Assembly: GCA_038043045.1 (NCBI GenBank)
Contig: JBBTCX010000081.1
Location: 5,561-69,560 of the forward strand
Length of the DNA stretch: 64,000 nt
Direction: 5' to 3'
From: Planctomycetota bacterium
Lineage (GTDB): Bacteria > Planctomycetota > Phycisphaerae > UBA1845
Shown here: positions 1-64,000 of the stretch, one piece after another
Layout of the letters: every line of letters begins with the position of its first letter
Numbering within the stretch: the first letter of the stretch is position 1
Position numbers and translations under genes: made by a program
Notes under the pieces: generated by a model
Told to the model about the DNA's origin: nothing
Database searches by the model: none
The model's input: the letters and a program-made list of their open reading frames with translations, nothing else

Positions 1-1196
1 CTCTCTGGATTGACCTTTGATGGTTCTTCCGGAGTATCCTCTCCCTGGACCGGCCCAATCCCCTCGCGTACCGCCGGAGTCGGCAGGCTTTGAATCTCCG
101 ACTCACGAAGCCTGTACCCATCCGGAAATTTTCCAAAAGCGTAAACATTCACCAGGTGATTTCCGTATTGGCTGGCCACGAACAAGAGATAGTCAACATG
201 AAAATCTTCGTGCACATAATTCTTGAAATAGGGAAGCGATGTTGCATCCGTTGCGACACTCGAAGGCAACCCCAGCGCGCCGGGTGAATCGCCAGGCCCG
301 CCGAATCGCATTAAGGTCTGACCGTTCGGGTCAAACATTTGCACGATCTCCGTGGCCCCGTCCACGACATAGACGACTCCGTCCGGTCCGACACGAATGC
401 CACGCGGACGCCCAAATTGCCCGAGAAAATACCCCGGTGTTCCTTTCGCCCAGACCGATTCTCCAGTACGGGTCAACTTCTGGATTCTCCAATTGTGGGT
501 GTCGCTTACATAGAGAAATCCGTCGGGACTTACCGCCAGACTGCTTGGAATTCTCATCTGTCCGGGCTCGCCTCCCGGTCCACCAAACGTTCGCAGAACA
601 GTTCCGTTTGTTCGATCCAATACGACGATCTGGCACGTTTCATCGTTGTCGAGGACGAATAACTCATTCTCAAAAACGGCAACATCCACCGGTCGACAGG
701 GCGGAGGAACATCGAACGCGGTGACGTATTGATCCTCGGGTCCAAAAACCACGATTTGCTTGCGTTCCGAGTCGACCACGAACTTATAGTTGGCGGAATC
801 CATCGCCACATTCAACGGTTTGCGCAACCGCCCGGGCCCGCTTACCCCAAAAACGGAAAACGCTTGCTGGCGAAAATCCAACCGACACATGCTCAATCCC
901 TTGGTGTCGCAAACGTAGGCAACCCCGTCTCGAACAGCGATTCCGTAGGGTTTTTGTATTGCTCTCTTGGCGGCCGGTTCTTTTCCCAGAATGTAATCTT
1001 CAAACGTGCCTTTGCGAGGCTCAAGCTCGTCCGCTCCGCTTGCCCAAGTCAAAAACTGAATTCGAGGAGGTTCAGGCGGCGCCGGGAAAAAAAGAGCCGG
1101 CTGGTTGTTCCTGGCCGCACGCTGACAACCGAATGCGCCCAACGCCGTTACGGTACAGGCTACTATCAATGAGCAGAAGATTCGCACAGTTTTCAT
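1..1196 (-). CDS. NHL-repeat beta-propeller lipoprotein, partial (3' end runs off the left edge)
   Basis: Absent from the supplied ORF track because it has no stop codon inside the window. My manual reverse-strand translation from the ATG (rc of cat 1194-1196) gives MKTVRIFCSLIVACTVTALGAFGC, a signal peptide with a lipobox Cys. NHL-like units follow: YGIAVRDGVAYVCD, PLNVAMDSANYKFVVDS, PVDVAVFENELFVLDN, PSSLAVSPDGFLYVSDTHNWRIQK, PRGIRVGPDGVVYVVDGATEIVQMFD. The frame stays open to about position 3. Confidence 0.7.
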   Translation of the reverse strand, partial: MKTVRIFCSLIVACTVTALGAFGCQRAARNNQPALFFPAPPEPPRIQFLTWASGADELEPRKGTFEDYILGKEPAAKRAIQKPYGIAVRDGVAYVCDTKGLSMCRLDFRQQAFSVFGVSGPGRLRKPLNVAMDSANYKFVVDSERKQIVVFGPEDQYVTAFDVPPPCRPVDVAVFENELFVLDNDETCQIVVLDRTNGTVLRTFGGPGGEPGQMRIPSSLAVSPDGFLYVSDTHNWRIQKLTRTGESVWAKGTPGYFLGQFGRPRGIRVGPDGVVYVVDGATEIVQMFDPNGQTLMRFGGPGDSPGALGLPSSVATDATSLPYFKNYVHEDFHVDYLLFVASQYGNHLVNVYAFGKFPDGYRLRESEIQSLPTPAVREGIGPVQGEDTPEEPSKVNPE

Positions 1197-1382
1197 TCAG
1201 AACCTCGCCACCGCATTCTAACGCCCGCACGACGGCGCTCCAGATCAAAAAGCAAAGACTGGATTGCGCGATTCCACCTGCAACTTGCGTCATTTGACGC
1301 AACGACGTTTCCCCGGGAACCGTGGAATCAGGGGCCAGAGGAATCACAGGTTTTTGAATCGTTCGAGAAAGGCTCGGAAACG

Positions 1383-2834
1383 TCACTCCGAAGGCAACGT
1401 TTCAGAATAGGCGCCGATGTCCGATGCTAGGTCAACGTCCCATTGAAGAAGCTCTAATGCCGGCATCGGTGTTCCGGGGTGGCCAAAGCGAATGAGATGC
1501 AAAAACTCCCAAGGGTTCACTTGTGCCACGGTTCCGACATATTCTGGAGAAACATCGGTTCCGAAGTTCAAGCTCCGGCCGTCGAAGCCATGGCAAGAAC
1601 TGCACACCGTATCGAAAAGGAACTGGCCGAATTGTAGATCGCCGAAGAACGCTCCGTCCGCGGAAATATAGCTATTTGTATCCAAGACTCCTTCCCGCGT
1701 CCATTTGACGACGTCCCAGAGGTCTCCTTCAGTCATTCCGTATGCACTCATGGCGTGCCCGTTGGGCTGTTGCGTCGGATTGCTTTGGAGCAAATCGAAG
1801 ATTTCTTGGGCAGTCTTCTCCGTATCGAAAACTCCGCGGATCCCCGTGGCGTGCGACCCGGAACCGTATCGGCCGTCCAAACCTTTGTAGTCCCAACCAT
1901 GGCATTCTTTGCAGCGGAAGGTGATCGCCCCCGCGCGCGGGCCATCGAGCGGATACAAGGGATGATTTCCGCTGGGGGCCTGGCCTCCGATGACGGTCCA
2001 CCACTGATCAAAAATCTGCCCACCTCGCACCACGTCTGCTCGTACGTAATTCGCCGGCAACACGGCTGTCGGACCTACCATCGCGGCGACGAAATCGGCC
2101 AAGTCAGAAAGTGACACGGCGTCGTCGCGGGTGAGATCGACATAGGCACACGCTTCCTCGCTCATAGTTCCATCCAAGAGGAAGCACCGTTGCATCACGG
2201 CAAAGTCATTTAAATCGGCATCCCCATCGCCATCGGCGTCCCCGGGCAGGGCATAGTTGATCGTCGAGTGGGTCGAATAGAAACGGTCGCCGACGAAAAA
2301 CTCGGCGTTGTTGATTGCATTGCCGGACACAAAAAAAGTGATGGAACTTGCGTCGGTTTCCGGTGCTTGCCAACGCAAGTGATAGTCATAAGAACCGCCG
2401 TTGTTGCCCCATTCCGCGACGGAGTCGATGACTCCCGTCTCCGTGTGCATCATGTACTTGGAATTGCTTCCGAACGCACCAAAATCCGTATGGATCGGGT
2501 CTACAACGATGAGTTGCCCGGCGTGAGCGTTACGGCCTTCGGCGCTGATCTGAAAACCCGCGCCTGCCTGTTCGGGATCGCCAATGCGCACAATCAAATC
2601 ATAGAATGCGCCACCCCGATAGCGTTGTGGAACTCCCAAGAGCTCAACTTGCCCGGGGCCTTCGTTGAAGACGTGACACGCCGAACAGTTTCGGCCTTCA
2701 CCCGCCGGTCCCCCGGAATAACCCCCGTCCAGACCAAAACGCGAGGCAAAAAGTGCCGGGGCAAGCAACCCCAAGCTCGCCCCGGCACACAGGATAATCT
2801 TCACCGCTTGCTTGCGCATCATTCCCCTCCTCAA
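1383..2834 (-). CDS. Secreted tri-haem c-type cytochrome with internal dockerin-like EF-hand module
   Basis: 483-aa ORF. N-terminal signal peptide (KIILCAGASLGLLAPALFA). Three CXXCH motifs (CSACH, CKECH, CSSCH). Double Ca-loop module DADGDGDADLNDF...DLTRDDAVSLSDLADF at about nt 2073-2249. Confidence 0.8.
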   Translation of the reverse strand: MRRGMMRKQAVKIILCAGASLGLLAPALFASRFGLDGGYSGGPAGEGRNCSACHVFNEGPGQVELLGVPQRYRGGAFYDLIVRIGDPEQAGAGFQISAEGRNAHAGQLIVVDPIHTDFGAFGSNSKYMMHTETGVIDSVAEWGNNGGSYDYHLRWQAPETDASSITFFVSGNAINNAEFFVGDRFYSTHSTINYALPGDADGDGDADLNDFAVMQRCFLLDGTMSEEACAYVDLTRDDAVSLSDLADFVAAMVGPTAVLPANYVRADVVRGGQIFDQWWTVIGGQAPSGNHPLYPLDGPRAGAITFRCKECHGWDYKGLDGRYGSGSHATGIRGVFDTEKTAQEIFDLLQSNPTQQPNGHAMSAYGMTEGDLWDVVKWTREGVLDTNSYISADGAFFGDLQFGQFLFDTVCSSCHGFDGRSLNFGTDVSPEYVGTVAQVNPWEFLHLIRFGHPGTPMPALELLQWDVDLASDIGAYSETLPSE

Positions 2835-2878
2835 GCGCGACGGCCATTGGCGCTGGATTCATGTACCGTGCATTCGCA

Positions 2879-5656
2879 CTACGGGGCCGGGGAATACCGA
2901 TACGCGGCGTTGGCCACGGGGTTGTTCGTGATCCCTTTGTACGCGATTTGCAACAGCCCGATCGCATAACCCGTGTTCTTGACTCCTAAGTCGCCGCTGT
3001 TGTCCACATACTCCCAGTTCCAAATGGCATCTTCGACCGTCGCGAGTTCGCTGGCGGAGACACTGTTGTTGCAAGTTCCACCACCCGGACAATCAAAAGG
3101 CGCGGTTCCGGTGCAAACGAGCCCGTTTCTCGAACCACCCGCACAGATCTTAGTTGCCCAATAGGGATTGACCCCAGCACCTGTGATAGGATCGAGCAGT
3201 CGAAACGCGCCTGCGGCGTTGAGCGCCAACTCAAGCAAATCCAATAGTCCGCGCGTTTCGTCTTGGATACCTTCCGTAAGAAGGTCGCCATCATAGTTTC
3301 CATTGGCCGTGATGTTGATGGCCGTTGCACCTGGGTGGCAGGCCGCCGAAGCACAGGTGTTGGCAACGTTTTCAAACCCAGTCGCATGGTCTTTCAGGCG
3401 GAAGGTGTGCCCTCCGACTTTGCCCACTTCCGGACCGGAAGATGGTCCCATCGCCATGTGGCAAGTCGTGCAACCGATTCCCGCGTTGGTGGTATGGTTG
3501 GAGTTCGAAAGCTCGTAGGCCGTACCGTCGAAACTGGTGACGCCATTCACGCCTTCGAGCATCACTCCACCTGAGAGATAGTGAATAGTTGTGACACCCG
3601 GCGGGTTGGGAATTGGAGGTTGTCTTCTACCGTTGTGGCAAGAAACGCAAGTCGCGCCCGGTCCCGCGTCCGTGATGATCTGCCCGGAAGGAAGGGTTAC
3701 CTCATCATAGATCCTGAGCATCGATTCATCTTGCGATCCTCCGTGCGTGTTGTGGCACACCAAGCAGTCCACAACCCGAAGGTCTCCGCGCTGTGATGCC
3801 GCCGCTACGCCATTGGAGAAGTCAATGTAGCCAAATCCGGAGTGGCACTGCCTGCAAGCACTCCGGTTCGACAACGACCAATCATAATGGATGAACGGAT
3901 CGGCCTGTGTGTCCGCATGTCCCGCGATGCTCCATTGCTCCACGATATCTGTGTGGCATTCGCCACATAGGGTCGGGTCCATCGCGGTCAGTCGTTTCAT
4001 CGCCGGCGGATTGGGTGACGTTTGAGCAAGCAGGTGGTCACCTCCCGCACGGTAGAGTTCTCTTCGCATATAGTTCACCAGCGGAGCGCATTGCGCGTTG
4101 GTTTGACAAACGGAGTTGTGGAACGGGCCACCTTGGCAAATCCCACCGGCGCAAAGCCCACTTTCCGTGCTTTGGTGCGGATCATGGCAGGTGGCGCAGC
4201 GAACATTGCCGTTATCCAAATGGAGAGCGAGATCACTTTGCGGATCCAAGTCTTCCGCTGCAACGCCCCACGGATGTGAATTCTCATCGGTACCTGGTCC
4301 GATCCAGGCGCTTCCGGCAATCTTGCCCGCTGAGTGACAGGACTGGCACAGGTTTTCTTGTCCCGCCGAGGTCAGCATTCCGCCGGGCGCGCCGTCTAGA
4401 CCATGGCATCGTCCGCACCGGTTGGCAATGTCGAGAATATGCGGGGCATTGACTCCGGGGTGTTCGGCGACCACTCGGTCGTCATCGAGAAAGTCGTTGA
4501 CGGTTCCGGCACCGAAGTTTGCGACCGCTATCTGGAGGTCTTTGATGTTTAGGGATCGATCGTGGTTGAAATCCAAGCTTTTGCGATAGTCGCCGGCGCG
4601 CATGGCGGTGACGATTTCAGCGGGATTGTCTGGAAAAACCGGATGAGGTCTGTTCTTCGACATTCGAGCGCCACGATCGTCGGCTTCCGTGCCGGGACCT
4701 TCCCCTCCAGATCCCGGCGCGTCAACCGAAGTTGTTGCGACAGACGAACCGGTTGTACAAAGCAGGCTAAACACTTCCACGGCACTGTTGTTCGTGTCGG
4801 CCACGAACAAGCGCCCTGCACTATTTATCATGACATCGCATGGCACTCTTACTTGGCCCGTGGCCGCGCCAAAGTTGACCAGCGGCTCGTGGTTGGTCCC
4901 CAATTCCCGTCCCGTTGCGCTGAACACCCGCACTGTTCCCATGAGCGCGTCGGATATGTAAATGTTGCTGCACGCATCCACAGCCACACCTTCGCTTCGG
5001 GCAAACCAAGCGATTTCGCCAAACGCGGAATAGAGAAGTCGATACCCGAACTTGAAGAGCACGGTACCGTTGGGGTCGAATACTTGCACCCTAAAGTTGT
5101 CGGCGTCCGTGACGATCACGTGGTGGAGGGCGGAATCTATAGCGATGGCTTGGGGCGAGATGTACTGGCCTAGACCGGGCCCTCCCATGCCCCATGAGCG
5201 TACCAGCGTCCAACTGGGTGGGGCTGTCTCACGAAATACCAGGACCCGATTCGCGCCGGCATCCACGACGTACAACTCCAGTGCGACGGAATCAAAGGCC
5301 AGACCGTTCGGTGCGGTCATGGTTAAAGGCGACGGGTTCACCGTTCCCGCCGAAACCAAGGCGGAACTGTAAACACCAACAGCCCCGTCGTCCCGGGATA
5401 GAAAGATTCGCCCATCCGAATGGGTCGCAATCCCGATCGGTCGCCCTGCCACAGTCACGGTGCTGACAAATGCACCAGTCGCGTCGAACTGGACGACTTG
5501 GTTGGTGGGAGGATCAGTGACATAAACTCCTCCTCCTGTTGCGGGCGCCAATCGCGCCGGATACTGCAAATTCGTGGCGATCGTCGCTACATGGTCTACT
5601 TCAGATGTTTGCCCAAGCGTAGCGGAAACCAACAGCAACACACATGCGGTTGTCAT
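2879..5656 (-). CDS. NHL-repeat beta-propeller fused to a multihaem cytochrome c (8 CXXCH + 1 CX4CH)
   Basis: 925-aa ORF with signal peptide MTTACVLLLVSATLGQTSE. The N-terminal ~330 aa carry NHL-like repeats (PARLAPATGGGVYVTD, PIGIATHSDGRIFLS, PNGLAFDSVALELYVVDAGANRVLVF, PQAIAIDSALHHVIVTDADNFRVQVFD, SEGVAVDACSNIYISD, PCDVMINSAGRLFVADTNNSAVEVF). The C-terminal part has CGRCH, CQSCH, CATCH, CGECH, CRQCH, CLVCH, CVSCH, CTTCH and CASAACH. Confidence 0.85.
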   Translation of the reverse strand: MTTACVLLLVSATLGQTSEVDHVATIATNLQYPARLAPATGGGVYVTDPPTNQVVQFDATGAFVSTVTVAGRPIGIATHSDGRIFLSRDDGAVGVYSSALVSAGTVNPSPLTMTAPNGLAFDSVALELYVVDAGANRVLVFRETAPPSWTLVRSWGMGGPGLGQYISPQAIAIDSALHHVIVTDADNFRVQVFDPNGTVLFKFGYRLLYSAFGEIAWFARSEGVAVDACSNIYISDALMGTVRVFSATGRELGTNHEPLVNFGAATGQVRVPCDVMINSAGRLFVADTNNSAVEVFSLLCTTGSSVATTSVDAPGSGGEGPGTEADDRGARMSKNRPHPVFPDNPAEIVTAMRAGDYRKSLDFNHDRSLNIKDLQIAVANFGAGTVNDFLDDDRVVAEHPGVNAPHILDIANRCGRCHGLDGAPGGMLTSAGQENLCQSCHSAGKIAGSAWIGPGTDENSHPWGVAAEDLDPQSDLALHLDNGNVRCATCHDPHQSTESGLCAGGICQGGPFHNSVCQTNAQCAPLVNYMRRELYRAGGDHLLAQTSPNPPAMKRLTAMDPTLCGECHTDIVEQWSIAGHADTQADPFIHYDWSLSNRSACRQCHSGFGYIDFSNGVAAASQRGDLRVVDCLVCHNTHGGSQDESMLRIYDEVTLPSGQIITDAGPGATCVSCHNGRRQPPIPNPPGVTTIHYLSGGVMLEGVNGVTSFDGTAYELSNSNHTTNAGIGCTTCHMAMGPSSGPEVGKVGGHTFRLKDHATGFENVANTCASAACHPGATAINITANGNYDGDLLTEGIQDETRGLLDLLELALNAAGAFRLLDPITGAGVNPYWATKICAGGSRNGLVCTGTAPFDCPGGGTCNNSVSASELATVEDAIWNWEYVDNSGDLGVKNTGYAIGLLQIAYKGITNNPVANAAYRYSPAP

Positions 5657-5875
5657 TTCTCGTTCTCCTCTTTCAGAGCCCTCAAGTCGCTCAAATTCAT
5701 CGAGTTCGAGCTAAGATCTCCTGAACTGAAGCCCGAACTTCTCTCTAGAGGATTATCATAGCAAACGGCGTACCACGATCTGTAGTGACGGGGATCGCGT
5801 ATGCCCATCTGCAACGCGACAATCGGGCGGCGAACCATATTGAGTCCTCTATTTGATGCATGGATGGGTCTTAAT

Positions 5876-6733
5876 CTACGGAAAGAAAAAGCTGCGGTAG
5901 AATTGAAAAGACTCGAAATCCATCAAGTCGACATCCGAATCTAGATCGAAATCAAAGATTCGGCAATCCTGGCCGGCAATAGTTCCTGGTCCAGCAAAAC
6001 AGCTGGTGAATGCGCGAAAGTCAACGGGATCAACGTCTCTGTCTAGGTCGGAATCTCCAGGAACGGCCAAATCGACCGTTAGGGTTGGCTTCGATTGGGG
6101 TTCAGAATCAACCGCATCGATAAAAACTTGATTAAGCAACTCGAACGTAGCTGGATTTACTTGGCATCGAAACGCCACCCGGAAGATTTTTTGGCCTAAC
6201 GTGTCGTTCACAACTCTACTTGCGTCAAACGTCCGATAAGTTGGAGATTGAAACGGTGCGATTAGGGTACTGCCGATCAGTTTCGCGGGTTCTTTATTAA
6301 AATCAGTTGGATTCTCAAGGAGATCCGCAGGGTAGGAATAAACGTGGAAGTCCGTATCGGCAGCCGGAAACCGAGGTGCTCCACGTAAGAGAACGGTCCA
6401 TTTGGCTGTGATAGGTAGAGAGGTCGGGATCGTCGCCAAGTTGTATTCAAAGACGACGCGATGCTCGACGTTGACGGAATCGGAACCTCGATTGAGTGTG
6501 ATAGTACCCTCATAACTAGATTGATTGAAGGACCAATCCCAGTCGTCGGCAACACCATCGAAAGATCCGTAGTTTCCGCCGTCAGCTAACGTCCCATCTG
6601 CTTGGGGTGAAACGGTAATCGCGCCGGCAATCTTGAGGTTTGCGACGTTGCCGATGGCAATGGCCACGCAAGTGAACGCAAGCTTGGCTCGAAGCCCGAT
6701 TGCGGTTGATTTTTCGAATGATCGCGAACTCAC
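5876..6733 (-). CDS. Secreted protein of unknown function with C-terminal dockerin-like module
   Basis: 285-aa ORF with a hydrophobic N-terminus (LAFTCVAIAIGNVANL). C-terminus reads DSDLDRDVDPVDFRAFTSCFAGPG...CRIFDFDLDSDVDLMDFESFQ (two EF-hand-like loops around a C..GPG..C linker). Confidence 0.7.
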   Translation of the reverse strand: MSSRSFEKSTAIGLRAKLAFTCVAIAIGNVANLKIAGAITVSPQADGTLADGGNYGSFDGVADDWDWSFNQSSYEGTITLNRGSDSVNVEHRVVFEYNLATIPTSLPITAKWTVLLRGAPRFPAADTDFHVYSYPADLLENPTDFNKEPAKLIGSTLIAPFQSPTYRTFDASRVVNDTLGQKIFRVAFRCQVNPATFELLNQVFIDAVDSEPQSKPTLTVDLAVPGDSDLDRDVDPVDFRAFTSCFAGPGTIAGQDCRIFDFDLDSDVDLMDFESFQFYRSFFFP

Positions 6734-6923
6734 CGACTCTCCTCCGTGGTATTGTATAGGTAAGTTTCATCATTTCTCATACCGTAACCCCTACATTTCT
6801 TCATGGACGGCTCGTAAGAGTCGCATGGGTTTCTTATAGGCCTTCGGTGACGGCTTGGAATTCGCATGTCCCCATAAGCTCTGAATCTGACTCTGCGGGA
6901 TATCGTAATCTCCGTACAGACCT

Positions 6924-7823
6924 ATGGGATTATTCAGAGCGTCATCCTTTGGAGGGGATGGCATTTTCCTGCCGAGGCGGTGGTGCGGACGATTACACAA
7001 CGACCGCGCCATTTCACGCACTTTCGGTTTGGCGGGATCGCGTGTTCGCTTGGGCAGCCTGTTTGGTGCAAATCCATTAGGCGTTGGGATTCTGTTGGTC
7101 TTGTTTCTTGGACTCCCGATCGGGAGTCTTTTAGCGTGGACCTCTTCAAGTGCTCAGTCCAACGGCCGATGGCTGGGCCATGGGCCGGGAGACATGAATC
7201 ATCCGGTCTTTGTGGTCCCGACCGCAGCGGTGCGGGTGCCTTCGGACTGGCCATTGGACGCAAATGGGGCCATTACATGTCTGACTTGCCACACTCGTAT
7301 ACCAGGGCGGGACGAAACCGCACGAATTGAGTTGCGAGGCTTTGACGAAGGCGAAGTGGGCGGTAACCCGGTGAGTTTTTGCGCGGTTTGCCATCAGGTT
7401 GATGGATTTCGCTCGGCATCAGGGACGCACTGGTTGGCCAACGCCAAAGCGCATATTCATGTTTCGTCTGATGAGTCTCAAGGTTGGGGTGGTCGATTGG
7501 ATGACGAGTCGCGACGGTGTTTGGGGTGCCACGATGGGGTTGGCGCCGGCGAAACAAGCTACGAAACGGGGCACAACCAACATAACGGCGCGTTCGGTGG
7601 TGACGGGCGAAACCACCCGGTTGGGATCGCGTACCCACGCGGAGGGAAGGATCGAAACGGAATCAGGTACCACATACCGGCGACACTTCCAAAGTCCGTT
7701 CGCCTTCCCGGTGGGACGGTAGGATGCGTCTCTTGTCACGACCTTTACTCGGCGGAACCGATGTACCTCAGTGTTCGCATCGAGGGGTCGGCCCTCTGTT
7801 TCACATGCCATGACATGAATTGA
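6924..7823 (+). CDS. Pentahaem c-type cytochrome (paired-CXXCH type); start uncertain
   Basis: 299-aa ORF with CLTCH, CAVCH, CLGCH, CVSCH, CFTCH. A hydrophobic segment GVGILLVLFLGLPIGSLLAW precedes the haem region, so the true start may lie downstream of 6924. It shares the NHPVGIAYP motif with the tetrahaem gene at 10745. Confidence 0.8.
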   Translation: MGLFRASSFGGDGIFLPRRWCGRLHNDRAISRTFGLAGSRVRLGSLFGANPLGVGILLVLFLGLPIGSLLAWTSSSAQSNGRWLGHGPGDMNHPVFVVPTAAVRVPSDWPLDANGAITCLTCHTRIPGRDETARIELRGFDEGEVGGNPVSFCAVCHQVDGFRSASGTHWLANAKAHIHVSSDESQGWGGRLDDESRRCLGCHDGVGAGETSYETGHNQHNGAFGGDGRNHPVGIAYPRGGKDRNGIRYHIPATLPKSVRLPGGTVGCVSCHDLYSAEPMYLSVRIEGSALCFTCHDMN

Positions 7824-7827
7824 ATGG

Positions 7828-8058
7828 TCAGGGAGCTTGCAAGGGTCTGACCCCGGCAAAAACGATGTCGAGAGCGGCGTTGACCACCCCGCGGACCCCG
7901 GTCTCGAAAGCGTCCACGACGACATTTTGGGCATCGACGATGACATTTCGAAACTCCGGGCGGCAGCCGCCGATCGCCGTTACCATTGATATGCACACCG
8001 CAGCCACAGTCGCTCCGCCAAGACCTCTGCTTCGACTCCCACGAATTTTTCTTTTCAC
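7828..8058 (-). CDS. Possible small lipoprotein (76 aa), convergent with the pentahaem gene
   Basis: GTG start (rc of cac 8056-8058) preceded by GGAG with a 7-nt spacer on the minus strand (GATAGTGGAGTTTTTTTGTG). N-terminus MKRKIRGSRSRGLGGATVAAVCISMVTAIGGC resembles a lipoprotein signal. I recognise no similarity to a known family. Confidence 0.35.
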   Translation of the reverse strand: MKRKIRGSRSRGLGGATVAAVCISMVTAIGGCRPEFRNVIVDAQNVVVDAFETGVRGVVNAALDIVFAGVRPLQAP

Positions 8059-8290
8059 AAAAAAACTCCACTATCCGGGCAATTATCTTCAACGGCACGC
8101 ATTTTGCCCAGGTCCTTCCAGGCCAGGAAGTGGCGGTGAGCAAATTGAATGCCACTGCTTGACGATTTTCTACCTATGGGTTGTAGTTTACCAAGGCGTC
8201 TTTGGAAACGGAACCGCGCCCGGCTCGCTCGATGCGTATGTAACTTTTCCAAAGAGTGCGCAGGTGGTCTTTTTACAGGCGGACAGAATC

Positions 8291-9496
8291 GTGGTTGGAT
8301 GCAGATTTGACGTTTTGGTTTCCTCGGTGGTCTTTTTTGGTGTCTTATGGTGCTGGCCAGCGGCAGCGATCGCTCAGCATTCGAGTCATCCCACGCACCC
8401 GCCCATGTCGGACACGCTGCTTTTTCTGCGGATAGAGCGGGATGCCGCGACAGGAATTCCAGCAAAAGATGTCCCCTTGGTCTTGACGTCAGCTGAAGCG
8501 GAAAAGGAGTTGAATCAGAGCGTTGAATGGGCCGAGGGTGAGCCGCCTTTGCGGTTGATCCGGTATTTGCCGCATGGCACACTTGAACAAACCGCGTTGC
8601 CCGCCGACGGAGAATCCGCTCGTCCGGCGGTAGAGTTGGTGATCGAGGGTCCGACCCAATCCGTTCGACGTTGGCTTTTGGCCGATGATCCGGCACGAAA
8701 TCGATTAACGAGTTATATCGGGACTTGGCGGTTCATATCGACTGGAGATCGCCAGGGTCGGGACGATTTGTTACGCCAGTTTGAAACGGAATTTGAACGT
8801 GAACCGCAATTGCTGGTCAGCCGGCCCAGCGGTGACCCCGAGCATCGACTACCCTTACGAATCGACACGAGGCAGGCGATTGAGGAATTGGGCAGCACCG
8901 TTCGCGTGCTGCGGTTTTTCCCTGATTATTCGTTGGATCGAGAAAAGTCCGGTGGGGGAGAGGGCCCGGTGAACCGGTCTCAACAGCGCCGCAATCCCGC
9001 AGTGTTGGTCGAGATTGCCAAGGATGGTCGCACGGAGCAGCGATGGGTGTTTGCCAAGTTCCCGAGGTTTGGACCCAAAGAGGGGGATCAACTCCCAATT
9101 CGTATCGTACTGGATTGTCCCGTCGAAAGTTCCGGAACCACGCCGGATTTTGTTCTAGTTTCCATGGCCGGGAAAGAGTTGGAGCGCTGGGCTCGATATT
9201 CGGGGAGAACCACAAGTTCTCCACTGGCGCTGCGGGAATCCGTGGAAATTTCCGGGTCGCAATATACGTTTCAAGTCGTGAATTTTTTAGCGGCCGCTCT
9301 TTTGAGTGAAGATTATAAGAGCGCGGAATCGGGGACGGGTGTTTCCGCATTGCAGGTGGAAGTACCCGATCGATCCGGGGGTTCGTCACGGATTTGGCTT
9401 GCTCTGGGGGAATCGAAGACCACCGTTGGTTCAGCCGGGGCGATTTCCCTTCTTTTTCATGCAAAATCCGCGGATAGCCGTGGAGGGCATCCGTGA
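8291..9496 (+). CDS. Secreted protein of unknown function inside the cytochrome cluster
   Basis: Track ORF 7820..9496 trimmed to the in-frame GTG at 8291. This gives (M)VGCRFDVLVSSVVFFGVLWCWPAAAIAQ, a plausible signal peptide. The stop overlaps the next gene start in GTGA (9493-9496). Confidence 0.6.
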   Translation: MVGCRFDVLVSSVVFFGVLWCWPAAAIAQHSSHPTHPPMSDTLLFLRIERDAATGIPAKDVPLVLTSAEAEKELNQSVEWAEGEPPLRLIRYLPHGTLEQTALPADGESARPAVELVIEGPTQSVRRWLLADDPARNRLTSYIGTWRFISTGDRQGRDDLLRQFETEFEREPQLLVSRPSGDPEHRLPLRIDTRQAIEELGSTVRVLRFFPDYSLDREKSGGGEGPVNRSQQRRNPAVLVEIAKDGRTEQRWVFAKFPRFGPKEGDQLPIRIVLDCPVESSGTTPDFVLVSMAGKELERWARYSGRTTSSPLALRESVEISGSQYTFQVVNFLAAALLSEDYKSAESGTGVSALQVEVPDRSGGSSRIWLALGESKTTVGSAGAISLLFHAKSADSRGGHP

Positions 9497-10503
9497 ACCT
9501 TTGGGTGAAGTTCGGGATTTCGTGTTTGAGCATTTTGTTGACCGAGGGTTGGGCTGTCGCACAGACTCCGGGTAGATATGCGGGGAATTGTACGGACTCG
9601 GCCTGTCACAAGGGGTTGACGGAACTCAAAGTCGTTCATGCGCCGATTACGCAGGGGGCTTGTGATGCCTGCCATGAATCGATCGCCGGCGAAGAACACA
9701 AGTTTCGCCTCGCAAGAACTGGAGGCGAGCTCTGCACGGAATGTCATGAAGATGTCACCAAGGACCTGCCGTTTGTCCATGGTCCGGTAGCGGTCGGGGC
9801 ATGCACGGCCTGTCATCAAGCACATTCGTCCAATCTTGCCCATCTTCTAGTCCGTGAAGAAAAAAACTTGTGTGTGGAATGCCATTCAGCCATTCAAGAG
9901 CGCTTGGGAACCGGCAGCCATGTTCATCGTCCGGTAAGCGAAGGATGTCTCGGTTGCCACCAGGGACACGGGGCCAAGAACAAGATGATGCTCTCCACAG
10001 AAGCCCCAAGGCTTTGTTTGGACTGTCACGGCGAGATTGAGACGTTGCTATCTGACAATCCGCATCAACACGGGCCGGTGGGGAAAGGGGAATGCGCCGC
10101 TTGTCACGATCCGCACGGGAGCGTGAATGCGGCGTTGCTCGCTCAGGATTACCCGCCCAAGTTCTATGCTCCATTTGTAGAAAAGGCCTATTCGCTTTGT
10201 TTCGAGTGCCATGAGTCCGAGGCTTTCACGGAAAAACTGACCGATAAAGCCACCGGATTCCGAGACGGAACGAGAAATCTGCACTATTTGCACGTGAATC
10301 AGAGCGTCAAGGGGCGAACCTGCCGTGCCTGTCACGACCCCCATGCCACAAAAAATTCCAAACAAATCCTGGAAAGCGTTCCGTTTGGCACTTGGAAAAT
10401 CCCTTTGAACTTCAAGGAAACCGAGATTGGGGGTTCTTGTGCACCGGGTTGCCACAAACCCGCGACGTACAAACGGACAGAGACAGCGGGCGTATCACCC
10501 TAA
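9493..10503 (+). CDS. Multihaem c-type cytochrome (9 CXXCH + CX4CH + CX3CH)
   Basis: 336-aa ORF with signal peptide ISCLSILLTEGWAVAQ. Motifs: CDACH, CTECH, CTACH, CVECH, CLGCH, CLDCH, CAACH, CFECH, CRACH, plus CTDSACH and CAPGCH. Confidence 0.9.
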   Translation: MNLWVKFGISCLSILLTEGWAVAQTPGRYAGNCTDSACHKGLTELKVVHAPITQGACDACHESIAGEEHKFRLARTGGELCTECHEDVTKDLPFVHGPVAVGACTACHQAHSSNLAHLLVREEKNLCVECHSAIQERLGTGSHVHRPVSEGCLGCHQGHGAKNKMMLSTEAPRLCLDCHGEIETLLSDNPHQHGPVGKGECAACHDPHGSVNAALLAQDYPPKFYAPFVEKAYSLCFECHESEAFTEKLTDKATGFRDGTRNLHYLHVNQSVKGRTCRACHDPHATKNSKQILESVPFGTWKIPLNFKETEIGGSCAPGCHKPATYKRTETAGVSP

Positions 10504-10744
10504 GTCACGCTTACGCCGTCCCTTTTGAACGCAACATGAGCCGACCAGCACCACAAACAATCCTCGGCGCTCTTTGAAACTACCCTCAAGGACTCGAAAA
10601 CCGCTGGATCGCAAGTGGCACGCAACATGCCGAGTGATTCCCGGATAGCGCGTTCGCGGTATTGGTCGTGAACGGACGTGGAAAAGGGCGAGGGCGGCGG
10701 CGTATGATTCTATGTCGGGCCCGGAAGCAAGAAGGAGGATTAAC

Positions 10745-11389
10745 ATGAAGCGGTTAAGTTGGCTACTTCCAGCGGCGGGGATGTCCATCTTGGCCGTGGT
10801 AGCTTTGGGGCAGATTGTACCGGGTGATCCAGCCAGCTACCCGTCGGTCAACGTAGTGAATACGCCTCACAATTTGAATAACTATCCGGGAGTAAATATT
10901 CCGGGCAACCAGGTGTGCCTACCGTGTCACACCCCACACAATGCTTTGTTGTCCGGTGATAAGAATGTGCTGTGGAACCACGCGGAGACGACACAGACGT
11001 TCGTGATGTACAAGAGTACGGCCGGTCAGCCGGAAGGACCCAGCAAATTGTGCCTGAGCTGCCATGACGGCGTGACCGCCATCGACAATTACGGCGGAAA
11101 CGGCGGAACGGGAATCGTCATCACCGGGCGGGCAGCGCTTGGAACGGATCTTTCGAACGACCACCCGATCGGTGTGGCCTACCCCACGGCTTTGCCGACA
11201 GAATACCGCGACCCGAGTTCGTTTGCCCCAGGAATCGGCGGCGGACCGGGAGTGCGCCTGGTGGAGATCAACAGCGTGGAGCGAGTGGAATGCACCTCGT
11301 GCCACAACGTGCACAACAATGGATTGGGCAATTTCCTTCGAGTACCGATTCAAGAAAGCTATCTTTGTCTGCAATGCCATAACAAATGA
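10745..11389 (+). CDS. Tetrahaem c-type cytochrome (paired-CXXCH type)
   Basis: Start moved to ATG 10745, which is preceded by AAGGAGG. Signal peptide MKRLSWLLPAAGMSILAVVALG. Motifs CLPCH, CLSCH, CTSCH, CLQCH. NDHPIGVAYP is paralogous to the motif in the 6924 gene. Confidence 0.85.
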   Translation: MKRLSWLLPAAGMSILAVVALGQIVPGDPASYPSVNVVNTPHNLNNYPGVNIPGNQVCLPCHTPHNALLSGDKNVLWNHAETTQTFVMYKSTAGQPEGPSKLCLSCHDGVTAIDNYGGNGGTGIVITGRAALGTDLSNDHPIGVAYPTALPTEYRDPSSFAPGIGGGPGVRLVEINSVERVECTSCHNVHNNGLGNFLRVPIQESYLCLQCHNK

Positions 11390-11564
11390 TGTGACGGACA
11401 GTTACGCCTGCCCGATGATCATCGAACCGCACTCTGCCGGACGTTCGGACCGTGCGGTTTTTTTGTCGCCACCCGCGTACCAAGAAACCGCTTGTTCATG
11501 GCTCTGGGCCGTTCCTCATTCTGCGGATAGGCTGCCCTTGGGGCCTGCGCTATGCACGAGATGA

Positions 11565-13466
11565 ATGACCGTGACTGAAACCCCTCAAGCGCTCTGGCGA
11601 AATGGACTGACGATGGTCGGCGGTCTATTGGCCGCCTTGATCACGCTCTTCATCATCAGTTTTCTCACCATCGATCTCACATCCGAACACCCCAGTCCGT
11701 ACATTGGGTTATTCACGTACCTTGTTTTTCCGGGTGTGCTGGTCCTTGCCATCTGGATGATTCTTGTTGGGTTATTTCTGGCTCGGCGACGCTTGCGTCG
11801 ATTGCGCGGAAGCGTGGGGCAGGTTCAGTATTATCCTCGGTTCGACTTGAACGACGTTCGTCATCGTCGGGTGTTGGCAATTGGTGGAGTGGCCATGACC
11901 TTGACTCTTCCGATTATTGGCCTGCTCAGTTATGAAGGCTATCATTACACTGATTCCAACGAATTCTGTGGCTCGGTCTGTCACACGGTGATGGAACCTC
12001 AGTTCGCTGCTTACCAACAGTCGCCTCATGCCCATGTTCATTGCGCGGAATGCCACATCGGTTCCGGGGCGAGCTGGTACGTGAAATCGAAACTTTCGGG
12101 CATTCGGCAAGTATTTGCGGTCGTTTTGGGTACGTTTCCGCGCCCGATTCCTCCGGCGATCCAAGAGCTTCGCCCCGCCACCGAAACGTGTCAGCAGTGC
12201 CACTGGCCTTCCAAGTTCTACGGCGATCAACTGGTAACGATCGATCACTACGGATCGGATGAAAAAAATACAGCGGGCCGTATTCGCATGTTGCTGAAAA
12301 CCGGCGGAAGCGATCCCTCGACCGGTCCGCCGTCCGGAATTCATTGGCACATGGCGTTGGGTTTCACAGTGGAATATGTCGCGGTGGACGATCACTTGCA
12401 GGAGATTCCGTGGGTGAAGACGACGGACCACGCCACCAACCAATCGCGCGTTTTCCGGTCCGATGGTTTGATGGAAAAGGACCCGCCGCCGAAAGGAACG
12501 CGTCGAACCGTGGATTGCATGGACTGCCACAATCGTCCGACGCACATTTTCCGATCTCCTGAAAAAGCCGCCGACAGCGCCCTTCACGTTCATTCCGCGC
12601 TGCAAACTCTGCCTTTCGCGAAACGAGAACTCGTCGCCGCACTGGCTCGGTCGTATCCCACCAAGAACGACGGAAATCGTGAGATCAAGGAAGCCCTCGA
12701 ATCGTTCTATCGAGACCAATACACACAAGTTTGGAACGATCGGCGTCGCGACGTGGAGCAGCTCGTCGACGCGGCATTGGAAATCTATCGGGCCACGGCG
12801 TTCCCGGAGATGAACGTGTCGTGGCGTACCTACCCGAACAACATCGGTCATAAGATTTTCCCAGGCTGCTTCCGATGTCATGATGATAAACATGTGGATG
12901 ATTCCGGCAGATCGATGAACCGTGATTGCGGCGCTTGCCACGAATTCCTTGTTCCATCCAACGGGGATTTGGGCTCGAACACCGTTCATGTGGGTGGGTT
13001 CGTGCATCCCTTTTCCCTGGTGGGTCCGCATGCCGCTTTGCGGTGTGACCAGTGTCACACGGGTGGCGTCGCACCGAATCCGACCTGTGCCGGGTGCCAT
13101 GTCTCGGTCGCGGATTTTCGCGCGGGCACGCTGCCGGGATGGAGCAAGACGAAACTGCCCGCTGATTCCATGCGCGACATCGCCGATTGCGAGGCGTGTC
13201 ACGATCTGGCACGACAAATGACACTGGAAACCCTGGATGAGAAATGCATGGATTGTCACTCCGACGAGGAAGATAAATTTCGAGGCTTGTTGGCGTCCTG
13301 GAAGCGGGAAGTCGATGCACTACTGGTCCCCTTGGAACAATCGGCGCCGGGAGATAAGCAACTGATCGGCTCGTTGCAAAAAGCAGGACCGCTGCACAAC
13401 ATCGAGGCCACGCGCGAAATACTCAAAACGCTACCGAGCGCGGCGTCGGAGGTCAGCCCAAAATGA
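11565..13466 (+). CDS. Membrane-anchored NapC/NirT-type multihaem cytochrome (9 CXXCH + CX3CH)
   Basis: 633-aa ORF. Two N-terminal hydrophobic helices (GGLLAALITLFIISFLTIDL, VFPGVLVLAIWMILVGLFLA) and a third (AIGGVAMTLTLPIIGLL). The NapC/NirT-like first motif context is EFCGSVCHTVM...HCAECHIG. Further motifs: CQQCH, CMDCH, CFRCH, CGACH, CDQCH, CAGCH, CEACH, CMDCH. Confidence 0.85.
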   Translation: MTVTETPQALWRNGLTMVGGLLAALITLFIISFLTIDLTSEHPSPYIGLFTYLVFPGVLVLAIWMILVGLFLARRRLRRLRGSVGQVQYYPRFDLNDVRHRRVLAIGGVAMTLTLPIIGLLSYEGYHYTDSNEFCGSVCHTVMEPQFAAYQQSPHAHVHCAECHIGSGASWYVKSKLSGIRQVFAVVLGTFPRPIPPAIQELRPATETCQQCHWPSKFYGDQLVTIDHYGSDEKNTAGRIRMLLKTGGSDPSTGPPSGIHWHMALGFTVEYVAVDDHLQEIPWVKTTDHATNQSRVFRSDGLMEKDPPPKGTRRTVDCMDCHNRPTHIFRSPEKAADSALHVHSALQTLPFAKRELVAALARSYPTKNDGNREIKEALESFYRDQYTQVWNDRRRDVEQLVDAALEIYRATAFPEMNVSWRTYPNNIGHKIFPGCFRCHDDKHVDDSGRSMNRDCGACHEFLVPSNGDLGSNTVHVGGFVHPFSLVGPHAALRCDQCHTGGVAPNPTCAGCHVSVADFRAGTLPGWSKTKLPADSMRDIADCEACHDLARQMTLETLDEKCMDCHSDEEDKFRGLLASWKREVDALLVPLEQSAPGDKQLIGSLQKAGPLHNIEATREILKTLPSAASEVSPK

Positions 13467-13502
13467 CGGTGCGAACGGGTCAACTGGAATAAGGCGGAAC
13501 GC

Positions 13503-15413
13503 ATGGTGTTTACCGCGACAAGTCTGATCGTCTGGGCGATCGTGGGACAAGGGTCGCCGCCAGTTACAAGGAGTTGCACCGACTGCCATGATCCACAGCA
13601 CGTTGCGACCTTGCCGTTCGGTTCGTCTACCGGAAAGCTTGCGGATTCCGTTCATTCCCGACTTGATTGCGTAGATTGCCACGCCGCGATTTCCATGGAG
13701 AAGGTCGACGTTTCAGCGAAAAAACCGCATGGGTCTAAGGTCTCGTCGGTCCAGTGCGGGGAATGTCACGACGCCGAGGCGCAGGTGTATCGACAACACG
13801 GTCGCCTGGCCGTCGGTTCGAATCCCGACATCCCCGGTTGTGCGAATTGCCACGGTACCCACGATATTCTTGCGTCGTCGCATCGAGAGTCTCGCGTCCA
13901 TCCGGTCAATCTCGCGGCGACTTGCGAGGCCTGCCACACCAACGTGGACATCATCAAGAACCACGACTTACTCAAGGAAGAACCCCTCAAGCTGTATGAG
14001 AGCAGCGCTCACGGTCGCGCCACTCACCGAGGACTGCAAATGGCGGCGACCTGCGGTGACTGCCATTCCGCCGGCGGCCCAAAAGGCGAACGAACCGCGC
14101 ACCGAATTCTCAGCGCGGCGGACCGGGATTCCACCATTTATCACTTCAATATCCCGGATACGTGCGGCAAGTGTCATCGAGGCATCGCGGAGGATTATTG
14201 GGAGGGAATTCACGGGCAGTTGGCCAAACGCGGAGAGGTTGACGCCCCGACCTGTACACGATGTCACGGCGAACACGGCATCCTGCCCGCGTCCGATTTG
14301 CGTTCCCCGGTGAGTGCCGCGCGATTGGCGGAGGCGACCTGCGCTCCGTGCCACGAATCGGCACTGCTCAGCGAACGATACGGTGTACCGGCCGGACGGT
14401 TGAAATCCTACGTCGACTCTTATCACGGCCTGAAGCGCAAGGCGGGCAACGTTCTTGTGGCCAATTGCGCCTCGTGTCACGGGCAGCACCGCATTCTCCC
14501 CCATACCGATCCCCGATCGTCCATTCACCCCAACAACTTGCCGAATACGTGCGGAGATTGTCACCCCGGTATTTCGCGGGTGATGGCCACCGCGCCGATT
14601 CATGAAACCGCCACGGGAATCAAGGCCGGTTGGCCAAGGTTTGTCGCCCTGTTTTATATTGTGCTCATTGTCGTCACGATCGGGGCGATGGTCGTTCACA
14701 ACGTTGGGCATTGGTGGTCGCGAGTTCGGGTGTTGGCCAGGGTCGAATCTGTTGCTCGATTATCGCCCGGCGAAACGGCGCAACATTGGGTGTTGATGAT
14801 TTCGTTTATCGTGCTGGTGATCTCCGGATTCTCGCTTCGATTTTCGGAATCCTGGTGGGTAGACCTTCTCTTTGGCTGGGGCGGCGGCGAAGGCTTTGTG
14901 ATTCGCGGGACGATTCATCGCGTGTCAGCAGTCGTGTTTATGATTTGGGCGGCGTGGCATCTTCTATATTTGTGCACGGCGCGAGGTCGGCAGTGGTTCA
15001 AGGACATGATCGCCACGCGGAACGACGTGACGCATATCAAACAAAACGCGCTCTACTTTCTTGGGCGGCGCAACCAAGAGCCGCGCTTCGGTCGTTTCAG
15101 TTACATGGAAAAATGTGAATATTGGGCCTTGCTGTGGGGTGCGGCCATCATGACCGCTACCGGAGTTCTCCTTTGGTTTGATAATTACTTCGTCCAGCAA
15201 TGGCATCTTCCCAAAGGCGTGCTCGACGTGGCCTTGGTCATCCATTACTACGAAGCGTGGCTCGCATCATTAGCGATCTTCGTGTGGCACATCTACGGCA
15301 CGTTGTTCAGTCCGTCGGTTTATCCAATGAACCCCGCGTGGTGGAAGGGCCGCATGCCGCTTTCGATGTATACCCATGAGCATCCCGAGGGTCCCATTCC
15401 TCCGGATGTTTAA
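13503..15413 (+). CDS. 11-haem c-type cytochrome fused to a C-terminal FdnI/HydC-like membrane cytochrome b domain
   Basis: 636-aa ORF with 11 CXXCH (CTDCH, CVDCH, CGECH, CANCH, CEACH, CGDCH, CGKCH, CTRCH, CAPCH, CASCH, CGDCH). About 5 predicted TM helices follow, with conserved His (TAQHWVLMISFIVLVISGF, IHRVSAVVFMIWAAWHLLYL, VIHYYEAWLASLAIFVWHIYG). Confidence 0.85.
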   Translation: MVFTATSLIVWAIVGQGSPPVTRSCTDCHDPQHVATLPFGSSTGKLADSVHSRLDCVDCHAAISMEKVDVSAKKPHGSKVSSVQCGECHDAEAQVYRQHGRLAVGSNPDIPGCANCHGTHDILASSHRESRVHPVNLAATCEACHTNVDIIKNHDLLKEEPLKLYESSAHGRATHRGLQMAATCGDCHSAGGPKGERTAHRILSAADRDSTIYHFNIPDTCGKCHRGIAEDYWEGIHGQLAKRGEVDAPTCTRCHGEHGILPASDLRSPVSAARLAEATCAPCHESALLSERYGVPAGRLKSYVDSYHGLKRKAGNVLVANCASCHGQHRILPHTDPRSSIHPNNLPNTCGDCHPGISRVMATAPIHETATGIKAGWPRFVALFYIVLIVVTIGAMVVHNVGHWWSRVRVLARVESVARLSPGETAQHWVLMISFIVLVISGFSLRFSESWWVDLLFGWGGGEGFVIRGTIHRVSAVVFMIWAAWHLLYLCTARGRQWFKDMIATRNDVTHIKQNALYFLGRRNQEPRFGRFSYMEKCEYWALLWGAAIMTATGVLLWFDNYFVQQWHLPKGVLDVALVIHYYEAWLASLAIFVWHIYGTLFSPSVYPMNPAWWKGRMPLSMYTHEHPEGPIPPDV

Positions 15414-15590
15414 CCAAGTCGCAGCTTGTAAGTCGTGACGGAAGGAGGTAAGTCTTCTATTCGAGTCATCGACCCGACATTCGCGGCTACCACGACGATA
15501 TTGCTTTACACAATGAAAATACCTGTGATCTCCTCCGCGGGTCCGATTTACTTGACCCTGTAGGTCCACTATCCACGGCCATTGCCAGTC

Positions 15591-16301
15591 TCAGCCTCCG
15601 ACAAATTCGTTTTGGAGGAACGCCAAATCTCGGAGGTCGACATCGCCGTCTTCATCGTAGTCTGAGGCTGTGAAGAGCTCCGCAGTGCACGAACCTCCCG
15701 GTGAGCTACCCCCGGGACCGCTACGGCAACTGGTGAAATCGCGAAAGGCGAAGAGGTTCAAGACACTCAAAGCGATCCGCTGGATTTTTCCTCGCTCTGA
15801 GATCAGGAGGTTGCGAACAAACTTCTCCGGTCCGCTGCCGGTTTGCATGAGAATTCGGACGATGGCTGGATTGGATGGATTCAACACTGCCGCAGTGCCG
15901 CTTGGTGGCACTCCGTCGGGAGTGGACTCGCAACGGACCTTCAGGGCGTAGAGGTTGCCGGGGCAATCGTCGAGGAGTCCATCCGCCGGGGAGTTGTCAC
16001 GTGCCGTGCCACACCCGGTCACTCCCGTGCAGCCCGGATTGGAACAACTCCGCTCGCAGACGTCGCGCACGCCGTCGGCGTTGCAATCAGCGAAGTCGAA
16101 GCGGCCTATCTCTTGACCGGATGCAAGCCGAGCCACGAGAACGACTGCTTCCTGTTGATGAGCCGGCACGCCGTTCACGGTTGCCGTGCCGTAGAGAATT
16201 GCGTCCGGTTCAGGAATGCCTGCCAACAATCTACTCAACAACCCTAATGAGAACACTACTGCCATTCGCACTGTCATTTGATTCACCCTATGGACCTGCA
16301 A
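15591..16301 (-). CDS. Secreted Cys-rich protein with C-terminal dockerin-like module
   Basis: 236-aa ORF. The likely start is the internal MTVRMAVVFSLGLLSRLLAG (about 16277). C-terminus FRDFTSCRSGPG...CTAELFTASDYDEDGDVDLRDLAFLQNEF. Confidence 0.65.
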   Translation of the reverse strand: MQVHRVNQMTVRMAVVFSLGLLSRLLAGIPEPDAILYGTATVNGVPAHQQEAVVLVARLASGQEIGRFDFADCNADGVRDVCERSCSNPGCTGVTGCGTARDNSPADGLLDDCPGNLYALKVRCESTPDGVPPSGTAAVLNPSNPAIVRILMQTGSGPEKFVRNLLISERGKIQRIALSVLNLFAFRDFTSCRSGPGGSSPGGSCTAELFTASDYDEDGDVDLRDLAFLQNEFVGG

Positions 16302-16400
16302 CTGCAGGCCACCAAAATATCGCCAACCCTTTCACTTCGTCCGCTTCCATCACAACTCATTCGTTCCGGAGTTTCACCCGACGTCTGCGCGGCCTGGTTC

Positions 16401-34007: not shown

Positions 34008-35171
34008 CTAATTACCTTCTTTGACGACCGTATCTTCTTCGCCGTAGTCAGCCGCCCAAGTCGAGCCGCTGTGCCGAATTGAAAAGAGGCCGAGATTCGG
34101 TTTGTGCAATCCAAGGGAATTGAGCAACGTAGAGAAGTGCGGGGAAAGATTGTCACGCAATGCCACGGGGCCATGCTTGAGCGATTTCTTGTTGCTGGGC
34201 GATGCAGCCGAATACACGATCGGCGTGCCGTAGCGATTGGTCCAAACGAAACCATCTTCGCCCGTCGGTAATCCCTTCTGGCTTCGCTCAGTCTTCCAGC
34301 GTTCCAACCCCTCGACCGTTTCCGGCCATAATGGTGTTCACCGTCGGCCCCAGGTTTTTCCGCGAGGCATTATGAACCGTGTTTCCGTTTTGTCGCCGAT
34401 CATTTTCTTGACGAAATGCCCCCATTTCACCCGGCCTACGTCGCTGTTGCCGATGCCGGTATTGATCGCCAGCATGATCGCCGTCTTGAGCCACAGGTCT
34501 GCTGCCTCGATCATCATCCGTAGTTCGTGAGGTTCAAACACGGCCAATTCGGTTGGTGGACCGCTAATCGTCTGCAACGGGCGGAGCGTGTCCGCCAACG
34601 CCGAAATGCTGAGCCAACACTCGACCTGACATCGTTTGAACGCCGCCTTGACGAAGGAAAGCCGCTTGTTCACCTACGCCGGCTGCCGAGTTCCGCTTTC
34701 GACGACAAGGTGGCAGTGGTTTCGCCAACGGAGAAAATAGTGCTTATCGACCCATTCGATCGGAAGGTCGCCACAACGCTGGTATGATATCATCGAATGG
34801 AAGGCTCGCACCGTGTCTCGGATCGACTCAGCGCTCCGTTTGTGTTCGTGCATCCATTCGCAGTAGGCGTCGCCGTCATCCCGGACGGACCTGATGACGA
34901 TGTCCAAGGACGTGGGCGATTTCGTCACCGCAAGGTTTCGTCTTGCCTCCTCGATCGTGCGACCGATCGGCAGGATGTGGCCGTTGTTTACGCGGCAGAA
35001 TTGACGATAACCGGCCTTGTAGACAAGGCTCGTTTCAAGGAAGAAGCTGTACCGGGCAAGCGCGGTCATTTCGTCCGAGCCGAAGTAGTGCATCTTGCCC
35101 CTGATGAACTTGCGGTATTGGCCGGTGCCTGAATGGAACCCGAGTTTGATTCGTGTCTTTTTCGCAGCCAT
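34008..35171 (-). pseudogene. Tyrosine recombinase/phage integrase pseudogene (two in-frame stops, 3'-truncated)
   Basis: Track ORFs 34674..35333, 34338..34673 and 34008..34307 are all in one frame (checked by coordinates). They are separated only by TAG (34674-34676) and TGA (34338-34340). The read-through gives ...FIMPRGKTWGRR*TPLWPETVEGLERW...LFSIRHSGSTW, which is integrase-like. The ORF ends 12 aa after the RH motif, so the catalytic Tyr region is missing. The likely start is MAAKKTRIK at about 35171. Confidence 0.75.
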
Positions 35172-35263
35172 TTTTCGGCTCTCCATGATCCATCGGAGGA
35201 CCGACTCGATTATAATTCTTAACGAAGTGGATTTGATAGGAAGAATTTGATAGTACCTTGATT

Positions 35264-35348
35264 GGGCGAGTGGCGGAATGGCAGACGCTGGGGACTTAAA
35301 ATCCCCTCCGGTGAAAACTGGGTGCGGGTTCAATTCCCGCCTCGCCCA
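35264..35348 (+). tRNA. tRNA-Leu (anticodon UAA), class II with long variable arm; CCA not encoded
   Basis: Folded by hand. Acceptor GGGCGAG/CTCGCCC with discriminator A. Anticodon stem GGGGA/TCCCC with loop CTTAAAA. Variable arm CCGGT-GAAA-ACTGG. T arm GCGGG-TTCAATT-CCCGC. Confidence 0.9.
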
Positions 35349-35439
35349 TTAATCCTTTAACCACTATATAGGGGATGACATTCCCTAACCGAAAAGAATA
35401 GAATAGAGAGACGCGGTCACAGAAATCGACTGGTCAGGC

Positions 35440-36579
35440 GTGGTGGGTGGAAGTGGGCTTCGTTTTTCGAGGTTGCCGATGTTCCTGAATCTTGCACGAG
35501 CCCGATCCTACGAGGTTTTGCCTTTATTCATTGGCCTCTTTGCTGTGGTAGCGCTTGCAGGTGATGATCCCGCCAGCGGTTTGGAGGGCTTAACCGCCCG
35601 TTTGACCGAACATGGCAAGGCCATCAATTGGGAAGCGGAATTCCCTCATTTCGAACGCCATTTCGATCGAATGTGGAAGGAAAACGGCTGGAACGATGAA
35701 GCCGACTGCTTTTCCCACGATTTGATCCGCGATGTGGCTCGAATTCCACCGTGGCAAGTGATGGATCGGTTGAATCTGGCCAGCGATCGCGCGGCTGAGC
35801 GGTATGGAATGAAAGGTACGGAAAGGCTTTGGCTTAAAGCCAAGATGGTTCGAGAAGCAAGCGGGTTTCTGCTCCGCAACAGCAAGGTCATTTTGCAACA
35901 ATTCAGCGAAGCTTCCGAATTTTTTGCGGGCGAAAAACCCTTGAACCCCGATCAGGTCGCCCGTTGGACGCGCGACGCCGAACCCTTGACCGAGGATTTC
36001 AACCAGATGGTAAAACGAATCGTCAGTGATATCGAACCCAGGGTGGACGAGCAACATCGCGATGCCCTTCGCCGGGATGTGGGTAGTTACGACAAGCAGC
36101 GCCAGTTCTGGTTGGAAAAAATGACCCGTTGGAAAGAGGGCGACTGGCGGCCCGATGATTGGGGATTGCAAGATCATCCCGCTCATCGAGATTTGCCCGT
36201 CTTATCGGGTTCGGAGTCTAACGTATTTCCTCGTGTTCTCGCAGCGAATTCGGACGGCGAGATTGGACCCGATTATGTGAATTCTCTTCCCAAATGGGTG
36301 AACCATGATCGTTCCACGTGGTTCGCTTACGTTATTGAGATGGAGCGGAAGTATCATTTCGATTCGGGTCAGATGAACACCGCGAAGTCGATTCACGATG
36401 AAGTTTTTGAGCGGGCCGGAGCGTATGTTGCGGCGAACACGGAGGAGTTGAAGGCGGTGTCCCTATCGGCGCGAGGCAAACATGAGATCTTCGCTCCGGT
36501 GCGTATGATGTTTGACGAGCTTCGATCCCGACTGGATGCGATACCCACAAGTGCGCAGCAGACAAATGCATCGCGCTAG
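35440..36579 (+). CDS. Secreted/periplasmic protein of unknown function
   Basis: 379-aa ORF. The probable start is the internal MFLNLARARSYEVLPLFIGLFAVVALAG (about 35479). No recognisable motif. Confidence 0.6.
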   Translation: MVGGSGLRFSRLPMFLNLARARSYEVLPLFIGLFAVVALAGDDPASGLEGLTARLTEHGKAINWEAEFPHFERHFDRMWKENGWNDEADCFSHDLIRDVARIPPWQVMDRLNLASDRAAERYGMKGTERLWLKAKMVREASGFLLRNSKVILQQFSEASEFFAGEKPLNPDQVARWTRDAEPLTEDFNQMVKRIVSDIEPRVDEQHRDALRRDVGSYDKQRQFWLEKMTRWKEGDWRPDDWGLQDHPAHRDLPVLSGSESNVFPRVLAANSDGEIGPDYVNSLPKWVNHDRSTWFAYVIEMERKYHFDSGQMNTAKSIHDEVFERAGAYVAANTEELKAVSLSARGKHEIFAPVRMMFDELRSRLDAIPTSAQQTNASR

Positions 36580-36714
36580 GAAGATTTACAGAAACGCTTT
36601 AATTGCAAAAAGTGTAACTTAGGGCTTATCCTACTTGGCGAAATCCAAATTGCCGATTTCTGGTTGGTGGATGTGTGCCTACTTGAAGCGCAACGGAAAG
36701 CAGGTCATTGAGTC

Positions 36715-37731
36715 GTGAAAATAAAGTGTAACGGTTTATATTGCATTGCGGTTTCTATTTCTGCTTTGCTGCCATTTTCGAAAATTAATGCGCAGACGAA
36801 TTCTGGTATTGACTCATTATCGGGCGCCTATCGACCTGGTGCTCAGAATGTGGACGAGAGTGAACTTCCAAGAGCGGTGGGCCTGCAGAATCCTTGGCGG
36901 CTTGGGCAGAGAGACCGACCGGGAGCGCGACGTTGGAATCGGCGAAATGGTGGGTTGTTGGGCGGCGTCGGATCACGGCGGGCACCAACTCCGTCACGCG
37001 CTTATGCGTCGCCGGGGTTTGGGTTGTCGGCTTATTCTGGTCGACCGATTGCCAATGAGACCGGTGGAATGGCTGCGATTTTTCCAGAGCGGCGAGCGTT
37101 TCTTGCGGCGACGGCCAGCAACGCTCCGGTTCGACGAGCACTCAATAAGGAAGCGGGAGTAAGGCTTCCGGCAAGCTCGGATGACCGGGCGAGCGCCCGA
37201 CTAACAGAATTTGAAGGAGAGATCCCGGAGTCAATCTTGTTAGGCGATCGGTTGCAAGCGCAGGTGGGGGCGGCCAAAGCGCGTGCTCAGATCAATGCTT
37301 GGACGGGATTTCGGGAAGGCAAATATTATCTGGCTCGGCGGGCTTTTGCCGCGATGGTTAGCGCGGACCCGGAGGATTTGGAAGCCCGGGTTGGAGAGTT
37401 GTTTTGCGTCACGGCGTTGGGGTCGACACACAGCGCGACGATTCTGCTTGGTATATTGAATGGGCGATCGGAGCAACCGTTTGGATGCGACATTCGATTG
37501 AGTGAGCGGTTTGGTACGACGGCGGCCGCCAATGAATTCCGAACGCGATGCAAATTGCTCACGCAAGTACAGGATATCGATATGCATACTGCGGCGGTGT
37601 ATACGCTTTCGCTCTGGTATTTCGGAGATAGGGACGGAGCCTTGTTTGCGGCGGAGAGTATCGCGGCGAAGCAGCCGGGTTCGGTGTATGCGAAATGGCC
37701 TGGGAAAATGCGCGAGGTCATAGGGAAGTAA
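36715..37731 (+). CDS. Secreted protein of unknown function
   Basis: 338-aa ORF with signal peptide MKIKCNGLYCIAVSISALLPFSKINAQ. The 5' end and upstream intergenic region are conspicuously AT-rich compared with the rest of the window. Confidence 0.55.
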   Translation: MKIKCNGLYCIAVSISALLPFSKINAQTNSGIDSLSGAYRPGAQNVDESELPRAVGLQNPWRLGQRDRPGARRWNRRNGGLLGGVGSRRAPTPSRAYASPGFGLSAYSGRPIANETGGMAAIFPERRAFLAATASNAPVRRALNKEAGVRLPASSDDRASARLTEFEGEIPESILLGDRLQAQVGAAKARAQINAWTGFREGKYYLARRAFAAMVSADPEDLEARVGELFCVTALGSTHSATILLGILNGRSEQPFGCDIRLSERFGTTAAANEFRTRCKLLTQVQDIDMHTAAVYTLSLWYFGDRDGALFAAESIAAKQPGSVYAKWPGKMREVIGK

Positions 37732-37808
37732 TGAAGGCGTCGGCGAGAAGGCGTTGAGAAGATGTCCGCACCAGAGCGGACAGGCCATAGGGCGGGGGAA
37801 CGTGCGAG

Positions 37809-39851
37809 TTGTCCATTGAATCCGAGTTAACGAAGTCTCTGAGCCACGAGCGTTTCCGCGCGGCCGGAATGGGTCATTGGCACGGACTAAGCGTGCACTA
37901 CCGAACCCCGGTGGTGGCCGGCGCGCATGGGGTGTTGTTTACGCTGGCGCTTTTTTCATCGTTCTTGCTGGCCTATAATTTCCGATTCAACATCAAACGG
38001 GAACAAGAACTCTTCGAGTGGTTTTTCGATCTGTTTCTTCCGCTGTTGGCGTTTGCGTTACCCATCAAGTTGTTTGTTTTTCACCAGTTGGGTCAATACC
38101 GGGGTTCGTGGCGATATGTCGGACTTCGGGATTTGTTCGGTGTCATCAGTTCCTCGTTGGTTGCGTCTTTCGCACTACTCTTCGTCTATTTCGTGGCGGA
38201 AAACGGCTGGGATCAGCAATACGGTCACCGGTTGATCGACGATGCGCCGCGAGCGCGATTGCGAGAGTCTTCGGTCTTTTTGTTGGATTGGTCGGCCACG
38301 ATTGTGTTTGTGTGCGCTGCGCGGGTGCTGGTGCGGTTTTATTATGAAGACTTGCAGCCGCGTCGGGCGGAGGGTTCGACGCGCGTATTGATCGTCGGGG
38401 CCGGTGATGCCGGAGAAGCCGTCGTGCGACAGTTGCCGCGCCTTCGACAGGGTCATTACATCTGTGTGGGGTTTGTCGACGACCAGGTGCCTGAGCTTCA
38501 TGGTCGAATCCACAATGTCGAAATCATGGGGCGAACATCCCAAATTCGCGAGATTTGCGAGTCCCATAACGTTCAAGAGGTGTTCATCGCGGTGCCGACC
38601 GCGACGCCTAAGTTCATACGTGAATTGGTGGAACGATGCGAAGGTACGGGGGCAAGGTTTCGCACGGTTCCGGGTGTGGCCGATGTCATCGAAGGGCGTG
38701 TTCAAGTCAGTCAAATCCGAGATGTGGACATCACCGATCTTCTTGGTCGTGAACCGGTGGAGTTGGATCAGGAGAAGATCAGCCGGGAAATTCGCGGTCA
38801 ATGTGTGTTGGTCACTGGGGCCGGCGGAAGCATCGGTTCAGAGATGTGTCGGCAGATTGCGACATTTTCACCTCGGCGATTGGTGCTGATCGAGCGCGCG
38901 GAAAACAATCTGTTCGAGCTCGACCGCGAGCTTAGACGTTCCTTCCCCGACCTATCAATCCTCGCGACGGTCGCAGACATCGGTGACCGTGAAAGAATCG
39001 AGGCTGTTTTTCAAGAAGAGCGACCGGCCATCGTTTTTCACGCGGCCGCGCACAAGCATGTGCCGCTCATGGAACATAATCCCGGCGAGGCGATCAAGAA
39101 CAACGTCTTGGGCACGATGACGGTCGCGGAAGCGGCGATCGGGGCGGGAACAGAAAAGATGGTGATGATCTCGACGGACAAGGCCGTCAATCCGACGAGT
39201 GTCATGGGTTGCACGAAACGAATCGCGGAATTGTATGTTCAAGGTCGCAACGGTCGCGGAAGAACGCAATTCATAACGGTGCGGTTTGGAAATGTGCTGG
39301 GCAGCAGCGGAAGCGTCGTTCCGATTTTCAAGCAGCAAATCGCAGCGGGTGGGCCGATCACGGTAACCCATCCCGAAATGAAGCGATATTTCATGACGAT
39401 TGCCGAAGCCTCTCAATTGGTCCTTCAGGCGGGTGCGATGGGAAAAGGCGGGGAGATTTATCTTTTGCACATGGGCGAACCGGTCAAAATTGTTGATCTG
39501 GCACGAGACATGATTTCTTTGAGCGGGCTTCGACCGGGGATTGACATTGACATTGTTTTTTCAGGAGTGCGCCCAGGCGAGAAACTCTTCGAGGAATTGT
39601 CGGGATTGGGGGAGCATGTCGGAGACACCGCCCATCCCAAGATCGGCGTTTGGAAACATCGACCGACGGATTGGGAGGCCTTGCGGGCGGGGATACTCCG
39701 ATTGTTGAATGTAGCGAATACGGCGGAACCGGACGAACTTCAAGCCGAGATGCAACTCCTCGTGCCGGAATACACGCCGGATCATGGTTCTATGGACACA
39801 GTAGATGGTGCTCCGAGAAACGTTGTTTCAAAGACGCCGGCCGTTGTCTGA
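37809..39851 (+). CDS. Membrane-bound nucleotide-sugar 4,6-dehydratase/epimerase of the WbpM/CapD/PglF family
   Basis: 680-aa ORF. About 4 N-terminal TM helices, then two Rossmann-like regions (RVLIVGAGDAGE; VLVTGAGGSIGSE). FHAAAHKHVPLME and STDKAVNPTSVMGCTKR fit the S-M-K triad variant known for WbpM-type enzymes. Confidence 0.9.
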   Translation: MSIESELTKSLSHERFRAAGMGHWHGLSVHYRTPVVAGAHGVLFTLALFSSFLLAYNFRFNIKREQELFEWFFDLFLPLLAFALPIKLFVFHQLGQYRGSWRYVGLRDLFGVISSSLVASFALLFVYFVAENGWDQQYGHRLIDDAPRARLRESSVFLLDWSATIVFVCAARVLVRFYYEDLQPRRAEGSTRVLIVGAGDAGEAVVRQLPRLRQGHYICVGFVDDQVPELHGRIHNVEIMGRTSQIREICESHNVQEVFIAVPTATPKFIRELVERCEGTGARFRTVPGVADVIEGRVQVSQIRDVDITDLLGREPVELDQEKISREIRGQCVLVTGAGGSIGSEMCRQIATFSPRRLVLIERAENNLFELDRELRRSFPDLSILATVADIGDRERIEAVFQEERPAIVFHAAAHKHVPLMEHNPGEAIKNNVLGTMTVAEAAIGAGTEKMVMISTDKAVNPTSVMGCTKRIAELYVQGRNGRGRTQFITVRFGNVLGSSGSVVPIFKQQIAAGGPITVTHPEMKRYFMTIAEASQLVLQAGAMGKGGEIYLLHMGEPVKIVDLARDMISLSGLRPGIDIDIVFSGVRPGEKLFEELSGLGEHVGDTAHPKIGVWKHRPTDWEALRAGILRLLNVANTAEPDELQAEMQLLVPEYTPDHGSMDTVDGAPRNVVSKTPAVV

Positions 39852-39997
39852 TCCCAAGTCGGTCCATTTCCAACCGTTCCTTCACGGTTCGCAAGGATTG
39901 CCATTCCCACTTTTCACTTTGACTTCGTTCATCGCCTGATCCGCCGCACAGTATCGGCCATTGTGGTCAGGGTAGGCGTCCGCCTATAGTTCATTTC

Positions 39998-42475
39998 ATG
40001 AGTGGTCTGATTCTTGGCGCGGCGGCGCGTGGTGGCGAAGAGAGCGTTGTGGAATGGCGGAGCGTGCCCGATGGGTGGTTCCTTGTTCTGGCGGCGGCCG
40101 GCATCCTTGCATTGTGTTGGGCCGTGATTTGGATGTACCGCCGGGAAGGTCGGATCGGGGCGTCGGCGTTGACCCGGTGGGTGTTGGGATTTGCCCGATG
40201 CTCGGTGTTGGTCATTTTGGCGGCGATTCTTTTGGAACCGGTGCGGGTTCGAATTCTTCGGCGATGGGTGGATTCATACACGTTGGTCCTGGTCGATTCT
40301 TCTTCGAGTATGGACCTTGTGGATCAATATCGAGATGCCAAGGCGACGGAGCGGGTCAAGAAGGTCACCGACGGAGCGGATGCTTCGTCTTTCCGTCGAA
40401 TGGATGTGGTCAAGCATGTGCTGGAAGGAGAAAACCGTAGCTTCCTTCGGAGGCTTTCGGGAAAAAACCGGGTGAAACTATTCACGTTTGCGGATGAGCC
40501 GATTCTTCAGGGAACGCTGGCGTCCGGGCTTGAAGACCCGACTCGTGACAAGGGCAGCCTACCCGAGGGCGATAAAACCGGCGGCGCGCAAAGGGTCGAA
40601 GACTTGGCTACGACGTTTTCGGCCACGGGTCCGGCGACGAATGTCGAGCGTGCCGTGCGCCGGGCGATGGAATCGTTGGCTGGCGCACCGATTGCGGCGG
40701 TTGTCGTATTGAGCGATGGCGGTTTCAACCAGGGTTCGTCGGGTGAAGAGACGGGGAGATTCGCCCGCGATCGACACGTTCCGATTCATGTGGTCGGGAT
40801 CGGTGATCCATCGCCACCCAGAAACGTTCGCGTGGTGGAGGTCAAATCGCCGGCGAGTGTTTTTCAACAAGACCCGTTTCCGATTTCGGTTCAAGTCTCC
40901 ACCGAGGGAGTTGTCGGCGAGACGATTCAGCTTGTGCTTCGGGAGCGAGATGCGTCCGGAGGAAGTGAGGGATCGGAGATTGAGACGAGGAGTTTGCCTA
41001 TCGGCGGAGACGGATTGGTCGCGCCGCTGGTGTTCCAACGGCGGCAGGATCGTGCCGGGCGATACGTGTACACGGTGGAGGTTCCGACGCTGGAAGGAGA
41101 ATCCGTCACGGATGACAATGCCCGGCAGGTGACAATCAATGTCATTGAATCCCGTTCGAAGGTTCTCGTGGTGGCGGGGGGGCCGAGTTGGGATTATCAG
41201 TATGTGTCGCGGTTGCTGCAACGAGATGACACGTTCGACGTGAGCTGTTGGTTGCAGTCGGCGGATGTCAACGCGGTTCGAGAGGGCGATGTGATAATTG
41301 ACCATCTGCCCGCAACGGCGGAGGAGGTGTTCGCGTACGACGTGTTGATCTTGATGGACGCGAACCCGGCGGAGCTCGGCGAGGAATGGGCCCGGTTGGT
41401 GGATAAGTACGTGTCGGAATACGGTGGCGGATTGTTGCTTACCGTCGCGCGACCGTTCACGCCGGGGCTCATGCGCGAACCGTCGTTGAAACCCCTGCGC
41501 GATCTGCTTCCGGTGACTATGGATCCCGAAGCGGATTTGGCCCTCAATCGTATTGGGCATTATCAATTGTCGCCGGTGCCCGTGGAAATCCCGCCTACCG
41601 CGTTTGGACACCCGGTGATGCAACTGGCCGACGATCCCGTCTCCACCAAATTGGCGTGGCAGGGAGCAGGTGACATCCATTGGCACTATCCGGTCTTGCG
41701 GGAGAAACCCGCGGCGACGGTGTTGATGCGCCATGGCGATCCGCGTATGCGAAATGCTTTCGGCGCTCACGTGTTGGCGGCGGTGCAGTTCGTGGGGTCC
41801 GGTCGGTCCGGGTACTTGGGGATGGACGGGACGTACCGATGGCGCAGGTATAGCGAAACGACGTTCAATCGATTCTGGATTCAGATGGTTCGTTTTTTGG
41901 GCGAAGGAAAATTGCTCGGAGGCCACAAGCGGGGAATGCTGTTGACAGACAACGATCAGCTTTCACTTGGAGAAGCGGTGACCGTAACCGCGAGGTTGTT
42001 TGATGCACGCTACGAACCGTTGGCAAGGGACAAAGTCGTCGCCAACGTCATGGGTGGAGAAGGAAAGGCCGAAGTGATTTTGGCGGCGAGGCCGGATCGT
42101 CCAGGCTGGTTTGATGGGCGATTTATTCCCGACCGGGTAGGGGGATATCGAATCAGTCTCCTGGGCGTTGGCGAGCCAGGCGAAGACGGTGGTGAAATCG
42201 TGCGCGAGATTCGTGTGTCACGACCGAATCTGGAAATTGCTCGACCACAAATGGATCGAGCGGCGTTGCAAGCCCTTGCCCAACACTCTGAAGGCGGAAA
42301 ATATTTTGAATTGGATGAGGTCTCCCAGATTTCGGATTTGATTCAGGACCTTCACGAAGAGATATCGGTGCGTTCGAGGCCGACGATTCTTTGGGATACC
42401 GGAGCGGTGATGACGTTGCTCGTGGTGTTGCTTTCTTTTGAGTGGGCGGTGCGTAAGTGGAGGCACCTTCTGTAG
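39998..42475 (+). CDS. BatA-like double-TM / von Willebrand factor A domain membrane protein with GATase1-like C-terminal region
   Basis: 825-aa ORF. Two N-terminal TM helices (WFLVLAAAGILALCWAVIWMY, VLGFARCSVLVILAAILLEPV). MIDAS-like LVLVDSSSSMD and VVVLSDGGFNQG. A C-terminal TM helix (VMTLLVVLLSFEWAV). Confidence 0.8.
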   Translation: MSGLILGAAARGGEESVVEWRSVPDGWFLVLAAAGILALCWAVIWMYRREGRIGASALTRWVLGFARCSVLVILAAILLEPVRVRILRRWVDSYTLVLVDSSSSMDLVDQYRDAKATERVKKVTDGADASSFRRMDVVKHVLEGENRSFLRRLSGKNRVKLFTFADEPILQGTLASGLEDPTRDKGSLPEGDKTGGAQRVEDLATTFSATGPATNVERAVRRAMESLAGAPIAAVVVLSDGGFNQGSSGEETGRFARDRHVPIHVVGIGDPSPPRNVRVVEVKSPASVFQQDPFPISVQVSTEGVVGETIQLVLRERDASGGSEGSEIETRSLPIGGDGLVAPLVFQRRQDRAGRYVYTVEVPTLEGESVTDDNARQVTINVIESRSKVLVVAGGPSWDYQYVSRLLQRDDTFDVSCWLQSADVNAVREGDVIIDHLPATAEEVFAYDVLILMDANPAELGEEWARLVDKYVSEYGGGLLLTVARPFTPGLMREPSLKPLRDLLPVTMDPEADLALNRIGHYQLSPVPVEIPPTAFGHPVMQLADDPVSTKLAWQGAGDIHWHYPVLREKPAATVLMRHGDPRMRNAFGAHVLAAVQFVGSGRSGYLGMDGTYRWRRYSETTFNRFWIQMVRFLGEGKLLGGHKRGMLLTDNDQLSLGEAVTVTARLFDARYEPLARDKVVANVMGGEGKAEVILAARPDRPGWFDGRFIPDRVGGYRISLLGVGEPGEDGGEIVREIRVSRPNLEIARPQMDRAALQALAQHSEGGKYFELDEVSQISDLIQDLHEEISVRSRPTILWDTGAVMTLLVVLLSFEWAVRKWRHLL

Positions 42476-42540
42476 GAATTCTTGGGGGTTCAAGGATCAA
42501 CCGCGTGAATGCGTCCGTACAAGGCGTTGGTGGAGTACCG

Positions 42541-44646
42541 ATGGAATTGAACCCTATCGTTGCGCAACGATTGCGTCGTGTCGCGGGCAAGATTCGGTCC
42601 GGTGTCACGTTGAATGGACTTGCTTGTTTATGCGGATATTTGTTCGTCGCGGCCGTCGTGGTGGGCGCGGTCGATGACTTGGCCAACGGGTTGCGTTGGA
42701 GCATGCGAGCTGCTTTGGTTTTCGCGACCCTGCTTGGCGCGATTGGGGTTTTGTGGAAGCTCATCGTTGAACCGCTTCGGTGCTCCTTCGGTTCAGCGGA
42801 AGTGGCTCATTTGCTTGAACGTCGCCATCCTGAACTTCGCACGCTGTTGGTGTCGGCCGTTAGGTTTCAAGACGGTCAAGTCGGATCACCAGAGGTTTGT
42901 TCGCCGATACTGGTGGCTTCGGTCATGGAACAAGCCGGTCGCATGGCATTGACGTTGGATTTTGAAGGCGTCCTCAATATTCGAATCAAACGAATGGCGA
43001 TGTTCTCCATCGCCACGCTTCTATTGGTGTTTTCGTTTCTTTTTTGGGCATTTCCCAAACGAGCGGAGCTTTGGCTGAATCGTAGCGTTTTGCTTCGAGA
43101 GGTTCCCTGGCCTAAAGAGACGACGCTGGTCGTGGAAGCGCAAGGTGACGCGGTTATCGGCGCGCGCGGTGACGATTTGACAATCCAAGCCCATGCGCTT
43201 GGCGTTCAGCCTCGAGAGGTGGATATCGTCTTTACGACCGCAAGCGGACGTCGAGGCCGACAGTCGATGGTGACTGTCGGCGGAGGCGATGCTTTACGGT
43301 ATCGACATACCTTTGAGCGTGCACAGGAAGAGTTCACGTTTTATCTGGAAGGCGGCGACGATCGAACCGAGACGTATCGAGCGTGTCTGTTGGATCGACC
43401 CCAAGTCGTACGAAGCGAGGTGCGTATTCAACCTCCGACTTATACTCAAATGGAAACGTCGGTGTTGGGTGACGGTCAACGCGCCGCACAAGTGTTGCGT
43501 GGGAGCAATGTGACGATTCGCATTGGGACAAATCATCCCGTCAAAAAGGCACTTCTCGTTCACGGAGACCAACCTGTTGTGGAAGCCACCTCCGAAGGGG
43601 ACCGATACTCGGCCACGTTTACTCCGAATGAAACGCATACTTATCACTTTGATCTGCTCGATGACGCCGGCCTGGAGAATCGGGAAGTCACTCGGTTTTC
43701 GCTCCAAGTGGTGAAAGACGAAGCCCCACGTGTGCGGTTACGAGTGCCCGGCGCAGGCGACATGATTACGCCCGAGGCCGTTCTTCCTTTTGAAATGCAG
43801 TTTGAAGATGTTTATGGGCTGGCGGTTGCGGAGCTTCGATACCAGGTTTCGCGCGAGGGTTCCGAAGAGCGAGCCATCAAACCACCAACATTTGCGGCAG
43901 GAATGCGCAACTTCACCGCCAACTTTTCCTGGCCCGTTGCGACCGAAGATGTGAAACCGGGCGAACGAATTACCCTGGTTGTTCAAGCCGCGGATTTTGA
44001 CGATGTTTCAGGCCCAAATGTCGCACGGTCACCTGAAGTCAACCTTCGTGTTGTCACGCGGGATGAGTTATTATCGGAACTAGCTCGGCGGGAAGAACAG
44101 TACCGAGCAGAATATGAGCGGTTGATCGATGCTCAGGAGCAAGTGAGAGGGAGACTGCTAAGTTTACAGCAAAAGTTCACAGACGAAGGATTCTCAGCGG
44201 CACTTTCCGAGCAGATTGCGAGTGTTGAACGAACCCAAAGAAATGTGGCCAGTTCGGTGAACGTTATTCGACAGCAGTTTGAGCAGATTTTACGAGAGCT
44301 TCAGATTAGTCAGCTTAATTCCATCGCCATTGAAACTCGGATCGGTGGGGGGATCGTGGAACCGCTTTCATTGCTGGTGAAGCGTGATTTTGGGGAGGCC
44401 GCGGATGAGATTAGGCGTTGGTCCGGGGTAGCGGGGTCGCCTTCTCCGGAATTGGATCAGCGTCAAGTTACACTTTTGGCGCAGATGCGGACCATTCTTT
44501 CGAATATGATACACCGGGCGGGATTCCAGGAAGTCGTGAACATGCTCCGGGATATTATCCGACTTCAGGAGGAGCTTCACAAAGAAAGCAAGCAAACCGC
44601 CGAGGGAGCGGACTGGTTTGACGATGTACCTCCTAAACAGAAGTAA
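42541..44646 (+). CDS. Membrane protein of the Bat-like cluster (DUF4175-like architecture)
   Basis: Start moved to MELNPIVAQRL (42541). N-terminal TM pair (LACLCGYLFVAAVVVGAV, AALVFATLLGAIGVLWKLIV), a large extracytoplasmic region and a coiled-coil C-terminus. Confidence 0.7.
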   Translation: MELNPIVAQRLRRVAGKIRSGVTLNGLACLCGYLFVAAVVVGAVDDLANGLRWSMRAALVFATLLGAIGVLWKLIVEPLRCSFGSAEVAHLLERRHPELRTLLVSAVRFQDGQVGSPEVCSPILVASVMEQAGRMALTLDFEGVLNIRIKRMAMFSIATLLLVFSFLFWAFPKRAELWLNRSVLLREVPWPKETTLVVEAQGDAVIGARGDDLTIQAHALGVQPREVDIVFTTASGRRGRQSMVTVGGGDALRYRHTFERAQEEFTFYLEGGDDRTETYRACLLDRPQVVRSEVRIQPPTYTQMETSVLGDGQRAAQVLRGSNVTIRIGTNHPVKKALLVHGDQPVVEATSEGDRYSATFTPNETHTYHFDLLDDAGLENREVTRFSLQVVKDEAPRVRLRVPGAGDMITPEAVLPFEMQFEDVYGLAVAELRYQVSREGSEERAIKPPTFAAGMRNFTANFSWPVATEDVKPGERITLVVQAADFDDVSGPNVARSPEVNLRVVTRDELLSELARREEQYRAEYERLIDAQEQVRGRLLSLQQKFTDEGFSAALSEQIASVERTQRNVASSVNVIRQQFEQILRELQISQLNSIAIETRIGGGIVEPLSLLVKRDFGEAADEIRRWSGVAGSPSPELDQRQVTLLAQMRTILSNMIHRAGFQEVVNMLRDIIRLQEELHKESKQTAEGADWFDDVPPKQK

Positions 44647-44653
44647 GTCTAAT

Positions 44654-46714
44654 ATGCCGTTTCGAATTCTCGTCCGTGCCTTGATTGCGTTTGCCGGTTC
44701 TATTCCGGTTACGGCTGCTTTTGCACTGTCGGAAACTTCAAGGGAATCCGGGGACCCGAATACGGAGCCGTTGTCTTTGAAGCAGGAGATGGTTCGCGAT
44801 CGTTACCGGCGTTTGCAGGATCGAATTTTCCGGCTTCGTGAGGAACTTTCAGAAGCAGAACCGAAGAGCGCGGCCCGTTTGGAACGAGCCTTAGAAAGAG
44901 CTGGTGAGCTCGGTCTGGCCGACAGTCTGGAACGCATGATTCAGATGCTGCGCGATCCGTCGGCGCTTCCTGATGCGGTTGACGCCCAGGCCGAATGGCT
45001 TTCCGATGCCCAAAAGTTGTTGAGCATTCTTCTGGAGCAGGATAGTCAAAACGAAGAGCGGAAGAAGGAAATCAACCAGCTTGAAGACTACAAGAAACAG
45101 CTAGAGCAAATCCTTCAGCAAGAACAAGGATTGCGTGAGAATTCGGGGCAGGCTTCGGCGGCGGCCAGAATGCTGCGGCAACTTGAACAGGCCATTCGCC
45201 GCATGAGCGGGATGGTGGAGCGGCAAGCAGCGTTGAATCAGCAGTCGAAGCAGTCTTCCGGCGAATCCGGGAATAAGTCTCAAGACGCAAAGTCGTCGCG
45301 ATCTTCGCCCGAGCAGCTTCAAAAGAAACAAGAAGACCTGAGTCGGGAGGCTAAGGAATTTGCGGAGGAACTCAAGCAATTGGGCGACACGCGACCGGAT
45401 GACGCGCGAGAACCCAAGGCGATGCAACAGGCACGCGACAAAGTCGCGGAGGCATCGGAATCCACCAAGTCGGGCGGGGAATCCATGTCTAAGGCTTCTT
45501 CCGAAATGGGGAAGCAGGGATCGCAACAGTCCGCAAAAAGTGAACAACCATCGGGTCAAAACGCTCAACAGGCCGGACAGAGTGAGAAAAAATCTCCGCC
45601 AGAAATGCAACCCTCCGAGCAGAATCAGCAGCAGGCGGAGCAAAATCAGCAAGAGGCGGAAAAATCGTTGCGTGATGCGCTAGAGAAGCTCGAAGAAGCC
45701 AAGAAGGAGTTGGAAGAGAAATCTCGATCCGACAAATCCGCCGAGCAGCAACGATCGACGGCCAAACAGACCCGCTCGCTAAGCGATCAAATGAAAAAAG
45801 ACGGCGGGCAGCAAGGCAGCGAAGGTCAGGAAGGTGAAAAAGGGGAATCGGGTAAACCGAGTAAATCGCCTTCCTCCGGCGGACAGAAAAAAAAGTCCTC
45901 GGCTCCACAGCAATTGGACAAGGCGGAAGAGCACATGGAGGATGCGGCAGAGGAACTGGAAAAGGAAAAACCGGAGGATGCCACCCGTCCGCAGGACCGT
46001 GCGATTGAGGAACTTGAGAAGGTGCAACAGGAGCTTGAAGAAGTGCTGATGCAACTCCGCAAGGAGGAGCGAGAGGAAGTTCTTCGCGACTTGGAAGGCC
46101 GGTTCCGCGAAATGCTTTCGAAGCAGAAAGTGGTGAACGACGGGACGGTGGCCTTGTCCCAATTGGATCGCCATGATCTAAAGCGTGCCGATCAACTACA
46201 ATTCGCCGAGTGGGCGAGCAAGCAACGAGCGATCGCGGAACAGGCTTCGACTTGCGTGCACATTTTGGACGAAGAGGGGACAACCATTGCGTTTCCGCAT
46301 ATCGTGCAGCAATTGGCCCAGGATATGGGCACGGTGGCCGACCGATTGGCGGACTTTAACGCGGCCACACTGACGCAAAGTATTGAACAGGAAATCGTCG
46401 ATACCTTGGAGCAGATGCTCGACGCCTTGAAGAAGTTGCAGCAGGAGAATCAGCAACAGAGCGCTGGCGGCGGCGGAGGCGGCGGGGGTGGTCCGAAGGA
46501 CAATCAACCGTTGTTGCCGACCTCGGCGGAATTGAAGCTGTTGCGATCGAGTCAAAAGCGCGTGAACACGCGGACGACGGCCATGGAGAGCGCCAGGCAA
46601 AGCGGCGCGGAGTCCGAGGCGTCCATTGGGACTGGATTACGCCAAGCGGCTTCGCGTCAGAAGGAATGCGGCGAGATCGCCAAACGAATGCGCGAACGAC
46701 AGGGTCAACCGTAG
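44654..46714 (+). CDS. Secreted, highly charged low-complexity coiled-coil protein
   Basis: Start moved to MPFRILVRALIAFAGSIPVTAAFA (44654). Long Q/E/K/S-rich tracts, a Gly8 run, and a conserved-looking C-terminus (LLPTSAELKLLRSSQKRVNTRT). Confidence 0.65.
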   Translation: MPFRILVRALIAFAGSIPVTAAFALSETSRESGDPNTEPLSLKQEMVRDRYRRLQDRIFRLREELSEAEPKSAARLERALERAGELGLADSLERMIQMLRDPSALPDAVDAQAEWLSDAQKLLSILLEQDSQNEERKKEINQLEDYKKQLEQILQQEQGLRENSGQASAAARMLRQLEQAIRRMSGMVERQAALNQQSKQSSGESGNKSQDAKSSRSSPEQLQKKQEDLSREAKEFAEELKQLGDTRPDDAREPKAMQQARDKVAEASESTKSGGESMSKASSEMGKQGSQQSAKSEQPSGQNAQQAGQSEKKSPPEMQPSEQNQQQAEQNQQEAEKSLRDALEKLEEAKKELEEKSRSDKSAEQQRSTAKQTRSLSDQMKKDGGQQGSEGQEGEKGESGKPSKSPSSGGQKKKSSAPQQLDKAEEHMEDAAEELEKEKPEDATRPQDRAIEELEKVQQELEEVLMQLRKEEREEVLRDLEGRFREMLSKQKVVNDGTVALSQLDRHDLKRADQLQFAEWASKQRAIAEQASTCVHILDEEGTTIAFPHIVQQLAQDMGTVADRLADFNAATLTQSIEQEIVDTLEQMLDALKKLQQENQQQSAGGGGGGGGGPKDNQPLLPTSAELKLLRSSQKRVNTRTTAMESARQSGAESEASIGTGLRQAASRQKECGEIAKRMRERQGQP

Positions 46715-46737
46715 GGGAAGCTTTGGGAGACAAAACG

Positions 46738-47844
46738 ATGAGGATCATCGATCGATCGAAAAGAGCTGGTATAGTTCGACGTAGTGGGTGTCATGGTGTG
46801 GCACTTTTTGTGATCGGACTCATCGGCGTTTTTGCATGGGGTAGAGCTGTGGCCTCGCCCGTCGTTACGGGCGACGATATTATCGGACGCTTTTTGCGGG
46901 CGATCGAGTCCGATAACGCCGTCACGCCGGAGGCCAAGACGCTGTTGCGTTCGACGTGGGAAAAGTGCTCGGATTGTGACGGGGCGGAGTTTCTTGCCCA
47001 AGGGTTGGCGCTCATCTCTCCGCCTATTCGCCCTGTCTTGGAGTCTTATGACAGCGATGCCTACGAAACTTGTGCGGAAAAAGCGGGGGCATTGCGCGAC
47101 AACGCGAATCCTTTTGTCGCCGTGAATTCTTCGGTGTACGAGATCAAAGCGTTGGTGGCCATGAATCGCACGTTGCTGGCGACCGAACGTCTCACGGCTC
47201 TTTGGGGCGGTGAAAATCCGAATCGGGTGTTTCAATATTCCTATTTCGCGCCGGAGATGAGCTTTTTGAAGGGCTATTGCCTCGTGGCGGATTTGCGTTA
47301 CGCGGACGGTGAAAAAGAGTTGCAGACCTTTTTGGAGAGATACCCGGATGCGCCCAAGCGACTCACGATCGCGGCGATGCAAATGCTCACGGAGCTGGCC
47401 AATCGTGAACCGGGCGAAATCGGCGAAGTTGTCGACCTGATGAAGAACTCCCACTCGCGGTTGAATCAGGGTGACAGTGGAGAAATCGTTCAAGGTCGCC
47501 AGCAGAAGATCATGGATTTGCTTGACAAATTGGTGGAGGAGGCGGAACAAAAAGAGAAGAAGTGCAAATGCAACAAGAGCAGTTGTGACAAATGCAACAA
47601 GAGCGGATCGAAATCCGGTCAGCAACAAAAACCGCAATCGCCCATGCAAGAGTCCAGCTTGCCCGGTGGTTCCCCTTCGGGTGAATCGCTACGCGAAGCG
47701 AGATTCGCCAATCCGGCCGAGTCATGGGGGACGATGCCTCCGGCTGAACGAGATCGAATTCTTCAAGCGTTAAAGGAAAGTTTTCCCAACCGCTATCGCC
47801 AATTGGTGGAACAATATTACGCCGAATTGGCGAAAAAGCCGTAA
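46738..47844 (+). CDS. Membrane-anchored TPR-like protein, last gene of the Bat-like cluster
   Basis: Start moved to MRIIDRSKRAG...VALFVIGLIGVFAWG (46738). Cys/Lys-rich KCKCNKSSCDKCNK and C-terminal WGTMPPAERDRILQALKESFPNRYRQLVEQYY. Confidence 0.65.
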   Translation: MRIIDRSKRAGIVRRSGCHGVALFVIGLIGVFAWGRAVASPVVTGDDIIGRFLRAIESDNAVTPEAKTLLRSTWEKCSDCDGAEFLAQGLALISPPIRPVLESYDSDAYETCAEKAGALRDNANPFVAVNSSVYEIKALVAMNRTLLATERLTALWGGENPNRVFQYSYFAPEMSFLKGYCLVADLRYADGEKELQTFLERYPDAPKRLTIAAMQMLTELANREPGEIGEVVDLMKNSHSRLNQGDSGEIVQGRQQKIMDLLDKLVEEAEQKEKKCKCNKSSCDKCNKSGSKSGQQQKPQSPMQESSLPGGSPSGESLREARFANPAESWGTMPPAERDRILQALKESFPNRYRQLVEQYYAELAKKP

Positions 47845-47886
47845 CGAGAAGATCAAACGAAACCGCCGCTTTTTTGGTCCTCGCGG

Positions 47887-49326
47887 GTGATGCATGTGAC
47901 GTACTTATTCAACGTTGGGTCGTGTCTCGGTCTATTTCTCGGTGCAACGGCAGCGCGGGCGGACGACGTCAAACTTGATTTTAGTGACCCCCGTGGGTCG
48001 CCCATGTGTCGTGGCTTGCCAGAGCCGGAGAAAAAGGACTTCCACGTTGAAGGGCTTGAACTGAGTTCCTTTCAAGCGAAGAGGTTAATCTCCGCGGACT
48101 CCGAGGGTGTAGTATTTGAAACGACGGAAGGTCAGCGGGAAGTTCGTTGGGATGAACTGTCTCGGATCGTCTTTTCATGGTGGGAAAGACCACCCGCCGG
48201 TCCGATGACCTTCGCCTTGCATCCTCAAGGCCGCATTTTCGGCGAGATTGTCGATTCATTCGAAGAGGGCGTGATCGTTTATTCGTTGTTTGCGGAACGA
48301 TCGGTTCTGCCGTTTGCGCAACTCGCGGGCATCTGTTTCACGGACATCAAGGGATTCGCCAAATCCAATGAACTTTTTCGCAAGGCGTTGGAAGAGCGTC
48401 TGGTCGGGAAGGATGTTTTGATTACGCGTTCGACAACTGACGTGAGAACCATGCGGGGTCGGTTGGATTCTTTGAGCGTATACGAGGGTGTTTTTTCGCT
48501 GGGCGATAAAGCTCGATCGTTTGACGTTGACAAGGCCTACGGGATCGTTTTTGCGAGCGGGCTTGAAAATGCGTCGAAGCACCGTTTGATTTGTCGACTC
48601 AACGACGGGTCCTTTTTTCAAGCCACGCCGGTACGGGCGAATGGGGATTCGGTGACGCTGTCCACGTCTTTAGGAAGCGAATTTACCTTGCCCGTGTCGA
48701 CCATCGCGGTGTTGGATATCATCAGTGCGCGGGTAAAGTACTTGGGCGATCTCAAACCCATCGCGGAATCCACGGAAGGAATCCTTCAGACTCCTTGGTC
48801 GGCGTGCTTCGGGTGCAATGTGGCCGGCGAACCCATTCGAATGCTGCAAAAAGAATACGCCCGTGGGATTGGCGTGCACAGTCGTTCAGAGCTGACCTTC
48901 GAAGTCGACGGCGGGTATGAATCTTTCGCCGCGACGATCGGGATCGATGACTCTGTTCGACCACGCGGTAACGTCGTCTTTCGAATTGTGGGTCAACGCG
49001 CCGTTTCGAAAACATCGAATCCGCGAAAGTCGGGCGCGGGTTCCGTGACCGAAGAAGTAGGAAATCGACTCCCGGCTCTTTTTCCTGAGGAAAAAGAAGA
49101 GGGGAAGCCATCGGTGGAATCTCCCGAACTCGATGCTCCAAAAGTGCTATTTGATAGCGGTGCAGTGACCGGATTGGATTCGCCACGTGATATTTCCGTT
49201 CCTGTTGTTGGCGTCGTACGTTTGACGCTGGTCGTCGATTATGGCGACGAATTGGATTGGTCGGACCGAGCGAACTGGGCCAACGCCCGCTTGCTTCGAC
49301 CGGCGTCGACCGTGACAAGACCATGA
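47887..49326 (+). CDS. Secreted protein with C-terminal NPCBM-like (carbohydrate-binding module-like) domain
   Basis: 479-aa ORF with signal peptide LFNVGSCLGLFLGATAARA. NPCBM-like GIGVHSRSELTFEVDGGYESFAATIGIDDSVRPRGNVVFRIVG ... VVRLTLVVDYGDELDWSDRANWANARLL, with an inserted acidic linker. Confidence 0.75.
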   Translation: MMHVTYLFNVGSCLGLFLGATAARADDVKLDFSDPRGSPMCRGLPEPEKKDFHVEGLELSSFQAKRLISADSEGVVFETTEGQREVRWDELSRIVFSWWERPPAGPMTFALHPQGRIFGEIVDSFEEGVIVYSLFAERSVLPFAQLAGICFTDIKGFAKSNELFRKALEERLVGKDVLITRSTTDVRTMRGRLDSLSVYEGVFSLGDKARSFDVDKAYGIVFASGLENASKHRLICRLNDGSFFQATPVRANGDSVTLSTSLGSEFTLPVSTIAVLDIISARVKYLGDLKPIAESTEGILQTPWSACFGCNVAGEPIRMLQKEYARGIGVHSRSELTFEVDGGYESFAATIGIDDSVRPRGNVVFRIVGQRAVSKTSNPRKSGAGSVTEEVGNRLPALFPEEKEEGKPSVESPELDAPKVLFDSGAVTGLDSPRDISVPVVGVVRLTLVVDYGDELDWSDRANWANARLLRPASTVTRP

Positions 49327-51155
49327 CCGGTGGAACTTCGATTCACGTTTGTGCCCCCGCCGCCTTCAACTGCTCGGGTCGGATGCGAGACGCCGTCACG
49401 GCCGCGTTGATCTTGCTTTTTTCTTTTGCATCGATTCTTCATGCGGAAGAGGGCGAGCTTCAACAATTGTTAGAGCAAGAACGTGAATTCGTGGCGCTGG
49501 TCGACCGACTTTCCCCGGCCGTGGTTTGCATCTTTGATGCTCAGCAACGTGGAATGGGGTCCGGAGTGTTGATCGACGCCGAAGGTTACGGCCTGACCAA
49601 TTACCACGTCGTCGCGGGCATGATCGGGTCGGATGCGGATCGTGGCGGACTCAATGACGGCAAATTGTACGATTTGGAGGTTCTGGGCATTGACCCCACG
49701 GGGGATGTCGCGATGTTCCGGCTTCCCGGTCGAGACGCGTTTCCATATTGCGAACTTGGGGACTCGGATCAGATTCGGGTCGGTGATTCGGCGATAGCGA
49801 TGGGCAATCCGTTCTCGCTGAGCGAGGACAACACGCCGACGGTCTCGCGCGGTTTGGTGACGGGCGTTCATCGTTATCAATGGGGTGTCGGAAACAATCT
49901 CATTTACTCGGATTCCATTCAAGTCGATGCGTCGATCAACCCCGGCAACTCCGGTGGACCTCTGTTTGACGGAAACGGCATGGTGATCGGGATCAATGGG
50001 CGCATCTCGGTCAACCGGCGCGGACGGTACAACGTTGGTTTCGGTTATGCGATTTCGATCAACCAGATCAAGCGGTTCATTCCGACGCTACGCGCGGGAC
50101 TGCTTGGAAAACACGGCACACCTCAAGCCAAGGTCGAGGATATGGAAGAAAGAGGCGTCGTCTTCGCCGAAATCATGCGAAACGCGTCGGCTTCGAATGC
50201 GGGCGTGCGAGTTGGCGATCGATTGTTGTCTCTCGACGGAATCCCCATCGTCTCTCGCAATCACTTTGCCAGTGTGATCGGCACTTATCCCGCTGATTGG
50301 CCTGTTTTGCTCACCGTGGATCGACAAGGAAAGGTATTGGATTTCGAAGCCCAATTGGACGCCATCCCTCCCAAGCTCGGCAAGCCGTTTGAACCGGACG
50401 TTCAAGCCAATATTCGCCAAGCGGAACGAGTCATCAAGCAGTTTCGGGCAAGCGTTCTGGGTTCTACGGACCTGGGTTGGCCGCAACATTGGATATGGAC
50501 GATCATACGCCGGTATCGATCTGAAAACACGCGCGGAAAACTTGACGATCGTTTCGTCGTCACCCAACAAGACAACCAACCCGCCTACCTGCGACTTCTC
50601 AATCAAGACGAATCGCCGGGATCGACCGTGGAATATACCGATCAATCGGCCAAATGGTTGGGATCGAAGGTGACAACGGTTGCGCGAATGGGAAATGGCG
50701 ATGTCGAACCGCCGGGCGACGAAGGGTTGGAGGTTCCTTTTGAAACTGCCATGATGCTGAATGCATTGTACTTTGCTCAGCACGGACTCGCTCGGGTCAC
50801 CGATCCCTTGAATTCGGAAATTCACCACCGTGGCGGTCACGCGATTCGCTCCAATGAAATGGACGACTTAACCAGGTCGACGACCTTTCGCGGATCCGAA
50901 CGAACGCACTCGCGCATCGTCGAAGAAATCGTCTACCCTTTGAGCGAACATGTCACGGCAATCTACTCTTTTGATGTCGACACCCACCGCATTGTGCGAA
51001 TCCGAGTGACCGATAACCCGACGGGCGTCGAAGTTGTTATTACCCTGAGCGATTACCGTGACATTGGTGCCATGCAGTGGCCCCACACGATGTGGGTGCA
51101 AAGCCCGCTCGGAGATTTTTGCGACACGCTCTGCGATTGGCAGGTGTCACCATGA
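49323..51155 (+). CDS. HtrA/DegP-like trypsin-fold serine protease with PDZ domain and long C-terminal extension (catalytic triad intact)
   Basis: ATG 49323 overlaps the upstream stop (ATGA). His in GYGLTNYHVV, Asp in GDVAMFRL, Ser in INPGNSGGPLFD. PDZ-like GVVFAEIMRNASASNAGVRVGDRLLSLDG. Confidence 0.85.
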   Translation: MTGGTSIHVCAPAAFNCSGRMRDAVTAALILLFSFASILHAEEGELQQLLEQEREFVALVDRLSPAVVCIFDAQQRGMGSGVLIDAEGYGLTNYHVVAGMIGSDADRGGLNDGKLYDLEVLGIDPTGDVAMFRLPGRDAFPYCELGDSDQIRVGDSAIAMGNPFSLSEDNTPTVSRGLVTGVHRYQWGVGNNLIYSDSIQVDASINPGNSGGPLFDGNGMVIGINGRISVNRRGRYNVGFGYAISINQIKRFIPTLRAGLLGKHGTPQAKVEDMEERGVVFAEIMRNASASNAGVRVGDRLLSLDGIPIVSRNHFASVIGTYPADWPVLLTVDRQGKVLDFEAQLDAIPPKLGKPFEPDVQANIRQAERVIKQFRASVLGSTDLGWPQHWIWTIIRRYRSENTRGKLDDRFVVTQQDNQPAYLRLLNQDESPGSTVEYTDQSAKWLGSKVTTVARMGNGDVEPPGDEGLEVPFETAMMLNALYFAQHGLARVTDPLNSEIHHRGGHAIRSNEMDDLTRSTTFRGSERTHSRIVEEIVYPLSEHVTAIYSFDVDTHRIVRIRVTDNPTGVEVVITLSDYRDIGAMQWPHTMWVQSPLGDFCDTLCDWQVSP

Positions 51156-52285
51156 GGCACGTGTACTCCGGAATAGTGGCGTCATTGCTCGCGATCGTCA
51201 CCGTTTCGCCTTGTTTGGCCGGCGGGTTTGATGTCGCCATCGATTCGGCCACGCATCGGGCAGTGAAGCTCTACGGCCTCGGCGCGGGCGCGCAAGCCGG
51301 CTATGGAACGGGCACCATGGTCTCCAGCCAAGGGCATGTGCTCACGGTCGATTCGCTTTTGATCGACGCCAAGCGAGTTCGCGTGGTGTTGCCCGATGGC
51401 ACTCGCCATGAGGCCGAGGTCCTGTATCGTGACTTCTCCCGCCAGTTGGCGCTGCTACAAGTTCGTCGACCGACTTCGAAGAGCCTGGTGGAACAATTCG
51501 CACTGGAGCCGTTGGGGCCTTTTCCGTTTTTTGACATGAAAGACGGCTTCGCCCATGCGACCAAGGACCTGCATTCGTCGGCCAACGCGGAACGGTTGAA
51601 CGAGCTTCGTCAAGGGGACTGGGTGTTGGCCGCGGGGAACGCTTTCAAAGTGGCCGAAGGACCGGAAATGGTCTCGGTGGCTCACGGGGTCTTTTCGACA
51701 CGGACTCGGTTGGACGCCAGGCGCCGGGCGAGAGATTTTCCCTATCAAGGTGATGTTCTGGTCATCGACGCCATCACGAGCAATCCCGGCGCTGCTGGCG
51801 GTCCCGTGGTGGATATTCACGGCCGATTGATCGGCATCATTGGCCGCGAGGTGATTTCGAATCTGACGCACACCCATTTCAACTACGCCGTTCCGTTGGA
51901 CGTACTCCAGGCGTTTTACGCGGATGCGATGAAGTTCAAGGAGCCGACCTCACCCGAGGAATTGGTTTCGACCGTCAAAACATTCGAGAAGAGTTCGAGT
52001 GCCACGGCGGCGGCACTTCAAGATGTCGACTTTGGTTTTCGCGTGACCCGGGCCGGCTATACCACGGTCCTCCCGTTCGTGGAAAAAGTACGGCTGGGTT
52101 CCTCCGCCGCGCGCGGCGGTTTGAAGGAGGACGATTTGATTCTTACGGTCAACGGCAAGAACGTCGCGGATGTGATCGAATGCGAAAAACGGATCGCCGA
52201 TTCTCCGCCGGGCAAACCGCTGGACCTCGTCGTCCGCCGCGATCGTGCAATCCTGCCCATCCGTGTGGAGTCGAAACAGCCATGA
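51152..52285 (+). CDS. HtrA-like pseudoprotease with PDZ domain (all three triad positions substituted)
   Basis: ATG 51152 overlaps the upstream stop (ATGA). Trypsin-fold pattern YGTGTMVSSQGHVLTVDSLL (His position is Ser), RQLALLQV (Asp position is Gln), SNPGAAGGPVVD (Ser position is Ala). PDZ-like VEKVRLGSSAARGGLKEDDLILTVNG. Confidence 0.8.
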   Translation: MRHVYSGIVASLLAIVTVSPCLAGGFDVAIDSATHRAVKLYGLGAGAQAGYGTGTMVSSQGHVLTVDSLLIDAKRVRVVLPDGTRHEAEVLYRDFSRQLALLQVRRPTSKSLVEQFALEPLGPFPFFDMKDGFAHATKDLHSSANAERLNELRQGDWVLAAGNAFKVAEGPEMVSVAHGVFSTRTRLDARRRARDFPYQGDVLVIDAITSNPGAAGGPVVDIHGRLIGIIGREVISNLTHTHFNYAVPLDVLQAFYADAMKFKEPTSPEELVSTVKTFEKSSSATAAALQDVDFGFRVTRAGYTTVLPFVEKVRLGSSAARGGLKEDDLILTVNGKNVADVIECEKRIADSPPGKPLDLVVRRDRAILPIRVESKQP

Positions 52286-53556
52286 ACAGACGGAAAAACA
52301 GATTATGCATCTCGTGGGTGACAGCCATGGGCACTTTGGCATGCGGATTCGCGGCCACGGTTTCTTTTGCGGACCCTCTCCGCGAACAGCCGGTCCTTCA
52401 AGACCCCGTCTCTTCTCACGTCGCGTTGCAACAGGCGTTTCGAAGAGTGGCCGATCGTCTTCGCCCAACCTTGGTTAGAGTGGAGACCGTCGGTGGCGCC
52501 CAGCCTCCCGAAAAGGCAGTGGAACTAGACGAGACCGTCGACAAGGGCGATGAACAACCCGGACCATTGCCGCCGCCCAAGCCCCGTTCCCAAAAACCCT
52601 TTCGAGATAACCCGGGATCGCAGTTTTTGCTGGCCGACGGTCCGACCACCGGCATCATCTACCGCTCCGACGGGTACATCCTGACCAGCAGCTTCAATTT
52701 CGTCCGTGAACCGACCCTCGTATCGGTGACGCTATCTGATGGACGACGACTCGCCGCCGATCTGGTTGCGCGAGATCAAGTTCGCAAGTTAGCCCTGCTC
52801 AAGATCGATGCTGTCGACTTACCTGTCCCAACTTGGGTGTCATCCGATGACATTTTCGTGGGACAATGGACCGTCGCACTGGGTCTCGGATTCGGCGGCC
52901 CGGAACCCTCGATTTCCGTCGGAATCGTCAGCGCCCTCAATCGAATGGCGGGCAACGCGATTCAAGTGGACGCCAAGCTGAGCCCGGCCAATTACGGCGG
53001 CCCCATCTGCGATCTCCGGGGTCGAATTCTTGGAATCTCCGTTCCGTTGGCCCAACGTCCCGGTGAACTTGCCGGTGTCGAACTCTACGATGCCGGTGTC
53101 GGTTTTGCGTTACCGAAAACCCGGGCTGATGACATCGCGGCATCGCTGATCAAGGGGGAATCATTCTATCGTGGTTGGTTGGGCATGGTGGTGGACCCTC
53201 GACGAAATGACGCTGTCGTGGTCGGGAATGTCGCTGAACCCTCGCCCATGCAAGCAGCCGGGGTCAAACGCGGCGACAAGGTCCTTTCCGTCGCCGGCAA
53301 GGACATCCGCAATTTCGGCCAGATTCAACAATATCTTTACATGTACCCCGCCGGTCAGGAAGTGAACATTAAGCTCGAACGGGAGAGCGAAGTTTTCGAA
53401 GTCGCCATCAGACTCGCCCGCGCCGCCGACCTTGGACCCTTGCCCGATATTGAAGAGCCTTCGGTTTCCGTCGAAACCATCGATCCCACTGACATCGAAC
53501 TCTTCCGTCCCGTCGACGAGGATCATTCCGACCACGATGATCACCCGGACGAGTAA
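52282..53556 (+). CDS. HtrA-like pseudoprotease with PDZ domain (all three triad positions substituted)
   Basis: ATG 52282 overlaps the upstream stop (ATGA). Signal peptide ISWVTAMGTLACGFAATVSFA. GIIYRSDGYILTSSFNFV (no His), RKLALLKI (Asp position is Lys), IQVDAKLSPANYGGPICD (Ser position is Tyr). PDZ-like VVGNVAEPSPMQAAGVKRGDKVLSVAG. Confidence 0.8.
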   Translation: MNRRKNRLCISWVTAMGTLACGFAATVSFADPLREQPVLQDPVSSHVALQQAFRRVADRLRPTLVRVETVGGAQPPEKAVELDETVDKGDEQPGPLPPPKPRSQKPFRDNPGSQFLLADGPTTGIIYRSDGYILTSSFNFVREPTLVSVTLSDGRRLAADLVARDQVRKLALLKIDAVDLPVPTWVSSDDIFVGQWTVALGLGFGGPEPSISVGIVSALNRMAGNAIQVDAKLSPANYGGPICDLRGRILGISVPLAQRPGELAGVELYDAGVGFALPKTRADDIAASLIKGESFYRGWLGMVVDPRRNDAVVVGNVAEPSPMQAAGVKRGDKVLSVAGKDIRNFGQIQQYLYMYPAGQEVNIKLERESEVFEVAIRLARAADLGPLPDIEEPSVSVETIDPTDIELFRPVDEDHSDHDDHPDE

Positions 53557-53728
53557 TACCGATTCCAGTTTAAGATCGTCCCTGCTCCACAGAGGACCCG
53601 AGGGTAAGAACCATCTCGGTTTGCCGGGAGGCCGCGCGACGCTCAAGTCGATTCCTCTCTTTTTCATCGTGCATATTCATGCGGGCCGATACCCACGCTT
53701 GCGCGAGAACGACTTTGGGCGATCCTCT

Positions 53729-64000: not shown

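Follow-up and report, generated by a model that had tools for sequence, protein, structure and literature searches.

A conserved NHL-propeller/nonahaem cytochrome fusion beside multihaem cytochrome genes in Phycisphaerae and its possible role in extracellular electron transfer

The window analysed in this work is a stretch of 64,000 nucleotides from a Planctomycetota bacterium (assembly GCA_038043045.1, contig JBBTCX010000081.1), and all coordinates refer to it. The central gene (gene c; 2879..5656 including the stop codon, minus strand) encodes a 925-aa fusion of an NHL propeller and a nonahaem cytochrome, as identified by its open reading frame, sequence motifs, and Pfam matches. Its start is the first ATG after a stop codon and is preceded by an AGAGGAG Shine-Dalgarno-like sequence ~8 nt upstream; the reading frame has no interruption. 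A protein identical to the gene c product is listed at NCBI as [quoted passage not shown]. The protein starts with a short signal peptide (residues 1-16, MTTACVLLLVSATLGQ; 5609..5656, minus strand), recognised from the sequence, the N-termini of 90 homologues, and an AlphaFold2 helix at residues 2-13. This signal is of the Sec type and has no charged N-region, and its family consensus ends with ..GQ(T/S)S; the signal is presumably cleaved. Neither a lipobox nor a T9SS tail was found in protein c, and no export system was identified.

Gene c lies in a group of four minus-strand genes (d-c-b-a) that is divergent from the plus-strand genes e to j. The product of gene d (5876..6733, minus strand) is a secreted partner of 285 aa that, based on synteny, alignment, and profiles, combines a beta-rich domain with a type I dockerin at its C-terminus. 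The dockerin has two loop-helix repeats and profile matches with E-values of 1.6e-7 to 1.5e-4. Gene d adjoins the fusion gene in most loci: among the 37 loci that have at least 1.2 kb of upstream sequence, 18 carry it directly upstream in the same orientation, and further, more distant loci carry it directly downstream. Domain models assign to gene b (483 aa; 1383..2834, minus strand) a choice-of-anchor V domain, a dockerin (residues 197-246; Pfam match below cut-off), and two class I cytochrome c domains (3 CXXCH). A scan of 1000-7100 for promoters and terminators gave counts at chance level.

Gene a (<1..1196, minus strand) is cut by the window end, such that 398 aa are present out of the 403 aa of the full-length database copy. 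The preliminary description had reported it as a second NHL lipoprotein on the same strand 1.7 kb downstream, which agrees with its lipoprotein signal (..TALGAFGC, Cys24), its Pfam NHL match (E 9.7e-17), and a start 1683 bp downstream of the gene c stop codon. The propellers of proteins a and c are distant (27% identity), and this low identity rules out gene a as a recent duplicate of the fused propeller. Gene a is a member of another family, one that is far larger and better conserved, and is found at 58-72% identity in 11 related loci. In a protein search, all of the 120 matches listed were at least 64% identical, and the organism names among them were only Phycisphaerae, Planctomycetota, or unclassified "bacterium".

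On the plus strand, motifs and synteny identify gene e (6924..7823) as a pentahaem cytochrome and gene h (10712..11389) as a tetrahaem cytochrome, the latter being the most conserved member of the cluster (63-85% identity in the closer loci). Gene f (7820..9496, plus strand; true start probably near 8300) was recognised by its open reading frame and synteny as a conserved protein of ~390 aa with no match in Pfam, NCBIfam, or PDB. Gene g (9493..10503, plus strand) encodes an undecahaem cytochrome (nine CXXCH, one CX3CH, and one CX4CH) similar to MtrA/DmsE/GSU2203; its two NCBIfam matches (E 4.9e-36 and 1.8e-29) are both under the family cut-offs. Gene i (11565..13466, plus strand) encodes a membrane-anchored NapC/NirT/NrfH-like cytochrome with 10 haem motifs (ImcH-like), and gene j (13503..15413, plus strand) a CbcL-like fusion of an 11-haem cytochrome with an FdnI-type cytochrome b. 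Genes a, e, f, g, and h recur in many of the loci with gene c. Within 15 kb, genes a, c, e, g, h, i, and j place NHL genes beside multihaem genes, including an MtrA-like one, and many loci preserve this arrangement. No recognisable outer-membrane porin was found in the cluster, where no porin model matched; the sole candidate for one is gene f, with its lack of any known domain.

The N-terminal part of protein c forms a six-bladed NHL beta-propeller (residues 17-301; 4754..5608, minus strand), as had been proposed from its repeats. The Pfam NHL model PF01436 matches at E 2.2e-15 and 56.2 bits, well above its gathering threshold of 20 bits. In the AlphaFold2 model of protein c (pTM 0.77), these residues have pLDDT of 95-98 and form about 24 strands; the strand at residues 17-26 probably closes blade 6. 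A Foldseek search agreed on six blades, superposing the propeller on NHL crystal structures with target-normalised TM-scores of 0.80-0.84 (best for TRIM2 and Thin). Sequence matches in PDB were the NHL domains of TRIM71, Thin, and TRIM2 (E ~1e-26). The six-bladed NHL fold is common to protein c, TRIM2, TRIM71, Thin, Brat, and the sensor domain of bacterial PknD, at 22-26% identity. TRIM-NHL and PknD domains are platforms for binding ligands or macromolecules, and the propeller of protein c resembles such binding scaffolds. However, TRIM-NHL proteins bind RNA or protein in the cytoplasm of eukaryotes, and none of these known domains is joined to a redox domain.

The propeller is followed by a disordered Gly/Ser/acidic linker (residues 302-345; 4622..4753, minus strand), recognised by its low complexity and low pLDDT (<50 at residues 306-335). 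The linker sequence is not conserved across the family, whereas the elements that flank it, PDNP and an EF-hand module, are. This helical EF-hand/half-dockerin-like module (residues 346-392; 4481..4621, minus strand) is supported by its loop pattern, a profile match, and AlphaFold2 helices at residues 346-354, 371-381, and 386-390. The candidate calcium loop 362-DFNHDRSLNIKD-373 matches the D-x-N-x-D...D pattern, the family consensus at this site is LDLNRDxxVDxxDLExAV, and the family profile weakly matches cellulosomal (CipA) dockerins (E 0.005); the EF-hand-like segment that had been noticed after the linker is present. A type I dockerin needs two tandem F-hand repeats, whereas protein c has a single loop-helix (residues 362-381), and the Pfam Dockerin_1 model does not match the protein. 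No cohesin-like partner was identified for the module. A second calcium-loop-like motif, NYDGDLLTEGIQDE, is found in the C-terminal part of the protein.

The haem domain contains eight CXXCH motifs (at residues 414, 437, 487, 564, 601, 631, 670, and 729) and one CX4CH motif (at 768). The preliminary description gave the same motif count but named the protein an octahaem cytochrome; with the CX4CH site counted, nine haems are most likely. The chance expectation is ~0.02 such motifs per 925 aa, given about 3% Cys and 3% His. Among 90 family sequences, the first three motifs are invariant and the others are at least 90% conserved. Motifs and alignment define a head (residues 400-496; 4169..4459, minus strand) with haems 1-3 (C414, C437, and C487), in which 90/90 members keep the haem motifs as well as H406, H461, and H494. 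Alignments with distant paralogues are limited to residues 1-496. The proteins encoded by genes h and e gave weak BLASTP matches to this head that are driven by the haem motifs, so no homology is claimed. A six-haem module with C-terminal helices (residues 555-925; 2882..3994, minus strand), delimited by NrfA profiles and homologues, carries haems 4-9, including the CX4CH at 768. Two 4-Cys inserts were also found in protein c. When the haem domain was modelled on its own with AlphaFold2 (13-sequence alignment), the result was poor (pLDDT 48.5) and was left out of the fold search for this reason.

Judged by profile matches to NrfA structures in PDB (E 5e-13 and 5e-6), the haem domain is distantly related to NrfA. 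When mapped on E. coli NrfA, haems 2, 3, 4, and 5 of the enzyme align with haems 3, 4, 8, and 9 of protein c, of which haems 4, 8, and 9 together with the C-terminal helices are NrfA-like. The C-terminal helices have the motif ..W.W(D/E)(Y/L)V..(E/D)NS.G..N.. in common. Relative to NrfA, three haems are inserted in protein c between the counterparts of NrfA haems 3 and 4, and two haems with paired CXXCH motifs are added N-terminally. NrfA has a CXXCK catalytic haem with a lysine ligand, whereas CXXCK is absent from the entire protein c, where all nine sites are C-Xn-CH. Nine non-motif histidines, one per haem, are at least 90% conserved (residues 406, 461, 479, 494, 580, 638, 692, 721, and 750), and five of them are also conserved across phyla. 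The lack of CXXCK and these nine histidines suggest an all-bis-His electron wire; if all nine haems are bis-His as predicted, the domain would be a wire and not a catalytic site.

The preliminary description had put the NHL and haem domains on one polypeptide and proposed looking for the same fusion in other genomes. We found this architecture in ~90 homologues and 62 genome loci, essentially all of which are Phycisphaerae or Planctomycetota MAGs, including complete MAG chromosomes. Such recurrence indicates that the fusion is real and under selection. The haem count varies from 9 to 34 across the family, and the same clade includes a stand-alone nonahaem homologue that lacks the NHL domain (P0127). 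In long Phycisphaerae forms, the six-haem module is followed by an OmcA/MtrC decahaem domain (TIGR03507), with the paralogues P0052 and P0047 scoring 285-290 bits against a cut-off of 209. This model does not match protein c, and PF22113 matches it below cut-off (26.6 vs 30 bits). Nonahaem proteins of other phyla also contain the six-haem module, together with lipoboxes, T9SS sorting tails, or domains of the PKD, Big_2, Ig, or CarboxypepD_reg type. The OmcA/MtrC-family domain is extracellular in Shewanella. Taken together, the surface-type signals and domains in other phyla and the OmcA/MtrC domain in the long forms point to the cell surface.

NHL propeller genes among multihaem genes for extracellular electron transfer (EET) have been described before. 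They are found in the clusters of Desulfovibrio ferrophilus, where the propellers were proposed to act in protein-protein interaction and to stabilise an outer-membrane cytochrome complex (PMC5815863; PMC9769857), and in the Uet clusters of Tenderia and Gallionella and in Geoalkalibacter, where a stabilising role for such complexes was likewise proposed. Phycisphaerae MAGs with DFE-type and CbcL-type EET genes have also been reported from a lake survey. The closest known analogues of the gene c cluster, likened by gene content, are the D. ferrophilus DFE and Tenderia Uet clusters. The DFE clusters of D. ferrophilus IS5 (DFE_0448-0451 and DFE_0461-0465) combine several multihaem cytochromes and NHL propellers with no recognised porin, like the gene c cluster, and one of their cytochromes is periplasmic, with a proposed MtrA-like role (cf. 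gene g). However, propeller and cytochromes are separate genes in DFE, whereas in protein c a covalent link joins the propeller to the nine-haem chain. Descriptions of the DFE clusters mention neither dockerin modules nor a partner like d. The Uet (undecahaem electron transfer) system of Ca. Tenderia electrophaga and Gallionella, proposed for electron uptake, has an undecahaem UetJ, an extracellular tetrahaem UetA, and the NHL proteins UetH and UetI, with g, h, and the lipoprotein a as counterparts by gene content. Further Uet components, namely the beta-barrel UetC, a peptidylprolyl isomerase, a cupredoxin, and three trihaem c7 proteins, were not found in the gene c cluster. The earlier view that the architecture is uncharacterised is supported, as our literature search found no paper on an NHL-propeller/multihaem fusion, but NHL propellers beside multihaem cytochromes are already known. 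Protein c is real, conserved, and unstudied, and its covalent fusion varies this known theme.

On these grounds, protein c is most likely a secreted multihaem cytochrome displayed at the surface as the outer end of a Phycisphaerae EET pathway, a reading to which we give a probability of roughly 0.55. Dockerin-type modules in the products of b, d, and partly c, together with the two 4-Cys inserts of c, support a surface location. Electrons would leave the quinol pool via the inner-membrane proteins i (NapC/NrfH-like) and/or j (CbcL-like), and would cross the periplasm and outer membrane through the undecahaem g (MtrA/DmsE-like) and the small cytochromes e and h. From there they may pass along the nine haems of c to an acceptor that is insoluble or macromolecular (e.g., Fe(III)/Mn(IV) oxides or humic substances); flow in reverse from a solid donor could also occur. 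The propeller would be a docking module that holds the wire to redox partners, a cell-surface scaffold, or a substrate surface, so that the suggestion of docking for electron transfer made in the preliminary description is plausible and fits the context. The single EF-hand/dockerin-like module of c and the adjacent dockerin protein d may provide calcium-dependent anchoring. We infer the location of the protein, the direction of electron flow, the haem ligation, and the ligand of the propeller. The proposed role, a terminal surface-exposed haem wire, is the same as that of OmcA/MtrC in Shewanella, but MtrC has no propeller and protein c has no lipobox.

Protein c may instead be a periplasmic scaffold that bridges the inner-membrane quinol oxidoreductases and the outer membrane without contacting an external substrate. 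The propeller would then dock the nine-haem chain to the inner face of an outer-membrane complex, or to the NHL lipoprotein and small cytochromes. The short Sec-type signal without a charged N-region, the lack of a lipobox or T9SS tail, and the failure to identify an export system leave room for this location; periplasm-spanning multihaem proteins are known (e.g., the PCC3 system), and the cluster has other candidate outer components in b, with its dockerin, and h. However, homologous haem modules in other phyla bear T9SS tails and surface-type domains, the long paralogues end in an OmcA/MtrC-family domain, and dockerin-type modules are typical of extracellular display. We therefore consider the periplasmic scaffold rather unlikely.

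A role as a redox enzyme is more doubtful still. It would involve either a catalytic propeller that exchanges electrons with the haem chain, with parallels in PAL, SMP-30/gluconolactonase lactonases, quinohaemoprotein dehydrogenases, and hydrazine synthase alpha, or an NrfA-derived domain that keeps a catalytic haem. Homology to NrfA spans NrfA haems 2-5 and the C-terminal helices, one of the conserved histidines could be catalytic as in NrfA, and the haem domain has weak matches to MccA and the octahaem tetrathionate reductase family. NrfA-type catalysis was nevertheless down-weighted, since CXXCK is missing, the nine conserved histidines are candidate distal ligands, CHTDIVEQW stands in place of the catalytic motif CH-V-E-Y-Y, and the NrfA family models (Pfam Cytochrom_C552 and NCBIfam NrfA) do not match. 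For the propeller, conservation equal to that of the haem domain in the family alignment, a Foldseek match to PAL (3fvz, E 3e-15), and the annotation of some homologues as "SMP-30/gluconolactonase/LRE family" would fit an enzyme, but the best structural matches are binding-type NHL domains and the SGL Pfam match is below cut-off (22.7 vs 26.3 bits). Furthermore, the family alignment has no conserved histidine in the propeller, and the invariant residues there are those of the canonical NHL structural motif. The idea that an assembly or sequencing error joined an NHL gene and a multihaem cytochrome gene could draw on the presence of gene a and P0127 in the same clade. It is refuted for practical purposes by the comparative data, because the frame is uninterrupted, the fusion recurs in ~90 independent assemblies and 62 loci, and the flanks of the linker are conserved.

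Phycisphaerae have hardly been cultivated, although their distribution is wide and takes in sediments, groundwater, sludge, and lakes. To our knowledge, they are not regarded as electroactive. If surface display of protein c is true, clade-specific surface cytochromes with 9 to 34 haems and a complete quinol-to-surface gene set would make these bacteria candidates for the respiration of iron, manganese, or humic substances. What NHL propellers do in EET has been a side-note since the D. ferrophilus work, and having propeller and cytochrome covalently joined makes the question tractable. As a tentative extension, which we think possible but do not favour, the fusion may serve as a "Rosetta stone": the NHL propellers in the EET clusters of unrelated bacteria (the DFE, Uet, and Geobacterales loci) would bind multihaem cytochromes directly and organise the outer complex in place of the beta-barrel porin that is missing. 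Residues 1-496 (the propeller, the EF-hand module, and the three invariant haems), which all family members retain, would then be a new calcium-dependent docking-and-electron-entry head, onto which Phycisphaerae graft interchangeable wires of 6 to ~30 further haems. In the Tenderia preprint, ALP54653.1 appears once as a pentahaem and once as an NHL-domain protein, and it may be another NHL-haem fusion.

The gene at 2879..5656 (minus strand) encodes a 925-aa protein, hereafter c, that is a cell-surface-type multihaem cytochrome with an NHL propeller as an accessory domain. The open frame is without interruption, and a Shine-Dalgarno-like AGAGGAG lies a few bases 5' of the ATG. The N-terminal third was identified as NHL (Pfam PF01436, E 2.2e-15, 56 bits vs. 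a cut-off of 20), and its PDB matches are the NHL domains of TRIM71, Thin, and TRIM2 (E ~1e-26). In an AlphaFold2 model based on a 90-sequence alignment (mean pLDDT 84.4, pTM 0.77), residues 17-301 form approximately 24 strands at pLDDT 95-98, residues 306-335 make up a disordered stretch, helices occupy residues 346-390, and the haem domain is mostly loop and helix with two long helices at the end. When residues 17-301 were compared with six-bladed NHL crystal structures in Foldseek, the best matches were TRIM2 and Thin, with target-normalised TM-scores of 0.80-0.84. A pTM of 0.77 in a two-domain protein may hint at a defined arrangement of the domains in this model.

The two domains are joined by a linker and an EF-hand-like segment (residues 362-373, DFNHDRSLNIKD) that matches the calcium-loop pattern, has the family form LDLNRDxxVDxxDLExAV, and weakly resembles cellulosomal dockerins in a profile comparison (E 0.005). 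Haem motifs follow at residues 414, 437, 487, 564, 601, 631, 670, and 729 (CXXCH) and 768 (CX4CH); far less than one such motif is expected by chance. A preliminary description made from the sequence alone had proposed a single polypeptide fusing an NHL propeller to an octahaem cytochrome, with an EF-hand-like segment between them. This description is accurate and needs only one correction: its eight CXXCH and one CX4CH motifs are all present, and they amount to nine haem sites rather than eight. Two lineage-specific inserts (residues 502-523 and 838-862; nt ~4088-4153 and ~3071-3145), found in only a subset of the homologues, contain four cysteines each (CAGGICQGG..CQTNAQC and CAGGSRNGLVCTGTAPFDCPGGGTC) and are probably disulfide-stabilised surface loops.

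The fusion is real, as supported by the unbroken frame and by about 90 homologues in a collection of 5.8 billion proteins in which an NHL propeller, a linker, and a haem domain come in the same order. A deposited protein identical to c is named 'MAG: NHL repeat-containing protein [Planctomycetota bacterium]'. In a scan of one genome per species, we found relatives at 62 distinct loci, all in Phycisphaerae/Planctomycetota MAGs except for two weak haem-only matches and one contig binned as Patescibacteria, and some genomes have several paralogues. In a library clustered at 50% identity, only about 12-20 representatives match over the full residues 1-495, which indicates that this family is small and clade-restricted.

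The family is modular, with a constant head (residues 1-496: propeller, EF-hand module, and haems 1-3) and a variable wire downstream. All 90 sequences keep the propeller, the EF-hand module, and haem motifs 1-3 with little or no change, H406, H461, and H494 are invariant, and distant paralogues align only over the head. The wire may consist of six more haems, as in c, six haems plus a domain above the OmcA/MtrC cut-off (TIGR03507, 285-290 bits vs. 209), or other arrays that give a total of 15-34 haems. Single MAGs (OFTM243 and bin37) contain three to six NHL-cytochrome paralogues. Members of the family reach ~2070-2080 aa in length with 34 haem motifs (loci L025 and L033, among others).

NrfA and OmcA/MtrC were considered as identities for the haem domain. 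The family profile matched NrfA structures in two profile searches (E 5e-13 and E 5e-6). When the E. coli nrfA product was aligned to the family HMM, haems 3 (C487), 4 (C564), 8 (C729), and 9 (CX4CH) of c corresponded to NrfA haems 2, 3, 4, and 5, respectively, and WNWEYVDNSGDLGVKN lined up with the NrfA helix-bundle motif. Compared with NrfA, c has three inserted haems (5-7) and two paired-CXXCH haems ahead of the NrfA-like part. After haem 3, c lacks the active-site sequence of NrfA, and the NrfA family models of Pfam and NCBIfam have no match in c. An assignment as NrfA was rejected because no CXXCK occurs anywhere in the sequence, and one as OmcA/MtrC because the score is under the cut-off of that family. 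Nine non-motif histidines (406, 461, 479, 494, 580, 638, 692, 721, and 750), one per haem, are conserved in at least 90% of the 90 sequences. Based on this pattern, we infer that all nine haems are bis-His, in which case the haem domain would conduct electrons as a wire rather than act as an enzyme.

Lipoprotein signals, PKD, Big_2, Ig, DUF11, and CarboxypepD_reg domains, and T9SS sorting tails typify cell-surface proteins. When the haem domain alone served as the query, the six-haem C-terminal module was also found in nonahaem proteins from other phyla; a few matches have a named organism, and these are from Chloroflexi, Bacteroidetes, Verrucomicrobia, and Deltaproteobacteria. At least 16 of 50 such proteins have a lipoprotein signal ahead of the module; it also occurs next to PKD, Big_2, Ig, DUF11, or CarboxypepD_reg domains, or before a T9SS tail. 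In Phycisphaerae, the NHL propeller fills this accessory position. As with its haem ligation and function, we infer the cellular location of c, and an extracellular or surface location is favoured over a periplasmic one by the OmcA/MtrC extension in long paralogues, the dockerin modules of the products of the adjacent genes b and d, and the two four-cysteine inserts.

The gene neighbourhood consists of a minus-strand group, d-c-b-a (6733 down to <1), and a divergent plus-strand group, e-f-g-h-i-j (6924 to 15413). The 285-aa product of d is secreted and combines a beta-rich domain with a type I dockerin at its C-terminus (profile matches E 1.6e-7 to 1.5e-4). Among the 37 loci where 1.2 kb or more of upstream sequence is available, 18 have d immediately upstream of the c homologue on the same strand; in an additional group of more distant loci, d lies immediately downstream. 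The product of b (1383..2834, minus strand) has two class I cytochrome c domains together with a dockerin-like region and a choice-of-anchor V domain (NF041895, E 3.8e-20) that contains a CXXCH of its own. It represents a second unusual fusion of surface anchor and cytochrome in the same operon. A GC-rich 14-bp hairpin with a T-run (2753..2788, minus strand) lies in the signal-peptide coding region of b, just 3' of the c stop; overall, the terminator scan gave counts at chance level. Gene a (<1..1196, minus strand) encodes the second NHL protein, a lipoprotein, that had been noticed from sequence (lipobox LGAFGC; Pfam NHL, E 9.7e-17), with just its last five residues beyond the window.

On the plus strand, e and h encode pentahaem and tetrahaem cytochromes, and g encodes an undecahaem cytochrome similar to MtrA/DmsE/GSU2203 (E 1e-29 to 5e-36, under the family cut-offs). 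Genes i and j (11565..15413) encode a two-TM NapC/NrfH-like cytochrome with ten haem motifs and an 11-haem cytochrome fused to an FdnI-type cytochrome b. These architectures parallel those of Geobacter ImcH and CbcL, respectively, the latter fusion being the CbcL architecture. Between e and g, f (7820..9496; true start probably near 8300) encodes a conserved protein of ~390 aa, and the gene shares its last 4 bp with the start of g. This family has an N-terminal GHGxHPPM and a C-terminal GHP, with most of these residues invariant or nearly so. We detected no relative of f in Pfam, NCBIfam, or PDB and none of known function. The gene sits where a porin might be expected, and no recognisable porin was found in the cluster a-j. 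Genes e, f, g, h, and a occur in the same order in many related loci, with identities of 63-85% for h and 58-72% for a. At two loci (L002, 4111..6989, in a Phycisphaerae MAG; also L001), a sigma-54-dependent two-component system (HisKA/HATPase sensor and Sigma54_activat regulator) lies between the e-like and f-like genes; this system is absent from the window and is a candidate regulator of the cluster.

Given its gene content and recurrence, the cluster a-j plausibly encodes a path for electrons between the quinol pool and the outside of the cell. Quinol would be oxidised by i and/or j, and g, e, and h would carry the electrons across the periplasm and the outer membrane. The nine-haem chain of c would receive them at the cell surface and pass them to an insoluble or polymeric acceptor; the whole path may also run in reverse. 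A docking element is the simplest reading of the propeller, since the domain is closest in structure to binding platforms, its invariant residues are those of the structural NHL motif, and neither a conserved histidine nor another evident catalytic constellation was found in the family alignment. Candidate docking partners include a partner cytochrome, the NHL lipoprotein, protein d, a cell-wall scaffold, and a mineral surface. That assembly depends on calcium is suggested by the EF-hand module and by the dockerin protein d, whose gene is tightly linked.

NHL propeller genes are recurrent, unexplained companions of multihaem cytochromes in extracellular electron-transfer loci. The D. ferrophilus proteins DFE_0451 and DFE_0463 show co-expression with outer-membrane cytochromes and were proposed as complex stabilisers that replace a beta-barrel (PMC5815863; PMC9769857). 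In Ca. Tenderia and Gallionella, UetH and UetI adjoin undecahaem and tetrahaem cytochromes, and the largest multihaem locus of Geoalkalibacter ferrihydriticus contains two NHL proteins. A boreal lake survey found Phycisphaerae with DFE-type and CbcL-type genes, in agreement with our annotation of the cluster. Judged by gene content, the cluster would work like the DFE, Uet, and Geoalkalibacter systems. In those systems the propeller is a separate gene product, whereas in c it is fused to the cytochrome. One accession in the Tenderia preprint is entered as both a pentahaem and an NHL protein and may be an independent NHL-haem fusion.

Both parts of c and their genomic association are already known, so the protein is not categorically new. 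The NHL-haem fusion, its radiation within one clade (9 to 34 haems), the conserved head of propeller, EF-hand, and three haems, and the dockerin partner are undescribed; the preliminary description had not recognised the architecture as characterised, and our literature search likewise found no paper on the fused form or on this Phycisphaerae family. This fusion offers a direct experimental handle on the role of NHL propellers in extracellular electron transfer.

Elsewhere in the window, two giant genes (16401..28637, minus strand) encode a 2158-aa toxin-complex-like protein with SpvB/TcdB/RHS-repeat and FG-GAP matches and a 1915-aa protein with a Laminin_G_3 domain. Three HtrA-like genes (Trypsin_2 and PDZ) are in tandem at 49257..53556 (plus strand), preceded by a gene for an NPCBM-domain protein (47887..49326). 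Near the right end, a second redox cluster (58372..62974, minus strand) encodes a 615-aa multihaem cytochrome (MtrC/MtrF II-IV-like match), a NarJ/TorD-type chaperone, and a four-cluster 4Fe-4S subunit, which suggests a molybdoenzyme complex that may reach toward or past the window end. Next to it, two neighbouring genes (55452..58330, minus strand) with a slight overlap encode beta-eliminating lyases of 472 and 498 aa.

Follow-up and report, generated by a model that had tools for sequence, protein, structure and literature searches.

Oligomers of HtrA proteases are built from trimers and activated by contacts between subunits (DegS/DegP); DegP, DegS and human HTRA1/2 are the textbook examples of allosteric activation from one identical subunit to another. 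Mixed rings of protease paralogs are formed by ClpP/ClpR in cyanobacteria and plastids, by the beta subunits of the eukaryotic 20S proteasome and by plant Deg5-Deg8. The closest precedent for the locus studied here comes from the magnetosome cluster of magnetotactic bacteria, in which the dead HtrA-fold protein MamO promotes proteolysis by live MamE (Hershey et al. 2016, PMC4794232); HtrA-type pseudoproteases have arisen repeatedly (PMC4794232). MamO/MamE was the sole precedent found in our literature search, which returned no description of the present cluster. Nor was any report of an obligate live/dead arrangement for a bacterial HtrA found in the literature searched.

Gene arrangement

The window, that is the whole 64-kb stretch of planctomycete DNA analysed, contains four genes on the + strand at 47887-53556. 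According to its ORF list these are, in order, G1, Pr1, Pr2 and Pr3, with the following features:

47887..49326, + strand: G1, secreted NPCBM/CBM51 protein, 479 aa (Pfam, AF2, Foldseek)
~48736-49296, + strand: C-terminal NPCBM/CBM51 fold of G1 (Pfam NPCBM PF08305, E 5e-28)
49323..49326, + strand: G1/Pr1 ATGA stop/start overlap, CCATGA; least certain start of the set
49323..51155, + strand: Pr1, predicted live HtrA-type serine protease, 610 aa from ATG (alternative starts TTG 49257, ATG 49383)
49557-49994, + strand: protease domain of Pr1 (Pfam Trypsin_2, E 1e-28)
49605-49607, + strand: His95 of Pr1, triad column
49704-49706, + strand: Asp128 of Pr1, triad column
49950-49952, + strand: Ser210 of Pr1, triad column
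50142-50354, + strand: single PDZ of Pr1 (Pfam)
51152..51155, + strand: Pr1/Pr2 ATGA stop/start overlap, CCATGA
51152..52285, + strand: Pr2, predicted HtrA pseudoprotease, 377 aa (signal peptide, trypsin fold, one PDZ)
51305-51838, + strand: trypsin-fold domain of Pr2 (Pfam Trypsin_2, E 3e-18)
52076-52240, + strand: PDZ of Pr2 (Pfam)
52282..52285, + strand: Pr2/Pr3 ATGA stop/start overlap, CCATGA
52282..53556, + strand: Pr3, predicted HtrA pseudoprotease, 424 aa (signal peptide, trypsin fold, one PDZ)
52648-53037, + strand: trypsin-fold domain of Pr3 (Pfam Trypsin_2, E 5e-21)
53179-53412, + strand: PDZ of Pr3 (Pfam)

All three junctions read as 4-nt ATGA overlaps, each in a CCATGA context, at the positions where a first-pass annotation of this DNA had placed them. 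The ATG starts of Pr2 and Pr3 agree with the NCBI gene calls. The start of Pr1 is TTG 49257 (632 aa) according to PGAP and ATG 49323 (610 aa) according to ENA, and ATG 49383 is also possible since the first ~20 residues are missing from most orthologs. Across the orthologous loci, median gaps amount to +5.5 nt (G1/Pr1), -4 nt (Pr1/Pr2) and -1 nt (Pr2/Pr3), with exact 4-nt overlaps in 8/60, 19/69 and 26/70 loci, respectively; taken together, these values indicate that the genes are spaced more closely than expected by chance. The frequency of stop/start overlaps is consistent with coupled, equimolar translation. When 37500-54500 was scanned for promoters and terminators, there were no more of them than in the shuffled expectation, and the scan thus sets no operon boundaries.

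One live protease and two pseudoproteases

The catalytic columns were assigned from three kinds of alignment: HMMER to solved DegP/DegQ chains, L-INS-i, which took in E. coli DegP and 75-80 orthologs, and hmmalign. The triad of Pr1 aligns with that of DegP. In the His, Asp and Ser places Pr2 has Ser68, Gln98 and Ala215, and Pr3 has Asn139, Lys169 and Tyr238; a shifted triad was found for neither in any of the three kinds of alignment. Every motif that the first-pass annotation had quoted for the three proteases is present in the translations, and its reading of one intact and two replaced triads agrees with these columns.

Pr1 matches solved HtrA chains in the PDB with an E of 3e-37 (HMMER), and ends in a poorly conserved C-terminal extension of ~260 aa. 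His-Asp-Ser is retained by every complete Pr1 ortholog and in the Pr1 part of 119/120 fused chains (hmmalign; see below). Pr1 is predicted to be an active member of the HtrA/DegP group (S1C), and the only one of the trio able to cut.

Pr2 and Pr3 also match PDB HtrA chains (E 5e-18 and 8e-30, respectively; HMMER), and the AF2 model of Pr2 (pLDDT 84.8) has DegP/DegQ/DegS as its best Foldseek matches (E~5e-19). Pr2 carries an insert at aa ~108-150 and Pr3 a long LA-like loop at aa ~70-115. PDZ_2/PDZ_6/PDZ matches (Pfam) were obtained in all three proteases, both dead families have retained the conserved x-Gly-x loop of this domain, and the N-termini of G1, Pr1, Pr2 and Pr3 are signal-peptide-like on simple hydropathy inspection. 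The N-terminal hydrophobic segments and Pfam PDZ domains of the dead paralogs bear out the signal peptides and PDZ domains ascribed to them earlier. A full triad occurs in no Pr2 or Pr3 ortholog, and Pr2 orthologs never have the His or the Asp. A Pr3 ortholog that appeared to have a full triad (L033) proved to be an extraction artefact, its ORF being a Pr1-Pr2-Pr3 fusion identical to P0265. Judging by their sequences, Pr2 and Pr3 share the HtrA fold but are probably not active S1C peptidases.

Conservation and age of the trio

Pr1, Pr2 and Pr3 are adjacent in 56/56 related genome loci with room for them, in Phycisphaerae and Planctomycetia, and the trio also occurs in 80 further metagenome loci. 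One MAG chromosome (L083) has G1 and a truncated Pr1 without adjoining Pr2/Pr3. The replacements themselves are conserved (L-INS-i): 77/80 Pr2 orthologs have Gln at the Asp column, and in Pr3 orthologs the His column holds Asn in 70/75 and the Ser column holds Tyr in 72/75. In short-form Pr3 the Asn, Lys/Arg and Tyr at the former triad columns are strongly conserved. Asn and Tyr persist in the long-form family, in which the Asp column holds Met, Gln, Asn, His, Ser or Gly. Pr2 orthologs vary in the nucleophile column, with Pro, Ala, Gly, Glu or Ser. The best-conserved segments of the dead paralogs are the surroundings of the dead site and the PDZ binding loops.

The dN/dS values of the dead copies (Pr2, 0.06-0.33; Pr3, 0.05-0.20) are like those of the live protease (0.07-0.24), and all three are under purifying selection. 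The three share a mutual identity of only 25-27%, and E. coli DegP is closer to each paralog than the other paralogs are, which indicates an ancient split and rules out a recent duplication. The view that the dead copies are maintained pseudoenzymes and not decaying genes, taken in the first-pass annotation, is upheld by the intact trio in the 56 and 80 loci, the conserved replacements and the low dN/dS; both the genes and their substitutions are conserved in relatives.

Natural fusions

Pr1 and Pr2 form a single chain in at least 119 protein clusters, this figure coming from the best 120 database matches to one Pr1-Pr2 fusion, of which 119 were Pr1-Pr2 chains. Four among the 119 continue into Pr3 (P0257, P0262, P0327 and P0265), and a single Pr2-Pr3 fusion was found (P0342). 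Pr1 and Pr2 are in one ORF at loci L061, L064, L067 and L084, and at L086 and L087 the Pr1, Pr2 and Pr3 domains lie in one frame behind G1. Each fused chain has one N-terminal signal peptide, with Pro/Ala/Ser-rich linkers in place of the internal ones. Since none of the four triple fusions has another of them as its nearest relative, several independent fusion events are indicated. What such chains establish is a common compartment and 1:1 dosage; they do not establish a particular interface.

The NPCBM protein and the upstream genes

The AF2 model of G1 (pLDDT 86.9, pTM 0.81) has four small beta-barrel repeats in its N-terminal part (aa ~52-278), followed by the NPCBM domain, which carries a disordered insert at aa 382-415. 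The fold matches CBM51 2vmg (Foldseek E 1.7e-9, TMt 0.84), and PDB CBM51 sequences match too. The C-terminal domain is thus alike, in profile and fold, to the CBM51/NPCBM modules found in glycoside hydrolases of clostridia and streptococci. In contrast to these enzymes G1 has no catalytic glycosidase domain, and its module follows the four beta-barrel repeats and appears dedicated to the protease operon. The connection of the NPCBM protein to the proteases, suggested in the first-pass annotation, is one of co-conservation: in 57/62 loci G1 lies 5' of Pr1. Conflict systems with NPCBM domains (PMC8195603) are intracellular and bear no relation to this cluster.

The first-pass annotation had described a four-gene unit. 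The four coupled genes are real, and the conserved unit extends to eight, in the order U1-U2-U3-U4-G1-Pr1-Pr2-Pr3. The four added genes, on the + strand at 39998-47844, overlap or abut and are syntenic in relatives, U3/U4 being missing upstream in 9/47 loci:

39998..42475, + strand: U1, 825-aa membrane protein (two hydrophobic helices at the N-terminus, one at the C-terminus)
42457..44646, + strand: U2, 729 aa (701 aa according to NCBI), three N-terminal hydrophobic helices, distantly DUF4175-like; syntenic
44618..46714, + strand: U3, 698 aa, secreted or anchored, Glu/Gln/Ala/Ser-rich with low-complexity stretches; syntenic
46666..47844, + strand: U4, 392-aa single-pass membrane protein with a Cys-rich stretch near the C-terminus

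No significant Pfam or NCBIfam match was obtained for U1-U4 of the window, and a PDB sequence search with U1 gave no match. U1 has a weak VWA-like region (Pfam VWA/VWA_2, E~0.005, below threshold), and its syntenic orthologs show 30-65% identity. U3 consists of 12.6% E and 11.6% Q. The 38 U-protein orthologs scanned yielded only weak DUF4175, TPR and VWA hints. DUF4175 matches occurred in 5/38 (best E 4.6e-8), the only located one being in the U2 ortholog of L078 (aa 301-449), and weak TPR matches were seen in orthologs of U4, which adjoins G1 in most loci. AdvA, a DUF4175 protein of Acinetobacter baumannii, functions in cell division and has no evident link to this cluster.

U1 is BatA-like in topology and may have a VWA domain, U2 orthologs match DUF4175 weakly, and U4 orthologs are TPR-like, as in Bat/MoxR-VWA operons. 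A PF07584 (BatA+VWA) gene lies immediately 5' of the U1 ortholog at L084, the only place where PF07584 was found. Unlike Bat operons, the large ORFs scanned in the 64-kb window include no MoxR AAA+ ATPase or DUF58 gene, and the domain matches are sub-threshold; upstream of U1 there is a CapD-like gene. To our knowledge, Bat (Bacteroides aerotolerance) operons do not include HtrA paralogs.

Proposed complex and alternatives

Constant adjacency and the fusions in many relatives suggest that the trio is very probably one mixed complex. A fixed-stoichiometry hetero-oligomer had been put forward in the first-pass annotation, and the recurrent natural fusions give it strong indirect support; the complex and its architecture are our inference. 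On balance we favour the view that Pr1, Pr2 and Pr3 are subunits of one extracytoplasmic HtrA-type complex, one catalytic and two regulatory. The three would be produced in equal amounts as one periplasmic complex. Pr2 and Pr3 keep the trypsin fold, the Gly-Gly in the glycine-rich loop at the former active site and a PDZ whose carboxylate-binding loop is intact. They may bind polypeptide or C-terminal signals without cleavage, and may control Pr1 via the inter-subunit loop contacts that normally switch on HtrA oligomers. The simplest architecture would be a 1:1:1 heterotrimer replacing the homotrimer; a 3:3:3 particle of stacked homotrimers would fit equally well. A point against the proposal is that, with paralogs so dissimilar, the subunits of a mixed trimer would have needed to co-evolve at their interface.

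Synteny suggests that the complex works with G1, and usually with the four Bat-like or DUF4175-like membrane proteins; through these partners the trio would belong to an envelope system that spans the phylum and may involve a glycan or glycoprotein. More tentatively, we suggest that in Planctomycetota the universal homotrimeric HtrA has been replaced by an obligate heterotrimer that has only one active site, in which two different PDZ-sensor pseudoproteases gate Pr1 and which is docked through the lectin-like CBM51 protein to a Bat/DUF4175-like membrane complex, serving envelope surveillance. On the same reading, the heterotrimer would have been condensed to a single-chain "trimer" in some lineages. 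We hold this fuller scheme to be possible, if somewhat short of probable.

Pr2 and Pr3 might instead be separate homo-oligomeric, protease-free holdases or adaptors, which share a pathway and compartment with Pr1 but no stable particle, and which hand clients to Pr1 or shield them from it. HtrA proteins are, as is generally known, normally homo-oligomeric, inactive DegP (S210A) keeps chaperone activity, the 25-27% identity of the paralogs would suit separate particles, and operon linkage on its own requires no complex; the recurrent independent Pr1-Pr2, Pr2-Pr3 and Pr1-Pr2-Pr3 fusions are, however, hard to reconcile with this view, which we consider rather unlikely. The like domains of three fused chains could trimerise, but the product would again be one fixed-ratio particle.

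That many lineages have a chain joined covalently and for good to Pr1 also speaks against a release mechanism, and so against Pr2 and/or Pr3 being decoy or latch inhibitors, and not activators or substrate binders, that keep Pr1 off until a signal removes them. It is general knowledge that pseudoenzymes often inhibit their active relatives, and the strongly conserved Tyr that Pr3 has in the nucleophile column could plug the cleft. Inhibition of this kind has been described for metallopeptidases (PMC11266112), whereas MamO, the one studied precedent, promotes its partner (PMC4794232). The conserved PDZ binding loops point to ligand sensing, and a latch seems to us distinctly improbable.

Catalysis by Pr2 or Pr3 with non-canonical residues, such as Tyr and Lys acting as a pair in Pr3, would account for the strong conservation of Asn, Lys/Arg and Tyr in the short-form family, but we judge it very improbable: the nucleophile column of Pr2 is variable, and no alternative conserved Ser/His/Asp set appears in the Pr2/Pr3 alignments. 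The Tyr-Lys dyad was dropped because the varying Asp column of long-form Pr3 provides no constant Lys partner for the persisting Asn and Tyr. That Pr2 and Pr3 are functionless decaying duplicates of Pr1, as the loss of all three catalytic residues might suggest, is scarcely conceivable and is refuted by conservation, given ORFs intact in every locus examined (two classes), dN/dS of 0.05-0.33, the conserved replacement residues and the ancient split.

Comparison with known systems

The cell envelope of Planctomycetota is unusual and poorly understood. The eight-gene cluster is among the few conserved in both major classes of the phylum, and offers a first functional handle, through proteolysis and predicted glycan binding, on four membrane proteins that are widespread but uncharacterised. 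Envelope surveillance as proposed above, if true, would have no counterpart in model bacteria.

As in MamE/MamO, a dead HtrA is encoded beside a live one. Unlike that pair, the planctomycete trio has two distinct dead paralogs, is conserved phylum-wide and has given rise to live-dead single-chain fusions; it belongs to a different lineage, and its neighbours are U1-U4, G1 and unrelated genes, with no magnetosome genes. The scores of the trio against the NCBIfam MamO/MamE models are far under cut-off. Pfam gives only Trypsin_2 and PDZ in Pr2 and Pr3, so these have no fused transporter domain. His240/His242 are nearly invariant in Phycisphaerae-type Pr2 and missing from the Planctomycetia type; no di-histidine metal site universal to the dead paralogs was seen in the ortholog alignments.

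With DegP/DegQ/DegS (MEROPS S1C) the trio shares the trypsin fold, PDZ and signal peptide, and these are its closest sequence and fold matches; Pr1 retains all the catalytic motifs. Those proteases are homo-oligomers of identical active subunits, whereas in the planctomycete trio a single live gene is firmly tied to two dead paralogs, and Pr1 has its C-terminal extension in place of a second PDZ. A one-live/two-dead HtrA, if true, would separate sensing from cutting and reveal which contacts suffice for activation, and the single-chain forms of many lineages would ease expression at fixed stoichiometry.

The trio would resemble ClpP/ClpR and the 20S proteasome in the passage from a homo-oligomeric ancestor to an obligate hetero-oligomer of fixed stoichiometry, whose inactive members are kept in structural or regulatory roles. 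These belong to other folds and families (ClpP, Ntn hydrolases), and in Deg5/Deg8 both partners are active. If the proposed complex is real, a bacterial HtrA would join the few homo-oligomeric proteases that, like ClpP/ClpR and the proteasome, have turned into a fixed mixed complex.

Gene organization

The cluster comprises eight + strand genes, in which four genes for putative membrane proteins (U1–U4, with weak Bat-like or DUF4175-like features) precede G1, an NPCBM/CBM51 protein, the live HtrA protease Pr1, and its paralogs without a catalytic triad, Pr2 and Pr3.

Genes of the cluster
39998–42475, + strand: U1, two N-terminal and one C-terminal hydrophobic helices; weak VWA signal
42457–44646, + strand: U2, three hydrophobic helices
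44618–46714, + strand: U3, Glu- and Gln-rich
46666–47844, + strand: U4, single-pass
within 47887–53556, + strand: G1, ORF of 479 aa; Pfam NPCBM, E 5e-28
from ATG 49323, + strand: Pr1, ORF of 610 aa; Pfam Trypsin_2 and PDZ
within 47887–53556, + strand: Pr2, ORF of 377 aa; Pfam Trypsin_2 and PDZ
within 47887–53556, + strand: Pr3, ORF of 424 aa; Pfam Trypsin_2 and PDZ

The U1–U4 genes overlap or abut, on the same strand as G1-Pr1-Pr2-Pr3. The three ATGA start/stop overlaps described in the first-pass annotation were read at 49323–49326, 51152–51155 and 52282–52285, each inside CCATGA; in related loci the median gene spacing is +5.5, -4 and -1 nt. N-terminal signal-peptide-like segments occur in G1, Pr1, Pr2 and Pr3 (4/4), and the nearest NCBIfam for the three HtrA-fold proteins is the Do/DegP subfamily, with scores far under the cut-off. 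The starts of Pr2 and Pr3 are those of the public gene calls. That of Pr1 differs by annotation (PGAP, TTG 49257 vs ENA, ATG 49323), and ATG 49383 is also possible since most orthologs lack the first ~20 residues.

C-terminal proline is enriched in the cluster proteins of loci L001–L080 (Pr1 38/76, U4 22/50, U3 16/43, Pr2 27/78), compared with about 12% of 320 flanking ORFs. Seventy-nine of 138 proline ends are CCA-TGA or CCG-TGA, the Pro codon giving the first base of the overlapping ATGA or GTGA start, and CCATGA stands at all three window junctions (49321–49326, 51150–51155 and 52280–52285). A Pro-stop may be a slow-terminating context which favours re-initiation.

Active-site residues

The triad columns were set by HMMER alignment to solved DegP and DegQ chains. 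Pr1 retains an intact triad (His95, Asp128, Ser210), Pr2 has Ser68, Gln98 and Ala215 at these columns, and Pr3 has Asn139, Lys169 and Tyr238; every catalytic-site motif quoted in the first-pass annotation was found in the translations. Among the best 80 loci, each complete Pr1 ortholog carries His-Asp-Ser. In the Pr2 orthologs of these loci the His column is occupied by Ser, Gly, Thr or Ala and the Asp column by Gln (77/80), while the Ser column is mostly Pro, Ala or Gly, with Ser in four; Pr3 orthologs have Asn (70/75), Lys or Arg (69/75) and Tyr (72/75). No full triad was found among the Pr2 or Pr3 orthologs of the best 80 loci. One apparent exception, the Pr3 of locus L033, was rejected, the ORF being a fusion identical to protein P0265.

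A word-indexed search with Pr2 gave 478 relatives, the best 120 of which are ~50% identical and have Ser (118), Gln (113) and Pro (107) at the triad columns. With Pr3 as query, exhaustive phmmer searching of 1.84 billion cluster representatives yielded 685 matches at E<=1e-30; in the best 150 of these the nucleophile column is Tyr or Phe without exception (150/150).

Distribution and gene order

In a survey of one genome per species, a Pr2 relative was present in at least 551 genomes; metagenomes add at least 557 loci. The best 80 loci are all from Planctomycetota (Phycisphaerae, Pirellulaceae, Planctomycetaceae and other Planctomycetia), and the order Pr1-Pr2-Pr3 is kept in 56/56 of those with enough flanking DNA. 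G1 lies upstream of Pr1 in 57/62 loci, U3/U4 were found in 38/47, and Phycisphaerae and Planctomycetia share the full order U1-U2-U3-U4-G1-Pr1-Pr2-Pr3. Thus the four-gene operon first described is conserved, but the unit is larger, comprising eight genes with U1–U4 upstream.

Long-form Pr3 proteins of ~650 aa make up a large family in which a dead Asn-Met-Tyr site is combined with two PDZ domains and the chain is extended at the C-terminus. This family takes the place of Pr3 in 80 metagenome loci (L088–L167) with the order U2-U3-U4-G1-Pr1-Pr2-Pr3, and P0361, P0368 and P0413 belong to it. Locus L083, on a MAG chromosome (CP070827.1, 3771687–3793060), contains part of U3, then U4, G1 and a Pr1 that stops short at 445 aa, with no Pr2 or Pr3 adjoining and opposite-strand genes next; this could reflect rearrangement, misassembly or real loss.

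Maintenance of Pr2 and Pr3

The best-conserved segments of the Pr2 and Pr3 families surround the former active site, for example 'DAITSNPG' and 'GDW..a.gN.FKVA' in Pr2 and 'tS.FNF' and 'QTDA.lsPaNYGGP' in Pr3. Both families keep the oxyanion-loop Gly-Gly as well as the carboxylate-binding loops of the PDZ domain. Nei-Gojobori dN/dS values across 14 close genome pairs were 0.06–0.33 for Pr2 and 0.05–0.20 for Pr3, beside 0.07–0.24 for Pr1. With conserved replacement residues, low dN/dS and a trio complete in 56/56 loci, the claim that the dead paralogs are maintained rather than decaying holds; judged from their sequences, Pr2 and Pr3 are maintained pseudoenzymes.

Pr1, Pr2 and Pr3 are 25–27% identical to one another, and each is nearer to E. 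coli DegP (36%, 23% and 30%, respectively) than to the other two. A recent duplication was rejected on these values, and the split is therefore ancient. The AF2 model of Pr2 (120 homologs) is a confident HtrA protease plus PDZ fold (pLDDT 84.8), with DegP, DegQ and DegS as best Foldseek matches (E~5e-19).

Pr2 of the Phycisphaerae type carries a nearly invariant Thr-His-Thr-His at residues 239–242 (window 51866–51877), which is lost in the Planctomycetia type and seems to recall the di-histidine metal site of MamO.

Natural fusions

Pr1 and Pr2 share one ORF at loci L061, L064, L067 and L084. When the L084 fusion was searched against 5.8 billion proteins, 119/120 best matches were single chains in which a dead Pr2 unit comes after a live Pr1 unit; the Pr1 C-terminal extension is absent in 48 fused chains and present in 67. 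Four chains run on into Pr3, namely P0257 (1071 aa), P0262 (1227 aa), P0327 (1203 aa) and P0265 (partial), and in loci L086 and L087 all three units form a single reading frame directly after G1. A Pr2-Pr3 fusion, P0342, is present in both NCBI and JGI. Fused chains have one N-terminal signal peptide, with Pro/Ala/Ser-rich linkers where internal signal peptides stood.

Since the three genes occupy three different frames in the window, erroneous read-through cannot account for such proteins. In the Pr2 unit the four triple fusions are mutually 37–50% identical, and each is nearest a different class of relative, which argues that fusion arose several times independently. By the Rosetta-stone argument, this recurrence indicates that Pr1, Pr2 and Pr3 act together at 1:1(:1) in one compartment, and we regard the fusions as strong new comparative evidence for joint action.

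Envelope context

Pfam and NCBIfam gave no family match for U1–U4 of the window. DUF4175 matches were obtained with 5/38 orthologs (best E 4.6e-8), the located match being in a U2 ortholog; U4 orthologs gave weak TPR matches, and in L084 a gene with Pfam BatA (PF07584) and VWA domains lies upstream of U1. The upstream half of the cluster thus appears to resemble Bat/MoxR-type envelope operons. It was not classed as such because no MoxR or DUF58 gene was found among the large ORFs scanned in the 64-kb window.

The AF2 model of G1 (76 homologs; pLDDT 86.9, pTM 0.81) has four small beta-barrel repeats at residues 52–278, with weak Tudor/KOW-like matches, followed by a CBM51 fold that carries a disordered insert (Foldseek 2vmg, TMt 0.84). 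A CapD-like Polysacc_synt_2 gene (37809–39851) lies directly upstream of U1. In locus L081 (14022–21212) the genes after the cluster encode a heparinase II/III-like protein, an NTP-transferase, a CbiA/AAA_31 ATPase that may be a chain-length-determinant kinase, and Bac_transf. Polysaccharide genes thus flank the cluster in two genomes, which may have a bearing on the CBM51 protein.

Other genes in the window

16401–22877 and 22890–28637, - strand: two giant tandem genes, one member a 2158-aa Tc-toxin-like protein (SpvB, TcdB_toxin_midN, RHS repeats, FG-GAP), the other 1915 aa with a Laminin_G_3 domain
1383–5656 (- strand), 6924–15413 (+ strand) and 58372–60219 (- strand): dense multihaem c-type cytochrome genes (Paired_CXXCH_1, Cytochrome_C7, MtrC/MtrF-like, NapC/NirT-like, one fused to cytochrome b561)
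60958–61731: nitrate-reductase-delta-like chaperone
61697–62974: 4Fe-4S protein
55452–56870 and 56834–58330, - strand: tandem beta-eliminating lyase paralogs (tryptophanase/tyrosine phenol-lyase family; Pfam E 1e-71 and 6e-82) with a 37-nt overlap
30524–34005, + strand: ECF sigma factor gene overlapping the start of the gene for a Ser/Thr protein kinase (977 aa, TPR repeats)
53729–55885, - strand: membrane protein of 718 aa; Fer4_5 / 4Fe-4S dicluster motifs, TPR repeats at the C-terminus

The cytochromes, 4Fe-4S protein and chaperone together suggest a module for electron transfer outside the cell or in the periplasm. The gene for the 718-aa membrane protein converges on the end of Pr3, without synteny to the cluster in other loci.

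A probable mixed HtrA particle, and precedents

The trio consists of a catalytic HtrA-fold protein and two that are non-catalytic, all with export signals and intact PDZ binding loops, made from tightly coupled genes or as one chain. We consider it probable that they form one mixed HtrA particle in which Pr2 and Pr3 bind signals and control Pr1. Sequence evidence, as far as it goes, supports the first-pass interpretation. Pr2 and Pr3 would bind polypeptide or C-terminal signals and would act on Pr1 via loop contacts between neighbouring subunits, the contacts that switch the DegS and DegP oligomers on. The simplest architecture would be a 1:1:1 heterotrimer, and stacked homotrimers (3:3:3) an alternative. 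G1 and U1–U4 perhaps participate, as their synteny hints, tying the protease to glycan or membrane.

That the three proteins serve one pathway without a stable complex is rather unlikely, and that Pr2 and Pr3 are built-in inhibitor subunits is more doubtful still. Cryptic catalysis in Pr2 and Pr3 is very improbable: neither the Asp column of long-form Pr3 nor the nucleophile column of Pr2 has a constant residue. Decay of redundant duplicates is refuted by the conservation data and can be dismissed.

No description of the Pr1-Pr2-Pr3 cluster was found in the literature searched, which covered few subscription journals. HtrA proteases with pseudoprotease partners are already known; the operon, first described with four genes, has eight. 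MamO, a dead HtrA-like protein, binds metal and is an activator of the live MamE (PMC4794232). MamO/MamE is the nearest precedent for the present system, with the pairing of live and dead HtrA proteins common to both; however, lineage, context and number of dead paralogs differ, and phylum-wide conservation and fusions are found on the Pr1-Pr2-Pr3 side. Canonical DegP, DegQ and DegS, in contrast, are homo-oligomers. Analogous cases are ClpP/ClpR rings and proteasome beta subunits, in which active and inactive paralogs are held in one fixed complex.
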